Positions 1-64,000 of a DNA stretch of 64,000 nucleotides are shown here, piece by piece. The notes under the pieces were generated by a model. It searched no databases. It was given only the letters and a program-made list of their open reading frames with translations, and was not told where the DNA came from. How positions within the stretch are numbered: position 1 is the stretch's first letter; every line of letters begins with the position of its first letter. The position numbers and the translations under genes were made by a program. Origin of the DNA: Lytechinus pictus (lineage: Eukaryota); NCBI RefSeq assembly GCF_037042905.1, contig NC_087250.1:23996001-24060000 (forward strand), written 5' to 3'.

Positions 1-356
1 TTTTAAAAGATCATTTTGGAAATGAATATTTTATATGACTGAGTATTTAATGACGAGGCTACTGTCGGGAGGACTGTCATCGGATAATATTTCTATCGTA
101 TTTTTTTTTATATGTACCTGCAACTTTACGGGTACAAAGACCTGTGTAGTGTACCTTATATGTACTTTATTAAAGTTCGTAAGATAGATTGTGAGAATAT
201 AAAAAAGAAAGAAGAATGAGAGAGAGAAAGAGAGCGATTAAAAAAAATATCTTTTGTTTATTATTATTATTATTATTTTTTTAATAGAAGGCGAGTTCGT
301 TTAAGCCCAACTAAACTATGGCAGCAGTTGAAGGTTAGTATGAAACTATAAAATCA

Positions 357-560
357 CTTACACCAAGGTTGTAAGGTTGGTTCATATTTTAAAAATAGAT
401 ATCATAATGTTTGTGTACTTTCCTTCTTAAAAATTGTATTATTTCAAATAAATTTCTTATCATAAGAAATTCATTTGAAAATGGTACAATTTTTAAGAAG
501 GAAAGTACACAAACATGATATTAAAAAAAATATGAACCAACCTCTCAACCTTGGTGTAAG
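357..560. mobile_element. Palindromic MITE-like foldback element
   Basis: CTTACACCAAGGTTG..GGTTGGTTCATATTT..TTTGTGTACTTTCCTTCTTAAAAATTGTA is mirrored by TACAATTTTTAAGAAGGAAAGTACACAAAC..AAATATGAACCAACC..CAACCTTGGTGTAAG. Confidence 0.7.
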
Positions 561-1315
561 CAACATACAGTAAAATCATTGCTGTTGATCATAATGTAAA
601 TCGTGATGATAAAATCAAGCACGTATTCCCAACGCTGTGTTCCCAGAACATCAATAAATATTTACAATAAAAATATTGTTCATGTAAAATCTAGTCAGCT
701 AAATCATGTAATCAGGATTAGAAAAAGAATTCTTTATAATTCAGCCATTGTAATGAAAATTGTGAAAATTATTACTCAAAACAGCAAATTAGCAAAAGTC
801 TGAATTCAGATCGGATGTGGAATGACTCCGACTAAATCATAACATATATATAAGACGTGTATAAAAATTTAGTTTTTATTTAGATCGAAAGTTAAAACCA
901 TAAAATACCCGTACAATATTGAATGGGAAGCAAAATAAGGTCACTTAATGAAAAACTATAGGTACATACAGTAATGTTACAAGGTAAATAGTAGAAAGAA
1001 TAGCCTTCTTGCATACTTGTGTTGGCTGTTGACAACAAGGTCACTTTATATTGTACCATGTATATAGATGTAGGAACACAATACACTTCACTATACCTCC
1101 ACATACAAGCGAGAGTTAATGAGTAAGGTACACTGTTATATTATTGCAGACACGTTCAGCCGCGGCCAATTATGCTTGACTTTCACTGATACGAAGATAA
1201 TGAAAGCATGTATTCAATGTACCATAACCATTGGCCAGACACAGCACAGTCTCGCCACAAAATTATTGGCGCTGATCATGACTTTGTATGGTATGCGCAT
1301 GTACACGAATTATTT

Positions 1316-1503
1316 GAACAAAATAGGCCCTATAATGTTATCCTGTGTGACTACTCATTTGGTGTTTTACTTTAACCTGAACTGCTATTGATATTGTTAT
1401 TAAATTCTATGATTTTGTAACGTGCAGCGTACGAATCTAGAGAACAAAATAGGCCCTATCAAGTTATCCTGGGTGACACCATTCATTGTTTTTACTTTGA
1501 ACT
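1316..1503 (+). repeat. Degenerate direct repeat, two copies about 125 bp apart
   Basis: GAACAAAATAGGCCCTAT...GTTATCCTG.GTGAC occurs at about 1317 and 1442. Confidence 0.6.
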
Positions 1504-3082
1504 ATAACATGTATACACATGATGTGATCTACACAACCAATTCATTGATCAACATCAACATCAACTTCGCCTAGCGTATGAGTTTAATAAATGATATTAA
1601 ACATTTTGATGGAATCTATACATTCTTTTCAGCATCATGCATAATAAAAAAGTGCATAATACCCGATGATGTTTGATACACAATTATCTACGCGTGTACT
1701 CATGAATAATGCAATTAGGGCCCCGTATCACAAGAGTTGCTATATATATATATTAAAAATAAACTCAAATTGAGAGTGATGCATTCTCTTTATAACCGGA
1801 TTATACAATTACCTTAGTCCCCCAGCATTGGATAAACAAAGCTTGGCACACTCGGCTTTCATTTATATTCATCTCTTACTTATTAGACTCAGTAGTTCTA
1901 TAGTATTGAGAAAGGGTGTAAATAGACTATAATGACAAATAAAACAACAACAACTAGCTAATTTGAGATCAAATTCAGTTTAAGTTGGAATCTCTAGTCT
2001 AGAATCTATAGACTGACCTTTGCCGACCGTGCCAATAAATTGAAATATTTGCATACAAATAAAAGAAATGAGCATATACATGTAATCCAAGCAAGAAGTC
2101 TTCAAATAACGACATGACACACTCCACATATATTATAAGAGCCTGTCAGCAATTAATGCAAGACGACGGTATACTTGTAATTGCACATAGCGATATTAAA
2201 ATCTTAAGGCCTACATGTACATGTAGATGGGATTTGGTTGACACGACTTTCACTCGACTTTATTGACCGATAGAGTACTACGTGCTATATGCCCAGTGTT
2301 TCAGACATGCGGCCGTCGTGTGTATTCTCAAGATGAATACCTTGGCATATTAATTGCTTATGTTTACATAGATAATGGCATTCATTTACAACGGGAGGGG
2401 ATATACTATGTAAGTAATGGATATCCTCACTGCATACTGACTGTACAATATACCAACACTTCTTACGAAATGTATCACATGACACGCAGGTGTATGGCAC
2501 ACGCACGGCCATGCTCCATAGAGACTTACGACTATAATAAAATGACTTTGTTTTATGTGGTCTTTAGGTAAAAAAAAACCTTAGAGCTACCATGGCTACC
2601 TACATGTACATGTTCCAATATATACACGTATAGTACAAACATCTACCCTAAAACCAGTGGCCAGGTCAACCGACATCACGTGACTATAAACCTTCTTCCA
2701 TCCTAGGCAAGTTGGGCAGGGCGCCATTATGACTAGTCTGATTGGGGTCTTGATGTATAAACATGCTTCCTTCAACTATTATAACCTAGCCTTTAGAGTT
2801 ATCTTAAATCTAGACGGATAATGATGCTATACGACTGTATTTCAGGTGTAAATGTATTATAATTTGTGATTAAGTGTAAAGTGTGTGTGCGTATCAGTGT
2901 GCGCTCGTTGAGGAAAGAACTAAATGTTTTATTGAAAATATATACATGTACATGCACATGGCTGTAGGACAAAAATCCTCGAACATAAAACCGACTCTTG
3001 GTCTTATACAAGCTACAAACATGCACATGTATGATGTACTGTAAATCTGGCAAGCTGTAGAACCGTGCACATGTAATATGTA

Positions 3083-3903
3083 CAGTGCGTCCCACAAAAA
3101 ACGAAACCGAGATTTATCAATGATTTTTCATAGCTTAATCACAAATACAATAGACAAATGACCTCCCATTTTAAAGCTTAGAATATCCTCTTTCATCTGA
3201 CAGTACTTAGATTATTTCTCATTCACGCATGAGTGAGCAAAAATAATTTGAAAAGGGGATACCAAAAAGTCACTTGGCGGGTCGTATCTGGGTTTTAAAA
3301 AGAAAACCACATTTTGAAAAAGTCCAATATCTGCTCTTTAATTTTATACCTCAATTACAGAAAATGGTCAAGAAATAACAAATTTCTGGTTATTTGAAAT
3401 AAGGCTTGAATTTCAATAATTTCATAAAATGAAGAGGTTTTACAGGCTAGCGTTCAAACTCACTCGACACTCTGTTTTGTTGACGATCAGCCATGCATTA
3501 AGTCTTTTGTTACCCTGCAATAGCTTCTGTGGGAAACCGGTGAAAACACGTTTATTTAATGAAATTATGGAAATACAAGCATTGTTTCGAGGGATCATAA
3601 CTTTTTTACTTCTGGACCATTTTCTGTCATTAAGGTATCAAACAAAAGAGCAGATATTGAACTTTTTAGTCATGTGATTTTCTTTTCAAGAAATTCAGAT
3701 ACCTCCCGCCAAATGAGTTTTTGGCATCCTTTCTTCGAATTGTTTTTGCTCACTCATGCGTGAATAAGGATTAATCTAAGTAATATCAGATGAAAGAGGA
3801 GATTCTAAGCTTTTGATTGGTAGGTCATTTGTCTATTTTATTTATGATTAAGTTATGATAAATCATCGCTAAATCTCGGTTTCGTTTTTTCTGGGACGCA
3901 TTG
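3083..3903. mobile_element. Tc1/mariner-type non-autonomous element with long TIRs
   Basis: TA|CAGTGCGTCCCACAAAAAACGAAACCGAGATTTA ... TAAATCTCGGTTTCGTTTTTTCTGGGACGCATTG|TA; inverted similarity extends over 300 bp; TA target duplication. Confidence 0.85.
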
Positions 3904-6900
3904 TATAATCGTTTTACCATGATGATGTTTTATGGTCCTAAATACATGGAAGCATCCTTAAGACTACCTGCCTGTCACGATTTTCGCATTAATTTAATTG
4001 GCTCGACTTGAAATGGGAAGTTAAATCTAAACAGACAATGCAAACATATGAAAGTGAGCAGGACTTCACTGTTCTACAATGTCCTATCATGTTCTGCTTG
4101 TGAATGCATCGGGAATTATATTGAATTAAATTTCAGTATTATATAATCAAGATCTAAAAAACAAACAAACAAACAGTGATTGTGATTCACATTTACAAGG
4201 CGAAAGTTATTATTTCCTTAAAACTACATCTATATCAAAGGCGCCATTTTTGTTTGTATGTCCGTACAGGTTGTTTGTCGCGACATTAGGGCGATTCCAA
4301 GACTTTTCCATGTAATATTTCGTCAATTGTTTGAAAGTGTCTGGACACCGGACCCCCCATCCTACTCCATATTCTGGACAATAAATTTGTCAAACCCTTA
4401 TTTACGTGTCGGGATACTCATTGATAGCGTATTATTTCATAGATTAGCAACATTATTTTCTTTACAGAATGTGTGATATAAAGCAAAGCCAAGAAAATAC
4501 TCAACTACTTTAAAAGAAGAAGGGATCCCCAAAAGGTCAAGAAGTACCCCTTCCCCCCAAAAAAAACTAAAGAAGAATGTAATAATGTGAAATAAATCTG
4601 AATGTGTTGCCTACTGACATGACTGAAGATAAGATAATACAAACTAAAACGAAAATGTGGGCTGTACATCTTTGTAAAAACTTTGTGCCGTCGACACATC
4701 TTCAAGTTGTTACATGTAGGATAAGGGCATTGTATCATAAAGTTGTGGGGTTGATTATTGTGACCGTACATGATCAATTTAAAATTTTAAGAAGCCCCAT
4801 GAACAATCGCTAAGCTTCATGTTACAGGCTCCGTGCATCAAAAGATATTGTATAAATTTAGAGGTTCTCCTGGGACTTTAAATTAGAGTAACGATTCCAT
4901 GTTGCTTAACACGACACATGTATACTTAAATAAACGTTACACTGTATATGCTTCTAAGGAACATAAAGGGAATGGAAGTATTCCATGAAAATATTGTCAG
5001 CCCTTGTTCACTTCGAAGTGTTATAAAATCGTGAAATCCATGCATTTGATTGGATGACAGCAAACTTGTCAGTGAAAATCACTCGCAAGACGTTTCATGT
5101 AATGCCCTCGGAGGTCTCGCTTTTTCGAACGCTTCATCGAGCAATCCTCTCGATCAACTCTGGCATTAGAATAAACTTCCTTTACTCTGATAGGTAAAAA
5201 TTACAATGTACATGTAGCTTTCGAAGCCACTGGACTATATTCATGATATTGGAAACGAACAGAATTACCGTATTTAATATCAGTCGTGAACACGAAAATA
5301 CTTTGATGCTATACACTTACAACAAAGAAACCGGCAGATATGTCAATATGAAAATACCCAAATCTAGCACAATCTCTATGCAAAATTTGAACATTTTGAG
5401 ATATTGGCTATAATATGTGTGTGTTCACGTTCTCTGTTTAGATTGGAAACAGTGTGTAAGTCCCACACTCTGTCACAGTGTGAAACAAATGTTAACTCAT
5501 TCATTTTTACACTTTTAAATTTGAGCATTTTATCCGTTTAGATAGTCAACTATGTGAACTCAATGTGAGTACTCACAATGTAGAGATGCCCACAGTGTGA
5601 AATTTCTTGTACGTTGTTAAATTTGTGTATTTTAACAGTGCAAATCACATTTTGACAAGTCATAGTCCACTATGATCTAAAAGACATTGTGTGACACTTT
5701 TTCCTACAGGGACACTGTTCTTTCCATTAGGGCGGGGTGGATGAAGGAGTGAAAATGTGTTTATGTGTTTGTGTGCGTTTGTGCGAGAAGAGGAAAAAAT
5801 ACATGTACATGCAGGGGGTTGTATACGTTACACAGATTTTTCTTTATTGATTAAAATCTTACAAAATTTGGAGCATTTGATTTTGATGATTGGAAGCATA
5901 TATGTAATGACATTAGTCCGAAACAAGAAAGGACGGCGATGCAATAAAAGAGGTGAATCATACATGTACATGATTCTTTCGGAAAATAAAATGAAATTTT
6001 TTTTGCTACATACAGCGAGTCATAGTAAGATATCATAAAATGTACAGATTGCTATAAATACAAAATGGCGGCAACGAGTCGAAATTATGGAAAGACATGA
6101 AATTCCCTGAAGGGGTCAACATCTAAAGGAGATACCGTTTGCAATTGCAGTTGGAGCAAATTGTCATGTGGTGAAGCATTGTACACAAGCTGCTAGTCCA
6201 ACTGGTTAAATATGGCAGCTCGGCCTCGCCTCCGCTGCACCATTAGTGGAGAAGCAAAGTGCTATTTAGCCTCAGGCTTGGACAGGGATAGATGTCAGAT
6301 GACAATGCACACGGCTCCATGCATGTACGACAAATTGGAAGCAGAAGAAGAAAAAAGAAGCATTGCGAAAATGATATGTCTATCGGCGGAGGTAGAATGG
6401 AATTATTCATTGCAAAGGGATTGTGTTCTTCCAACAAAATAAATTTGTATTCCTTACTAAAATATGCGCGCGTTCATCGGAGAATACTAGTACTGTATTT
6501 CCACGAACGTGTATTAATAATGTTGTATATGGCTAGTAAGCTTACGCGACATTCTCACGCGACTTTCTTACACATCCATGTTATTGGGGAGGGGGTTGCT
6601 TTATCATTTTACGCAAATTCTAGGTCCTGTATCTTGCCACATTTTTCTAAAGAAAATATTTTTCTGCTTAAATTGTGGATATATCTAATATTGCCTGAAA
6701 AAGAAATAACAAACTTCAGTAGACTTAATTTGAACTTCTTCATTTCTTCGGGCTTATGGCAAAACACATTCCAAATGTCATGATCATCATATTCGTATCG
6801 TTTGCAATACAAAACATACATTGGCACGTGAGGGACTATGTTCAGAGCATCAATCTTCCATCTAATGGCGAAGGCTTGACAAATTCCGGCATATAATGAC

Positions 6901-7030
6901 TGGTATCTGAGCCGTAAGAGCGTGATGATTGCATGCATTCCACCACATCAGTTGGATTTTTGACTTTAGATTGGATAACCAGAGGCAGAGCTTAAGTTAA
7001 GAACACCATCGAAATATGTAGGTACACAAT

Positions 7031-7425
7031 GGGTGATTTCAAGTCAGGTATTGATGTTGGAAGCACAAATTTGATTGCTTCCCCTAGCTCCAAAACCTAT
7101 TCTGAGTTTGTAAAACTGATCCAGATCACATTATTGACACCTCAACAACTACACTGTAAAAAATGATGCGCTAATTTAGCACTTACAGTGCTTGTATAGT
7201 GACTGCACTACGAGTGCTGATTTTCTAGTTTAAATTTGAACTAGAAAATCAGCACTCGTAGTGCAGTCACTATACAAGCACTGTAAGTGCTAAACTAGCA
7301 CTTCATTTTTACAGTGTAGTGAATGATTTTTCAGGACCATCTTCATTTTAAGTTTGGGGTTATACTCGTTTAAAAATTGAACTAACACCAACACCAAAAG
7401 GTCAACACTGAACTTGAAATCATCC
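7031..7425. mobile_element. PHIS (PIF/Harbinger-group) MITE, GGGTGATTTCAAGT family, copy 1
   Basis: AAT|GGGTGATTTCAAGT ... ACTTGAAATCATCC|AAT; 3-bp AAT duplication; same termini at 22584 and 40255. Confidence 0.75.
7152..7316. mobile_element. CACTG-terminated (EnSpm/CMC-like) palindromic MITE nested in copy 1
   Basis: TA|CACTGTAAAAAATGA ... TCATTTTTACAGTG|TA; almost the entire 165 bp is self-complementary. Confidence 0.85.
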
Positions 7426-8554
7426 AATGGGTTGCCTTTTGATGTGAACATGGAGTAGGATCCATGATGTGAACAAGAGGATACGTACCGGGTGTACACA
7501 ACCCCCTTGTCTGTATGGAGATACATGTAAGAAAGGGTAAAACATTCAACAAAGAGTATAGCTATTATGGGATGTGACCACCTTTTGCATTTTAGATTGC
7601 AGAAAAAACACTAAAAAGGTCAAACACTATCCCGAAACTATGAAATATGACGACAAAACAAACATTGATTTCAAAATAACTTCAGTTTAGGTCTTTTGGC
7701 ATCAATAACAGGATGATCCTGTGAGGGAAAAATCGAACTGAATCACTCTAATCTCTGATACTCTCCAGGTTTAACCTTTAGTGATTCTGATGACTAATCC
7801 TTCATAATTTCATTTTTTTTCTTTTAATGCTTACCTAATATGTCCTCTCTGCTTGGCTTTTCTCATCCCACATTCTGAATCATATTGTTTAAATACTTCT
7901 TCGAATTCACCTTGCTCACCATCTTACAAAATAATGCTTCCTGGGAAAAATGATGGAAGAATGAATTATAAGAAAAGAAAGAAAAAAAAAAGAAAGAAGG
8001 AAATACAGCTTGACACAAAAATCATTAAAATAGAAAAAAGTCTGAAATAACAACAAACATTTCAAGTCTTTATTATTCTCGAGACAAGCTCTCTTTGACT
8101 ATCTCCGTTCAACATGTTTAATATCTTCTTTATATTTGAATCTCCTCTGATTCCCCCCATTTGCCATGAAATGATATTAATATAATTTTCATTACCATTT
8201 GGCATATCGATTTTTGCCTCTACTCTTCCTATTTCTAGACATTTCCCTTATTATCCCCTCACTTCTCAGCCTATCGTCAGTCTCTTCCCTTCTCTCTACC
8301 ACGGTCTCGCTCCTTGCTTTAATATCACGGAGTGTGTATTTTACGATTTCTTTCCCCTACAAAGCGCCACGGCCCTGGGCCTGCGTTGATATTAACATTG
8401 AATGACAGATAACCGTGACGTCATACATTGTATTTAAAGGGAGCCTCTCTCGAACTCATTTTGTTCTTCACGTTTTGTAAATGGCTGAGGAGCCTAGTCG
8501 ATCTCGGCAACATTCATGATTTTATACATGTACACTACATAATAATGAAGTAAT

Positions 8555-8621
8555 ATCAAGTATTACATATCCCAAGACACATTTACTATATAAATGTGTT
8601 TTGGGATATGTAATACTTGAT
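8555..8621. repeat. Short near-perfect hairpin
   Basis: ATCAAGTATTACATATCCCAAGACACATTTA-ctata-TAAATGTGTTTTGGGATATGTAATACTTGAT. Confidence 0.8.
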
Positions 8622-11291
8622 TCTTTGCAGTCGAAGATTGGACCATTTCAAACATTCGTTAATGCAATTATAAGCTTATTCATAAAAGATTGATTTCTCA
8701 CTACATTGCAGATAAACATGCATAATTAAAAATAATAATATCGTCAATCTTCATAAATCTTGCTTTCAAATGAGCTTTCAAATGCATATTTGCCCGTTAA
8801 GTTAATGGTGGAGAATGAATTAACAAAAAAGGAATGAAGTGACTACAGTAATGTGGCAATTGCCTTCATTCAATTAATTTTCACTAACTCTTGGTCAACA
8901 GTAAATGGTGGAAAGACATACTAGTAGATAGAACGAGAGAGACAGGCAGAGAGGGACGCAAAGAGCAGAGGATGAGAAGATTGATCGCAAGGGGGGGGGG
9001 GGGTGAAGCGATGTGATTTTATCTTCATTCTCATTCAATGAACATGTAAAATGTGCAATGTATGCTTTACCTTGATATCAATGCACATCATGGTGCGGTA
9101 AACATGCAGGCAGTGTTCCCCTTTTCTCCATGTATTGAACCCCAGTTTAAGTGCTGCCGTTCGGCCGGAAACCAGTCGAGGGGCTCTCTTGGCTCCAAAA
9201 CGAGCGTTTACTTTCAATTGGTAATGCAACGCCAATCGTCTCTATTTACCGCTGCACCGAAGCGAGTGTGTGGGACCAAAGGCCGGCTCGACGTACTCGG
9301 ATTTAAATGTATCAAAACAAATTGGGCACACATAAAAACACTCGGCTATCTGAATTGCCGTATCTGAGGGTGCTTAAGTGTTGCAGAAGACCTCATTTTA
9401 TGCACACAAGAAAACAAGTATCGAATACCACCATGACCACATAGAGTTTAAGAGAAGAGAAAAGAAAGATAGAATGCTAGAAAGCTTGACAGAGAGATAG
9501 AGAGAGTAGGAGAGAGACAGGTTACTGCGAGAAACAAATGTAATAGAATTGGTAGAATTAAAGGGTATGTATTGGTAGTGAAAGAGAGACAAGAGCAAGA
9601 GAGATTTTTTTTATACTAATTTTTGGGGGCGTGACACACAAGCTGGTGTTTCGCACGTGGAACAAACTCCATAAATTCCCTCTTTCTTAATTCAAATATT
9701 AACTTTTGTAATGTTAATAGGCCTATTGCAATTACAGTTGCATTGAATAATGAGACGGATTACTTCAACACCTTTCTTTGATCGATGCATCGTAATGCTT
9801 ACCAAACCCCCATTTTTAGATGAAAATATGTATTGGATGTCAACGAACATGAAAAATTTGGTTTTTAAGGTTTCTTTCAATTTTCGACATTGATTGGGAC
9901 AACGTAAAGTTTAAGGGAAATAAAAATCACAATTCAATCATATCAAAGGGGTGTGTACTTCTCGTTCGTCTATCGTCGTCGTATGGTTATTTTTCCATAT
10001 CCATGATATCAGAAGTATCGATAATGCATGGGCTACTACTGATGACGGAGCGGTCTGCAGACAGATCAAAACGCGCTTGAAAGCCGTACATCAGCAAGCT
10101 AAATTGCATTTTAGGGAAATTAAAGTAAATTGAAGAGTAGTGCAAGTCTTAAGTGTTGGCGCTACAGTTGGCTTTTAAGACTGGCGATTCTTCAATTTGC
10201 CGCTCTTATTCCTGTGAGTGGATTACTGGTGATCGCTTTAACCTAAATGCACGGAAGGGCATTACGAAGCTTATGACGTCATTTGAGAATGTTAGTAGAG
10301 GGGAAAACAATGCGAAATATGATTCAAGCATTATGTTATTGATTGTAAATTCTTTCCTTTTGACATATCTGCAGTATATTTGGAATGATCGAGAAAGAGT
10401 CACACTCTCATTGCTTGTGCACACGAGTGGAATATCCGTTGACTGATATCTTTCAGATCTGGAAATTCCTTTTCTTTTTCCTCTTCAAAAAAAATCTGTC
10501 AGATCTGAAAAATAGTTAAAATGAAACAAATTAAAACTAATGAAAATGAACAATCATTGATTAGAATTGAATTAGAAACTTTTAAAAAGAAATTATCTCC
10601 CTCTTATCATTGTTATTTTTTTTAATGAATATTGTTTTATCCTTGGTATTATTATCATGTCATGTAATTAATGTAGGTCAATGTTATATTCTTGACCTTC
10701 CATGCTAATCTACAAGATTATAAGAAAAGTCTATTTCTCTCTTTCATATCCTGTATTATAGGCATATAAGATTATAGTAAAAGCATTAAAAAATATAATG
10801 TGAAACGAAAATAACTTAAGGAGAGTGAAAATTATTCAGATTCCGCATTACCCATAATTCACGAACGTTTCAAAGAAAAATAACAATGATGAATAAAGCA
10901 CAGTGAATTAAATAAAACAAAATATAAATACGTGGAGGGATGAACTAAATCATGTCTAGTGTGATGTGCAGTACATGTAGATGTAATAACACAAGCTCAT
11001 TATCAACTTTCATTTCTCTCATCTGTCAGTTAGATCTGAATGATTCTATGGAGCATAAAAACGCATTAGCAGTTTGGACGTTGCGATCGATATTACACTA
11101 GGTTGAAAGGTATTTATTGCGCAAAATTCCACGGTACAAGTGCGATGGTATTGCGCCGGTATAGCGGTTACCTTGCATTGCCCGAGGGTAGGTAGGCTGT
11201 TTTGGTCAGGTATTATGTATACCCACCATGGAACACGAAGGATTAATGCCAGATACACACAACGATACCGACTTCAAACCGACCGATAGTA

Positions 11292-11518
11292 CACTGTGGT
11301 GTTAAAACTGACACCAGTTGGTGTTAATAGAGGACCACACCCTGAGGTGTTAAAACTACACCCTAGAGATTGTAATTACACCAAAGAGTGTAAACTTAAC
11401 AACCAAAGATGGTGAAATAACACCTATAGGTGGTAAACTAACACTGTCAATTTAACACCGGTGTAAAATAGCTGATGTGGTCCTCTGTACACCGGTTAAC
11501 ACCACACTTTTTGCTGTG
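11292..11518. mobile_element. CAC-terminated, TA-flanked MITE (related copy at 57148-57374)
   Basis: TA|CACTGTGGTGTTAA ... TTAACACCACACTTTTTGCTGTG|TA; interior AACTGACACCAGTTGGTGTTAATAGAGGACCA shared with 57148-57374. Confidence 0.75.
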
Positions 11519-14500
11519 TATGTAATTGTCATAGTATCGAGTCGGCTTCGTTGGTGTGACTGTAGTTTAAGACATCATGGACATGACGCAATGAATCTCA
11601 GAAACATTTTTCTATATACCCTGTACCTGATCTTAAAAACAATGTAAATTTGGGAGGGATACAAAACCCTTACTTGTTTCATGTAGCGCTTTACACACAA
11701 AAACCGCCGTTTACTATACATGCTATATGAACCTTGTAGTTGTTTAAACAGTAAGTGTTTAAATCCTAAATAACACATTTTAATTTTAAACGTTAGTATT
11801 TGATTCTTAATAAATTAAGTATGGTTGTTTAAACTGTTACACAACTACTGTAAGGTTTATAAAGTAAATAGCTTTTTATAAAGTCTTTAAAAATGCAGTA
11901 ACTGTGTAAGCGTGAATATTAAAAGTGCACATAGGTAAAAACAGAAATTCAGACAGAATTTGAGATACAAAGATGAGAAAAGGAACTGAGGTTGATTATC
12001 CGACCAGCGAAAATTGGCACGAAGACAATGAAGTGAGATAAGGGGGGGGGGGCGGATTGGGTGCAGGTGGGAGAGAGGAGATATTGGGGTTACACCGATC
12101 GCAGAAGTAAGACTTGTAGATGCAAAGATAAGTGAGGCTTTAGAAGGCTTCCATCAAAATGGCGGGAAAGATAAGAAACCGGAGGAGGAAATTTGAGTTG
12201 AGAACGCGAAGGAGGGCCTCACAGAGAGGGATGTGCACAAACGCAATCAGAGGTTGTAAATGGACAGGATTGCAGAACATTTGCACGACAGATATTAAGC
12301 CACACTTGCAAATTAACAAAATTGATGTTTATTGAACTTTATGTGTCCCGCATTAGAATCTTAACATATCCCGTAGATAGAACAAAATAATATAACAAGA
12401 TTTTAAAATTTTACTGTTCAAACCCCCATTAGTTGAATTTTTATATATAATCGTTTACTGACTTAATACTGGATATCTAAAACCTGGAAAGTCCTATAAT
12501 TTTACTCTTTCATTTTCCAGTCCTAAAAGTCATTGACCTCAAGTCCTATAGAAAGTCTTAGAATTTCTAATTGTGCTATACCCCAAAGTATCTCTGATTT
12601 AAAGATGTATGTATTTAACCAATTCAAAGAAAAAAAAATCACAAAACATCTTGATAGAAACCTCTCTAATCTGTAAGCGTAGAAAATTCACTGAACGTCG
12701 TAAATGATTAGTATATTCAATAGAAATGTTTTTTGTTGCAAAAATTGTACTAACAATAAGGGCACAAAATCAGCGTTACCTCAGAGTGTAAGAGAGAGAG
12801 AGAGAGAGGGCAATGGAATAGATACAAGGCCAATAGAAGGGGTACGGGTTGTGATTGAGAGTGAATGAATATAACAACGATGGATGAGCTAGATCAAGCA
12901 CGAGGAATTGGAGCACGGAAGATGAAATAAAAAATAGTAAATGGGGTTGCATGTAATCAAGAAGAGGCACCAAAAGATAAAGGGTATCTTATTTTGTTAC
13001 CATCTTTAATAGATATGATTTATGTTATACTGATAAATACCGAGATATATGTTATAAAGAGACACGGTCGTTAAGAAGGACAATTAATTTCACCACATGA
13101 GATTTATTTAATGTATTAAGGAAAAAAGGGTAGGGATGTAATTTGACCACCAAGAGGCTTCGGTTCTTTTAACGTTTTTTTTCTTCTTAAAATGTCGTGT
13201 ATGTTAATCGAATAAACTGGTATTTTCTTCTTGGAGAGCAAAATGCTTATATCAAGCCTCTCTATATTAAAATAATGCATGCATTTAAGAGGTTCCAGAC
13301 GAAGGTCCAAAAGGGCAAGACATTTTCACAGGGCCCGCTACAATGCACCACCTAGCCGCTTAGAAGCAAATATGATAATCCATGGAGTAATCTGATTTAT
13401 TTTCACCTAGCTCAAACCCTGACTGTCGCCTGCATTATCGTGACGTGCGTGTGCCAAAGTACGGCTCAGTCACGCAATACGCGCAAGCTCTGTAGACCGT
13501 GTAAGATAATACCTGTTCACGTTATAATGTTATCGAGAGTGCTCTTTTGACTTGACCGTCTCTATACGCCTTATATTCAAGATAAATTTTAAGCCATTAA
13601 TTTACATGTAAATGTTAATTTTAGAGTTTAGTATAATACCAAAGAAATTGTGCTGGTGGTAAGGGATTCACTTTCATTTTGACAGGCAAAAAGAAAAAAA
13701 AAATGAGGATTAGCGTTTAGACATTCTTCCCTCTAGTGTCTAACTCATGCAATATACTGTTTTAAAACATAAACCTAAAAGCTATATGACTGAAAAGTAG
13801 GTCGCAGCTATGTCATTAACAAACATTGCAGTATAAATAAACAAGGCAATACCAATATATTTATTATGACACCGGAAAAGGTGACTGCTTATTAAAAAGA
13901 GAGATGTGTGTCACTCTTATTAATCAAGGCCAAATTATGTATGTGTCTTGGATACATTTTTTATGGTATTACACTAAGCACTAAAATTAACATTTACATG
14001 TACATGTAAATGCATGGCTTAAACTTATCTATGCAGTTTATCTTTGAGACCTTCCCTCTGAATTGTTAACTTCATGCACTTACTATTCTTAAAAACCCAT
14101 TATGGCATATATGTAGAGGCTATGATGTATAATAAAATCTGATAAGCGACCTTAAATTTTCTTCATTTCCATTGAAACGAAAAGTAGATCGCGGCTCTAT
14201 TATGAACGAAATAAAGCAATTTAGCAATCTATAACATCGGAACAGATGACTGCTCAAAAGAAAGATTTGTGTCACTCCTATTCAAGGTCAAGGTAATTTT
14301 GTACGTGTATTGCATTTAAAAAAAAAAGCTCACAGACGCTAAAACTGAAGAAGCGAATACAAGAAATCACTGTCTTGTTAAAAAGCAAATACTCGAGTAT
14401 ATCGGAATGCTGGCAGACTCTTCGTTCTTTGTCAGTCACCAGTGCACTAATTTTCTCCCGTGCTCTTAGAGAAGGGATGCTATCTTTATCCAAATGCGAT

Positions 14501-17500
14501 TATTTCTGATTGATTACCCCTTCCCCGGAGAGAGGGAGAGGGATGGAGGGAGAAAGAGAAGAGAGGGGTGCGTGGGCGGTTTCATGTGTGTGTTCATGTG
14601 CGTGTGGGTGTAATATTTGTACTGTGTGTTAGAAGTGCAAATTAAAGGAGAGCGGAATATTATCTAGACAGACAAAGTCTGGAGACCTGAGATTATGATA
14701 CATTTAAACAGTGCTTAGTCCACTGATGGGGTTACCCTGGGTATAAACAAAACGAAATAAATAAAATGTATGATGGGAGGCATTTCAATGACCTATATTC
14801 GAGCAAACGTATCGAATGAGCGAGTAGCATTTCAACAGTTTAGATAGATTTGAATAGTGTGCTACTTGGAAAAGGAGGTTTAACGCCAATGTCGCCCAAT
14901 ATGTGAACTAGATGAATTTGAGACCTTATGGATTAATCGTTCGTAAATGTCTTATTTGTTTTATTTAATTTTTTAAAATACATATCATGACATTATTTTG
15001 TACCCACAATTTGTAGTGTGTGGTAAGGATATGCGAGAAGAATATTCCATAGAGGGTGATCGGCAACTCTCGTCTACAGTAGATAGCACGAAATGGTAGA
15101 GAGTGTGAAAAACACCCTAGCGGTTCCCCCGAGGCTCTTTAAGACTACCAATTCATTATTGTCACCTAAACACCCAGCAACACACCAACGCTTTGCTACA
15201 CGTGTGTGAAATGCATGCCTTTCAGCAATCCACCCAGTTCGGGTTTCACTTCGTATGACAAGCACAGAGTGAAAGAAACACTTTATGTTCTGCATTGATT
15301 TGCAATATAGAACATTTATACTTGAATAGCACCATGAACAATAACAAAGCATGCTATGAAATAAAATAATATTTTCATTATGGTTAACCAACAGTAATAG
15401 ATAAATTTGATAGATTACTTAAAATAAGTTTTTATTATCATATAATAATCGTGTTCTATTCAAAACAGGCCTTCTGGTGTAATTATGTTATTTTTGTATT
15501 CATTTATTTTCTTACATTATTGGCTTGTATACTTTATACAAAATATGTGAATTGAAAGAAGAAAAAAAAATAGTTGAATTTACTTGATTCAAATGCATTT
15601 TAATGTATTTAATTATCACAATTAATATTTTTTAGTTTAATTAATTAATTAATCTATTTTATTCATTTACCGTGTTTATTTATTTATTCATTATTATTAT
15701 TTTCATTATGTATCTTTTTTTTTTTGGGGGGGGGGAGGGGAGGAGGGGCGTCTGATGGCCCTCTTCACTTTTAAAGCAAATTTGATTTTCAAAGATCATT
15801 GTATGAATTATTTTATCAAAAATAATATCAAAATTTCCTGTATGGTTAACTTGATTTTAAAATACAAAACTTCAGCGGTTGTTCGCTTTGATCATAATAT
15901 TGCACCACATCAAATACGCAAACATAACTCACACACCATTTTGTTTTTGTCACATGACGCCGTCGTAGAATGGGTCGACCTGACCTTACCGGGAACCTTT
16001 ACCAATCGGATGTACCGTGAGCTTCCAATCCTAACGGTGTTGTCTTAATGGCTAGATCACATTTCATCCGAGGAGCTAATTAATTTAGGTGAGAGTAAAA
16101 CATGGCTACCGACCTTTCCTGCTCGTTCGTTCTGCCTCATGATTCGGTTTCCCTCAGACGATTTTGGCTACATCTGCCTTCTGCACATTGATAATTTGAT
16201 ATTAATTTGTTTTCTGCATGCGTTAAGAAATACTGTAATGAACATCTTATCTCTGAAAGGAATGTGATGCAGAGAGAGAATTTTAACAAAAATTACTAGT
16301 AGGAAGCGAATAATATTAAGAGTTGTAGTTGTAATTAGATGTATGTTAATAACATAATATCAATAATAATCATAGTGATGATAATGAAGTTTATGATAGT
16401 AATGGGATAATAATAATAGTTAGTATTTTCATAATGATAATAGAAGTAATGATTTACAACTATGACCAGAAAAGAAAGAGGAAATTAAAATGACAAAAGT
16501 GCTACGATGATGACCTCAGTGAATCTTTCATGAAATAAAAATAAAATGAATGTCTAAAATACATGAAAATAGATGTACATGCAAATGAATCAGATAAGTA
16601 TGTTTAGAAATTTTTGGTCAATCTAGGATTTTTTTCTACACATTTTTTATTCAGAACATTTTAAGAATAACATAGTTTCTCAATCAACTCTATGGCAATC
16701 CATTTGTGAGTGAAGAAAGCACCATTATTTGAATAAAAACTTCACACAATAAACACAAATAGAGGGATAGAGATAGAGAGAAAAATCGGAAAGAGTATGG
16801 GTAAGAAATGAAAGAAAGAGGGATTGGATGGAGAAATACAAAGAGATAGAGAGAGAGACAGAGAGAGAGAGGGAGAGAGGGGGGAGAAAGATAACGAGAG
16901 GAAGAGAAATAATTTTTTCCGGGGGGGGGGGGGATGCCATTGTGCACTCTTGTTTGTATGCAACTCCATGTCTACAGCAATCGCAAATAAATATGCACCG
17001 GGAATAAATTACCCATGCATCTCTGAGCACTGTAAGATGGCATATGGGAAATCTCTTAGTAGCACGCCTGCATGATATGAATAACTATTGACTTTACTGA
17101 AACCAGAATCTCTGTTGCCGATTTGGAGAAGTCTGTAGCCGTACAAAATAGCATAATGTGATGATGATAATAATGGTAATAATATTGATGATAATGATAA
17201 TTGTCATAATTCTATTTAAACGATAACGAAAATAATTTCGATTTGTTTAAATAATTATGATAACAATATTACAAAGAAAATAATACTGACAATTTTAACA
17301 ACATAAGAATTGCCTCATACAAAATACCAAATTGGAAATTTAGCCAGAGATAATTTCATCTTCCTCCCTCATTTGAAAACCTATTGAAAATACATTCATG
17401 ATGAGCATGGGAAGAACGGATTTCTGAATCACACCGATAAATTTTTGTTCAAAGATTTCATTGACAGAAAGTCGTGAACTATTGTATTTTCTTGATATAC

Positions 17501-17716
17501 ATTTCTACTTACATTCAATTGATACTTTCTCGGAACAGTACAGCACAAACAAGTGGAAAATATGACAAAGAAAATTTAAGCAACCTTCGAGAAAAGCAAA
17601 TGAATTGGTGGTACAAGGTCTATCAAAAAAGGTCAAGAACCATAAATATAACCATGAAGTAAACATTCACGAATAACAATAAGCAATAATAATAGACATA
17701 AGAATGGAGGGACAAC

Positions 17717-17869
17717 CAGGGTCCGGGAACACAACGCTTTGCAATCACTTGCGAAACGACAATCACGATCAATGTTTTACTTATTTTGTTTGAAGCACTG
17801 ACCTGGAACCAGTAAGATTCTTTGGTTATATTTACGATCAGTTACAAACCTTTGTGTTACGAGTCCCTG
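17717..17869. mobile_element. Harbinger-like MITE (related copy at 39798-39953)
   Basis: CAG GGTCCGGGAACACAA ... CAAACCTTTGTGTTACGAGTCC CTG; right end shared with the 39.9-kb copy. Confidence 0.55.
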
Positions 17870-18085
17870 GGCTGATATGAGATACTTGTAAGTGTTACAC
17901 AAGTAACTTTACCGAAGTTACTTCGAAACAAAAACATGTATAAATGCTACACAGTCTACAGCTAATACATTTACACTTTTGTGGAATACTTATTTGAAAT
18001 ACCGATGGAGACCGTTTTCTGCTCATTTGAAATGCTCGAATTAAGCTTTCAATGACCTCTGAAAAACTTTCATAAATACATTTAA

Positions 18086-18670
18086 AGGGGAATGAAACCT
18101 TTGGAACAAATAGGCTTGTGTCGAAACAGAAAAATCAAAGAATAAGAACAAAGAAAGTTTGAGAAAAATCGGACAAATAATGAGAAAGTTATGAGCATTT
18201 GAATATTGCAATCACTAATGCTATTTAGATCCTCCTATTGGCAATGTGACAAGGATGTGTGATGTCACATGTGAACAACTTTCCCTTTGATGAACTCTAA
18301 AATACCCCCAAAATGTCTCTTTTTGCTTTTTCTTAAGGTGATACAAACTCTTTATCCACGATGTATTTTTTTAAATCTGTATTACATGCCCTCCTATAGA
18401 AAGAATACATGATCTACTGATAGATGTGATAAAAGAGGCAGTTTAAGTGAAATATATAGTAAAGTAATGGGGAGAGTTGTTCACAAGTGACATCACACAT
18501 CTTTGTCGCATTGCCAATTATGAGGATCTCCATAGCATTAGTGATCGCAATATTCAAATGCTCATAACTTTTTCATTATTTGTCCGATTTTTTTCAAACT
18601 TTCGTTGATCTGTTTCTTTGATTTTTCTGTTTTCACACAAGCTTTCTTGTTCCAAAGGTTTTATTCTCCT
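18086..18670. mobile_element. Kolobok-like non-autonomous element with long TIRs
   Basis: TTAA|AGGGGAATGAAACCTTTGGAACAA ... TTGTTCCAAAGGTTTTATTCTCCT|TTTA; about 200-bp inverted arms including ATGAGCATTTGAATATTGC / GCAATATTCAAATGCTCAT. Confidence 0.8.
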
Positions 18671-20767
18671 TTTATTACCGACATCCAATTATACGTGACA
18701 GGTCGCAGCGCCAATGGAGTAAAGCTTTGAAATAATGGTGACATATAATGTCATCTTTTATTATGTTTGTACATGTAAATCCTTAATTCATTTCACAATG
18801 TTGTCCTTCATGTATTCTGGAAAACAATGAAAATTATAATGACTTTGGCGATCGTAAGTATGAATAGCATGGATCAAATCAAAATCTTGTTTCTTTATCA
18901 GTATGAAATAACGACCGTTTGAAATAAGTTAATCTCCATACCTCACTTGTGTTTTTCATGCGTCTGTTATTTATTTTTATTACTATTATTATTAATATTA
19001 TCATCATTATCATTAATATTCTTATCATTTTTATTATCGTAATTTTAATTATTACCGCAATCTTATTCATTTGATTTTCTCTGTTAATCGTGTTCATTGT
19101 GTCCAATATTAAAGCCTAACACGCAAGTGAACTAAAAATATTGCATGTTTTCAAACATGGTCTCTTGTCATGCGTACTCATATAAAAATCACCAAGGTTC
19201 AATTCAAATGCTAATAAGGTGCATATTAAAAGAGATATGCTTTAAAAACATTTCATTGACTATGTTTTTTTCAGTAAAATATATGAAACATGGGGTTGTA
19301 TATCTTTTATGATATAGTATTCAGAAAGGTTAACATTTTACACGATAGTCATGTTAGATTATCTAGCTACTAATAACAGAAGATTTCTCCCTTATAGAAT
19401 TTGGGAAGAATGTCCTATCAACTTAGTGGTGAGGCACGTGTATGTGCATGTTATTGCACCTTGAAGACAGTCGTTTAGGTTATTCTACTTGCCTAGTACC
19501 AATTTGTTTTCCATTCATTTTGCTTCTCTGGCGCTTTCCCTCGTTTTTTAATCACGAACCACCAATGTCTATCATTCGTTCGTCGTACCTCCGCTCAGAG
19601 ACTTGCTCCAATTTAATATTGGCTGCTGTACAAACCCTTTGATTGGCAAGTCTACAAGATCGCAGTGCAGCGCGGTTTAATTTTACATCACGTCAGTATC
19701 TCTGAAGATGACCACTTTTACCCGGTTCTCAATATCCTCTTTCATGTTTTTTTTTCTCCCTTTTGTTCTGCCAAATGCCAATAAAGCTAACATGGCTAAA
19801 GAGTTGGATCAACACAGAGAACTGTTTTCAAGAAATCGTTTACGGCAAAATGATGATGATGCATGCAATTTAATCGGGGGAAAATGCCCAAGACTCTCCT
19901 AAGATGTTATCAGGGTAATAACGAAAAGCATTAAGGACAATGTTCAAGAAATAACGATATCCGCAACCGCCACAAAGAACTACAACAATCCGCAAAGAAA
20001 AAAAAAATAAATTAAGAGTGCTGCTGCATGTTCATTAGAGAGATAAGTTGGTTTGCAGCTTTGAAATTCTATTCGAATATTTGAAGATGTTTGTAAGTTT
20101 GTCAATCATATTGAGACATCGCGGAAATCTGTACAAAAATTTGTGACCCCTGTGGTACACCGTGTTTGTCAATGTGTTTCGATTCACCGTTATTTTTGTT
20201 ATCATCACAATTTTTTTTTAAATTTTGGAGTCGATTAGTTTGTTGATTTACAACTTAATTTTTTACCCCTCTACTATGTCTACCCTTTCGGGCTTGACAT
20301 TTTATCAGTCACTGTTTTCCCATCATTTCCAATGAGAAGAAACCAATCAATAATTCGCCCCTTTGCGCACCCCATCTCTATAACTGTATCCTTACTGTCC
20401 GGACGAGATGAGAAGCGCAATATATAATGAATCGCCCAGAGAACCCCGGGTGACCTCCGGGGTACCTATTCCATTTCACCTTTCTCCCTATTTCCAATGG
20501 GTTTATTTTAGCTTCTGTAATAGATCGAATCGTTATTTTGCCCTGTTCGAAGTTCAAACTTTCAATCAAGAAACTGACTATTTTCCTGCAAGGACTTTGC
20601 CATGATTTATTATAGTACCATACAAATGCTACGGTGTACAAATGAAATGGGCGAGTGTCTGAATAACGCAGTGGGACGCCTAAATTCCCCAATATTTCCT
20701 CATATTATATTTTATTTGTTTTTAATAACTTTTGTTAATTGGCTACACTATTAATTCGTGTATTTTA

Positions 20768-22020
20768 CACTGTTAAAAATTGCCGTAATTTTACGGACAA
20801 AATTTAACAGAAATCGTCCGTAAACGATAAAATACGGAATAAAATTGTAAATTTACGGATTTCTACAGAAAATCCGTAAAAATTACATAATAATCAGGTA
20901 AATGATCAAATTTACAGACGTAATTTTCTGTAATTGTACAGAAGATCATTATTGAAAGGAGACGTTTACGATACATCTTGTAAATTTACTGTGAAGTAGA
21001 TGTAAGTTTACGGATAAGATAATTTGCATTACGTGTAAAGTGCAATTTCTACGGAAAAATTTGTAAAATTTACTGAAAAATCAGGTTAATGATACATTTT
21101 CTGACGTTGTCCGTAATTGTAGTGAAGATCATTCTTGAAAGGAGACGTTTAGTGGTTTACGGTACAAATCTTTGTAAATTTACTAGAAAGTAGCTGTAAG
21201 TTTACGGACAAGATTGAACAGATTAATTTGTAATACGTGTAAAGTGCAATTTCTACGGAAAATTTGTAAAAATTACATAAAAATCAGGTAAATGATCAAT
21301 TTTACAAACGTTTTAATCCGTATAATTGTACAGAAGATCATTATTGAAAGGAGACGTTTACAGTACATCTTGTAAATTTACTGTAAAGTAGATGTAAGTT
21401 TACGGACAACGTCAGAAAATTTATCATTAACCTGATTTTTCTGTAAATTTTCGTAGAAATTCCACTTTACACATATTACAAATAAATCTGTTTATCTTAT
21501 CCGTAAACTTGAAAGGAGATATTTAGTGGTTTACTGTACAAATCTTTGTAAATTTACTAGAAAGTAGCTGTAAATTTACGGACAAGATTTAACAGATAAA
21601 GTGCAATTTCTACGGAAACTTTGTAGAATTTACAGAAAAATCAGGTTAATGATAAATTTACTGACGTTGTCCGTAATTGTAGTGAAGATCATTATTGAAA
21701 GGAGACGTTTACGATACATCTTGTAAATTTACTGTAAAGTAGATGTAAGTTTATGGACAAGATTTAACAGATTAATTTGTAATATGTGTATATAGTGCAA
21801 TTTCTTCGGAAAATTTGTAAAATTTACAGAAAAATCAGGTTATAATGGTAAATTTACTGACGTAAGGAGACGTTTACGATACATCTTTGTAAATTTACTG
21901 TAAAGTAGATGTAAGTTTACAGACACGATTTAACAGATTAATTCGTAATATGTGCAAAGTGCAATTTATACGGAAACTTTGTAAAATTTACAGAAAAATC
22001 AAGTTAATGATAAGTTTTCT
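20768..22020. repeat. Left subterminal tandem array (about 170-210-bp units, about 6 copies, one inverted segment)
   Basis: AAGGAGACGTTTA recurs at about 20956, 21139, 21347, 21513 (variant), 21699 and 21864. Confidence 0.9.
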
Positions 22021-22130
22021 TTTTCGAGCATGCGCACTTGAGAAGTTTGTGAAAAGCCCGCGAAGCAAAGAGAATTTTCCTTGATGTCTTGGATGTGTCA
22101 AGTGATCTTCTTGATCAGAAATTCGTAAGT
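22021..22130 (+). promoter_or_regulatory. Candidate promoter / non-coding first exon just inside the left array
   Basis: GCATGCGCA (NRF1-like) motif, local CpG enrichment, then donor-like TTC|GTAAGT at about 22125; same strand as the transposase gene. Confidence 0.3.
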
Positions 22131-22583
22131 ATTTTGCTTTGAATTCGTAAAAGAAATTTCTGCTGGGCTTCTCTGGAATATATTGATACGTTTTATGCAG
22201 TTATATGAAATTAATAGTGTTGGTTTTCATGATTACGAACAAGGTTTTGGCATTGACAAGTCCAGACGATGCAATGTATCGTCGCGTACGCGCTGCTACA
22301 GTCCCATTGGTGCATTTGAGTGTTGGATATTTTGACACTGTGGTTGAACGAATTGAATCGAAGCCGGTGCGAAGCCGTGGGCCAAGCTTGTTTTATGAGC
22401 TTCACAAGGATATTTATATTATGATGCCATTTATATATTCATTTGTATCTTCATTTGTAAATGTCAAGATGAAAATATAAGCCTCAAAATATTAAATTTG
22501 TGCAATTAAACTTATTTAAAGGGGTGGATTAGATTAGATCTAGGGCCTAATTTCAAATCAATGACAATGTCAACAATGTCAAT

Positions 22584-23478
22584 GGGTGATTTCAAGTACG
22601 GTGTTGAAATCTGGTGTTGGTGTTGTGACAACACCGTACTTGAAATCAGGCTGGTGTTGGGATTGACCTCGGAAAATATGACGTATTTCCGGCAGTTCGT
22701 GTTGAATGTCGTCTGCTGAACCCAGCACTGCGGCTGGTGTTGACGATCTACGACTACGTGCAATTTCCCCATTCACTAACACCAACCCCCAGGGATTGGG
22801 AAAATCATGGTTTCAAGTTCGGTGTTGGTGTTGGCAATCTCAAGCTCGTGAACAGGCGGCAAACACGATGAAACATCCCCGTAAAATTAGCTTTTACAGT
22901 TAAGATGAGCTAGTAGGCCTACTAGTAGTAGAACAAATCATTTGAGCTGTAGGGGCCTATATTATATATTTTGATAAAGAATAATGTTCACTCTTTCGAA
23001 TTCTTGAATTAATTAAAACATTGGTAGGATGGGGGGTTGGGTGTCCGGACACGTAACAGAAATGAAGCCTTGTTTTTATCTCAGGAATAAACCAAAAATA
23101 TAGGTTGAATAGTTTTTTTTCACCATCAATATTTGTTCTTTATAATATTTTCTTATATTCTGTGCTAAAAAGAATTAAAGACATTGCTTGTAAACTTTTC
23201 AAAATTGAGAGTAAAAGTCATGTGTCCGGACACACAACCACTGGGTATACATGTATTCTGTACGATGAGAATTTAATGCATTTCTTTCCGATTTCATTTT
23301 CGTCGTCGAGACTTCTCGCGTGAAGTTGAGATGATTTAGCAGCGCAGAGGCGTGACGTCATGTGCTATCGATAACGCAATTGGTATCATTCCTCTGAACC
23401 CAGTCCCAGCTCGGTGTTGGAGCTCGGTTCAGCGGCCTTTTTACGCTCTCAACACCAACACCGAACTTGAAATCACCC
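22584..23478. mobile_element. PHIS-group MITE, GGGTGATTTCAAGT family, copy 2
   Basis: AAT|GGGTGATTTCAAGTACGGTGTTG ... CAACACCGAACTTGAAATCACCC|AAT; long internal similarity to 40255-41240. Confidence 0.85.
23023..23250. mobile_element. GTGTCCGGACAC-motif fragment, inverted homologue of 60699-60941
   Basis: GGTAGGATGGGGG..GGGTGTCCGGACAC ... GTGTCCGGACACACAACCACTGGGTATAC matches the reverse complement of 60699-60941; absent from the same position in MITE copy 3. Confidence 0.7.
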
Positions 23479-23508
23479 AATGTCAACTACAGTTAGTTAG
23501 ATCTAGTA

Positions 23509-24031
23509 TACCTCGAGCGAAGTTCGTGCAGGCTCCACTCCACTTCACTACCGCTGCACTACACTCCACCTACCCAAACTTCGGGACGGTGATCTCGATC
23601 GGATATTCCGAGTGACAAAGGTGGGGTGGCCGATGGAAATGTTATTTATTGTAAAAATCATAACAAAAAATATAAAGAGAAAGAAAAATGGCTTAATTTC
23701 TTACTCTTCACCCGTATTTCACTCCGTGTCCATCCTCTGGTTATCCTCTAAATTGTTGATTTTGAGCCAGTATCTATTTCCTCACACGTCACTATTCATG
23801 GCCGATTTAAAAACATCGCATGCGATCGGTCGCAGGTCAAACAGCATAAATATTTATATTATTATTGGATGGTTCAGAAAATACCAAAAATATTCTACGA
23901 GTATGGGAAAATGTTTTTTTTCCTCATTTTATTTTTTTCTATATTTTTTACAATAAATAACATTTCCATCCCACCTTTGTCACTAGCGGTAGTGAAGTGG
24001 AGTGGAGCCTGCACGAACTTCGCTCGAGGTA
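23509..24031. mobile_element. MITE with 47-bp perfect TIRs and 9-bp TSD (Mutator/MULE-like)
   Basis: GATCTAGTA|TACCTCGAGCGAAGTTCGTGCAGGCTCCACTCCACTTCACTACCGCT ... AGCGGTAGTGAAGTGGAGTGGAGCCTGCACGAACTTCGCTCGAGGTA|GATCTAGTA. Confidence 0.9.
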
Positions 24032-24143
24032 GATCTAGTAATGACTTAGTGCTGGCTAGCGACCGACGGGTTTCCATTCTCAGCCATTCACTGATAATTC
24101 AGTTAAGACAGTGTGTTCCATGTGTGTATGTGTGATGCGAAGC

Positions 24144-24235
24144 TACCTCAGCTCAAGCGATGTAGACGACCTTGTTGGAGCGTACAGTGTAGCGGTAGTG
24201 AAGTGGAGTGGAGCCTGCGAACATCGCTTTAGGTA
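24144..24235. mobile_element. 92-bp mini-MITE of the same TACCT family with 9-bp TSD
   Basis: ATGCGAAGC|TACCT ... AGCGGTAGTGAAGTGGAGTGGAGCCTGCGAACATCGCTTTAGGTA|ATGCGAAGC. Confidence 0.8.
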
Positions 24236-26189
24236 ATGCGAAGCGTGCTGTACATGTGTCCTCTGGACGTGTGGGCATGTGCATGTGATTGTGAAGGGTT
24301 GAAGCCCGGGTTGAAGTTTCTTACAGCTCTGGGTTTATCTATAATTAAATGATTCTCTTTTCAAGCTTAAATTTTTATAATGATGATTGCTACATTCCAA
24401 TTATTTGATTAAATTGTTTGTTTTAGAACAGGTCTTTTATTTTGTCCTCAGTCTATTTCTCCCATTACATATCAATTAAAGAGAGTCTTCACTTGTGTTT
24501 CATTAAATTATTATACAATGTCCACTGTAATGAAAATGGAAACATGCCGGTCAAATGAAAGTGCAATATAAGTGGAAACATGCTGGTCTATTGACTATAT
24601 GTTGACCATATAGTAGAAAGCAAAATTTGTTCTCAGCTGTAATTATTCTTCTATGGGAACTTGCTTCTCATAGATCAAATAAAATTTCCGAAGACCCCAT
24701 ATAATTTTGTACTATTTGGTGCATTTAAAGAGGAGAAAGAAATGCTTTTTTTTTTCAATTTGCCTAAATTGCATTTAAAAATATACCTTTCTTTTGCTTT
24801 CGGCACAGGCCAATTTTTAGAGGCTGAAATATTAAAGAGTTGATTACTTAAATTTCGTTCTAAAATATTTTTCATATCACTTGCAAATAGAGAAAATTTA
24901 GCGCCGCTCCCAAAAAAAACTTTGATTTTTAAAGGCATCTCGCACAAATGATTACAATGTTTTTGTTTTATTTATCATTCACTATGAGATCTGTATAAAG
25001 TGATAAACCAATGAATTATTTTTATATGTATATGTTTCCAATTATTTGCCTACCGGTATTTATTAAAAAATAATGTTTGTGTTGTTATTTGACAATTGTT
25101 TCACAGAATTACGTCGTCGGTTGACATCTACCTATACCCATGGATTATCTCCATCACCTTCACAACCTTGAATTGCTAAGAGAGGTATGATTGATAAATT
25201 TGGTTTACATTGTTTTAATTTGTTTAAAAGTATTATTGAAATGATTTGATGAGATAACAAAAATGAAAACTTGAAATAACATTTTGAATGTAATTTTTGT
25301 TAATCTTGGGAAGACAATTAAGATTGCAGTTATTATGTTGGTAGATGTGTAATCAAATCTACATGCACATGTTCACTGTTTGGAACGTTTATAAAGATCA
25401 CAAAATAAAAGAATTAAAAATAATATTCAACTCTTCTGCATACATGTACAGCTACCTTTGCCAAGACCACGTCGTGGGCTACGGGATGCTAGAAATCCAT
25501 CGGAATCGTACGAGGATGGGCCATTTCAAGATCGGTATTGACTGTCAAAAGAAACCGTCATTTACATCATCAACATGCTGGAAGCCGAATTGAAGAGGGA
25601 CACACAGAGGAATGATCCACTTCCCGTTTATTTGCAGGTGTTGACGGCTCTCCGTTTTCATGCAGTGGGTGAGTAATTGAATTAAATGATTATTGAATGT
25701 TTCTGGGCACTGTTAAATCTATTTGACTGAGGTTGTTTCTATTAATTTTAGGACTCCAGACAAAGTTGATGATGATGACAATATCTAGAAATCAGAGAGG
25801 GATCACATAAGTAAGAGTATCATTTAAGCAAACAGTCAAGTACCTATGAATTGCATGCTTAAAAATTCCAAAACTACCACAGCAGGAGTGAAGCTCTGCT
25901 GTTTCTGCTGTTAGAACTGTTATGTCAGGTTAGAGTTATAAATTCGTCATTAACCCTAAATTGGCAGATCACCCCCACCCCCCCCCCCCCCGAAACTTGG
26001 CTGTGTTGCGATGAAAAGCTATGAAATTTGGCACATAGATAACAACTCGAGATGAACATACACACAAAAAACTAGAGCTGCAATCGTATCAGAACAATGT
26101 GCATGCATTGACGCCTGTGATTTTATGGAGGGCAAGAAACAGAAGAAGATAAAGAGAAAACTCCTGAGGATATACATTTTCAAAATATT

Positions 26190-26700
26190 AAGAGGGCGCT
26201 ATTTTTATAGGCAATGGTCACTGATGCGTAAAAAAAACATTTTGCATATGAGGGATGATGCCATTAGCAAACCCTAAAAAAGTGATACCAAGATAAATGG
26301 AAACAAGGAAGTGATGGCCATTTTACTGTTTTCCAACTTTTTAATAGAGAGCGCTATTTCTTAAAGGTAATGGTCACTGATGTGCGTTAAAAAACATGGA
26401 TTATGAGGGATGATGCCATAAGCATACCCTGAAAATATGAGACCGAAATAAATGAAAACTAGGAACTTATCGTCATGGCCATTATAATTTTTCTTTAGTT
26501 TGCAATAGAGGGCGCTATTTTTTAAGATAATGGTCATTGATGTGTGAAATGAAAAAAAAAACAATTGAATTTGGACTATCATAAGTCAACCCTGAAAATA
26601 TGAAACTGAAATAAATGAAAACAAGTAAGTGATTGCCATTTTACTATTCAGACCAAAATGAATAAAAACAAGGAAGTTACGGCCATTTTATGATTTTCCT
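26190..26700. repeat. Degenerate tandem repeat (about 155-160-bp unit, 3-4 copies) in a transposase intron
   Basis: GCGCTATTT...AATGGTCA(C/T)TGATG recurs at about 26195, 26350 and 26510. Confidence 0.75.
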
Positions 26701-27913
26701 ACTTTACATTTCAATAAATATTAATTTTTTAAATGTAGACTATTTCGGATTTGAATTAAGGGCATGAAGACGGCATTTTCAAGGGCAAGTCATATTTTCA
26801 TATGAAGAGCAACTCTTAGACAATCTACAGCAATTTGTTAGAAGTGTGTAGCATGCAGGATAAGAGAGTAAGGATGGGATTAGGAATAGTATGCAAATGG
26901 ACTAGAAATTTACAAAATGGCGCCTGGATGGTCATGCATTGCCCCTGTCCGTCCGCCCCCCCCCCCCCCACTTGGTTTCCGCGCAATAAGTAAAAAAATA
27001 TGTAATGGATAAAAAAAATTTGGTGTGTAGGTATAGGACACCAAAATACAGGCTCAGTTCGAATTCGGAGTCCGCAGGTCAAAGGTCACAGCTCATTAGA
27101 TATGCGAGTTGGTTTCCACATGATTATCATAAGTTCCAAATGAATATTTAGAAATGTTTTTTTATTTGAATTATAATCATGTGAATGATCACACATAGAC
27201 ATCTACTATGTATGGGAAATACCATGTATGTTGCGCGCCATGTTATATAGTGGTACACTTTGGGGGTACTGACCAATTTTTTTGAACTTTTATCAATAGA
27301 TGTGCAAAAACATCAAGGTAAAAAGTCAAAAGCACGGGGCAGAAAATAACATTATTCAATAGCTGTTTTTGAAGTCAGTAGGGGAGACCGGGGTTAGTTG
27401 GAACATGGGGTAAGTTGAAACATTGTAATTTTCTTTAACGTCTTTAAATAAATTTCTGCAATACTGCCCTCAAGTTATTGTCATTATCAACGGCCATCCA
27501 CCATATTACAGACAACACATGTGCAACAAGCCTGGTGAAGTTAGAAACAAATTTTTGTTTTTTGACCTTCTGAGTAAATTTTTTCTCGTTCAGAAATGTT
27601 TGATTATCTCAGAGAAGTTTACAGATCAAGTTGGCCAGTTTAGGGGTATAATATACACTTATACCAAGCTACAAAATGAGGTTATTAATATGCCATGGTG
27701 AAGTCCCTTTTTTGTGCTGTAAGCTTATAAACGTCGAATGAGCCTCCGGGGTTAGTTGGAACAAAATTGAAGGGGCTAGTTGGAACATGTTCCAACTTAC
27801 CCCAAACATAATTATGAATGAAAATATTGGATATGAGAAAAAAAAAAAAAAGTATTTCACACTCTTCTGAACATGTATTGTATACCATGCTTAGGCACCT
27901 AATGCAATGTTAA

Positions 27914-28406
27914 CCCTTTTTTAATATAAAAAGGGGGGGTCAATTTGAGCCCCCCTCAAGATATTTTGTCACTATGCCGTCGCACGAAATTTTTTGACTA
28001 CACTCAGCTAGCTGACTTTTTACTTTCAAGTCTTGCGCATCATTTGAGACCAAATTTGTGATGCCTGTGTGCGCGGTTTCAAAATTACGCAACAAATTGT
28101 ATGTGCATGTTCGGACCCAAAATTGTTCAAAAAGGTGATTCCATGTACAAGGTCAATGCAAATTGTGTTTTTCAACCAAAAGTCATAAATGTATGATTAT
28201 TTTTTTACTTTTGCTGGTTCAAATAGATTCATTTTATGCTATTTATGATCGCAAAAGACTCCTGACAAAGTCCATCGGAAAAAACAAAGTTCGAAAAAAC
28301 AAAAAATACATAAGAAATTATATTTTATGCATTTTTTGGTGGATATTTGTTATAAATGTGAAAATTGATACTCTCACCAAAGATTCTACTAGCTTAATAA
28401 ATAGAG
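27914..28406. mobile_element. Possible piggyBac-like insertion nested in the TA element
   Basis: TTAA|CCC left end followed by GGGGGTCAATTTGAGCCCCC; right end (GAG|TTAA) is only tentative. Confidence 0.35.
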
Positions 28407-28636
28407 TTAAAGGCAAAAACATACCAAAAAAAAACAAATTTCTGGAAAATTTTATATGCTTATTTGCATAATTAATTATGAAAAAAATAAAAACAATCAA
28501 TTTTTGTCTTATAAATTTGATGCAGAAGTACATGAAATTGGTGATAGTACACTTAATTGCATGTAAACTCAAACGCACCCAAATATGCGGAATTCTACTA
28601 CACAGTCTGCTTGCGTGAGTGGCTGTATAATAGAAA

Positions 28637-28846
28637 ACATAAAGTTCAACGAATCCACACTTTAATATTTTGAACTTGAATAAGATAAAACAAATAGGCT
28701 ATAGTAATATTACAGTTTTAAGTAGTTTTAGTATAATTCTTACATAAAGTTCAACGAATCCACACTTTAATATTTGAACTTGAATAAGATAAAGCAAATA
28801 GGCTACATGTAATATTACAGTTTTAAGTAGTTTTAGTATAATTCTT
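28637..28846 (+). repeat. Tandem duplication, 2 x about 105 bp
   Basis: ACATAAAGTTCAACGAATCCACACTTTAATATTT...TTTTAAGTAGTTTTAGTATAATTCTT occurs twice head to tail. Confidence 0.9.
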
Positions 28847-30447
28847 AATTGACCATGCAGTGTTCCAACTTACCCCATACCATGTTCCAACTTACCCCGA
28901 TATGGGGGTAAGTTGGAACGTTTGCGATAGTCTTGTTCAAGGTGGATTTTTTCAGTAACCATAATAGAGTTAAAAATTTTATGGGGTACACTTGAAGCCC
29001 TGAGATATATGCTTCAAGCTGATATATTGATTGTTTCTCGAATAAAATCTATTTGGATTTTACAGCCATTTTTGTCAAAAATGTTCCAACTAACCCCGGT
29101 CTCCCCTACTGCTGCTATATCGAATCGCGTATGATGGCGACACTGCAAGAGGCCTTCCACTTGTTAAAATGAATTGCAGAAAATTGTCTGATATTTGTAA
29201 AAGATGAATATTCTTATGAAATATGTGCTTAATTTTTTTTATCATCAGAAGTATCATCTGTATGTGTAATGAAATGTTTTAAAATTACCTCGAAACAATG
29301 ACCTATCAACCATATGGTTTGTTTGATTTTACAGGATCATTTCAAAAGATGCATGGTGATGAGGCAGCAATATCACAGTCATCAATGTGTCGAATCATCA
29401 AAGATGTGTCAGAAGCTATAGCAAGAAGGAAAAGGCAATACATGAAGTTTCCTTCGACAAGAGAAGAAGTTGAAGCAACTCAGCGACAGTTCTTCCAGTA
29501 CTGCAGATTTCCAGGAGTGATAGGTGCAATTGATGGGACACATGTCTACATCAGGAGCCCTGGTGGGGATCAGGCAATATACTTCCTCAACAGGAAGAAT
29601 AGATACTCGATCAATGTTCAGGTTAGATTAATTATACCCTTTCTTAGGCCCTTTTCACAATTAGTGCTGAGACTGCTTGCAACCTTTGTGATTGTGTGCG
29701 GCATATATTGTGATCAAATGATTGCAATTGCTAATACAAGCAAATGTGAAAGCCACTTAAATTACTATAACTAGAACAATGTACTATTTTGTATAAATTT
29801 TGGCCAAAAAAAAGAATGTGACATTAATTTTCTTTCCTAGGATTTCCTATCACTTCAGTTTCATTTATAGTAATTATTCGATTCGTATTTGATTGGGCAA
29901 TTTTTAAAATGAGTAGTTAATTCTGTAGCATATATATATTTTTTTTTTGTGCAAGTACTGAGCAATTGAAGCAGTGGAAGGGTGGGGTGATTGTTGGATA
30001 AATCAACCTAACATGGAAAGCACACCAATAATTTTTATGTGCATGCATGTTAAAATTGCATTCCAAATATGTGATAAACTTGCAAAACTCAATTGTTGTG
30101 TGCTCCCATTGGATGTCCCAAAGAAAATTGAAAATTAAGTGCCCAGAACGATATAGAGACAGTTATGAATGTAAGATTTGATATTCCTCTTTTGTCTTCT
30201 GCTAGGTTGTTTGTGATCAGGCTGGGAAAATAACAAGCATCGTTGCCAGATGGCCTGGCAGCACACCTAACTCCGCAACCGTAAGTCACTTTTCAACCAA
30301 ACTTGGATGGTAGATGTACTTAGGCGACCTGCATATTATGCTGCAGTCGGAGGTCACATGGTAAGGTCAAAGTGTTCAAAGTTTTTGTAGAAATGTACCA
30401 AACCCGACGGTGCTCTCACTCCATGATGTGTCACTGCATCGTAGCAA

Positions 30448-31362
30448 TCCAGTCGGATTTGAAATGGTCTACACATGTTGAATATATGGTCAAGAGCGCA
30501 AATAGTCGTTTATATGTTCTTCGCACTTTGAAATATCATAGTCTGTAATTTCAGGACCTTATAGTTGTATATACTAGTTTCGTGAGACCAGTTGTTGAAT
30601 ATGCTGTACCTGTATGGTCAGGAGCACTAACAAAACAACAAGTACAAGTCATCGAACGTATTCAGAAACGTGCCCTTAGAATCATTTTTGGAGCAGCATA
30701 TTCTTCATATGAGCATGCTTTACTCCAGTCAGAACTGATGTCTCTTGAAGATAGATGGATCAAACTCTTTGACTTGCGTTTGCGAAGTCTATGCAAATCC
30801 CCACGTCTAAACTGTATCACCTTCTACCTCAAAATAGGACTTGTCAATATCAGACTAGAAGCTTGGCCGGAACAGTAGAGATGCGATGTCGAACTTCACG
30901 ATATAGAAATAGCCCCTTGCCCTCGTTGATTCGGCACCTTAAAGAGAAATTCCAGTAGTTGCAGTGATTTCATGAGAAAGTCTGTAAAACAAGGCTTAAT
31001 TGTCAGTATATCATCGAGGATCTAGATCTGGTACAGTTACATAAACTGAACTTTGTGAAATCTTGAAATCTACGCTGAAAAATGTTCAGGCTGAAGATCC
31101 CCAACACAGATAAGCGCACGTGGGACAGTGTATAATTATTGCTTCGAATGTCGGGCCCGACGCTCTACCCGAATCCTGTGCTTATTTGCTGATTTCTCAG
31201 CAATTACACAATTTCTTCCAGAATCCTTTGGCACATATGTTTTATTTATACAAACAGACACTTTGGTGGTCATTTCATTGGATTCTGTACGAACTCATTT
31301 TGATATCGTTACCAAAACTAGCATTTACCTTTAACTCTAAAAGAATTGATTACAAGGAGTAG
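30448..31362 (+). mobile_element. CR1-group LINE ORF2 C-terminal remnant (pseudogenised)
   Basis: IQSDLKWSTHVEYMVKSANSRLYVLRTLK..*..YTSFVRPVVEYAVPVWSGALT..IERIQKRALRII; after frameshift, terminal CRTSRYRNSPLPSLIRHL[MITE]NSKRIDYKE*. Confidence 0.85.
30943..31330. mobile_element. Kolobok-like MITE inserted in the LINE ORF2 end
   Basis: TTAA|AGAGAAAT ... ATTTACCT|TTAA; removal restores the frame IRHLNSKR; related fragment at about 58497-58590. Confidence 0.8.
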
Positions 31363-31899
31363 TTTTTTTTGTATATATCTTCCCCTATCGTTACATGTAT
31401 AATAATATCAAACTACGAATGGCTGAGAATTAAAGAACTCATCATTCATTGGACTCTTAAAATGTGATATCATTAAGAGATTGTTTTTTATAAAATGCAG
31501 ATTACATACTAATTCTAATGTTGAGTTCTCTTTATGTTGGCGAACTCAAGTTTCATTTCATTTCATTTTACTTTGTTAATCAAAATATTTTTCTTTCATA
31601 TGAGCAATTATTCACTGATATCTAGTCGTAAACTTAATATTTGAATTGAAGTCATAAAAATTGCCAAAATATGTATTATTGCAGCATATTAGATTATCGT
31701 TTTTTCCCAAAGTAATGTAATTCAGAATTTAATATGTAAATGTGTTTATTAATTTCTCTTTGTATATATGTTTAATCGTTTTATGATTTCTGTATACAGT
31801 GAATACTGAATCATTTATTTTTATTATTATTTATTCATTTTTATTTGTTTATTTTTTATTCATTTTATATATATTGTTTATTTCTTAATTTTATCTTAT

Positions 31900-32470
31900 T
31901 TTTTATTCATAAAATTTACTTATAAAAGGGGGCCTTCACCCTACAAGCTCTGCTTTTTAGTTGGTCTCCTTCCCTTTCGATTTCATGGTATTATTGTATT
32001 ATAAAAAAATGATTTAAATGTTATATTTTGTTATAATGTATATTGAACTATCATTGTAAATGTAAAAAGATTGAAAGAGAAAATAAATGAATTGAATTGA
32101 ATTGCTTCTTCGCCCTTTTCTCTCTGTTTCCCTTCCACCATCAATTTCTTCTCTTCTCTCTCTCTCTCTCTGCCTCTCTTCTCTCTTCCACTATTTCTAT
32201 TCCTTTCTGCTTTCCAATTCATTTCCTCTATCCACTCATATTTACATGTATTTTGAATATTTTTCAATTTTTTTTATTGATCAGTGAGTATCAATTTAAA
32301 TTTATTTATGATATACTTTGTTACATATGTCTATATTGAAATTTGTTCATAGTACTATAAGTTTTTTTACCTTGTTATTGATGATTTTGTTTGAAATGTA
32401 AATTTTCGCAATTCGGCTTTTGCCGCAAAGAAAGGATTTTTAATAAACCATTTTGACTTGAATTGAATTT
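31900..32470 (+). mobile_element. LINE-like 3' ends with microsatellite tails
   Basis: AATAAA followed by (GAATT)n at about 32082-32104; AATAAA followed by TTGACTTGAATTGAATT at about 32442-32469. Confidence 0.5.
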
Positions 32471-32829
32471 ACAGGTCAACATTAAAGTTTATGTGCAAGG
32501 CTCTTATGACAAGTGTTATTCCATCCCAGTCATTTCACAATGAAGTTTCAATACAATTATGTTGTGTGCCCTCGCAAATCACAATATTTCTGGTTATTTT
32601 CATGAGTGGGCGAGACACAATCACTGTTGCCATGTTTTATTCTAGAAATAGTAAGCTTAGTATGAAAAAAATTATTGAAAAAAGCTGGCCCGATTTGTCC
32701 AGGTCAGAAAAGGGCAACACAATTTTTGTTCAGGCCTTAAGTGAATGCATTCATACAATCTACCATGTGTTTGGGAGTACATGTTTAAATAGCAAATCAG
32801 CGTTCCTATTGTAAGGTATCTACTGATTA

Positions 32830-33603
32830 AAAAATATCTGTAAAAAATTTAAGAATTCTGTAAACTTGTTTTTTTACGGAAATGTGTAAATTTACATGGG
32901 AATTTTGTAAAAGTATGGTAATTTTACGGAAAAGGAATCCGTAAAATTACGGATTAAAAAAAAAAATTCCGGCAGCAAAATTTCCGGACAAATTTTTTTT
33001 TTCCGTTAATTATTTATACGGAATCATGTTAATTCACGTAAATTTTCTGTAAAATTTCCGTAAATAATATCCATATTTTACATGGGAATTTGTAAAAGTA
33101 CGGTAATTTTACGGAAAAGGAATCCGTAAAATTACGGACAAAAAAAAAAAAAAATTCCGGCAGCAAAATTTCCGGACAAATTTTTTTTTTCCGTTAATTA
33201 TTTATACGGAATCATGTTAATTCACGTAAATTTTCTGTAAAATTTCCGTACATAAAATCCGTATTTTACATGGGAATTTTGTAAAAGTACGGTAATTTTA
33301 CGGAAAAGGAATCCGTAAGATTACGGACAAAAAAAAAAAAAATTCCGGCAGCAAAATTTTCGGACAAATTTTTTTTTTCCGTTAATTATTTATACGGAAT
33401 CATGTTAATTTATGTAAATTTTCTGTAAAGTTTCCGTAAATAAAGTCCGTATTTTCAAGAATTGTAATTTACGGAATCTTGTATATTTTACAGAACTTTT
33501 CCATAAATTACCACTTTCTGTAAATTTACGGAAAAAAAAAAAAAGTCCGGAAATTCTGCTGCCGGACTTTTTCCGTTAAAAAACGGAAATTTTTCTAACA
33601 GTG
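32830..33603. repeat. Right subterminal tandem array (about 187-bp unit, 3 near-identical copies plus terminal inverted part)
   Basis: TTTACATGGGAATTT..GTAAAAGTA(C/T)GGTAATTTTACGGAAAAGGAATCCGTAA at about 32891, 33077 and 33266. Confidence 0.9.
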
Positions 33604-34330
33604 TAGAAAATGTTGATAACATTCTTATAAAACTATAAAACAAATCTCTGTCTTTTCAAAACCGCGAATTATTAGATGGAGGATTTGTTACTAGTACAAA
33701 CCGTGAAATTGGTTGTAAATGATTCTTACATCAAAACTATCAAATCAAAGTCTTCAGTAGAGTGTATGTATGTCAAATTCTAGTTTAAAGGGGTAATGTG
33801 TTATGTTTGAAGCAAATTACCTGCACATTTTACGAAATTTTGAGGGAAATTTTACCCTTAAAATATCATTTTTGCCAAAAAGTATTATATTGTAGAATTT
33901 TTTAATTATTAATTGATTTTTTGTTTAGTTTTTTTTTTTCGTTATTGTAGAATAAGGTTTTAATATTTTATCAGCAATCCGACCGTGAAGTCATGTACCT
34001 GAGTGTTCCATTGCATGCTAGCCTGCTACCGGCATCAATCCAGCGAAAGTTCGAATTATTATGAGCAGATGTCACCATATTGATACCACATGTAAGTCTG
34101 ATATAATCCCAAGACCTACTCAGTTTACCATATTGCGTACATTGAGGCTTAAGTCCGAATCCTCAACATAAACTCCATGTTCATACTGATTGCTTGCCCG
34201 ACGATTGATGTCCTAAAGATTTGTCTGTCTCGGACGTCATCAGAGGGCATCTAGGAAAAGAAGGTGACCCGGTGGGTGTTCCGCTAAGCTTTTCGTAAGT
34301 TACGAACGACTTTACGTACGACTGGTGATG

Positions 34331-34645
34331 ATAATAATAATAATAATGAAAATAACAATAATAATTCAAGTATATTTACCCAGGGAAGCCACTTCAGTTG
34401 TAATTTTTTTTTCTCCCAGCGGGCCCTGCTATTAATATTATTACCCCGGCTTTAGCTGGGCTGCCTAGGCGCTCAAAGCATTTAAGGAATTCCTGTCTAT
34501 ACCGGTTACCCATTAACCTCACCTGGGTTGAGTGCAGCACAGTGTGGATAAATTTCTTGCTGAAGGAAATCACGCCATGGCTGGGATTCGAACCCACGAC
34601 CCTCTGTTTCAAAGTCAGAAGACTAAGCCACAGGGCTACAACGAT
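34331..34645 (-). mobile_element. tRNA-derived SINE
   Basis: Minus-strand box A-like TGTAGCCCTGTGGCTTAG, box B GGTTCGAATCC (34584-34594), core CTCAACCCAGGTGAGG..AATGGGTA, (ATT)n tail; second copy at 57.6-57.8 kb. Confidence 0.85.
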
Positions 34646-37600
34646 ACCTTCTTGTGGTTATTATTATTTTTTATGTTGGTTTAGCGCCTAAGAAAGAATC
34701 ACCGGTAATTCGCAAAGTTGCTCATATTATTCACAAACAGGTTTGTGAAACACAATTACCGGATTGGTACGTCCTGAAGCGGTTCGTAAGTTACGAAAGA
34801 ATTTACGCACACCTTAATTTTAGAAAAACACGGTGCGAATTGGAACCATTTTGTCCCATAGCCATAGTAGCTGGAATCCTCGAGAAAAAGGGTCCACAAA
34901 GGTTGTTTTTTTAACCAATAACCTTTAAATAATCTTATTGAAAAGGTTCTTAAGTGACCGTTTAATGTAATTTAGAACCTTTTGTGGGAACCTTAAAGGT
35001 TCCATAAAGATTCTTCGAAGAACCCTTTCTTAAATTCATGCGTATTATTTTACGAACAATTTTATGAAATACCCAACTGACCTTGGGAATGTTGCAAAAA
35101 CAGTTGGATTTATATATACTATAACAAAATTTTTATACGCGAATCCGAAAATGCGCACTTCATCTTAATGAGGTAACGTTAGATGTCCGGATTTTCGTTT
35201 GTCTTTATTTCTCTGCAACGGGTCTTTAACAATCAAGGTAATCTCCCAAGTAAGTCAAATTCAACCCATATACCCGACTTTTCAAGAAATGATTTTGCAA
35301 CAGATTTTGAGCTTTATAGTGTTGGGTTCGACATTTAATTTAAGGACTAAGTTGATTGTCTGATAGGAATCCTCATCGAAGTCATCAATATAAAACTTTA
35401 AAACAAAATGAGCAGACACTCTTGATATATTTGCGATTAATTCACATCTGAACGCAACATTTTTTTGCCTAATGTCTCCTTTAGTAAAAATCGAAAGAAC
35501 CGTATATGTATATCTAGGCCGATATGATAAATCACATTTTACTCCGATGAGTGCATGTCGAAAAGCTTCAGTATAGGTCCGTTTTTAAAGCTATTTTATG
35601 ATTTTGCGGTACCAAAGACTTATTTATATATTTAAATCACATTTAGTTCTGTGCAAACTACTTATTCATCACCTCATGAAACTTTTATATAAAGGAAATA
35701 AAAAAAAGAGAAGACGGGAAAAGAGGACAAAGGCAAACATAAATCGGGTCATATTAATCACAATACTAGACTTAAAAAATAGAAACACAAAATTAAGATG
35801 TGGACAAGAAAGAAAGAAAGAAGAAAGGAAGGAAAAAAAAAAGGCAAGGAAAAAAAAGAAAGCACTGGAAATATTTATCATAACATACCAAATGCGAAAA
35901 ATGAAGTCAAGTAAAAACAAAGGTAAAAAAACGGGACAAAGTAAAAAAAAGGGTGAATAAAATATAGGGGGAAAAACGAGAGAAGAAATGAAACACATTA
36001 AAACCCAAAGTAGTGCCACAAGCAGGATATAGTGGTATTGATTATGAGATAACGTGCTATTGGACAGGCTATAGTATATGGGAGAAGGCATCGAATAACT
36101 AACTATGACCTTGACATATAATCAACCGCATGCTCCTAACTCAAACTCGATTGCATGAGCCCTCTTAAAGGGAAATACTAAGATTAACTTTGAAATAAAA
36201 CGTAGAACAAAATGTCAGAAGGAAAATAGCATTCGGGATAACCCCCGTTATCAAATAATAAATTGTTAGGTATGATATTTTTCAGTTATAGGTAAAATAT
36301 TGTCAAATATTAGAATGCCTCATCGGATTTTCTACCTCTTAATATAAACAAGTCCGCTCATTTTTCGACCAATATTGGAGTATTTTGTAAGCTTGGAGTG
36401 AAGGGATATTTTCTGAACCATTGTCACACATTATCTTTGCGCCAAATCCATTAAATTTTCGTTCTAAAAGTTTGTGTGTTTTAGGGACTGATTTGATTTT
36501 TCCAACGTTTTGTGTGTTTACGTCATGCTTGGTCTGTAGGTCTAGTATCGTTCAAGTCCGGTCTTAAAACACATTTATTCTAGTCACATTTCAAATCACG
36601 ATCTCCCAAGACCCCTCTCCGTTATATCATCTCTCTCTGTGGGTCTCTGAATAGGTTTCTGACGGCGTAACTTAAATTACCGGTATATAATTTTTATATG
36701 GCGACTGTACAAGTTAACTTATTGAATCAACAAAAACATTTCATCACATAAGACAACAATCGTGTTTGTTACCCAGTTATTCTGAGTCCAAAAAATTTGG
36801 AATGTGTACAATAAGTAAACATTATAACAGTATATTGGCGTATTACTTATCATTTAATCCTCTTTGTAAACTGATTTGATCGATTTCATGATGGTAACTT
36901 AAATATATTCATACTATAGTTTTTATTTCGACTTCACATTTAGCTTGCATTAGAGATTGTGCGCTTTAATCCGTATGTCATGTAATTACGATTTCATTAC
37001 ACGTTAGATTATCTATAATTTTTGTGTGGGATGATGATGAGTTATACATAACTTATTTTAAGCGACATGATGACATGGTCATATCAAACAGTCTAGCATA
37101 CGACGTATACCTGATAGTCATTAATATTTCATAATGCACGATTCAATGGACATGGTGGAGAACATATTCACCGCTATTGTTCCGTTGCGCCTTTTTTGCA
37201 GCTCAAACCGAATAAAATTGAATGATCTCATAATCAGGAAATCAGTAAACTCTTTTTCATGCACTAGTAGTATCGTGATTTGATTGGGATTTCAAATCAT
37301 ACAATATGACCAAATTCATGAAATTACAACATTATGAATAATAATACTTTTGTTGACGAGGACGACTTCCATATGTTTCTTATTTTTGAGTGTGTTAGTT
37401 TTATTGTAGATGTAGCCCTATATTTTACATGAATTTCATAAAGGGCATGATCATAGACACAATTCTAAACTAGATACTGTATTGTCTTTGGGTTGAATAT
37501 TTTTTATAAAGCCTTATCGTCTTAAACAAAACAGCATCTCGTCTTTAGAATAGTGAAAATTGTAAAAGAATTCCCGGAAAAAAAAGGTTCTTGATCCGTT

Positions 37601-39797
37601 AATGGAACAAGTAATAATCACTTTGATGTAAGTGGAGGCCCCGATTTTATGCCTCCATAGATGTGCAATCCTTGCTCAGTAGATTTTACGGCACACTAGA
37701 TTTGAGGCGATCCTCCTACCCTAATGCACCCACGTCTCTCGGGGATAGGACATTCCGCGGCATCCTTCCTCTTCCCCCATTCCAATACACGAGTCGTCTA
37801 ATTTCGCAGCGGTTGGCAATAAAGTGACCATGAGCGCTGTGTACGAATCTAAATTGAATTTTCCAAGCATAGGTCACGTGTCACATTAATCCTGCAGAGT
37901 AATCGAGGCATAGGGGACTATTCCACCTCGCCTATACTGCGGTGTATGCACCCTTCGACGAGACGAGCTAGACATAATACATACATGCCAATGTGCAATA
38001 CGTCAGTGCTGGATGCAGTAGGTACACCAATGAGTAGACATAATGTACTACAGTACAGCTACTGATACTACCACTTCCACCATCCTACTACTGTACTACT
38101 ACTGTTACTAGTACTATATTACTATTACTGTTACTACAAATACTAATACTGCCATCGACTGCCGGTATGACTCTTGCAAAATAATAGAAACTGATATGTT
38201 AAAAATCATTGCCTGTTAAAACTGTTTACGGTCTACCATTGCCCCCCCAAAGTAATTTGTAATAAACTGCAATAGAGTTTCCAACATTTAACTATAGCAT
38301 GCAATGTAATTTGTGATCAAACAGTATGATTAAATGAGGAAAATCATGAAAGTGTCTGATTTCACTTCATGTCTTCAGTAGATCTGAAAACATTCTGATC
38401 ATCACCACTGATCAATGTACATTGAATTAAAGAGATTAGTCAACCATTCCGTCAACTGATGATTCATATAAAACCAAAATATATTTTTGACTAGGACCAG
38501 TCACATCTTCCCATATACACAATTCTGAAACATACCACTCATCCATCAACTCTGACGTACTGTATACAATGCTGAAAAGTCAATAATGTGTATCCTTAAT
38601 ATTACTTATAACCAACATGTTCAAAAGTGTATAACTAGCTATTTGTAGAACTGGTACTGGAACAACAAATTCATAGACTAAAACCAGATTGACACCCACT
38701 TCTGCTGATAACATTCAAAGTCATGAATGTAAAAAAAAGTTCATGTACTCTTAAAGAAAAGTCAAGTGAATAATTAACTGCTCGATCACCCTTTTTTTAT
38801 AAAATAAACGTTACTTGCATGTTTACGTGTCTTTCACTCCAAATTGAATAAATCTTAAGGTCACTACCAAGAGGGTGCGAAGTGAGTGATTAAATTTTTT
38901 TTTTTAAAGAGAAATCGAGGTGATTATAAAAGCAACAACAGCTACATGTGCAACAATAACATATTATGATAGCATCGATAGTAATTATAATGAGAGTAAT
39001 AATGGTTATGATGATGACAATAATGATACACTCTAAGAAAAAACAAACAAACAAACAAACAAAACCTTTGACTCTTCAGAAGTGCAAATATGCCCCTGTC
39101 CGTCCCTGGGCACCACCATAGGTCTAACTTTACACCATTTAGACAAAGGAAGGTGTAAAATTGCACCTGTAAAAGCTGTTCTTAGTGTAGCACTAGTAAT
39201 GATGATAAACTAAACTTTTTTCGATGTGTGAACAAAAATGACATCAAAAGTCGTAGAACTATTAATGATTGTATTAGAAATGTTAATTATACTGATAGAG
39301 GAGAATAAACGCATTGTAAAATGCTCCAAATCAAGATGACCTTAACTCTGCGTGCAAATGAAGAAATAAACTGATAATCAATCACATCAGGTTGGTCCAT
39401 TCTTAATAGCTAGTCTAATAAACTACCGAGAAAAACAGTCCGTACCTAGCGATGATGTCACAATATTGAAACTGTGTTATCAATCACTATTACGCATTTT
39501 TCAATAGACGGTCATTTGTTACTCTCATTACTCATCCTCGATAAAATTTAAGAACGGCTTTGCATCAAGGGTGGTGAGGGGTAGAACAGTGTGGCAATCA
39601 CATTCAAAGAAAATTTAATTTTGGACTCGGTATTGGTGATGTCATTATATATTAAGGAATTCTTGAAATCTTATTAATCTTATTAATTTTCATATGAGGA
39701 CAGTGAATCTGTATAAGATGACGGTGGTGATTGGTCGTGGTCAAAATTATGATTCAGCTGATTGATGATGATTATACGCTTAAAGAGGAATGATCTG

Positions 39798-39953
39798 GGG
39801 AGCGTAACGCAAAGATTAGCGATCAATCTTTAAATGAAATGACCAATCAAGATCAGCGTTACACGCGTTTTTGGCTAAAAATGCTGACCAGTAACCAATC
39901 AGAAGCGTTCTTTCATATTTGCTATTCATCGCAAACCTTTGTGTTACGGAGTC
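39798..39953. mobile_element. Harbinger-like MITE with CTG TSD
   Basis: CTG|GGGAGCGTAACGCAAAGATTAGCGAT ... ATCGCAAACCTTTGTGTTACGGAGTC|CTG. Confidence 0.65.
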
Positions 39954-40595
39954 CTGATCTTGTTAATTCGAATTTTTATAGTGTTTATACCGTAAATAAA
40001 TATAATGATGTTTATGATGGTGATAATGATCTTGCCGGTGATGCCGATATTAAGGATATCGTCGCTTTATACGTCCAATAACCCTAAATTTGGAGTAAAA
40101 AAAAAAAAGAATTTCGACCATTCCAACATGGCCAAGACTAGTGCTTGTTTCGTCTTGATAACCCTATAAATGTGATGCCGTGGAAAAGGTTTTAATTTTC
40201 ATATTTTCACGGATACAAGCATAGTTTACTGTTGGGCTCACGTTTCGCCATATTGGGTGACTTCAAGTACGTTGTTGAAATCTGGTGTTGGTGTTGTGAC
40301 AAAACCAACACCAGCAACAACACCGTACTTGACATGATGCTGATGTTGGGAGTGATATCGGAAAATATGACTTATTTCCGGCAGTTCGTGTTGAGCGCTG
40401 GTGTTGAATGTCGTCTGCTGAACCGAGCATCACAGCTGGTGCTGACGATCTACGTGTAATTTCCACATTTTGTCAACACCAACCCCCAGGGATTGGAAAA
40501 TCGTGATTTCAAGTTCGGTGTTGGTGATTTGAAGCCTACGAACAGGCGGCGGACAGGATGAAACATCCCCGTAAAATTAGATTTTTACAGACAAG

Positions 40596-40742
40596 GGGCC
40601 CATTGCAAAAAACTTTTGCCATAAAAATTGCATTTTTTGTCAGAGTATTTTAATGTGTAATTTTCAATGGCATAATTTTGTTTGCCAGAGTTTTTGTTTA
40701 TTTGCCAGAGTTTTTTATGGCAAAAGTTTTATGCAACGGTCC
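40596..40742. mobile_element. Harbinger-like MITE nested in copy 3
   Basis: AAG|GGGCCCATTGCAAAAAACTTTTGCCATAAAA ... TTTTATGGCAAAAGTTTTATGCAACGGTCC|AAG; absent from copy 2. Confidence 0.75.
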
Positions 40743-40802
40743 AAGATGAATGCAAATCATTAGAGCCTTATACCTTTTGATGAAAAATTACATTCACTCT
40801 TT

Positions 40803-40980
40803 CTGTGGGCCGTTTCATAAAGCTGTTCGTAAGTTAAGAGCGACTTTAAGAACGACTGGTGAACCCTTTTAACGCGCTAAACCATCGCCAATTCAATATA
40901 CCATTTACCACAAGACAGGATCACCAGTCGTTCTTAAAGTCGCTCTTAACTTACGAACAGCTTTATGAAACACCACCCAG
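40803..40980. mobile_element. Harbinger-like MITE (CWG site) nested in copy 3
   Basis: GTTTCATAAAGCTGTTCGTAAGTTAAGAGCGACTTTAAGAACGACTGGTGA is perfectly mirrored; flanked by CTG/CAG; degraded relative at about 34272-34330. Confidence 0.8.
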
Positions 40981-41305
40981 ATTGTTGAAGTAATATCAGT
41001 CTATGCATTCTGTAAGAATAGATGTTACTCTAATTTCTCCCCGATTTAACTTTATTCGTCAAAAAGTTCTCGCGTAATGTTGTGTTGTGCAGCGCAGCGC
41101 AGAGGCGTGACGTCATAGGCTATCGATAACGCGATCTGTATCATTCCTCTGAACCCAGCTCAGTGTTGGAACTCGGTTCAGCAGCCTTTTCACGCTCTCA
41201 ACACCAACATCAACACCGAACACCGAACTTGAAATCACCCAATGATAATTATTAAAACATAAATCACTAAGATTATTAGCATGTTTTGATATGGTTCTCA
41301 TTCTA

Positions 41306-41501
41306 CACTCTTAAAAATGTTGGGCAACATACGGTCCACACAACAATTGGTTAAAACTTTATCCAATTCTGGGTAGTTTTACACCAATACTGTGTAGTTT
41401 TCACCCAAAGCACACATTATTGGTGTAAAACTACCCAGAATTGGATAAAGTTTTAACCAATTGTTGTGTGGACCGTATGTTGCCCAACATTTTTAAGAGT
41501 G
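41306..41501. mobile_element. CACTC-terminated palindromic MITE, TA TSD
   Basis: TA|CACTCTTAAAAATGTTGGGCAACATACGGTCCACAC ... GTGTGGACCGTATGTTGCCCAACATTTTTAAGAGTG|TA; about 80-bp perfect arms. Confidence 0.9.
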
Positions 41502-41503
41502 TA

Positions 41504-41611
41504 TTATCATTATGTTTCTAATGACTTCGTCATTCTCTCTTTTTTTCTCTGCATGTTTTCCATGACGTCTGAACACTACTTCTCTTTACTTACGTCCATC
41601 CGCAGGTAAGT
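41504..41611 (+). promoter_or_regulatory. Candidate recursive splice site (ratchet point) CAG|GTAAGT
   Basis: No AG dinucleotide from about 41500 to 41603, pyrimidine-rich tract, then CGCAG immediately followed by consensus donor GTAAGT. Confidence 0.5.
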
Positions 41612-42699
41612 CGTATTTTGCTCACTATCCAAATACAAATTGGGACTATGTAACGCATTTAGTATTGCTCTCTTGTCGATTGTGTCTTGAGCAACCGTCC
41701 TAAATATCCAGGTGATTTTCGGACAAATTCCACTTTGCTCTTCGTTAAAACGCAGATGCCCAGTATTGTGCGCGCGGTAAAAAAGCTACAACAATACCTT
41801 GGATTTTAAACCCGCCTTGAAAAAAATTAGATGAATGACGGTCTGTTACCGTGGAAAACATTGATGCCAATTATAAACCCCCAAACAGAATAAAAAATCT
41901 CAAAACAAAAACAAACAAAAAACGAACGTTTTGAATGTATATCATTCACAACTACATGTGATGATATTGTAGGGCTTTCTTTTCGGGGACGCATAGAAAA
42001 TAGCGACAAATTTACCATTAAAAAAAAACATACTGCCCTCGTCTGAAGACTGGTGGCATTAGTATTCTGTTCTTTGTAATATTTCCGAAGTTTCGTGGTA
42101 CGGGAAGTAAAAAATGAATATTTGAGATTCTTTGATTAAAAAAGTCAAGCAGGTTGTTTGTGAGGACTAAAAATAAATGATTTTATAGTCATCCAACAAA
42201 CCTTACCAGGATTTAAAAGCGCATAATGTCACAAGTACTGAGGATACAAGGTTGATATTGGAAATGGACACGGGGTTATATAAGGAAATAAGGTAGAACT
42301 AGGAAGCAATTGTTGCTGTCACACCAAACAAAGCTGACTCGAGACTGATCTAAGGTATTTCGTTATTACGAACGACTTACCATCGGTCGATTTGGAGTTG
42401 ATCTTTTGGTATGACTGTCAAATGGATGCAAGTTGTAAGTGTAGAAGGGAAGGGTATATGCTCTGAGGAAAAGGTACATTTCCAGGGTCGTCGAAATGGG
42501 GGACAATAATATTTTGAAAGACTATAAAAGAGAGGGAAGATTTGAATGTTTAGCATATTACGACAGCATGATTATAAATTACATAAACTCTAACACAATG
42601 ATTTATCGACAATCCTTATGGTAGAAAATGAAATCAAGACATTCCTCATCTTTATGCACACGAGCGCCCATAAGAATTTAGAGAAACTCTGGACGGTTA

Positions 42700-42820
42700 G
42701 GGTCTCTGTGTGCGGGTGTGTATGTGTGTGTGTGTGTGGAGGGGCGTGTGGGTGTATGGGTATGCGTTTCTATGCAGTGTGTGAGGGTGTGTGTGGGTGA
42801 GTGCGTATGTGTGAGAGAGA
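42700..42820. repeat. Imperfect (TG)n microsatellite
   Basis: Runs of GTGTGT visible in the sequence. Confidence 0.8.
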
Positions 42821-45800
42821 TGCATGGAGATAGAAATAAAGACAAAGAAAGAGAGACCAGAACATTTCATTTTACTCCAAAGAAAGCTAAAGGGTTAGCA
42901 ATCCATTTTGTTTTGTCCTTTAGATAAGGAGACCTGCTGGAAAGGACAAAGTGTTCCACAGTGTGTTCACAGTGTTGAACACAATGTATAACCATCGTCA
43001 CATTGTATGTAATCATTAGTAAGCATCAGTACGTTTCATATTTCCACGCATAATATGTGAACACACTGCGAACGCTCAGACATGCAGAGGTGTCCACAAT
43101 GTCGATGTTTTTTTTTTTTCCACACAGTTAAATTTGAGCATTTAAACAGTGTGAACTACACTTCTGTTATCTTAACTCACACAATTCTTTCAAACAAAGG
43201 AGAGTGGTGTAGAAAGTACACTAGAATTTCAAATTATTTTTGGAATGGGTTTTTCGTGCTGTAGTTTTAGATTTGAATGAAATGGCGCAGGGAACAGAAA
43301 AGATGGCTTGCTGAGTGACACACTTTCCCCGTACTCAGCAGAGGATTACCCCAAGAGGTTGTTTTTCATTCTGGGGCAAACGAAACCAGCCGTGACATGC
43401 ATGCATTTAGACCAACATCTACGTGGAGTATGCTAAATTATTCCGCAAATTCATTTTTGACCCTTTCTCTCTCTCTGTCTCTTCAACATCCCTTCCCATA
43501 CACGCACACACTGATAGCAAATGCGCTTTGAGATTTAGCAGCATTGAAGACATAAGGCTGATTATCATTTTTCGTAAATTATGCATACTCATCTTTTATC
43601 TAAAATGCGCATGATTGTATATTGAAAGGTGGCAGGATTATGAGACGACTCAATTGAAATGATTTAGAATACATATACTTTGGCTTCAAAACCCACAACA
43701 ACATTGTTAATGTTTATGGTTTGAAAGGTTGATAACAAAACAAACCAACGACTCTCTTCGATATTGATTTACTTCTTCTAAGATATTAAAAACACAGAAT
43801 TTATGATGTCGTCTTGACAGCTGTATTTAACATTGTATACCATTTTCTTCCAATTTATTTATTTTTTAATTTATTTTAATTTTTTTTTTACCGTATATGC
43901 ATGTTGCAGCTGTTATCATCCATTTTTTTCCTGCCTGGTCGCCAGTTGTGGTATTTCGCTTTGCTCGCTATACGTAATAATTATATAGAGTGTAATATGG
44001 ATTATTTTTTTCTTATAATCCATAATTCTCTACATGTACTGAATAAAATATAATAAATATCTTCTAGTTAAGGCATTGCAGGGACTCGTGTATTAAAATC
44101 CATGTTTGCATTATACTCGTTCCAGAATTATAAAAAAAAAGCAGAGATCATCTTTTTAATATGTTTGGGTACCTTCATAGCCACTCAATACGATCTCCCA
44201 TGCTCATCCCTCACCCTCACACGCCGTGTTTGCCATGTTGGCTGTTTATCTGCATTTCCCTTTTACACTGTATTCCCGGGGGCGTTTGCAATATTCAGTT
44301 ACCTGCAAACCGATATTTATATACACGGGCACGCATGATTTCATGGCACATAACAGTGGATCCTTGCATAGCCGGACGCGGTGCATGATCTATAAAAAAA
44401 GGAGGTACATGTACAAACAGTTGTATTCTTAACCTAATTATTTACACAAGGTATTTGAAAACGTGTATGTATTAACACGTACTTCCATGTAGCTATCATT
44501 TCTTAAATCATTACCTAGTCATGTTGGATAAATTAAAGAAATAAGATTCCTTTTCATTAAAGTGCAATAGGGTGCCGATTTAATTCATCTATTTCAAACG
44601 CAAATTCAAAAGCGGGATATGCTCTCCAAAATGTAATGCAATAAAAGAGAGAATATTTTTTTAAATGCAGAGTGGCTGGGGTATGAAACCAGGGCAAAGT
44701 CTGAAAAGCCGGAAACGAAATAACCTGAACATAAAGCTTATTCGAACATTTCATGACGTCACAACGAGAAATAAATAACCATGGCAACCATCAGCCTCCG
44801 TTGGCTGTCGGCTCTACGCTTATCCCTCTTCAGCCGTCCAATTTGGATTCTCAAATATTTGTCCAGGCAGTCCCATACTTTCTCCCCCATAACCTTATAC
44901 GGAAGGGGTCTCGTCTCACGCAGTGATTTGAATGTTGAAACTTGATGCATATGCATGCAGCAGGAAAAACAACAATCACACACACACATAGGTTGCGGGC
45001 AATTTAGCTCAGAAATGGTCTTAATTTCAAATAGCCAACATTTTTTTCACTACCAAAATTATGGAAATGAACACATTTTATTCAAAAAGGTATAAGATAC
45101 AAAATTAGAAATAGAGACTTTGTCAGATATATTGCTATACGTCGAATTCAGAATAGAGTCAGTATAATATAAGTTAATGAACCAAATGATTGTAAATCGA
45201 AAAGACACATCCTAAGCCGTTGATACAAAGTAATAAAAGAAAATAACTGTGGTGTCATTAGGTGTTTTATATATTCTTTTTCCGATGTATATGAAAGGCG
45301 ACTCGGTGATGATGTATTGGATTTTTTCCTTCAATTTTCCTGCAACAATGGACGCCTTGGAAGTGATTTTCCTAAAATAATCTTAGTCAACGTATAAACA
45401 GAGAATCAAATGAAATAACAAGTCTAACAAAAAAACCCTCTTTAATAACATATAATTATGCAGACTATGGCGTACAAACAACGTAATTTACTGCTTTGGT
45501 TTGGAAGAAAGAAACTTCGTCGAGTTTGCACTCTTTTGTTCAGTGTTAATATTACTGAGCAAAGCGCGGTATTTTTCATGACTATTATCTATTATTTTGA
45601 TGACATTTCAGTTTCTCTGACATTCATTCCTTTGAGAATGATTTATGTACATTTATGCCTGATCTAAATAAAAAGAGAGGGACCCTTTTGTATAGAAGTC
45701 ACACTAAACGAATCAATGAATACGAAAAACACGAATTTTAAATATAGTTTATTCATTATTATCAAAATACAGGATAAAACATGATCGGCACAGCAGCCGT

Positions 45801-47797
45801 TTAGATCATGGCCCTGATACGACATGTAAAAAATAATTATATAAAACGATATTAATTATATATAAAAAATAACAAAAACATTACAATAACTATTTTATAT
45901 AACAAAATAAGCCAGAAAAACTTTTGCATGGCAAGCAGCGAGCAGAATGTGAATTTTAGTTGATTTTCACACTTTTTGAAGTAGGGTAGAGAAGGAAACA
46001 CGCAGAGTGAGAGAGATAGAAAAAAGCAGAGGAATACTTTACTGGGAGATAAAAAGAAAATATATACTTAAAGTGAAAGGAGCAAAAAAAAATAATTAGA
46101 GACAAAAGGTAGTAGGGGAAGGGGATGCATAATTTAGTTTAATTTAATGATAACAAGGGGGGGGGGGATAAGGAAAATTATTCATTCATGAAATTTGACA
46201 TTCTTTATCAGCAAAGCTTTTTACCAATGATGTACAGATCTGCTCCACGAGAAAAGGTTCGAATCATTTCAATTCCGTGGAGCCCCTGTAAATGTAAGTA
46301 TAATGAGTGAGAGTTGTATTCTCCTATAAACGGATTATGCAGAGGTATAGATCGAATTTCCTATTAGTCATTGATGATTTGGTTCATCAGCAAACAGTGG
46401 TAAAGGAACGGATTTGAACGTGTTATAGAGAGTTTTTGTCTGTCCTAGAATTCCGATGACTCATTTTTTTTCAATTGGAATCAGTGTATGGAAGTAACAT
46501 AAAACAGTCAGAAGAGAAAAATGACAAGCAACCATGGAATCGATGTAGTGTTGTTACAAATTATGAAATTATGTTTTATTCCAAATAAACTGAAGGATGC
46601 TCACTAATGTAATAACCAATTAATAACGCGATAATAATTATCAATATTATTGAAAATAATGCAATTTTACACTGTAAGAGCCGTTTGATTTTTGAGCAAG
46701 TTGTTTTAAGCCAGTCATTCAACAACCTGTTTGAAACTTTAAACAGTAGTTGTTTGAGTGATGGGCTTGAAAACGTGTATATGTGCGTTTTTTACAGAGT
46801 ACATTGTTTACTATGGTCACGATAGACAACAACGAAGACATACAGCATTTAACAAAAATATAAATCGAATTCGAAATAATGTATACTTGAACATATTAAA
46901 ATGAAATAATTGTGAAATCAAAAAGTTCATAATCTGTATGATATATATTTTTTTTACATATTTAATTGGTACAAAAACATTTTTTTTTCCCGTAACGATC
47001 AATATTGAAGAAACGTGGTCGACGTATACAACGAAAGGAAGGTATTTCCGATTCATCAATCTCTACTCTCAAAACTACAGGATTTAAGATAAATCCAGAT
47101 TGGTTGTGAATAGTAACCAGCCGAATTTCGGATTCGTTATCAATCGTAAGGATTGTTATTCAAATCTTAAAAGATTTAAATACAAATGTTTCAGTTTTAT
47201 ATTTCAATCCACAAGGTTTAAGTCTATATTATCTTGTATTCGGCGGGTCACTATTCACAACCGATCTACATTTATTTTAAATGCTTGAAGTTAGAGTGTA
47301 CTCTAAAAAACGATTCGAACAAGGCGATTGACCCCTTTACTCTAAATAGTTCTAATTACATTCGCATCCTATGCATAACACCAAAAAAGGTCAATGAAAT
47401 TGCTCTCTAATCGGCGTGAATTGGCCTCTTTCAACCGGGCACAGTGCAGTGCAATTTGTTTGGATATTATACAAGGACCCGGTTTTGTATACAGTGATTG
47501 AAACAAGCTAAAAGTCTTCCACTTGAGTTCCCCTCGATAGCGCTTCACGGAGATGCATAAAACATCTCCTTCGCTCCCTTGTTTCACCCTCTCATCCTCC
47601 TCATGTCTCGGGCTTTCTCCCCTCTCCATATATCCCTTCGGAACTCTCATGTATTCTGCTTAACCTTCGTCATTACCATAATATACCTCTGACTTTATCT
47701 CTCTCTTTTTTCGTTTTTGACATGGTATGTTTCAACTATTCTGGTTGCCGATATTACAAAGTTTAGCAACTGATTGTATTTGTTCGATTGCTTGCAG

Positions 47798-47844
47798 ATT
47801 AAGTGCGATAAGTAGTAAACATCATGATAAATGTCTATAAAAAG
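47798..47844 (+). other. Candidate 47-nt exon (non-coding, or 5' exon starting MINVYKK)
   Basis: Acceptor TTGCTTGCAG| and donor AAG|GTAAGT; stops in all three frames, ATG at 47824 open to the donor. Confidence 0.3.
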
Positions 47845-47888
47845 GTAAGTGTAACTGCCCCCTGTGGCCTAGTGATATGACAGACATG

Positions 47889-48042
47889 GGGCCTGTTGCA
47901 TAAAACTTTTTACCTGAGAAAACTCTGGTACAAACTGAAAACTAAGGTTAGTCTGATTTCTGCCATTGACTTTAACACAGGGCAAAACCCCGGTAAAAAC
48001 AACCTGTGTTTTCTCAGGTAAAAAGTTTTATGCAACGGGCCC
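47889..48042. mobile_element. Harbinger-like MITE with ATG TSD
   Basis: ATG|GGGCCTGTTGCATAAAACTTTTTACCTGAGAAAAC ... GTTTTCTCAGGTAAAAAGTTTTATGCAACGGGCCC|ATG. Confidence 0.8.
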
Positions 48043-51000
48043 ATGAAGTTGTGTACTGGATAAATAGCGGAATACGAAGAAATGGATGTACATACAAAAG
48101 AGAAAAGAAACAAACCCACGAACAAGAAAAAAGAGTAATATTTTGGGGGAATCATCTCTGACGTTTGAATAATTGTGTATAATATGAATAATGTCAGTAG
48201 TATTGCTTTCATTATTATTAGGCATATTATTGTTACTATTATCATTGTCTACTCTATTATTATCTTCATTGTAATCAATATTATCATTAGTATCATCATC
48301 CTTATTTCTTTTTAACATTTTATAATAATTATCTTGAATATTTCGTCTGAAACTGAAAATGCTCAAAATGTCAGCATGGTAGCAAAGTTTTTCATCAAAA
48401 ACAAAGCTGATCAATCTATCGTCTTTCCAATTAAATAGCAAAAAACGATTGCCCCTTCTAGACTACTCATCAGAGACCTTGTCCCTTTTGGCATGAGGCA
48501 AAGCTGGCAAGAAAAGGGAGGGAGTTGTCATCAATCAAATTACTGTAAAAGAGCCAAAGAAGAATCGTGAATTACCCGTTTCGGACATAAAAAAAAACAG
48601 TTTCAACAATTTAGATATTTTTACTTGCATTCGTTTTGTTTGATTTGACCTAATGTATATATTAATATCTTAATGCACGATTTCAGTTATTATTTTGATT
48701 GATCTCATCCTGAAATATTTTCTTTGTAAATATTCATTCAACATTATTCTCTCAGCTATTTAAAGTTCGTATTTTGAAATCTTTTGACTTTCTTAAGATT
48801 ATGGGAAGCTAAAAACGCTTTCAAAGAATTTAGATCGTCTTTTTCTCATATTTTCTATTTCCTCATGATGTTTTGGGGGAAAAAAACTATATTTATTGCT
48901 ATTCCCCGAGAGATATGGCCGAGTATCAACATTAATGAAGTAATAAATTGAACATTTACGGTTATCATAGATTTGCGTCACAATGTGCTATAACGTGCAG
49001 TTAAAACTACATTTTAGACACACTTACCCCTCGCGAGCCTTATAGTGGGTTGAGCGATATTTTATTTTAGCAAGAACATTCAACTTTTTTTTTTCATTTT
49101 AAGGTCAGTCCTTCATTCAATTTGATCAAATGCCAATAAAGAAACCGAGAAGTTCAGCCTACTTTCCTCACCAAATCTGAAGACCAAGCACATAGGTTTC
49201 ATGCTTAAATGCTTTCCTTCATCATCCCACCATGCTGTTCCTCTCTCATTTCAATTCATCGCGGTGCTGTTACGACAGACAACGGTATCGATTATGATAA
49301 TAGTACACAATCAGATCAATAAATGGCCTGGCCGAGTGAGGCAATTATCGCTGGCTTCTTACGTGTCAGCGAGGGGAGAAGAGAACATTTTTTTTTGGCT
49401 TTCCATGCTTTTTTATGTTCTTCTTTTGGGGCGGCAAAGTACCCGTGTGTGACAACAGCCATGCAATCTAACTGGCCGATATCATTTTAGCATTCTTAAA
49501 TCATTTTGCTGAATTCTTTATTAATATGTTTTTTTTTTTACATCACATACTTTGATAAAGGGGGTCGTGAAATTATTGTTTTTATAAGCCCTATATAATC
49601 TAGTTAAAAGTCATTTGAAAGAAGTGAAGAACAGTCATTTACAACTGAACTAAACCGAATTTAAATTTGAATTCTTAATAAGTTTGATCTATAACCATGT
49701 TACAGAAATGATACTAAATTGCGAGAATATCATATTGCAGACTTCGATCACGCGCACTATCCCTTAGGAGGGCGCCCTAATAGGCAGATGTGGATGATGC
49801 GAATCGTTTCATGAAGACATTCATATCAAGGAAAGATAAGATAATTAAAGGTATGCGACTGTCTGATTGCTTCTATTAAAACACGTCTATACTGATATTA
49901 TCTACCAGAGTACATGCATCAAAGTAAATCATCCAATAAACGCTCAATACAAGACACGGTAAAAACCCATACAGGCCACTACACCCCGTCTTCATCGAGG
50001 ACACCGCAAGGCATATTACGGAGTGCTCAATCGCGATGTCGTTCAACATACATTGCTTCGAAGTAATGATTGTAACTTCAACATCTCGGTGTTTATAACC
50101 CATATACAACGCAGTTCAGGAAAGCCACGCGATAAAAATAACATGTTTATTACAATTCCCCCTAAAATTGCAACCATCCAAAAAGAAAAGAAGGAGTTTA
50201 AAGCTAATGATTTACTATAATATCATTCTTATTTTATGTTTTTATTGATTGAATGATGATGTTTTGTTTAGGATTAGTAATTAACTCATCTTAAGTTTTT
50301 ATGCATCATGTTGGATTTAGAAGAAAAATTACACGAACATGGTGAGAGTGCCAATGAAGTTATATACCCCTTTGTAGCTCACTGTGAAACAAACAGGTAA
50401 AACATTCTATTATTTATGTCATTATACATTATCTATATGCATGGCTATTCTCATACCATCTATCCTACCTAACAAAACAACAGTACATTATAATAGATCT
50501 CACCATTTTTTTGTTCGTTATTGAAACAAACCGCATATTGGTGTTCTACACAGGTTCAAAAGGGAGAGAATGAGAGTTATCACATATTTTGTTTGCTTCT
50601 TAGCAAGAGAAACAAGGAGCAAACCATGGAACCTATACCCGGTGGCATACGACCTCCAGATCATCCAAAAGAAACCACACACCAAGCCATGGCAAGTCAG
50701 AATGTAAATTGGTAACACTCTCTGTCAGTTTGGTATTCCATCTATATTACTCTATCAGTCTTTGAAACGGCTCGGATGACAAAAACCAATATCTTCATTC
50801 GGATCATTTATACAAGGTGCCGAGACATGTTAATCATCTCAAAGATGATTCTCGGTTTATTCTATCCAAGTCTTGCCTTACATTTACTTCGTGTACATGA
50901 CGGCTCTGCCTTTTCGGAGTCATCTTTTTAATCTTTAGAGCTAAATATTTCAAAAGATGAAAACGAATGTGAAGATTACATTCATCTGTAGTATTGTATA

Positions 51001-53837
51001 CCAAGATCCTTCTTAATCATAAGGCCGCTTAATACAAGTAAATGTCCGTATATGTATTTCAGAAAATATATTTTTCTGTAAAGTTGAATAAAATATTGCA
51101 TGTGTTGCAAAGTTTAATTTTCTTCAATACATGTAGAGGCAATCATCAATGGCAACATTGCAAATGCAAGGAAGAAGTAGATTTCGATGTCTGGTCCAAT
51201 AAGGATTATTTTCTGTTAAATTTATTATGGGGAGCTTATAAGCTGTATCTGATCTTCGATATTGTTGGTTGATCAAACAAAACAAAAACAACAACTTACA
51301 ATAAGAACCCCCGACAAAACAAAACACTACGAAAAAGCAAAAAAAAAAAGCGTTCAAAGGTTTAAAGGTTTTGTGTTCATAAGAGCCGTTCCAACGCATT
51401 ACACAATACATCGCATCTGCGATGGTAAACGACTGTCCAAAAGACTAGGCTTTATACAAGGCGTCAGGAACATGGAGTCCTACTGCTTCCCAAGGCAATA
51501 TACGCCAGCCTCACACACTGGTGGAATGATGAAATAAGAACAGGCGATCTGTACACTCCTATGATTAGACTCCAATTGGTATTGTAGTCACGCTAGAAGA
51601 CATCTCCTTCCATCTTACACACCCCACAGGTGTAATCTCCCCCGGGAGGGTTCAGGGATGTTGATAACAGGAGGGGCCGGAGGAATAATTTCGCACGAAG
51701 AAGGGGTTAAGGTGGAAATATACTACAAATCATTTTGTATCCATGCACCATAAAGAACAGAGATAATATTCATGCCTCAATAAATGCTTTTTATATAAAT
51801 CATCATTGTAAAGCAATGCTCATATTCGGGGCGAAACTTGCACTGCGGTTTTTACTGCCAGAGAAATGAAATGATGAATCTTCTTTAATCTAATGAAGAT
51901 ATTGACATATCGTAAATATCTTGCAAATTAAGCTTTCCAGAAGTTTCAGTGTAGATAGTTAAGTGGGTTATTGCTTCTTCAAGATATTGGGTGATAATGT
52001 GTATACGTGTGATGGAAAGTGTAAATCGAAACGTTTTTAACATTTTAAGTTGTATTTTTGAGACTTATTTAGAGAAAAATTTTGCATACATTTCTTTGAT
52101 TCGATGTAAATTGTTAAAGAAAATGTTTTAGTCAATCTCGTAGGGTGAGTATCAAATTTTAGCATTCTTTAAATTATTCATTTACATGTTTGAGTAAAAG
52201 TGAGCGTTATCTCAAAACAACGTCATTTTATTTATCTATTTTAGTTCCAGGCAAAGACGACAAGAATTTAATTCTTCAGAATTAAATTCGTAAATGATGT
52301 TTTCTGACCTCATATAAATGAATGAAAATGTGTAACACAATATATTATTGCACCCACACAACTTAGCAAGCAGACACACCACACACATTATTCTAAAAAC
52401 ATGAAAAAAATAATAATTTCAGTCGTAACACAATCCTTCCTGTTTGCTGAACATGTATAACAATGGCAAATAATTGATATATTCCGGCGATGATTATCGT
52501 TGATCTGTTGATTGTATCAGTGTGATGAGTCCTCATTTCAATTCCCAATCGTAAAATACAACAGGAGAAGACTGCCCAGCCTCATTAACATTTCATCCTC
52601 TAGTCGTCATCATCTCTCCAGCGATAAGATTCTGAAATGATGATAGAGCCCCGGGGAAGCATAAACTATGATCTATTTTCCTCCCGTTTTGTAGAGAGCT
52701 TGTGAGATTTTGTTGACCCGTTTGGCATGGCCTGGTTACAGTGTTTGTGATCGGTAAACAATGTTTGTTGATTGAAAAGCACGTTGGAATTCCTTTAATT
52801 AGAACCGAAGACAGAAATTTTAAGAATGGGTAGTTTCTATTCAGCCATTCAGGCAAAATGGCTTTATAGATTTCTTAAAAATGGAATGAAATAGAGAGAG
52901 AGAGAGAATGAAATGCAATGATCCCCCGGGAATAAATAATTGAGGTCTTCATGTAAAATGGTTTGTCTTGAATGCACAAGGAATGTAGATGAAGACGTAC
53001 CCAGTAATATTGAACAATATCAATCTCCATACTGCAATGATGTCCGTGAAGTTTAATTTCCGTTATTGGTATTCATAGTATTTATTGAAGTTTAACGAAC
53101 TTTCATTGGAAATAAATTATAATTTGCTGACATCAGACTAAGTAACAAGCAATGCAATGCTATAACATATTATTTTATTTATTTATTACTATCATTATCA
53201 TTTATTTTATGTTGAAATTATATTATTATTTTCTTTTTTTTTGGAGGGGGAACTGCCAATTAAACGTATCCTTTAAACACATTCATAGAACAGGGACAGT
53301 GAGATGATGGGTATACGGTTCTTTTAAGTGACAAAAAATAGACACAACTGTTTAATTTAAAAAACTCGATTCTATTTTGAGTGATTGATACATTATGATG
53401 TTTACATGGAGCCATATAAAAAATGATGCTCAACAATGTTTGAATAATGTTTGTATAATTTATTTTCGTCATGTTCCTTTCTCTTCCGAATTCTTCTTAA
53501 ATAATCGCTATATATTTTTGCGATAAAATATGGGGCAACTAATGATTTAGTGGATATTAATGGACCTTCCTATAAACGAACGTGCTGAATGATTAAAAGT
53601 GAAGGGAGACATGTAGCATTAGCTAATTGAAAGTAGTGAGAGGGCTGGGACCTGTCAAAGATTGATGGCTGATACTCAATAGGCAAGGACTTTACGATAA
53701 CGAACGGATGAGGAAGGGAGAAACAGATAGATACAGAGAAAGAGACAGACAGTCAGGAAAGAGTTATACAATTATGCTTAACAAATAAGATTATAAATAT
53801 CTAGAAATGCTCCACAGTGAGTGGAGGAAGTACATAG

Positions 53838-54027
53838 CAGGGGCCGCGGAATGATTTTCAAAGTGGGGGAGGGGGGGGGGGGGAGCTGAGCCAAAAGTGG
53901 GGGGCTGACCATGCAAAAAATCACCATCATAATTATGGTCATTTTTACGTCTTTGTACATGCACGGTTTTGGAAAGAAGTGGAGGAGGGTACCGAAGCCC
54001 CCCAGCCCCCCGCTTCCGCGTCCCCTG
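53838..54027. mobile_element. hAT-like MITE with apparent 5-bp TSD
   Basis: CATAG|CAGGGGCCGCGGAA ... TTCCGCGTCCCCTG|CATAG. Confidence 0.7.
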
Positions 54028-57000
54028 CATAGGTCATGTGTAGGGAATCCAGAATCCAATTACTATACCCCTGCCCAAAATAATATTTTTTTTATTGAGC
54101 ACGCAGAAACATATATTTAAAATCTATTAAAAGTCTATCATGAAACGCTTATTGTTGATAATTCGAAATTGACGTTGTGCTGTAACATATCTTGCTAGTT
54201 GAAATTATAAATCTACAGTAATATCATGTCAAAAAAAAAAATCAGTAAGGAAAATTCTAGCAATGCTGAAAACGTAGCGTCAAACAAAAAGATATGTATT
54301 AATGAGAGTAATTATGGTCATACTGTTTTTTTTTCTCCTTTCTTTTGTGAATTTCTTAAATTACTCTGCGAAAAGCGGATGTGCATGTTAACTTATATGC
54401 AGTATATAAACGCTATGAACGTTAATTTCTCGATAGTATATACTACGGTATGCTATTGTGTGCGCATAAATGAAATCCATGACCATACCAAGGGCTTATG
54501 CTTGGTAAGACAGCATAGGATAATAATCATAAACGAAATTCACACACTCGCTCGCGTCCATCTCACTGAAAGGTTTTAGTGTAGCGAAATTGTATTCAAG
54601 GCATGCAGTATTGAAGGGCACTCGTCGCATCCCTGGGCGAAAACTGGGAGGATCCTGAAGAGGCTATCGCTCGAGTGACTAGAATATACCATACCACGCA
54701 CCATAATCACATTGCGGTGTCTATGGAAGAGAGTTATAAATAGGGAAAGATGCTTTTAGCGTGTGGCTAATTTTAGGAGATGTATTTTGGACATCCACCT
54801 GTCCGTTTAGTAGTTATGTCTGATTGGTAGGAATTGTTAAAGTGTTCCAGGTTAATGCCTATTCATTATTAAAGTCTAACAAGATTTATAGAAAAAGAGG
54901 GAGAGGGAGAACGAGAAGGTGTGTTGTTTCATGGCAGCACAGACTTTGATGTCATTTGCATTTACTGTTGCCAATTGGGCATTTAAAATACCACAAATCT
55001 ATAATGATTACCATGAATGCGCTGATAATTTCCATGATTATGGTTGTAATTTAATAATGATGATGATAATGATGATCATCAGCATCACGACCGTGATCAT
55101 AATTGCCATCATCTTTAAGCATCACGAATACCACGACAACCACTACCGCTACCAATCAACATCGGCCACCATGTTTCGCTTTCAAAATATCCAATGCAGT
55201 CGCTATCACTAGCATTGCCATACTAGTAATCATAATTTGTATGCTACCTACATGAATACTACTATAATTTTTGTATCATATTTTTATACACACACAGAGA
55301 AAAAACCGTTTGTAGTCTTTAATGATCAGAAATTGAAATCACGTTCGTCATCATCAACCAAACCATACCACCTCCAAAACCGTCACAATAGTATTATAAT
55401 GATAATGTAATTGTTGATAAATTGTGAAAATTATCGGCATTGATATCATAAAAATAAAAATAATTCTAATCATCTTAGCTGATGGTCATTGCTATTCACC
55501 TCACACCTGCAAAACTCTGGAAATGCATTTTATGATGAACTACATTGCTTCAATATCTTTAATGTCCTAAGTTATTCTTCATGTAAAACTATTATTGAAG
55601 ATTATGCATACATGTATAAGCATTGCAACATTTACATCTGTTGCTTTTCTCATAACATAACACTGTATCAATTTTATCACTTGGGTAAACGGATTGAAAT
55701 AAAAGTACAGTCCCAATTCATTGCCTCATATTATATTGATGCTGGTAGTTATTATAGACAACTGCCCTCTTACGTAATTGGTCTGCCACCTTATTTCATT
55801 AAAATGGCTGAATATGTATAAAGTACATGTATATAAAAATGTTGCGTGCATGTACGTGAATTTTAATCACGTGATTCGAACCTATATATTCAAGATCCTA
55901 AAATCACTTTAAAGAGCACCATCTGAAGACCAAAACTTAAAAAAACAAAAAACAAAAAACAAAGGAAAACCAAAACAAGTGCAACAAACAAAAATAGACC
56001 TATATCGATCAATATGAGCTTTATATAGCTTCATTTGTATCGATATGTTGTGATTGAATGTCGGGTGCATTTGGGGCGTCAGCAGTCTTCAAGCATAAAT
56101 TAACTTTTGAAGCCTAGTCCAGAGTGATAGTACCATGACCTTAAGACCGGGTAAGCACTAGACTTCCTGCTGTCTTATGGAGAAAGGGGAGATTATATAG
56201 CTATCGCCATGTGACGCGCCACCCGCGATGGAAGAGTAAGAGATAGGGCAGAGATATGTCAGGAAAGAGGGAGAGATAGAAAGAGAGATAGCTGGTCGGA
56301 AGAGGGTAGAGGGAGAAAGATTGTTGGATGAGAAGGGGGTGGGATCATGAACATTTTATATGAAAATTGTATGGATAAGAAAAGAAATTATTTTGAGAAG
56401 TAGATGGAGGAGGGTAGGATTGGGGGAGAAGATAGTTTGTGTATTCAGATAAAAAAAAATCTGGAAACTTTTACATAATCAGCAGCAAAGCCAACATCTC
56501 TATGAAAGACCTTTGTTATATTTGTATTTTGTTGACGAAAAATAAATAATATCTAAATCTAGATATATATCTATGATTAATTGTAATTTGTAGACCTCTT
56601 GATAATTTTATTCTGCTGTGAACAATACGAGGAATATGCATTTTATGGTGATAATCTTGCTCCTTTTTCCTGTACATCCATCCTCCCTGTCACATGAGAG
56701 AAAATAAGCCCAACGTGCATTCCTCATACGATGGCGGATGAGTTCCCTCCAAACCTATTGCGGAGGGTGCAATGAGTGCGCATCCGGGATATTGGAAAGG
56801 GAATGGCGTTCTGCGGGCGAGAGAATTGATTGTACATCCTGTACTGTGAAGCACTTGTGGCCCTGACGATGTAAAAGTGACATTAATCCCATGCTGAAAC
56901 ATCCTCCTTTCTCGCATGCCATGATAGACTAGGAAGTGGGTGTCAAAGAGTGATAGAAAAGAGTGACAGATGGGTCTAATATGGGAGTCAAAGAGAGGTG

Positions 57001-57147
57001 ACAATAAATAAAAACAAAAGGAAGAGTGATTGTGGGTGAAAAAGTTAACTATGGTAATCGATGATATTTATGAAGAAAGTATTGTGATCATTAACTTTCT
57101 GAGAAAAAAATGATAGCTATCAATTAGAGAATATTAGTGCAATACTA

Positions 57148-57374
57148 CACTGTAAAAACTGGTGTTTAAACTGACACCAGTTGGTGTTAATAGAGGACCA
57201 ACACTCTGAGGTGTTGAAATTACACCCTAGAGATTGAACATAGCACCAGAAAGTTTAAATGTAACAACCAAAGGTGTTGTAATACTAGTAACACCTATAT
57301 GTGTTAAACTAACACTGTTAATTCAACTTCGGTGTAAAATAACTGGTGTGGTCCTCGATGTACACCGGTTAACA
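57148..57374. mobile_element. CACTG MITE, right-truncated relative of 11292-11518
   Basis: TA|CACTGTAAAAACTGGTG.. shares CTGACACCAGTTGGTGTTAATAGAGGACCA and TACACCGGTTAACA. Confidence 0.75.
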
Positions 57375-57554
57375 AGAGTAATATGAATTATAGTGACGAT
57401 TATGAAATTGCAACGAAAAACCCATACTACTCTTGCTGCTACACATATCATTCTCCTTCCGTCCTCTTCTCCTTTTCTATGAGATTGTATGCCAAAAAAC
57501 ACGAGAGATTAAATTTTCAATTTTCCAAACGTCTAATATTGTCGTTAATTCATT

Positions 57555-57826
57555 ATCAATAATAATAATAAGAACTTGATTTACGAAGTGTTTTTTGCCC
57601 GAGGATACAAAGCGCTGTTATTATTACCCCGGCTTAGCTGCAATGCCCATACATTATTCGAGGAATTTCTTCCTACCGGGTACCCATTCACCTCACCTGG
57701 GTTGAGTGCAGCACAATGTGGGCAATTTTTTGCTGAAGGAAAACACGCCATGGCGGATGGGATCGACCCCACGTCCTTCAGATTGAAATACGAGAGTCAT
57801 ATATTACTACCAGACCACGACCTCCA
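57555..57826 (-). mobile_element. tRNA-derived SINE, diverged copy
   Basis: Shares TTATTACCCCGGCTT, ACCTCACCTGGGTTGAGTGCAGCACA and TTGCTGAAGGAAA..CACGCCATGGC with 34331-34645; (AAT)n tail. Confidence 0.75.
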
Positions 57827-57960
57827 CACCATTCGCATTGCTCTTAATGTTGCATCAAATAAATCAAACATTCTATTTGTAGTATTGATATTAATGTGTG
57901 CATATTTTCATTTTTATATGATTTGTCTAATTCGCATTCTTCTCTATTTTCGTCCAACAG

Positions 57961-58143
57961 ACAACAGGGAATCAAAGTTGGGATCCAACACGGCTCTGTT
58001 GAGAACGCTCAAGTACACGGTGGTAGCAGCTATGGTGATTCACGTAACATCATGCGGATGGTATTATCTAGCTTGTACGGGATGGCATGGGGATGAGACA
58101 CCCTCCTGTCATAATGGATCATGGGCTTTATCATTCAACTTCG
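57961..58143 (+). CDS. Internal exon (phase 1-1) of a probable cyclic-nucleotide-gated/KCNH-superfamily channel: S4-S5 linker, S5, turret
   Basis: Polypyrimidine tract plus CAACAG| acceptor, G|GTAAG donor, 183 nt open: NRESKLGSNTALLRTLKYTVVAAMVIHVTSCGWYYLACTGWHGDETPSCHNGSWALSFNF; R.LK-hydrophobic-H..xC.WY and a later SW fit CNBD-channel S5. The exon itself is more certain than the family call. Confidence 0.7.
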
Positions 58144-58750
58144 GTAAGATTTAATCTCATTTGAATAATCAGATCAGAGTTAATCTACTAACCTACGTTT
58201 GTCACAAAAAGGGTTTCTTAAAGGGCTTGTCCCTTAAATTGTCGGTAAACGGAGCAGAAAGCAAGGGGGGGGGGGGTAGCAGGTCCCACCAGGATGTAGC
58301 TATTTATTCCGATGGGTGATTCGAAACCTAAGAGCTGTTTAAGATTTCTTTGTTGACTAATTTGTATACATTTATATTCGTAGTTGTTTATATGTATATA
58401 TCCAATGAATCTGTTGCTGCGCTAGTGCCATGAGCGCCTCTGAACGGTGTGTGCGCTCTATGTAGGACATCACCATTATTATTGTCAATACTATCAAAGG
58501 TAAAGTAGTTGCAGTAAACAGTGATTTGATGAGAAAGTCTTTAAAATCGAGGTTAATATTGTCACCATGTTATGGCAGATCTAGATCTGATTTTCCCAAG
58601 TTTTCCCCAGATTGATTGCCGTCTTTGGTTGAATGTGAATTACATGTTAAGTCAGATTAAGCATCGAAGCGTAAACACCTTTGAACGCGTTATTTTATTG
58701 ACGATTAGGCCTACGCGGTAGACCGCGTCTCTAAATTCTGACCTTACAAT

Positions 58751-58896
58751 CTGGGGAGTGTTTCATGAAAGGACTTGTCAGAAGTTTTATCCGACAAGTC
58801 CCATTTTATCCGACAGTTACCATAGGAACAATGCCTCTCAGCCAATCAAAATCAAGGAAAGTTGTCAGATCTGAATGTTGATGAAACACTCCCCAG
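58751..58896. mobile_element. Harbinger-like MITE (GGGGAGTGTTTCAT TIR, CWG site)
   Basis: CTGGGGAGTGTTTCATGAA ... TTGATGAAACACTCCCCAG. Confidence 0.8.
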
Positions 58897-59041
58897 GTGA
58901 CGCATCTATATGCGTTTAACTCTGACACATAAAAAGCGGTATCCTGCGTCTCCCGTCCCTGATTTTGCAACCAATCCGATGACGCATTTATACACGTCTA
59001 ACTCTGACGCGTAAAAACCCGATAGCCCACGTTTCTCAAGC

Positions 59042-59203
59042 CTGGGGAGTGTTTCATCAAGATTTTTGTCCGACAAGTCGTCAGATCTGACAACTTTCCT
59101 TGATTCTGATTGGCTGTGAGGCAGTGTTACTATGGTAACTGTCGTATTAAATAAGACTTGTCGGATAAAACGTCCGACAAGTCCTTCATGAAACACTCCC
59201 CAG
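59042..59203. mobile_element. Same MITE family, opposite orientation
   Basis: CTGGGGAGTGTTTCATCAA ... TTCATGAAACACTCCCCAG; interior is the reverse complement of 58751-58896; degraded relative near 4975-5108. Confidence 0.8.
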
Positions 59204-59209
59204 ATCTTA

Positions 59210-61822
59210 CAGAGCGTGATCGGTTTATCACGGACGGACATTTGATTTTGAAAACTTTGAAGGCTTGTAACAAATTAGGAATAAGATGAACATGGTTCCT
59301 TTGTGTTTTATAGTGAAGGGTAGGACAAAGTATGCTGAATGATGAAAAAAGTTTGTTGCCATGTTAACCTACAAACATAGGTAGCCACTAAATGTGCCAT
59401 ATCACGGACGGACATGATAGAAATGTGGTTTTCAGAATCTTTGAACATTTTTATTGTTTCTATCTAAATAGCTTAACTTTGACCAATAATTGTTAATGCA
59501 ACTTACACTCAGGATTGTTAGCTTCTATGTTCAGCATATTGAATTGTTAACCAATATCAAACTTCTGAGAGAATTGCAAATATTTTCCATCTCGGACGGA
59601 CATCTCGGACGGACATCACGGACGTACACAATTAAAATACATTGGAAGTACCTTGTAAGAAGTTCTTATTACTTGTTTGGGGGAACAAATGCTATTGTAT
59701 TGATGATTTGTACATTTTTTATATGATTCAACAATATTAGTTGCACAATCAAGTTGCTACAACTTGATTTAAGTTGTAGCAACATGATTTCTATGCTAGA
59801 CACACAAAATAATCTAGCCATATGATTGCTTTTAAACACAGTTCTTTTCAAAATCAAATATCCTAATGCACATTGTCTTCTTTTAAATTTAGAGAATACT
59901 ATAGTTGGTACCAAATCAACATCCAGTGGATCAATGATCATGTTGATACTTTTTATGATATATCATGATGATACATGTTCATACATTTTTAGGCATTACT
60001 TTTCGAAGAGCACATATTTTTTTTATGTCCACAAAGTAAATCCAAAATATTCACAGGTTGCTGATCATTATGCTTGTTTGGTGGATCAAGTACGACCACA
60101 ACACTTGTCCAGGCTCTCTTCAAATTCATCTTTTGTCCATATTAAAGTGGAGACACCCCTTCACATCAACAGCCCTCATGTATTTAGGCCCTGACCGAAT
60201 CCAAAATTGAAATCAGATACCAATTAAACTTCTAAACACTGCAGTGCAAGCTTTATATGAATTGCATGCATTTTCAAGATTACCAGATCAACAATTTGCT
60301 CAAAATTAGCTCCAAAACAGACTTAAAAAAAGGAATTCTTGTACTTTTCACAAGCCTCAAGGACGTGATGTCATGTTCTGTTAGAAGCATTGTGAATCCA
60401 TAGGTTTGTACATGGAAAAAATGATTTTTTTTCCTGCTTATCAGAATATGCATTCTACTTTCTTCTTTTCCATCACTTTCTGCAAGCTTCAATTGATGAA
60501 ATATACAGCTTTTGACTTATTCTTGCTCTATTTCATTTCCTGCTTTTTGGCATACATGTAGCTTCCAACTCTATCTGCATTATGTTTTAAAAAAAATTCC
60601 TGACAACAATTAAGCCCCAATAACAGCCAAAGAAAGATTTCACAAAAAATTGTGAAGAGTTGTAGGTTTCCATCCATTTGAGTTCTGAATAATTCTCAGT
60701 ATACCCAGTTGTTGTGTGTCCGGACAGGTTGTGTGTCCGGACGATCAATTTTAGAAAGTCATTTGGAAAAAATTACAAGCGAAGTTTCATCAAATTTTAG
60801 TACAAAATTTTAGAAAATATTATAGAGAACAAAATAGAAGATGATAAAAACTATTGAATTCATATTTTTAGTGTAATCTTAAGACAAAAAAGAAGGCTTC
60901 AAAAATATAAAGTGTCCGGACACCCGATCCCCCATCCTACCATTTTTCACTGCAAATTGGAACTAAAATTAAATTCATAATCTGCTCAGTATTTGCTCAT
61001 TGTCTGTCCGTGATGAAATTTATTCCGTCTGCGATTATTTTGATTGATTTATGATATGGATAAAATGTATGGATTTTAGATATATTCAAATGAAATGATG
61101 TACAGTGTCTAGTGAGATGCTTCTACACACTTCTATTTTTGTTTCTATTCTGATAAAGAATAAAAAGCTGAATCCATACATATTATCAATATCATAAACT
61201 CAATAAAAATGATCACGGACGGACATTAATTTCATCATGGATGGAAATTTCAAAATGGAATGTTGACATCTACCAGAAAAATTTACTTCCCATATTTTTT
61301 CTACTAATTTATGTTTGATGATAGATTAATGCTAAGAGTACAAGAAAATCCAAACCAAATTGGAGTAACTTTGAAAACAATAAAACTAGAGTGAATTGAA
61401 TTTGAGTGAATTTACATTGTCCGTCCGTGATGAAATTAATGTCCGTCCGTGATCATTTTTGATTGAGTTTATGATATGGATAAAATGTATGGATTTCAGC
61501 TATGTTCAAATAAAATGATGTATAGTATTTAGTGAGATACCTCTACACCTTTTTATTTTTTATTTCTATTCTGATAAAAAATAAAAAAACTTTTTATATT
61601 TTTTTTCATCACGGACGGAAATTTCAAAATGGAAATGTTCACACCTACCAAAAAAAATTACTTCCCAATATTTTTTTTCTACTAATTTATGTTTGATAAT
61701 AGATTAATGTTCAGAGTGCAAGAACATCCAAACCAAATTAGAATAACTTTAAAAACAATAAAACTAGAGAGAATTTAATTTGAGTAAAAATGTCCGTCCG
61801 TGATGAGAGGTAATAGCACCCC
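59210..61822. mobile_element. Unclassified DNA-transposon-like region with ATCACGGACGGACAT subterminal motifs
   Basis: Motif is forward at about 59227, 59401, 59589-59620 and mostly reversed at about 61001, 61418, 61440, 61790; about 420-bp internal duplication at 61001-61800. Confidence 0.55.
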
Positions 61823-62249
61823 CACGAATAAAATGGACTATTCCAGTACTTTCGGATTTATCAATCTTCATGAAACTGAGTTCTTTGAAACCTGAGATAT
61901 CAAAGATTATCTTAAAAGCAATTTTGATAAAAATATCTATAAAAAAAAAATTCACCTCAATGCTAACCCTTAACCGATCATGCTCTACATTCAATCCGGT
62001 GACGCATTTAAACGCGTCTAACTCTGACGCGTAAAAACGCGATAACCCACGTCTCTCAAGCATGATATTACGAGTCTAACTCTGAATTAATTGTTGTTTT
62101 AAGTCCCACCTGTGGTTTTTTTTTTGGCAAAACACATCTATTTTTATTTTGATTGTTGTTTCATCGGTCCATGCATAGCATTTTGATATCATGTCTACAT
62201 GATTTATTAAATTCTCAAACCCAGGGTCATCTTATTTTTTTTAAATTAT

Positions 62250-63690
62250 AGTGGAGCGGTTATGTGACAAAAAATGGCCAAGATGCTCGGATCTGGCAGA
62301 AAGTGTGAAATTTGGTATACAGGGGTATTTTTGGGCGCTGATTTCAAAAATTGCCGGCCCCAAGCGATTTGACCATCGGGTCGGCCGCCATTTTGAAATC
62401 CAAGATGGCCGCCATGCAAAATCATCAAATGTCATTTTTTTTTTAGTTTTACATGGCATGTGACACTGAAATTTGGCATATAGGGGTATTATGAGGCACT
62501 GATTTCAAATATTGCCGGCCCCCAGCAATTTGACCATTTGGTCGGCGGCAAAATGGCCGCCATCTTGAAATCCAAGATGGCCGCCATGATATATTATTGC
62601 AATCATTTTCTCGAGTTTTATATGAACTGCGGTATTGAAATTTGGCATAAAGGCTTAATTTGGGGTGCTGATTTCAAATATTGCCGGCCCCAAGTGATTT
62701 GACCATTGGGTCGGCCGCCATTTTGAAATCCAAGATGGCCGCCATGAGAAATCATTAATGTCATTTTCTTGAGTTTTACATGACGTGTGACACTGAAATT
62801 TGGTATGTTGGGGTATTTTTAGGCACTGATTTCAAATATTGCCTGCCCCCAGCAATTTGACCACTTGGTCGGCGGCTAAATGGCCGCCATTTTGAAATCC
62901 AAGATGGCTGCCATGAAAAATCATTAAATGTCATTTTCTTGAGTTTTACATGATATGTGACACTGAAATTTGGCATATAGGCTTAATTCGGCGTGCTGAT
63001 TTCAAATATTGCCGGTCCCAAGTGATATGACCATCGGGTTGGCCGCCATTTTGAAATCCAAGATGGCCGCCATGAGAAATCATTAATGTCATTTTCTTGA
63101 GTTTTACATGACATGTGACACTGAAATTTGGTATGATGTGGTATTTTTAGGCACTGATTTCAAATATTGCCAGCCCCCAGCAATTTGACCACTTGGTCGG
63201 CGGCAAAATGGCCGCCATCTTGAAATTCAAGATGGCTGCCATGATACAAAATTGCAATCATTTTCTTGAGTTTTATATGAACTGCGGTATTGAAATTTGG
63301 CATATAGGCTTAATTTTTGGCGCTGATTTCATATATTGCCGGCCTCGAGCGATTTGACCATCGGGTCAGCCGCCATTTGAAATCCAAGATGGCCACATGA
63401 AAAATCATTGAACTCGATTTCCTTGAATTTTACATAATATGTGCCATTGAAATTTGTAGTATATCGGTATCTGGGTGAGTTCATTAAAAAAATTGCTGGC
63501 TCCAAGCAATCTGACAATTAGTCGGCGGAAAAAGGGCCGTCATCTTGAATTCGAAGCTGGCTGCCATAGAAATATTGCAATTATTTCGTTGAGTTTTATA
63601 TGATCTGCGGTATTGCACTTTGACATATAGAAGTAGTGTGGGGAGCTTATTTCAAATATTGCTGGCCCTCAGCGATCTGATCCCCTGAGT
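62250..63690. repeat. Tandem satellite, about 9 monomers alternating about 158 and 169 bp
   Basis: GAAATTTG anchor at 62307, 62468, 62637, 62795, 62965, 63123, 63292, 63449 and a degraded one at about 63615; core GGCCGCCATTTTGAAATCCAAGATGGCCGCC. Confidence 0.92.
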
Positions 63691-64000
63691 CAGGGTTATA
63701 CGGGCCAAAGATATTAACCCATTTAATTCTCAATTTTTAATTTTGATATTGCTTATTGACAAAATTGAATGAAAATTATTGATAATCTAACACTGATTCT
63801 AGGGAGGGTAACTTTACTGAACTTCCTTTTTTCAAATTGGGAAGATATATCACCACTTTGGAACTATTTTTATACTGGCGGAAGAAGTATTGCCATTTTA
63901 CTGTCTCAAGTGATGAATTTGATCCTGTCAGGTGTAGTCTTCATAAATGCCGATTTATTTTAAAAATGAGTTGGTCGAGGTACCCTTTCTGGTCAGATAT

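Follow-up and report, generated by a model that had tools for sequence, protein, structure and literature searches.

The element at positions 20768 to 33603 of the window (the whole stretch of 64,000 nucleotides of Lytechinus pictus DNA analysed here) is one copy of a real transposon family, family A, that has spread recently through the genome. As a passenger it contains the front half of a transposase from an unrelated transposon, in broken form, and is therefore a case of ordinary nesting and amplification, not of a new hybrid transposon. Family A is probably a non-autonomous, CACTA/CMCT-like vehicle with nested, decayed Harbinger cargo, amplified in trans.

The ends are as an earlier sequence-only reading had described them, imperfect TIRs of ~30 bp with CACTG and CAGTG at the tips and TA on both sides (Table 1). 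A 2-bp duplication was found in 19/19 family A copies with both flanks available, and a 3-bp duplication in 0/19; the duplicated sequence was TA in 15 of the 19 and TG, TT, AA, or CA, again matching, in the others. Ends and exons were counted among the best 40 candidates per DNA search, so their true numbers may be higher. A right-end partner was present for 32 of the 40 left ends listed in the genome, giving at least 32 paired copies of ~11 kb with CACTG...CAGTG ends. Copies are spread over 16 contigs, with the same end base, different flanks, and matching duplications. Among the matches listed, a HARBI1-like exon lies inside 29 of the 32 paired copies. Of the two explanations offered at the outset, the analysis supports the first, in which a CACTA-like element took up a foreign transposase gene and spread it. 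Genome-wide, the terminus pattern gave 5699 matches, compared to 1091 for a control. Of 30 ends, 7 were inserted into copies of their own family.

Table 1. Features of the family A copy in the window
Feature	Position	Strand	Details
Left target-site duplication	20766..20767	none	TA
Left imperfect TIR	20768..20797	+	CACTG start; same start point in all 40 listed copies
Left subterminal array	20798..22010	none	Period ~194, one inverted unit; CCGTAA/TTACGG-rich; core 20859-22006, 69% matches
Body segment	22030..22510	+	Common to sister family; GT-AG bounded
Nested non-coding element	22577..23485	none	30-bp inverted arms
Nested non-coding element	23509..24031	none	47-bp perfect arms; 9-bp flanking direct repeat
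Exon 1, HARBI1-like transposase	25140..25184	+	ATG
Exon 2, HARBI1-like transposase	25452..25668	+	
Nested element in intron 2	27381..29106	none	1.73 kb; G-rich TIRs; TA duplication
Exon 3	29335..29621	+	DDE_Tnp_4 domain start
Exon 4	30206..30313	+	Shortened by ~180-bp deletion; runs to new stop
Probable non-LTR retrotransposon fragment	30340..30950	+	
Right body block	32474..32839	none	Also in long copies without Harbinger gene
Right subterminal array	32840..33572	none	Period 188, 3 copies; CCGTAA/TTACGG-rich; core 32891-33455, 95% matches
Right imperfect TIR	33573..33603	-	CAGTG end
Right target-site duplication	33604..33605	none	TA

Behind each end lies a tandem array. Judged from the two consensus units, the left and right monomers differ, and they have in common the motif CCGTAA/TTACGG, at a density of 10.5 (left) and 18.3 (right) per kb in the arrays; in the interior and outside the element the density is 0.14 to 0.28 per kb. 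Neither array contains an inner CACTG or CAGTG terminus. This anatomy, too, had been correctly read from the letters. Subterminal repeats of a short motif are a feature of plant CACTA elements, and family A has such repeats, along with the CA..TG (CAC..GTG) termini of the CMCT clade of CACTA/EnSpm and a 2-bp duplication, within the 2 to 3 bp expected of CACTA/EnSpm (2 bp in animals). The G- or A-starting TIR and the 3-bp duplication of PIF/Harbinger are both lacking. The label CACTA as we apply it describes end anatomy only, and family A may be called CACTA-type in that sense; an autonomous partner with these ends, which the full label would also call for, was not found in the element or near the listed ends.

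The interior is composite. The body segment behind the left array has matches of 82 to 83% at six loci elsewhere in the genome, which represent a sister family; they lie at C16:412727, C3:54422699, C4:17219214, C15:8502465, C6:1360062, and C1:22902819. No protein homolog was found for the segment. A possible second gene within it (22187-22477) was rejected; it had no Pfam family and no homolog among 11 candidates, and its atlas matches (≤0.80) were at chance level. The left part of the first nested element recurs in the copies on C3 and C21. These two copies, the others that were tiled, measure 11.0 and 11.2 kb and do not contain the insertion, which makes up 1.73 kb of the 12.8 kb in the window's copy. 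The sequence-only reading could see neither this insertion nor the breakage of the gene. The segment following exon 4, which we take to resemble a non-LTR retrotransposon, had no Pfam match. Pack-type elements carry captured host-gene fragments; the cargo recognized in family A, which does not include the body segment at 22030-22510, is transposon derived.

The gene inside the ends has DDE_Tnp_4 transposase homology, the gene-level mark of PIF/Harbinger, and as had been noted it is the only transposase similarity in the element: a tblastn search of the element for EnSpm transposase gave no match, and 0/57 further stop-free frames reached the Pfam cut-off. It is also broken. The family A protein covers positions 1 to 59 of the 158-position DDE_Tnp_4 profile, compared to 1 to 158 for an intact relative, and a search for the last exon in all paired copies gave no match in any. 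Given which DDE_Tnp_4 residues are catalytic, the gene is predicted to be unable to encode a complete catalytic domain. In this copy, exon 2 has a TGA at 25539 (codon 45), where the copies on C3 and C21 encode an amino acid. Across 30 loci, the distinct changes in exon 3 comprised 15 synonymous, 42 nonsynonymous, and 5 nonsense; pN/pS was 0.83 (P = 0.53 against neutrality, with limited power), frameshifts occurred at 9 loci, and stops or frameshifts occurred at 12. Within that power, exon 3 decay is neutral. No second ORF with a Myb/SANT domain was seen, in that none of the 107 genome matches to PF13873 fell in a paired copy. The absence of Harbinger TIRs around the gene was confirmed for family B TIRs at ≤4 mismatches, with one chance-level match in the element. 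The Harbinger gene is very probably passive cargo of family A.

Intact relatives look quite different. Family B (P0006; 8 copies of 12.0 to 17.2 kb) is identical to family A at 150 of 203 residues (74%) and has a two-ORF layout of transposase and Myb gene. Its TIRs start with GGCCCG, exact on the left in 7/8 and on the right in 7/8; the target duplication was 3 bp in 4/6 copies, with only a 2-bp AT match in the remaining two. The sequence-only reading had named copies of the transposase between ordinary Harbinger TIRs with 3-bp duplications (simple nesting) as what would refute its proposal, and family B, with duplications mostly of 3 bp, provides that refutation of the coupling. Of 22 last-exon loci, none had a listed CACTG-type end less than 100 kb away, and 16 had a convergent Myb gene within 20 kb. 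Ends were determined for family B; for the other intact families, at C8:16.23 Mb, C2:10.79 Mb, and C12:7.70 Mb, the assignment relied on the Myb gene and on the absence of CACTG ends nearby. The transposase tree comprised 22 homologs, without PHIS subgroup labels.

That leaves the possibility, also raised at the outset, of a family whose CACTG ends are the substrate of a transposase of the Harbinger clade, native or acting in trans, that generates 2-bp duplications. Gene and ends do occur together in most listed pairs, young intact Harbingers of the same clade exist in this genome, two family B copies show a 2-bp match, and no EnSpm partner was found near the listed ends; PHIS elements with TA duplications exist, the fungal PHISTA being a parallel (PMC12730594, in the portion available). 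This coupling fails, however, because the intact relative has Harbinger TIRs and mostly 3-bp duplications and the gene in the CACTG ends lacks a complete catalytic domain. The gene is incomplete in every paired copy and neutral, none of the 22 last-exon loci is near a listed CACTG end, and the ends move without the gene, so that we give the hybrid hardly any credence. Retention of the truncated 218-aa protein (N-terminal part and first catalytic motif) for some function, such as blocking the family B transposase or aiding end binding, seems highly unlikely. The youngest copies do keep an open frame, exon 3 is identical at 11/30 loci, and annotated gene models with a 218-aa product exist; but recently amplified copies are expected to be identical, and the pN/pS value, the disrupted exon 3 loci, and the codon-45 stop all stand against function. 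Segmental duplication or assembly artefact might be suspected where one flank is common to three left ends on small contigs, or another to three right ends on C23, or from the 11/40 listed left ends within 1 Mb of C5. Family-wide, however, the spread over contigs with different flanks and the duplications in every copy with both flanks available refute an artefact, and we see virtually no chance that it explains the family.

What moves the ends is a separate question, and we favor an EnSpm/CMCT-type driver as likely. The genome has at least eight long EnSpm-type ORFs. No EnSpm gene was found inside any family A copy in searches with PF02992 (12 matches among 15 candidates), a 90-aa genome fragment, and an 812-aa homolog (P0034; 43 matches), and none of the 12 EnSpm-type ORF loci had a listed family-A-type end less than 900 kb away. 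A BEN domain search gave three matches, none in family A; two of them, at C13:28.96 Mb and C14:1.49 Mb, adjoin EnSpm ORFs. With the same cargo history, the driver might instead belong to a TA-preferring lineage not yet described, either an animal counterpart of ESTA or a member of another superfamily. Its gene would be located in the sister family or in the long copies on C5 (C5:43934438-43974733 and C5:56191174-56223748), whose alternative interior was found only on C5. Termini number in the thousands, but none of those listed has a Transposase_21-type ORF nearby; TA is clearly preferred, and the sister family shares a segment inside the left array and gave no transposase match in our searches. 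But spliced, divergent EnSpm genes escape searches that score few candidates, and the end anatomy fits CMCT (available part of PMC12730594); we consider this driver improbable, and the sister family a lead toward a candidate enzyme. One can envision, more broadly, that a non-EnSpm enzyme moves the CACTG ends, from such a lineage (in the sister family or the 32- to 40-kb copies) or, least likely, from a Harbinger in trans, with elements that home into their own copies and trap and carry other transposons, the C1 locus catching Harbinger in the act. This broader reading is unlikely.

Returning to the passive-cargo reading, we imagine the following history. A vehicle with CACTG ends first existed without the Harbinger gene, as shown by MITEs and by long copies that lack it. 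MITEs of ~280 bp have the asymmetric 12-bp termini of family A and TA in 3/3 sampled, and family A ends bound two copies, 32 and 40 kb long, with no match to two parts of the Harbinger gene. We discounted the copies of ~50 kb on C22, C28, and C38 as possible parents; they have the same truncated gene, with their extra DNA located between its 5′ part and its exon 3. One vehicle copy may then have received an insertion of a Harbinger from the local sea-urchin clade. We infer this nesting because no donor with its TIRs closer than ~74 to 84% to family A, and no TIR remnant at the insertion point, was found. The Harbinger TIRs, the Myb gene, and the last exon, all absent, would have been lost by deletion, and a later deletion cut exon 4, as shown by two copies that still retain the uncut part. 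The composite, whose amplification is observed, would have been moved in trans by a putative transposase, probably EnSpm/CMCT-type, that recognizes both the CACTG ends and the arrays and generates 2-bp duplications, with the Harbinger fragment carried along and apparently decaying, as seen for exon 3 with limited power.

In the available portions of the sources, animal CACTA/EnSpm (TRC) and CMCT elements resemble family A in CA..TG termini, a variable 2-bp duplication, and tandem repeats near the ends; animal CACTA elements have 2-bp duplications (PMC1636069 and PMC4298943) and termini of the CMCT clade are CA..TG, with duplications of 2 to 5 bp (PMC12730594). Unlike them, family A has no Transposase_21-type gene, strongly prefers TA, and has CACTG termini, compared to CCC in the animal TRC examples of those sources (PMC1636069 and PMC4298943). 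Arabidopsis Pack-CACTA, as described in part of PMC6379663, is likewise non-autonomous and CACTA related, contains foreign DNA, and integrates within or close to existing copies of itself; family A differs in its animal host, its 2-bp duplication, and its cargo, a fragment of another transposon with nested MITEs rather than a host gene. With PIF/Harbinger and PHIS (available part of PMC4482050) family A shares a DDE_Tnp_4 cargo gene, without the Myb gene, G-starting TIR, 3-bp duplication, or complete catalytic domain; family B matches them in having two ORFs, TIRs that start with G, and duplications mostly of 3 bp, but at 12 to 17 kb it exceeds the average of ~4 kb and its duplications are not TWA (same portion). 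Rust-fungal PHISTA (Harbinger-related) and ESTA (EnSpm-like) share TA duplications with family A, but they carry their own transposase, whereas family A has no active enzyme inside and its duplication is sometimes other than TA; the same source reports that genes have passed passively from one superfamily to another (PMC12730594, in part). Our literature search, mostly short of full text and with Repbase and Dfam outside it, found no published account of family A or of an animal CACTA element with a Harbinger gene.

Family A is a clear animal case of one superfamily's gene amplified as another's passenger. Classification by the enclosed enzyme would misfile it as Harbinger, while its ends and duplication belong to another system, and it yields dozens of false "HARBI1" gene models. 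If the driver were in truth an undescribed lineage, that lineage would account for the genome's thousands of MITE ends that lack an assignment.

The element at 20768-33603 of the window begins with CACTG and ends with CAGTG, each with TA on its outer side, and its TIRs are imperfect and ~30 bp long, as the sequence-only reading had described. A tandem array lies behind each end, with consensus units that differ and periods of ~194 (left) and 188 (right); neither array contains an inner terminus, and CCGTAA/TTACGG reaches 10.5/kb in the left array and 18.3/kb in the right, compared to at most 0.28/kb elsewhere. The 812-Mb L. pictus genome was searched for the left end, the right end, and exon 3 of the enclosed HARBI1-like gene, with 40 scored candidates for each; all counts are thus to be read as "at least." Among the matches listed, a correctly oriented right end lies within 60 kb of 32 of 40 left ends, and exon 3 is enclosed in 29 of these 32 paired copies. 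Most paired copies measure 10.4 to 13.3 kb, and the 40 left ends listed are spread over 16 contigs.

This is a genuine transposon family (family A), which has amplified and transposes with a 2-bp duplication. With one nested outer copy left out, both flanks were retrieved for 19 pairs, and their 2-bp flanks match every time, their 3-bp flanks never (0/19); the duplicated dinucleotide is TA in 15 pairs and TG, TT, AA, or CA in the other four. Two further copies, tiled from fetched loci (11,192 and 11,030 bp), are 97 to 99% identical to the window copy across most of their length; the window copy carries an extra 1.73-kb insertion at 27381-29106. Seven of 30 left ends (L003, L006, L012, L020, L028, L029, and L030) and 5 of 30 right ends are nested in another family-A copy, and the host copy, with flanks compared by eye, provides the empty site with a single copy of the dinucleotide.

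These 7 of 30 self-insertions are found although family A makes up less than 0.1% of the genome, and 11 of the 40 listed left ends cluster within 1 Mb (C5:55.3-56.3 Mb). Together, this suggests local hopping or self-targeting. One target site is split between the flanks of L030 and L039 (C5:55441032 and C5:55961364; opposite orientation), 520 kb apart, which suggests a rearrangement at an element end. Other repeats in the window are a tandem array at 62306-63680 (period 169/328, ~8 copies) and long inverted-repeat elements, foldback or MITE-like, at 3081-3905, 18084-18672, 41304-41503, and 58769-59186.

Family-A features and related loci (window positions unless a contig is named)
Feature	Position	Remark
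HARBI1-like gene, exon 1	25140-25184	
HARBI1-like gene, exon 2	25452-25668	
HARBI1-like gene, exon 3	29335-29621	
HARBI1-like gene, exon 4	30206-30313	
40-kb copy	C5:43934438-43974733	L017/L056
32-kb copy	C5:56191174-56223748	L015/L043
Sister-family loci	C16:412727, C3:54422699, C4:17219214, C15:8502465, C6:1360062, C1:22902819	match to 22030-22510

The gene carried by family A is truncated. Its four exons form a 218-codon frame, in which codon 45 is TGA in the window copy and a sense codon in the C3 and C21 copies; the 218-aa product covers 1-59 of the 158 positions of the DDE_Tnp_4 profile, and the intact relative P0006 covers all 158. Exon 4 is kept whole at 2 of 30 exon-3 loci (L081 and L088), and the remaining loci that reach it share a ~180-bp deletion. 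No match to the last exon was found within any paired copy, nor do any of 107 genome matches to the Myb domain lie inside one. The distinct changes in exon 3 across the 30 loci number 15 synonymous, 42 nonsynonymous, and 5 nonsense, giving a pN/pS of 0.83 (P = 0.53 against neutrality, a comparison of little power with one exon and 30 loci); the exon is frameshifted at 9 loci and identical to the window at 11. It is very probable that this Harbinger transposase gene is dead, passive cargo. In a subfamily seen at four loci (L078, L079, L083, and L090), exon 4 is interrupted by ~600 bp of inserted short C-rich tandem units.

The sequence-only reading had left two origins open, capture of a foreign gene or a hybrid family pairing this enzyme with CACTG ends. 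The hybrid is very unlikely: the outcome named there as refuting it was observed in an intact relative, which has the ordinary Harbinger layout, with ends determined for one family (family B, protein P0006). In a tree of 22 homologs, which held no labelled PHIS references, family-A proteins belong to a clade, supported at 100/100, that comprises eight sea-urchin proteins and whose inner order is unresolved. Family B has 8 near-identical copies and shares 150 of 203 residues with family A. With ends bracketed by short fetches and sequence patterns, its left TIR, beginning GGCCCG, and its right TIR are each exact in 7 of 8 copies; in 7 of 8, too, the right TIR is followed ~330 bp inward by a convergent Myb ORF. 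The six copies with both ends are 12.0 to 17.2 kb long; four have 3-bp duplications (CTT, AAA, TCT, and TGA) and two a 2-bp AT match only. Of 22 last-exon loci (identity of ≥56%), 16 are accompanied by a convergent Myb gene no more than 20 kb away, and none has a listed CACTG-type end within 100 kb. This matches the layout given for PIF/Harbinger in parts of PMC4482050: two ORFs, TIRs beginning with A or G, and 3-bp duplications. Family B (C9:17047263-17064495 and seven more copies) is young, intact, intron containing, and unusually large, and its 3-bp duplications are non-TWA.

Family-A ends also move without the Harbinger gene. The terminal pattern has 5699 genome matches versus 1091 for a reversed control, with many facing pairs ~270 to 290 bp apart, and three of three sampled MITEs have the asymmetric 12-bp termini of family A together with TA duplications. 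Family-A ends flanked by TA duplications also bound two long copies, of 32 and 40 kb; of the body, just the final 1.1 kb is shared, and neither exon 3 nor the region upstream of exon 1 gave a match. The interiors of these two copies differ from that of the window copy, with ~1.07-kb tandem units. A degenerate EnSpm transposase gene precedes the 40-kb copy by ~190 bp.

What, then, drives family A? We assign it to CACTA/CMCT because of its end anatomy, CA..TG termini with a 2-bp duplication; CMCT is defined, in sections of PMC12730594, by such termini and 2- to 5-bp duplications. Animal CACTA elements make 2-bp duplications as well, but the termini shown in portions of PMC1636069 and PMC4298943 are CCC, unlike CACTG. 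The driver is likely an EnSpm/CMCT-type enzyme. At least eight long EnSpm-type ORFs are present in the genome; no such ORF was found inside the window element, and no listed family-A-type end comes within 900 kb of any of 12 EnSpm-type ORF loci. Two of the ORFs, at C14:1491088-1499875 and C13:28964101-28972884, are copies of a single ORF (914-aa frame), and each neighbours a BEN domain gene, the domain match being ~6.4 kb off on the opposite strand. Positions 22030-22510 match six other loci at 82 to 83%, five over ~478 bases with nearly equal scores; genome searches found no family-A end or transposase match there. This sister family is the best lead for the autonomous parent. A family-B copy shares the strand of one member (C1:22902819), which is 7 kb outward of the left TIR of that copy; by its coordinates, this pair may represent a present-day Harbinger nested in a sister-type element.

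One can picture a Harbinger inserting into a vehicle copy with CACTG ends; its TIRs and 3' half would then have been lost, and an EnSpm/CMCT-type enzyme that binds the subterminal arrays would have mobilised the composite in trans. On this picture, family A would move much as Arabidopsis Pack-CACTA elements do (PMC6379663), with transposon DNA as its cargo. Fungal TET/JBP genes are already reported, in parts of PMC12730594, to have passed passively between DNA-transposon superfamilies. Our literature searches, with Repbase and Dfam outside their scope, found no description of family A, and a catalogued relative may exist. The driver of family A is the point worth follow-up.
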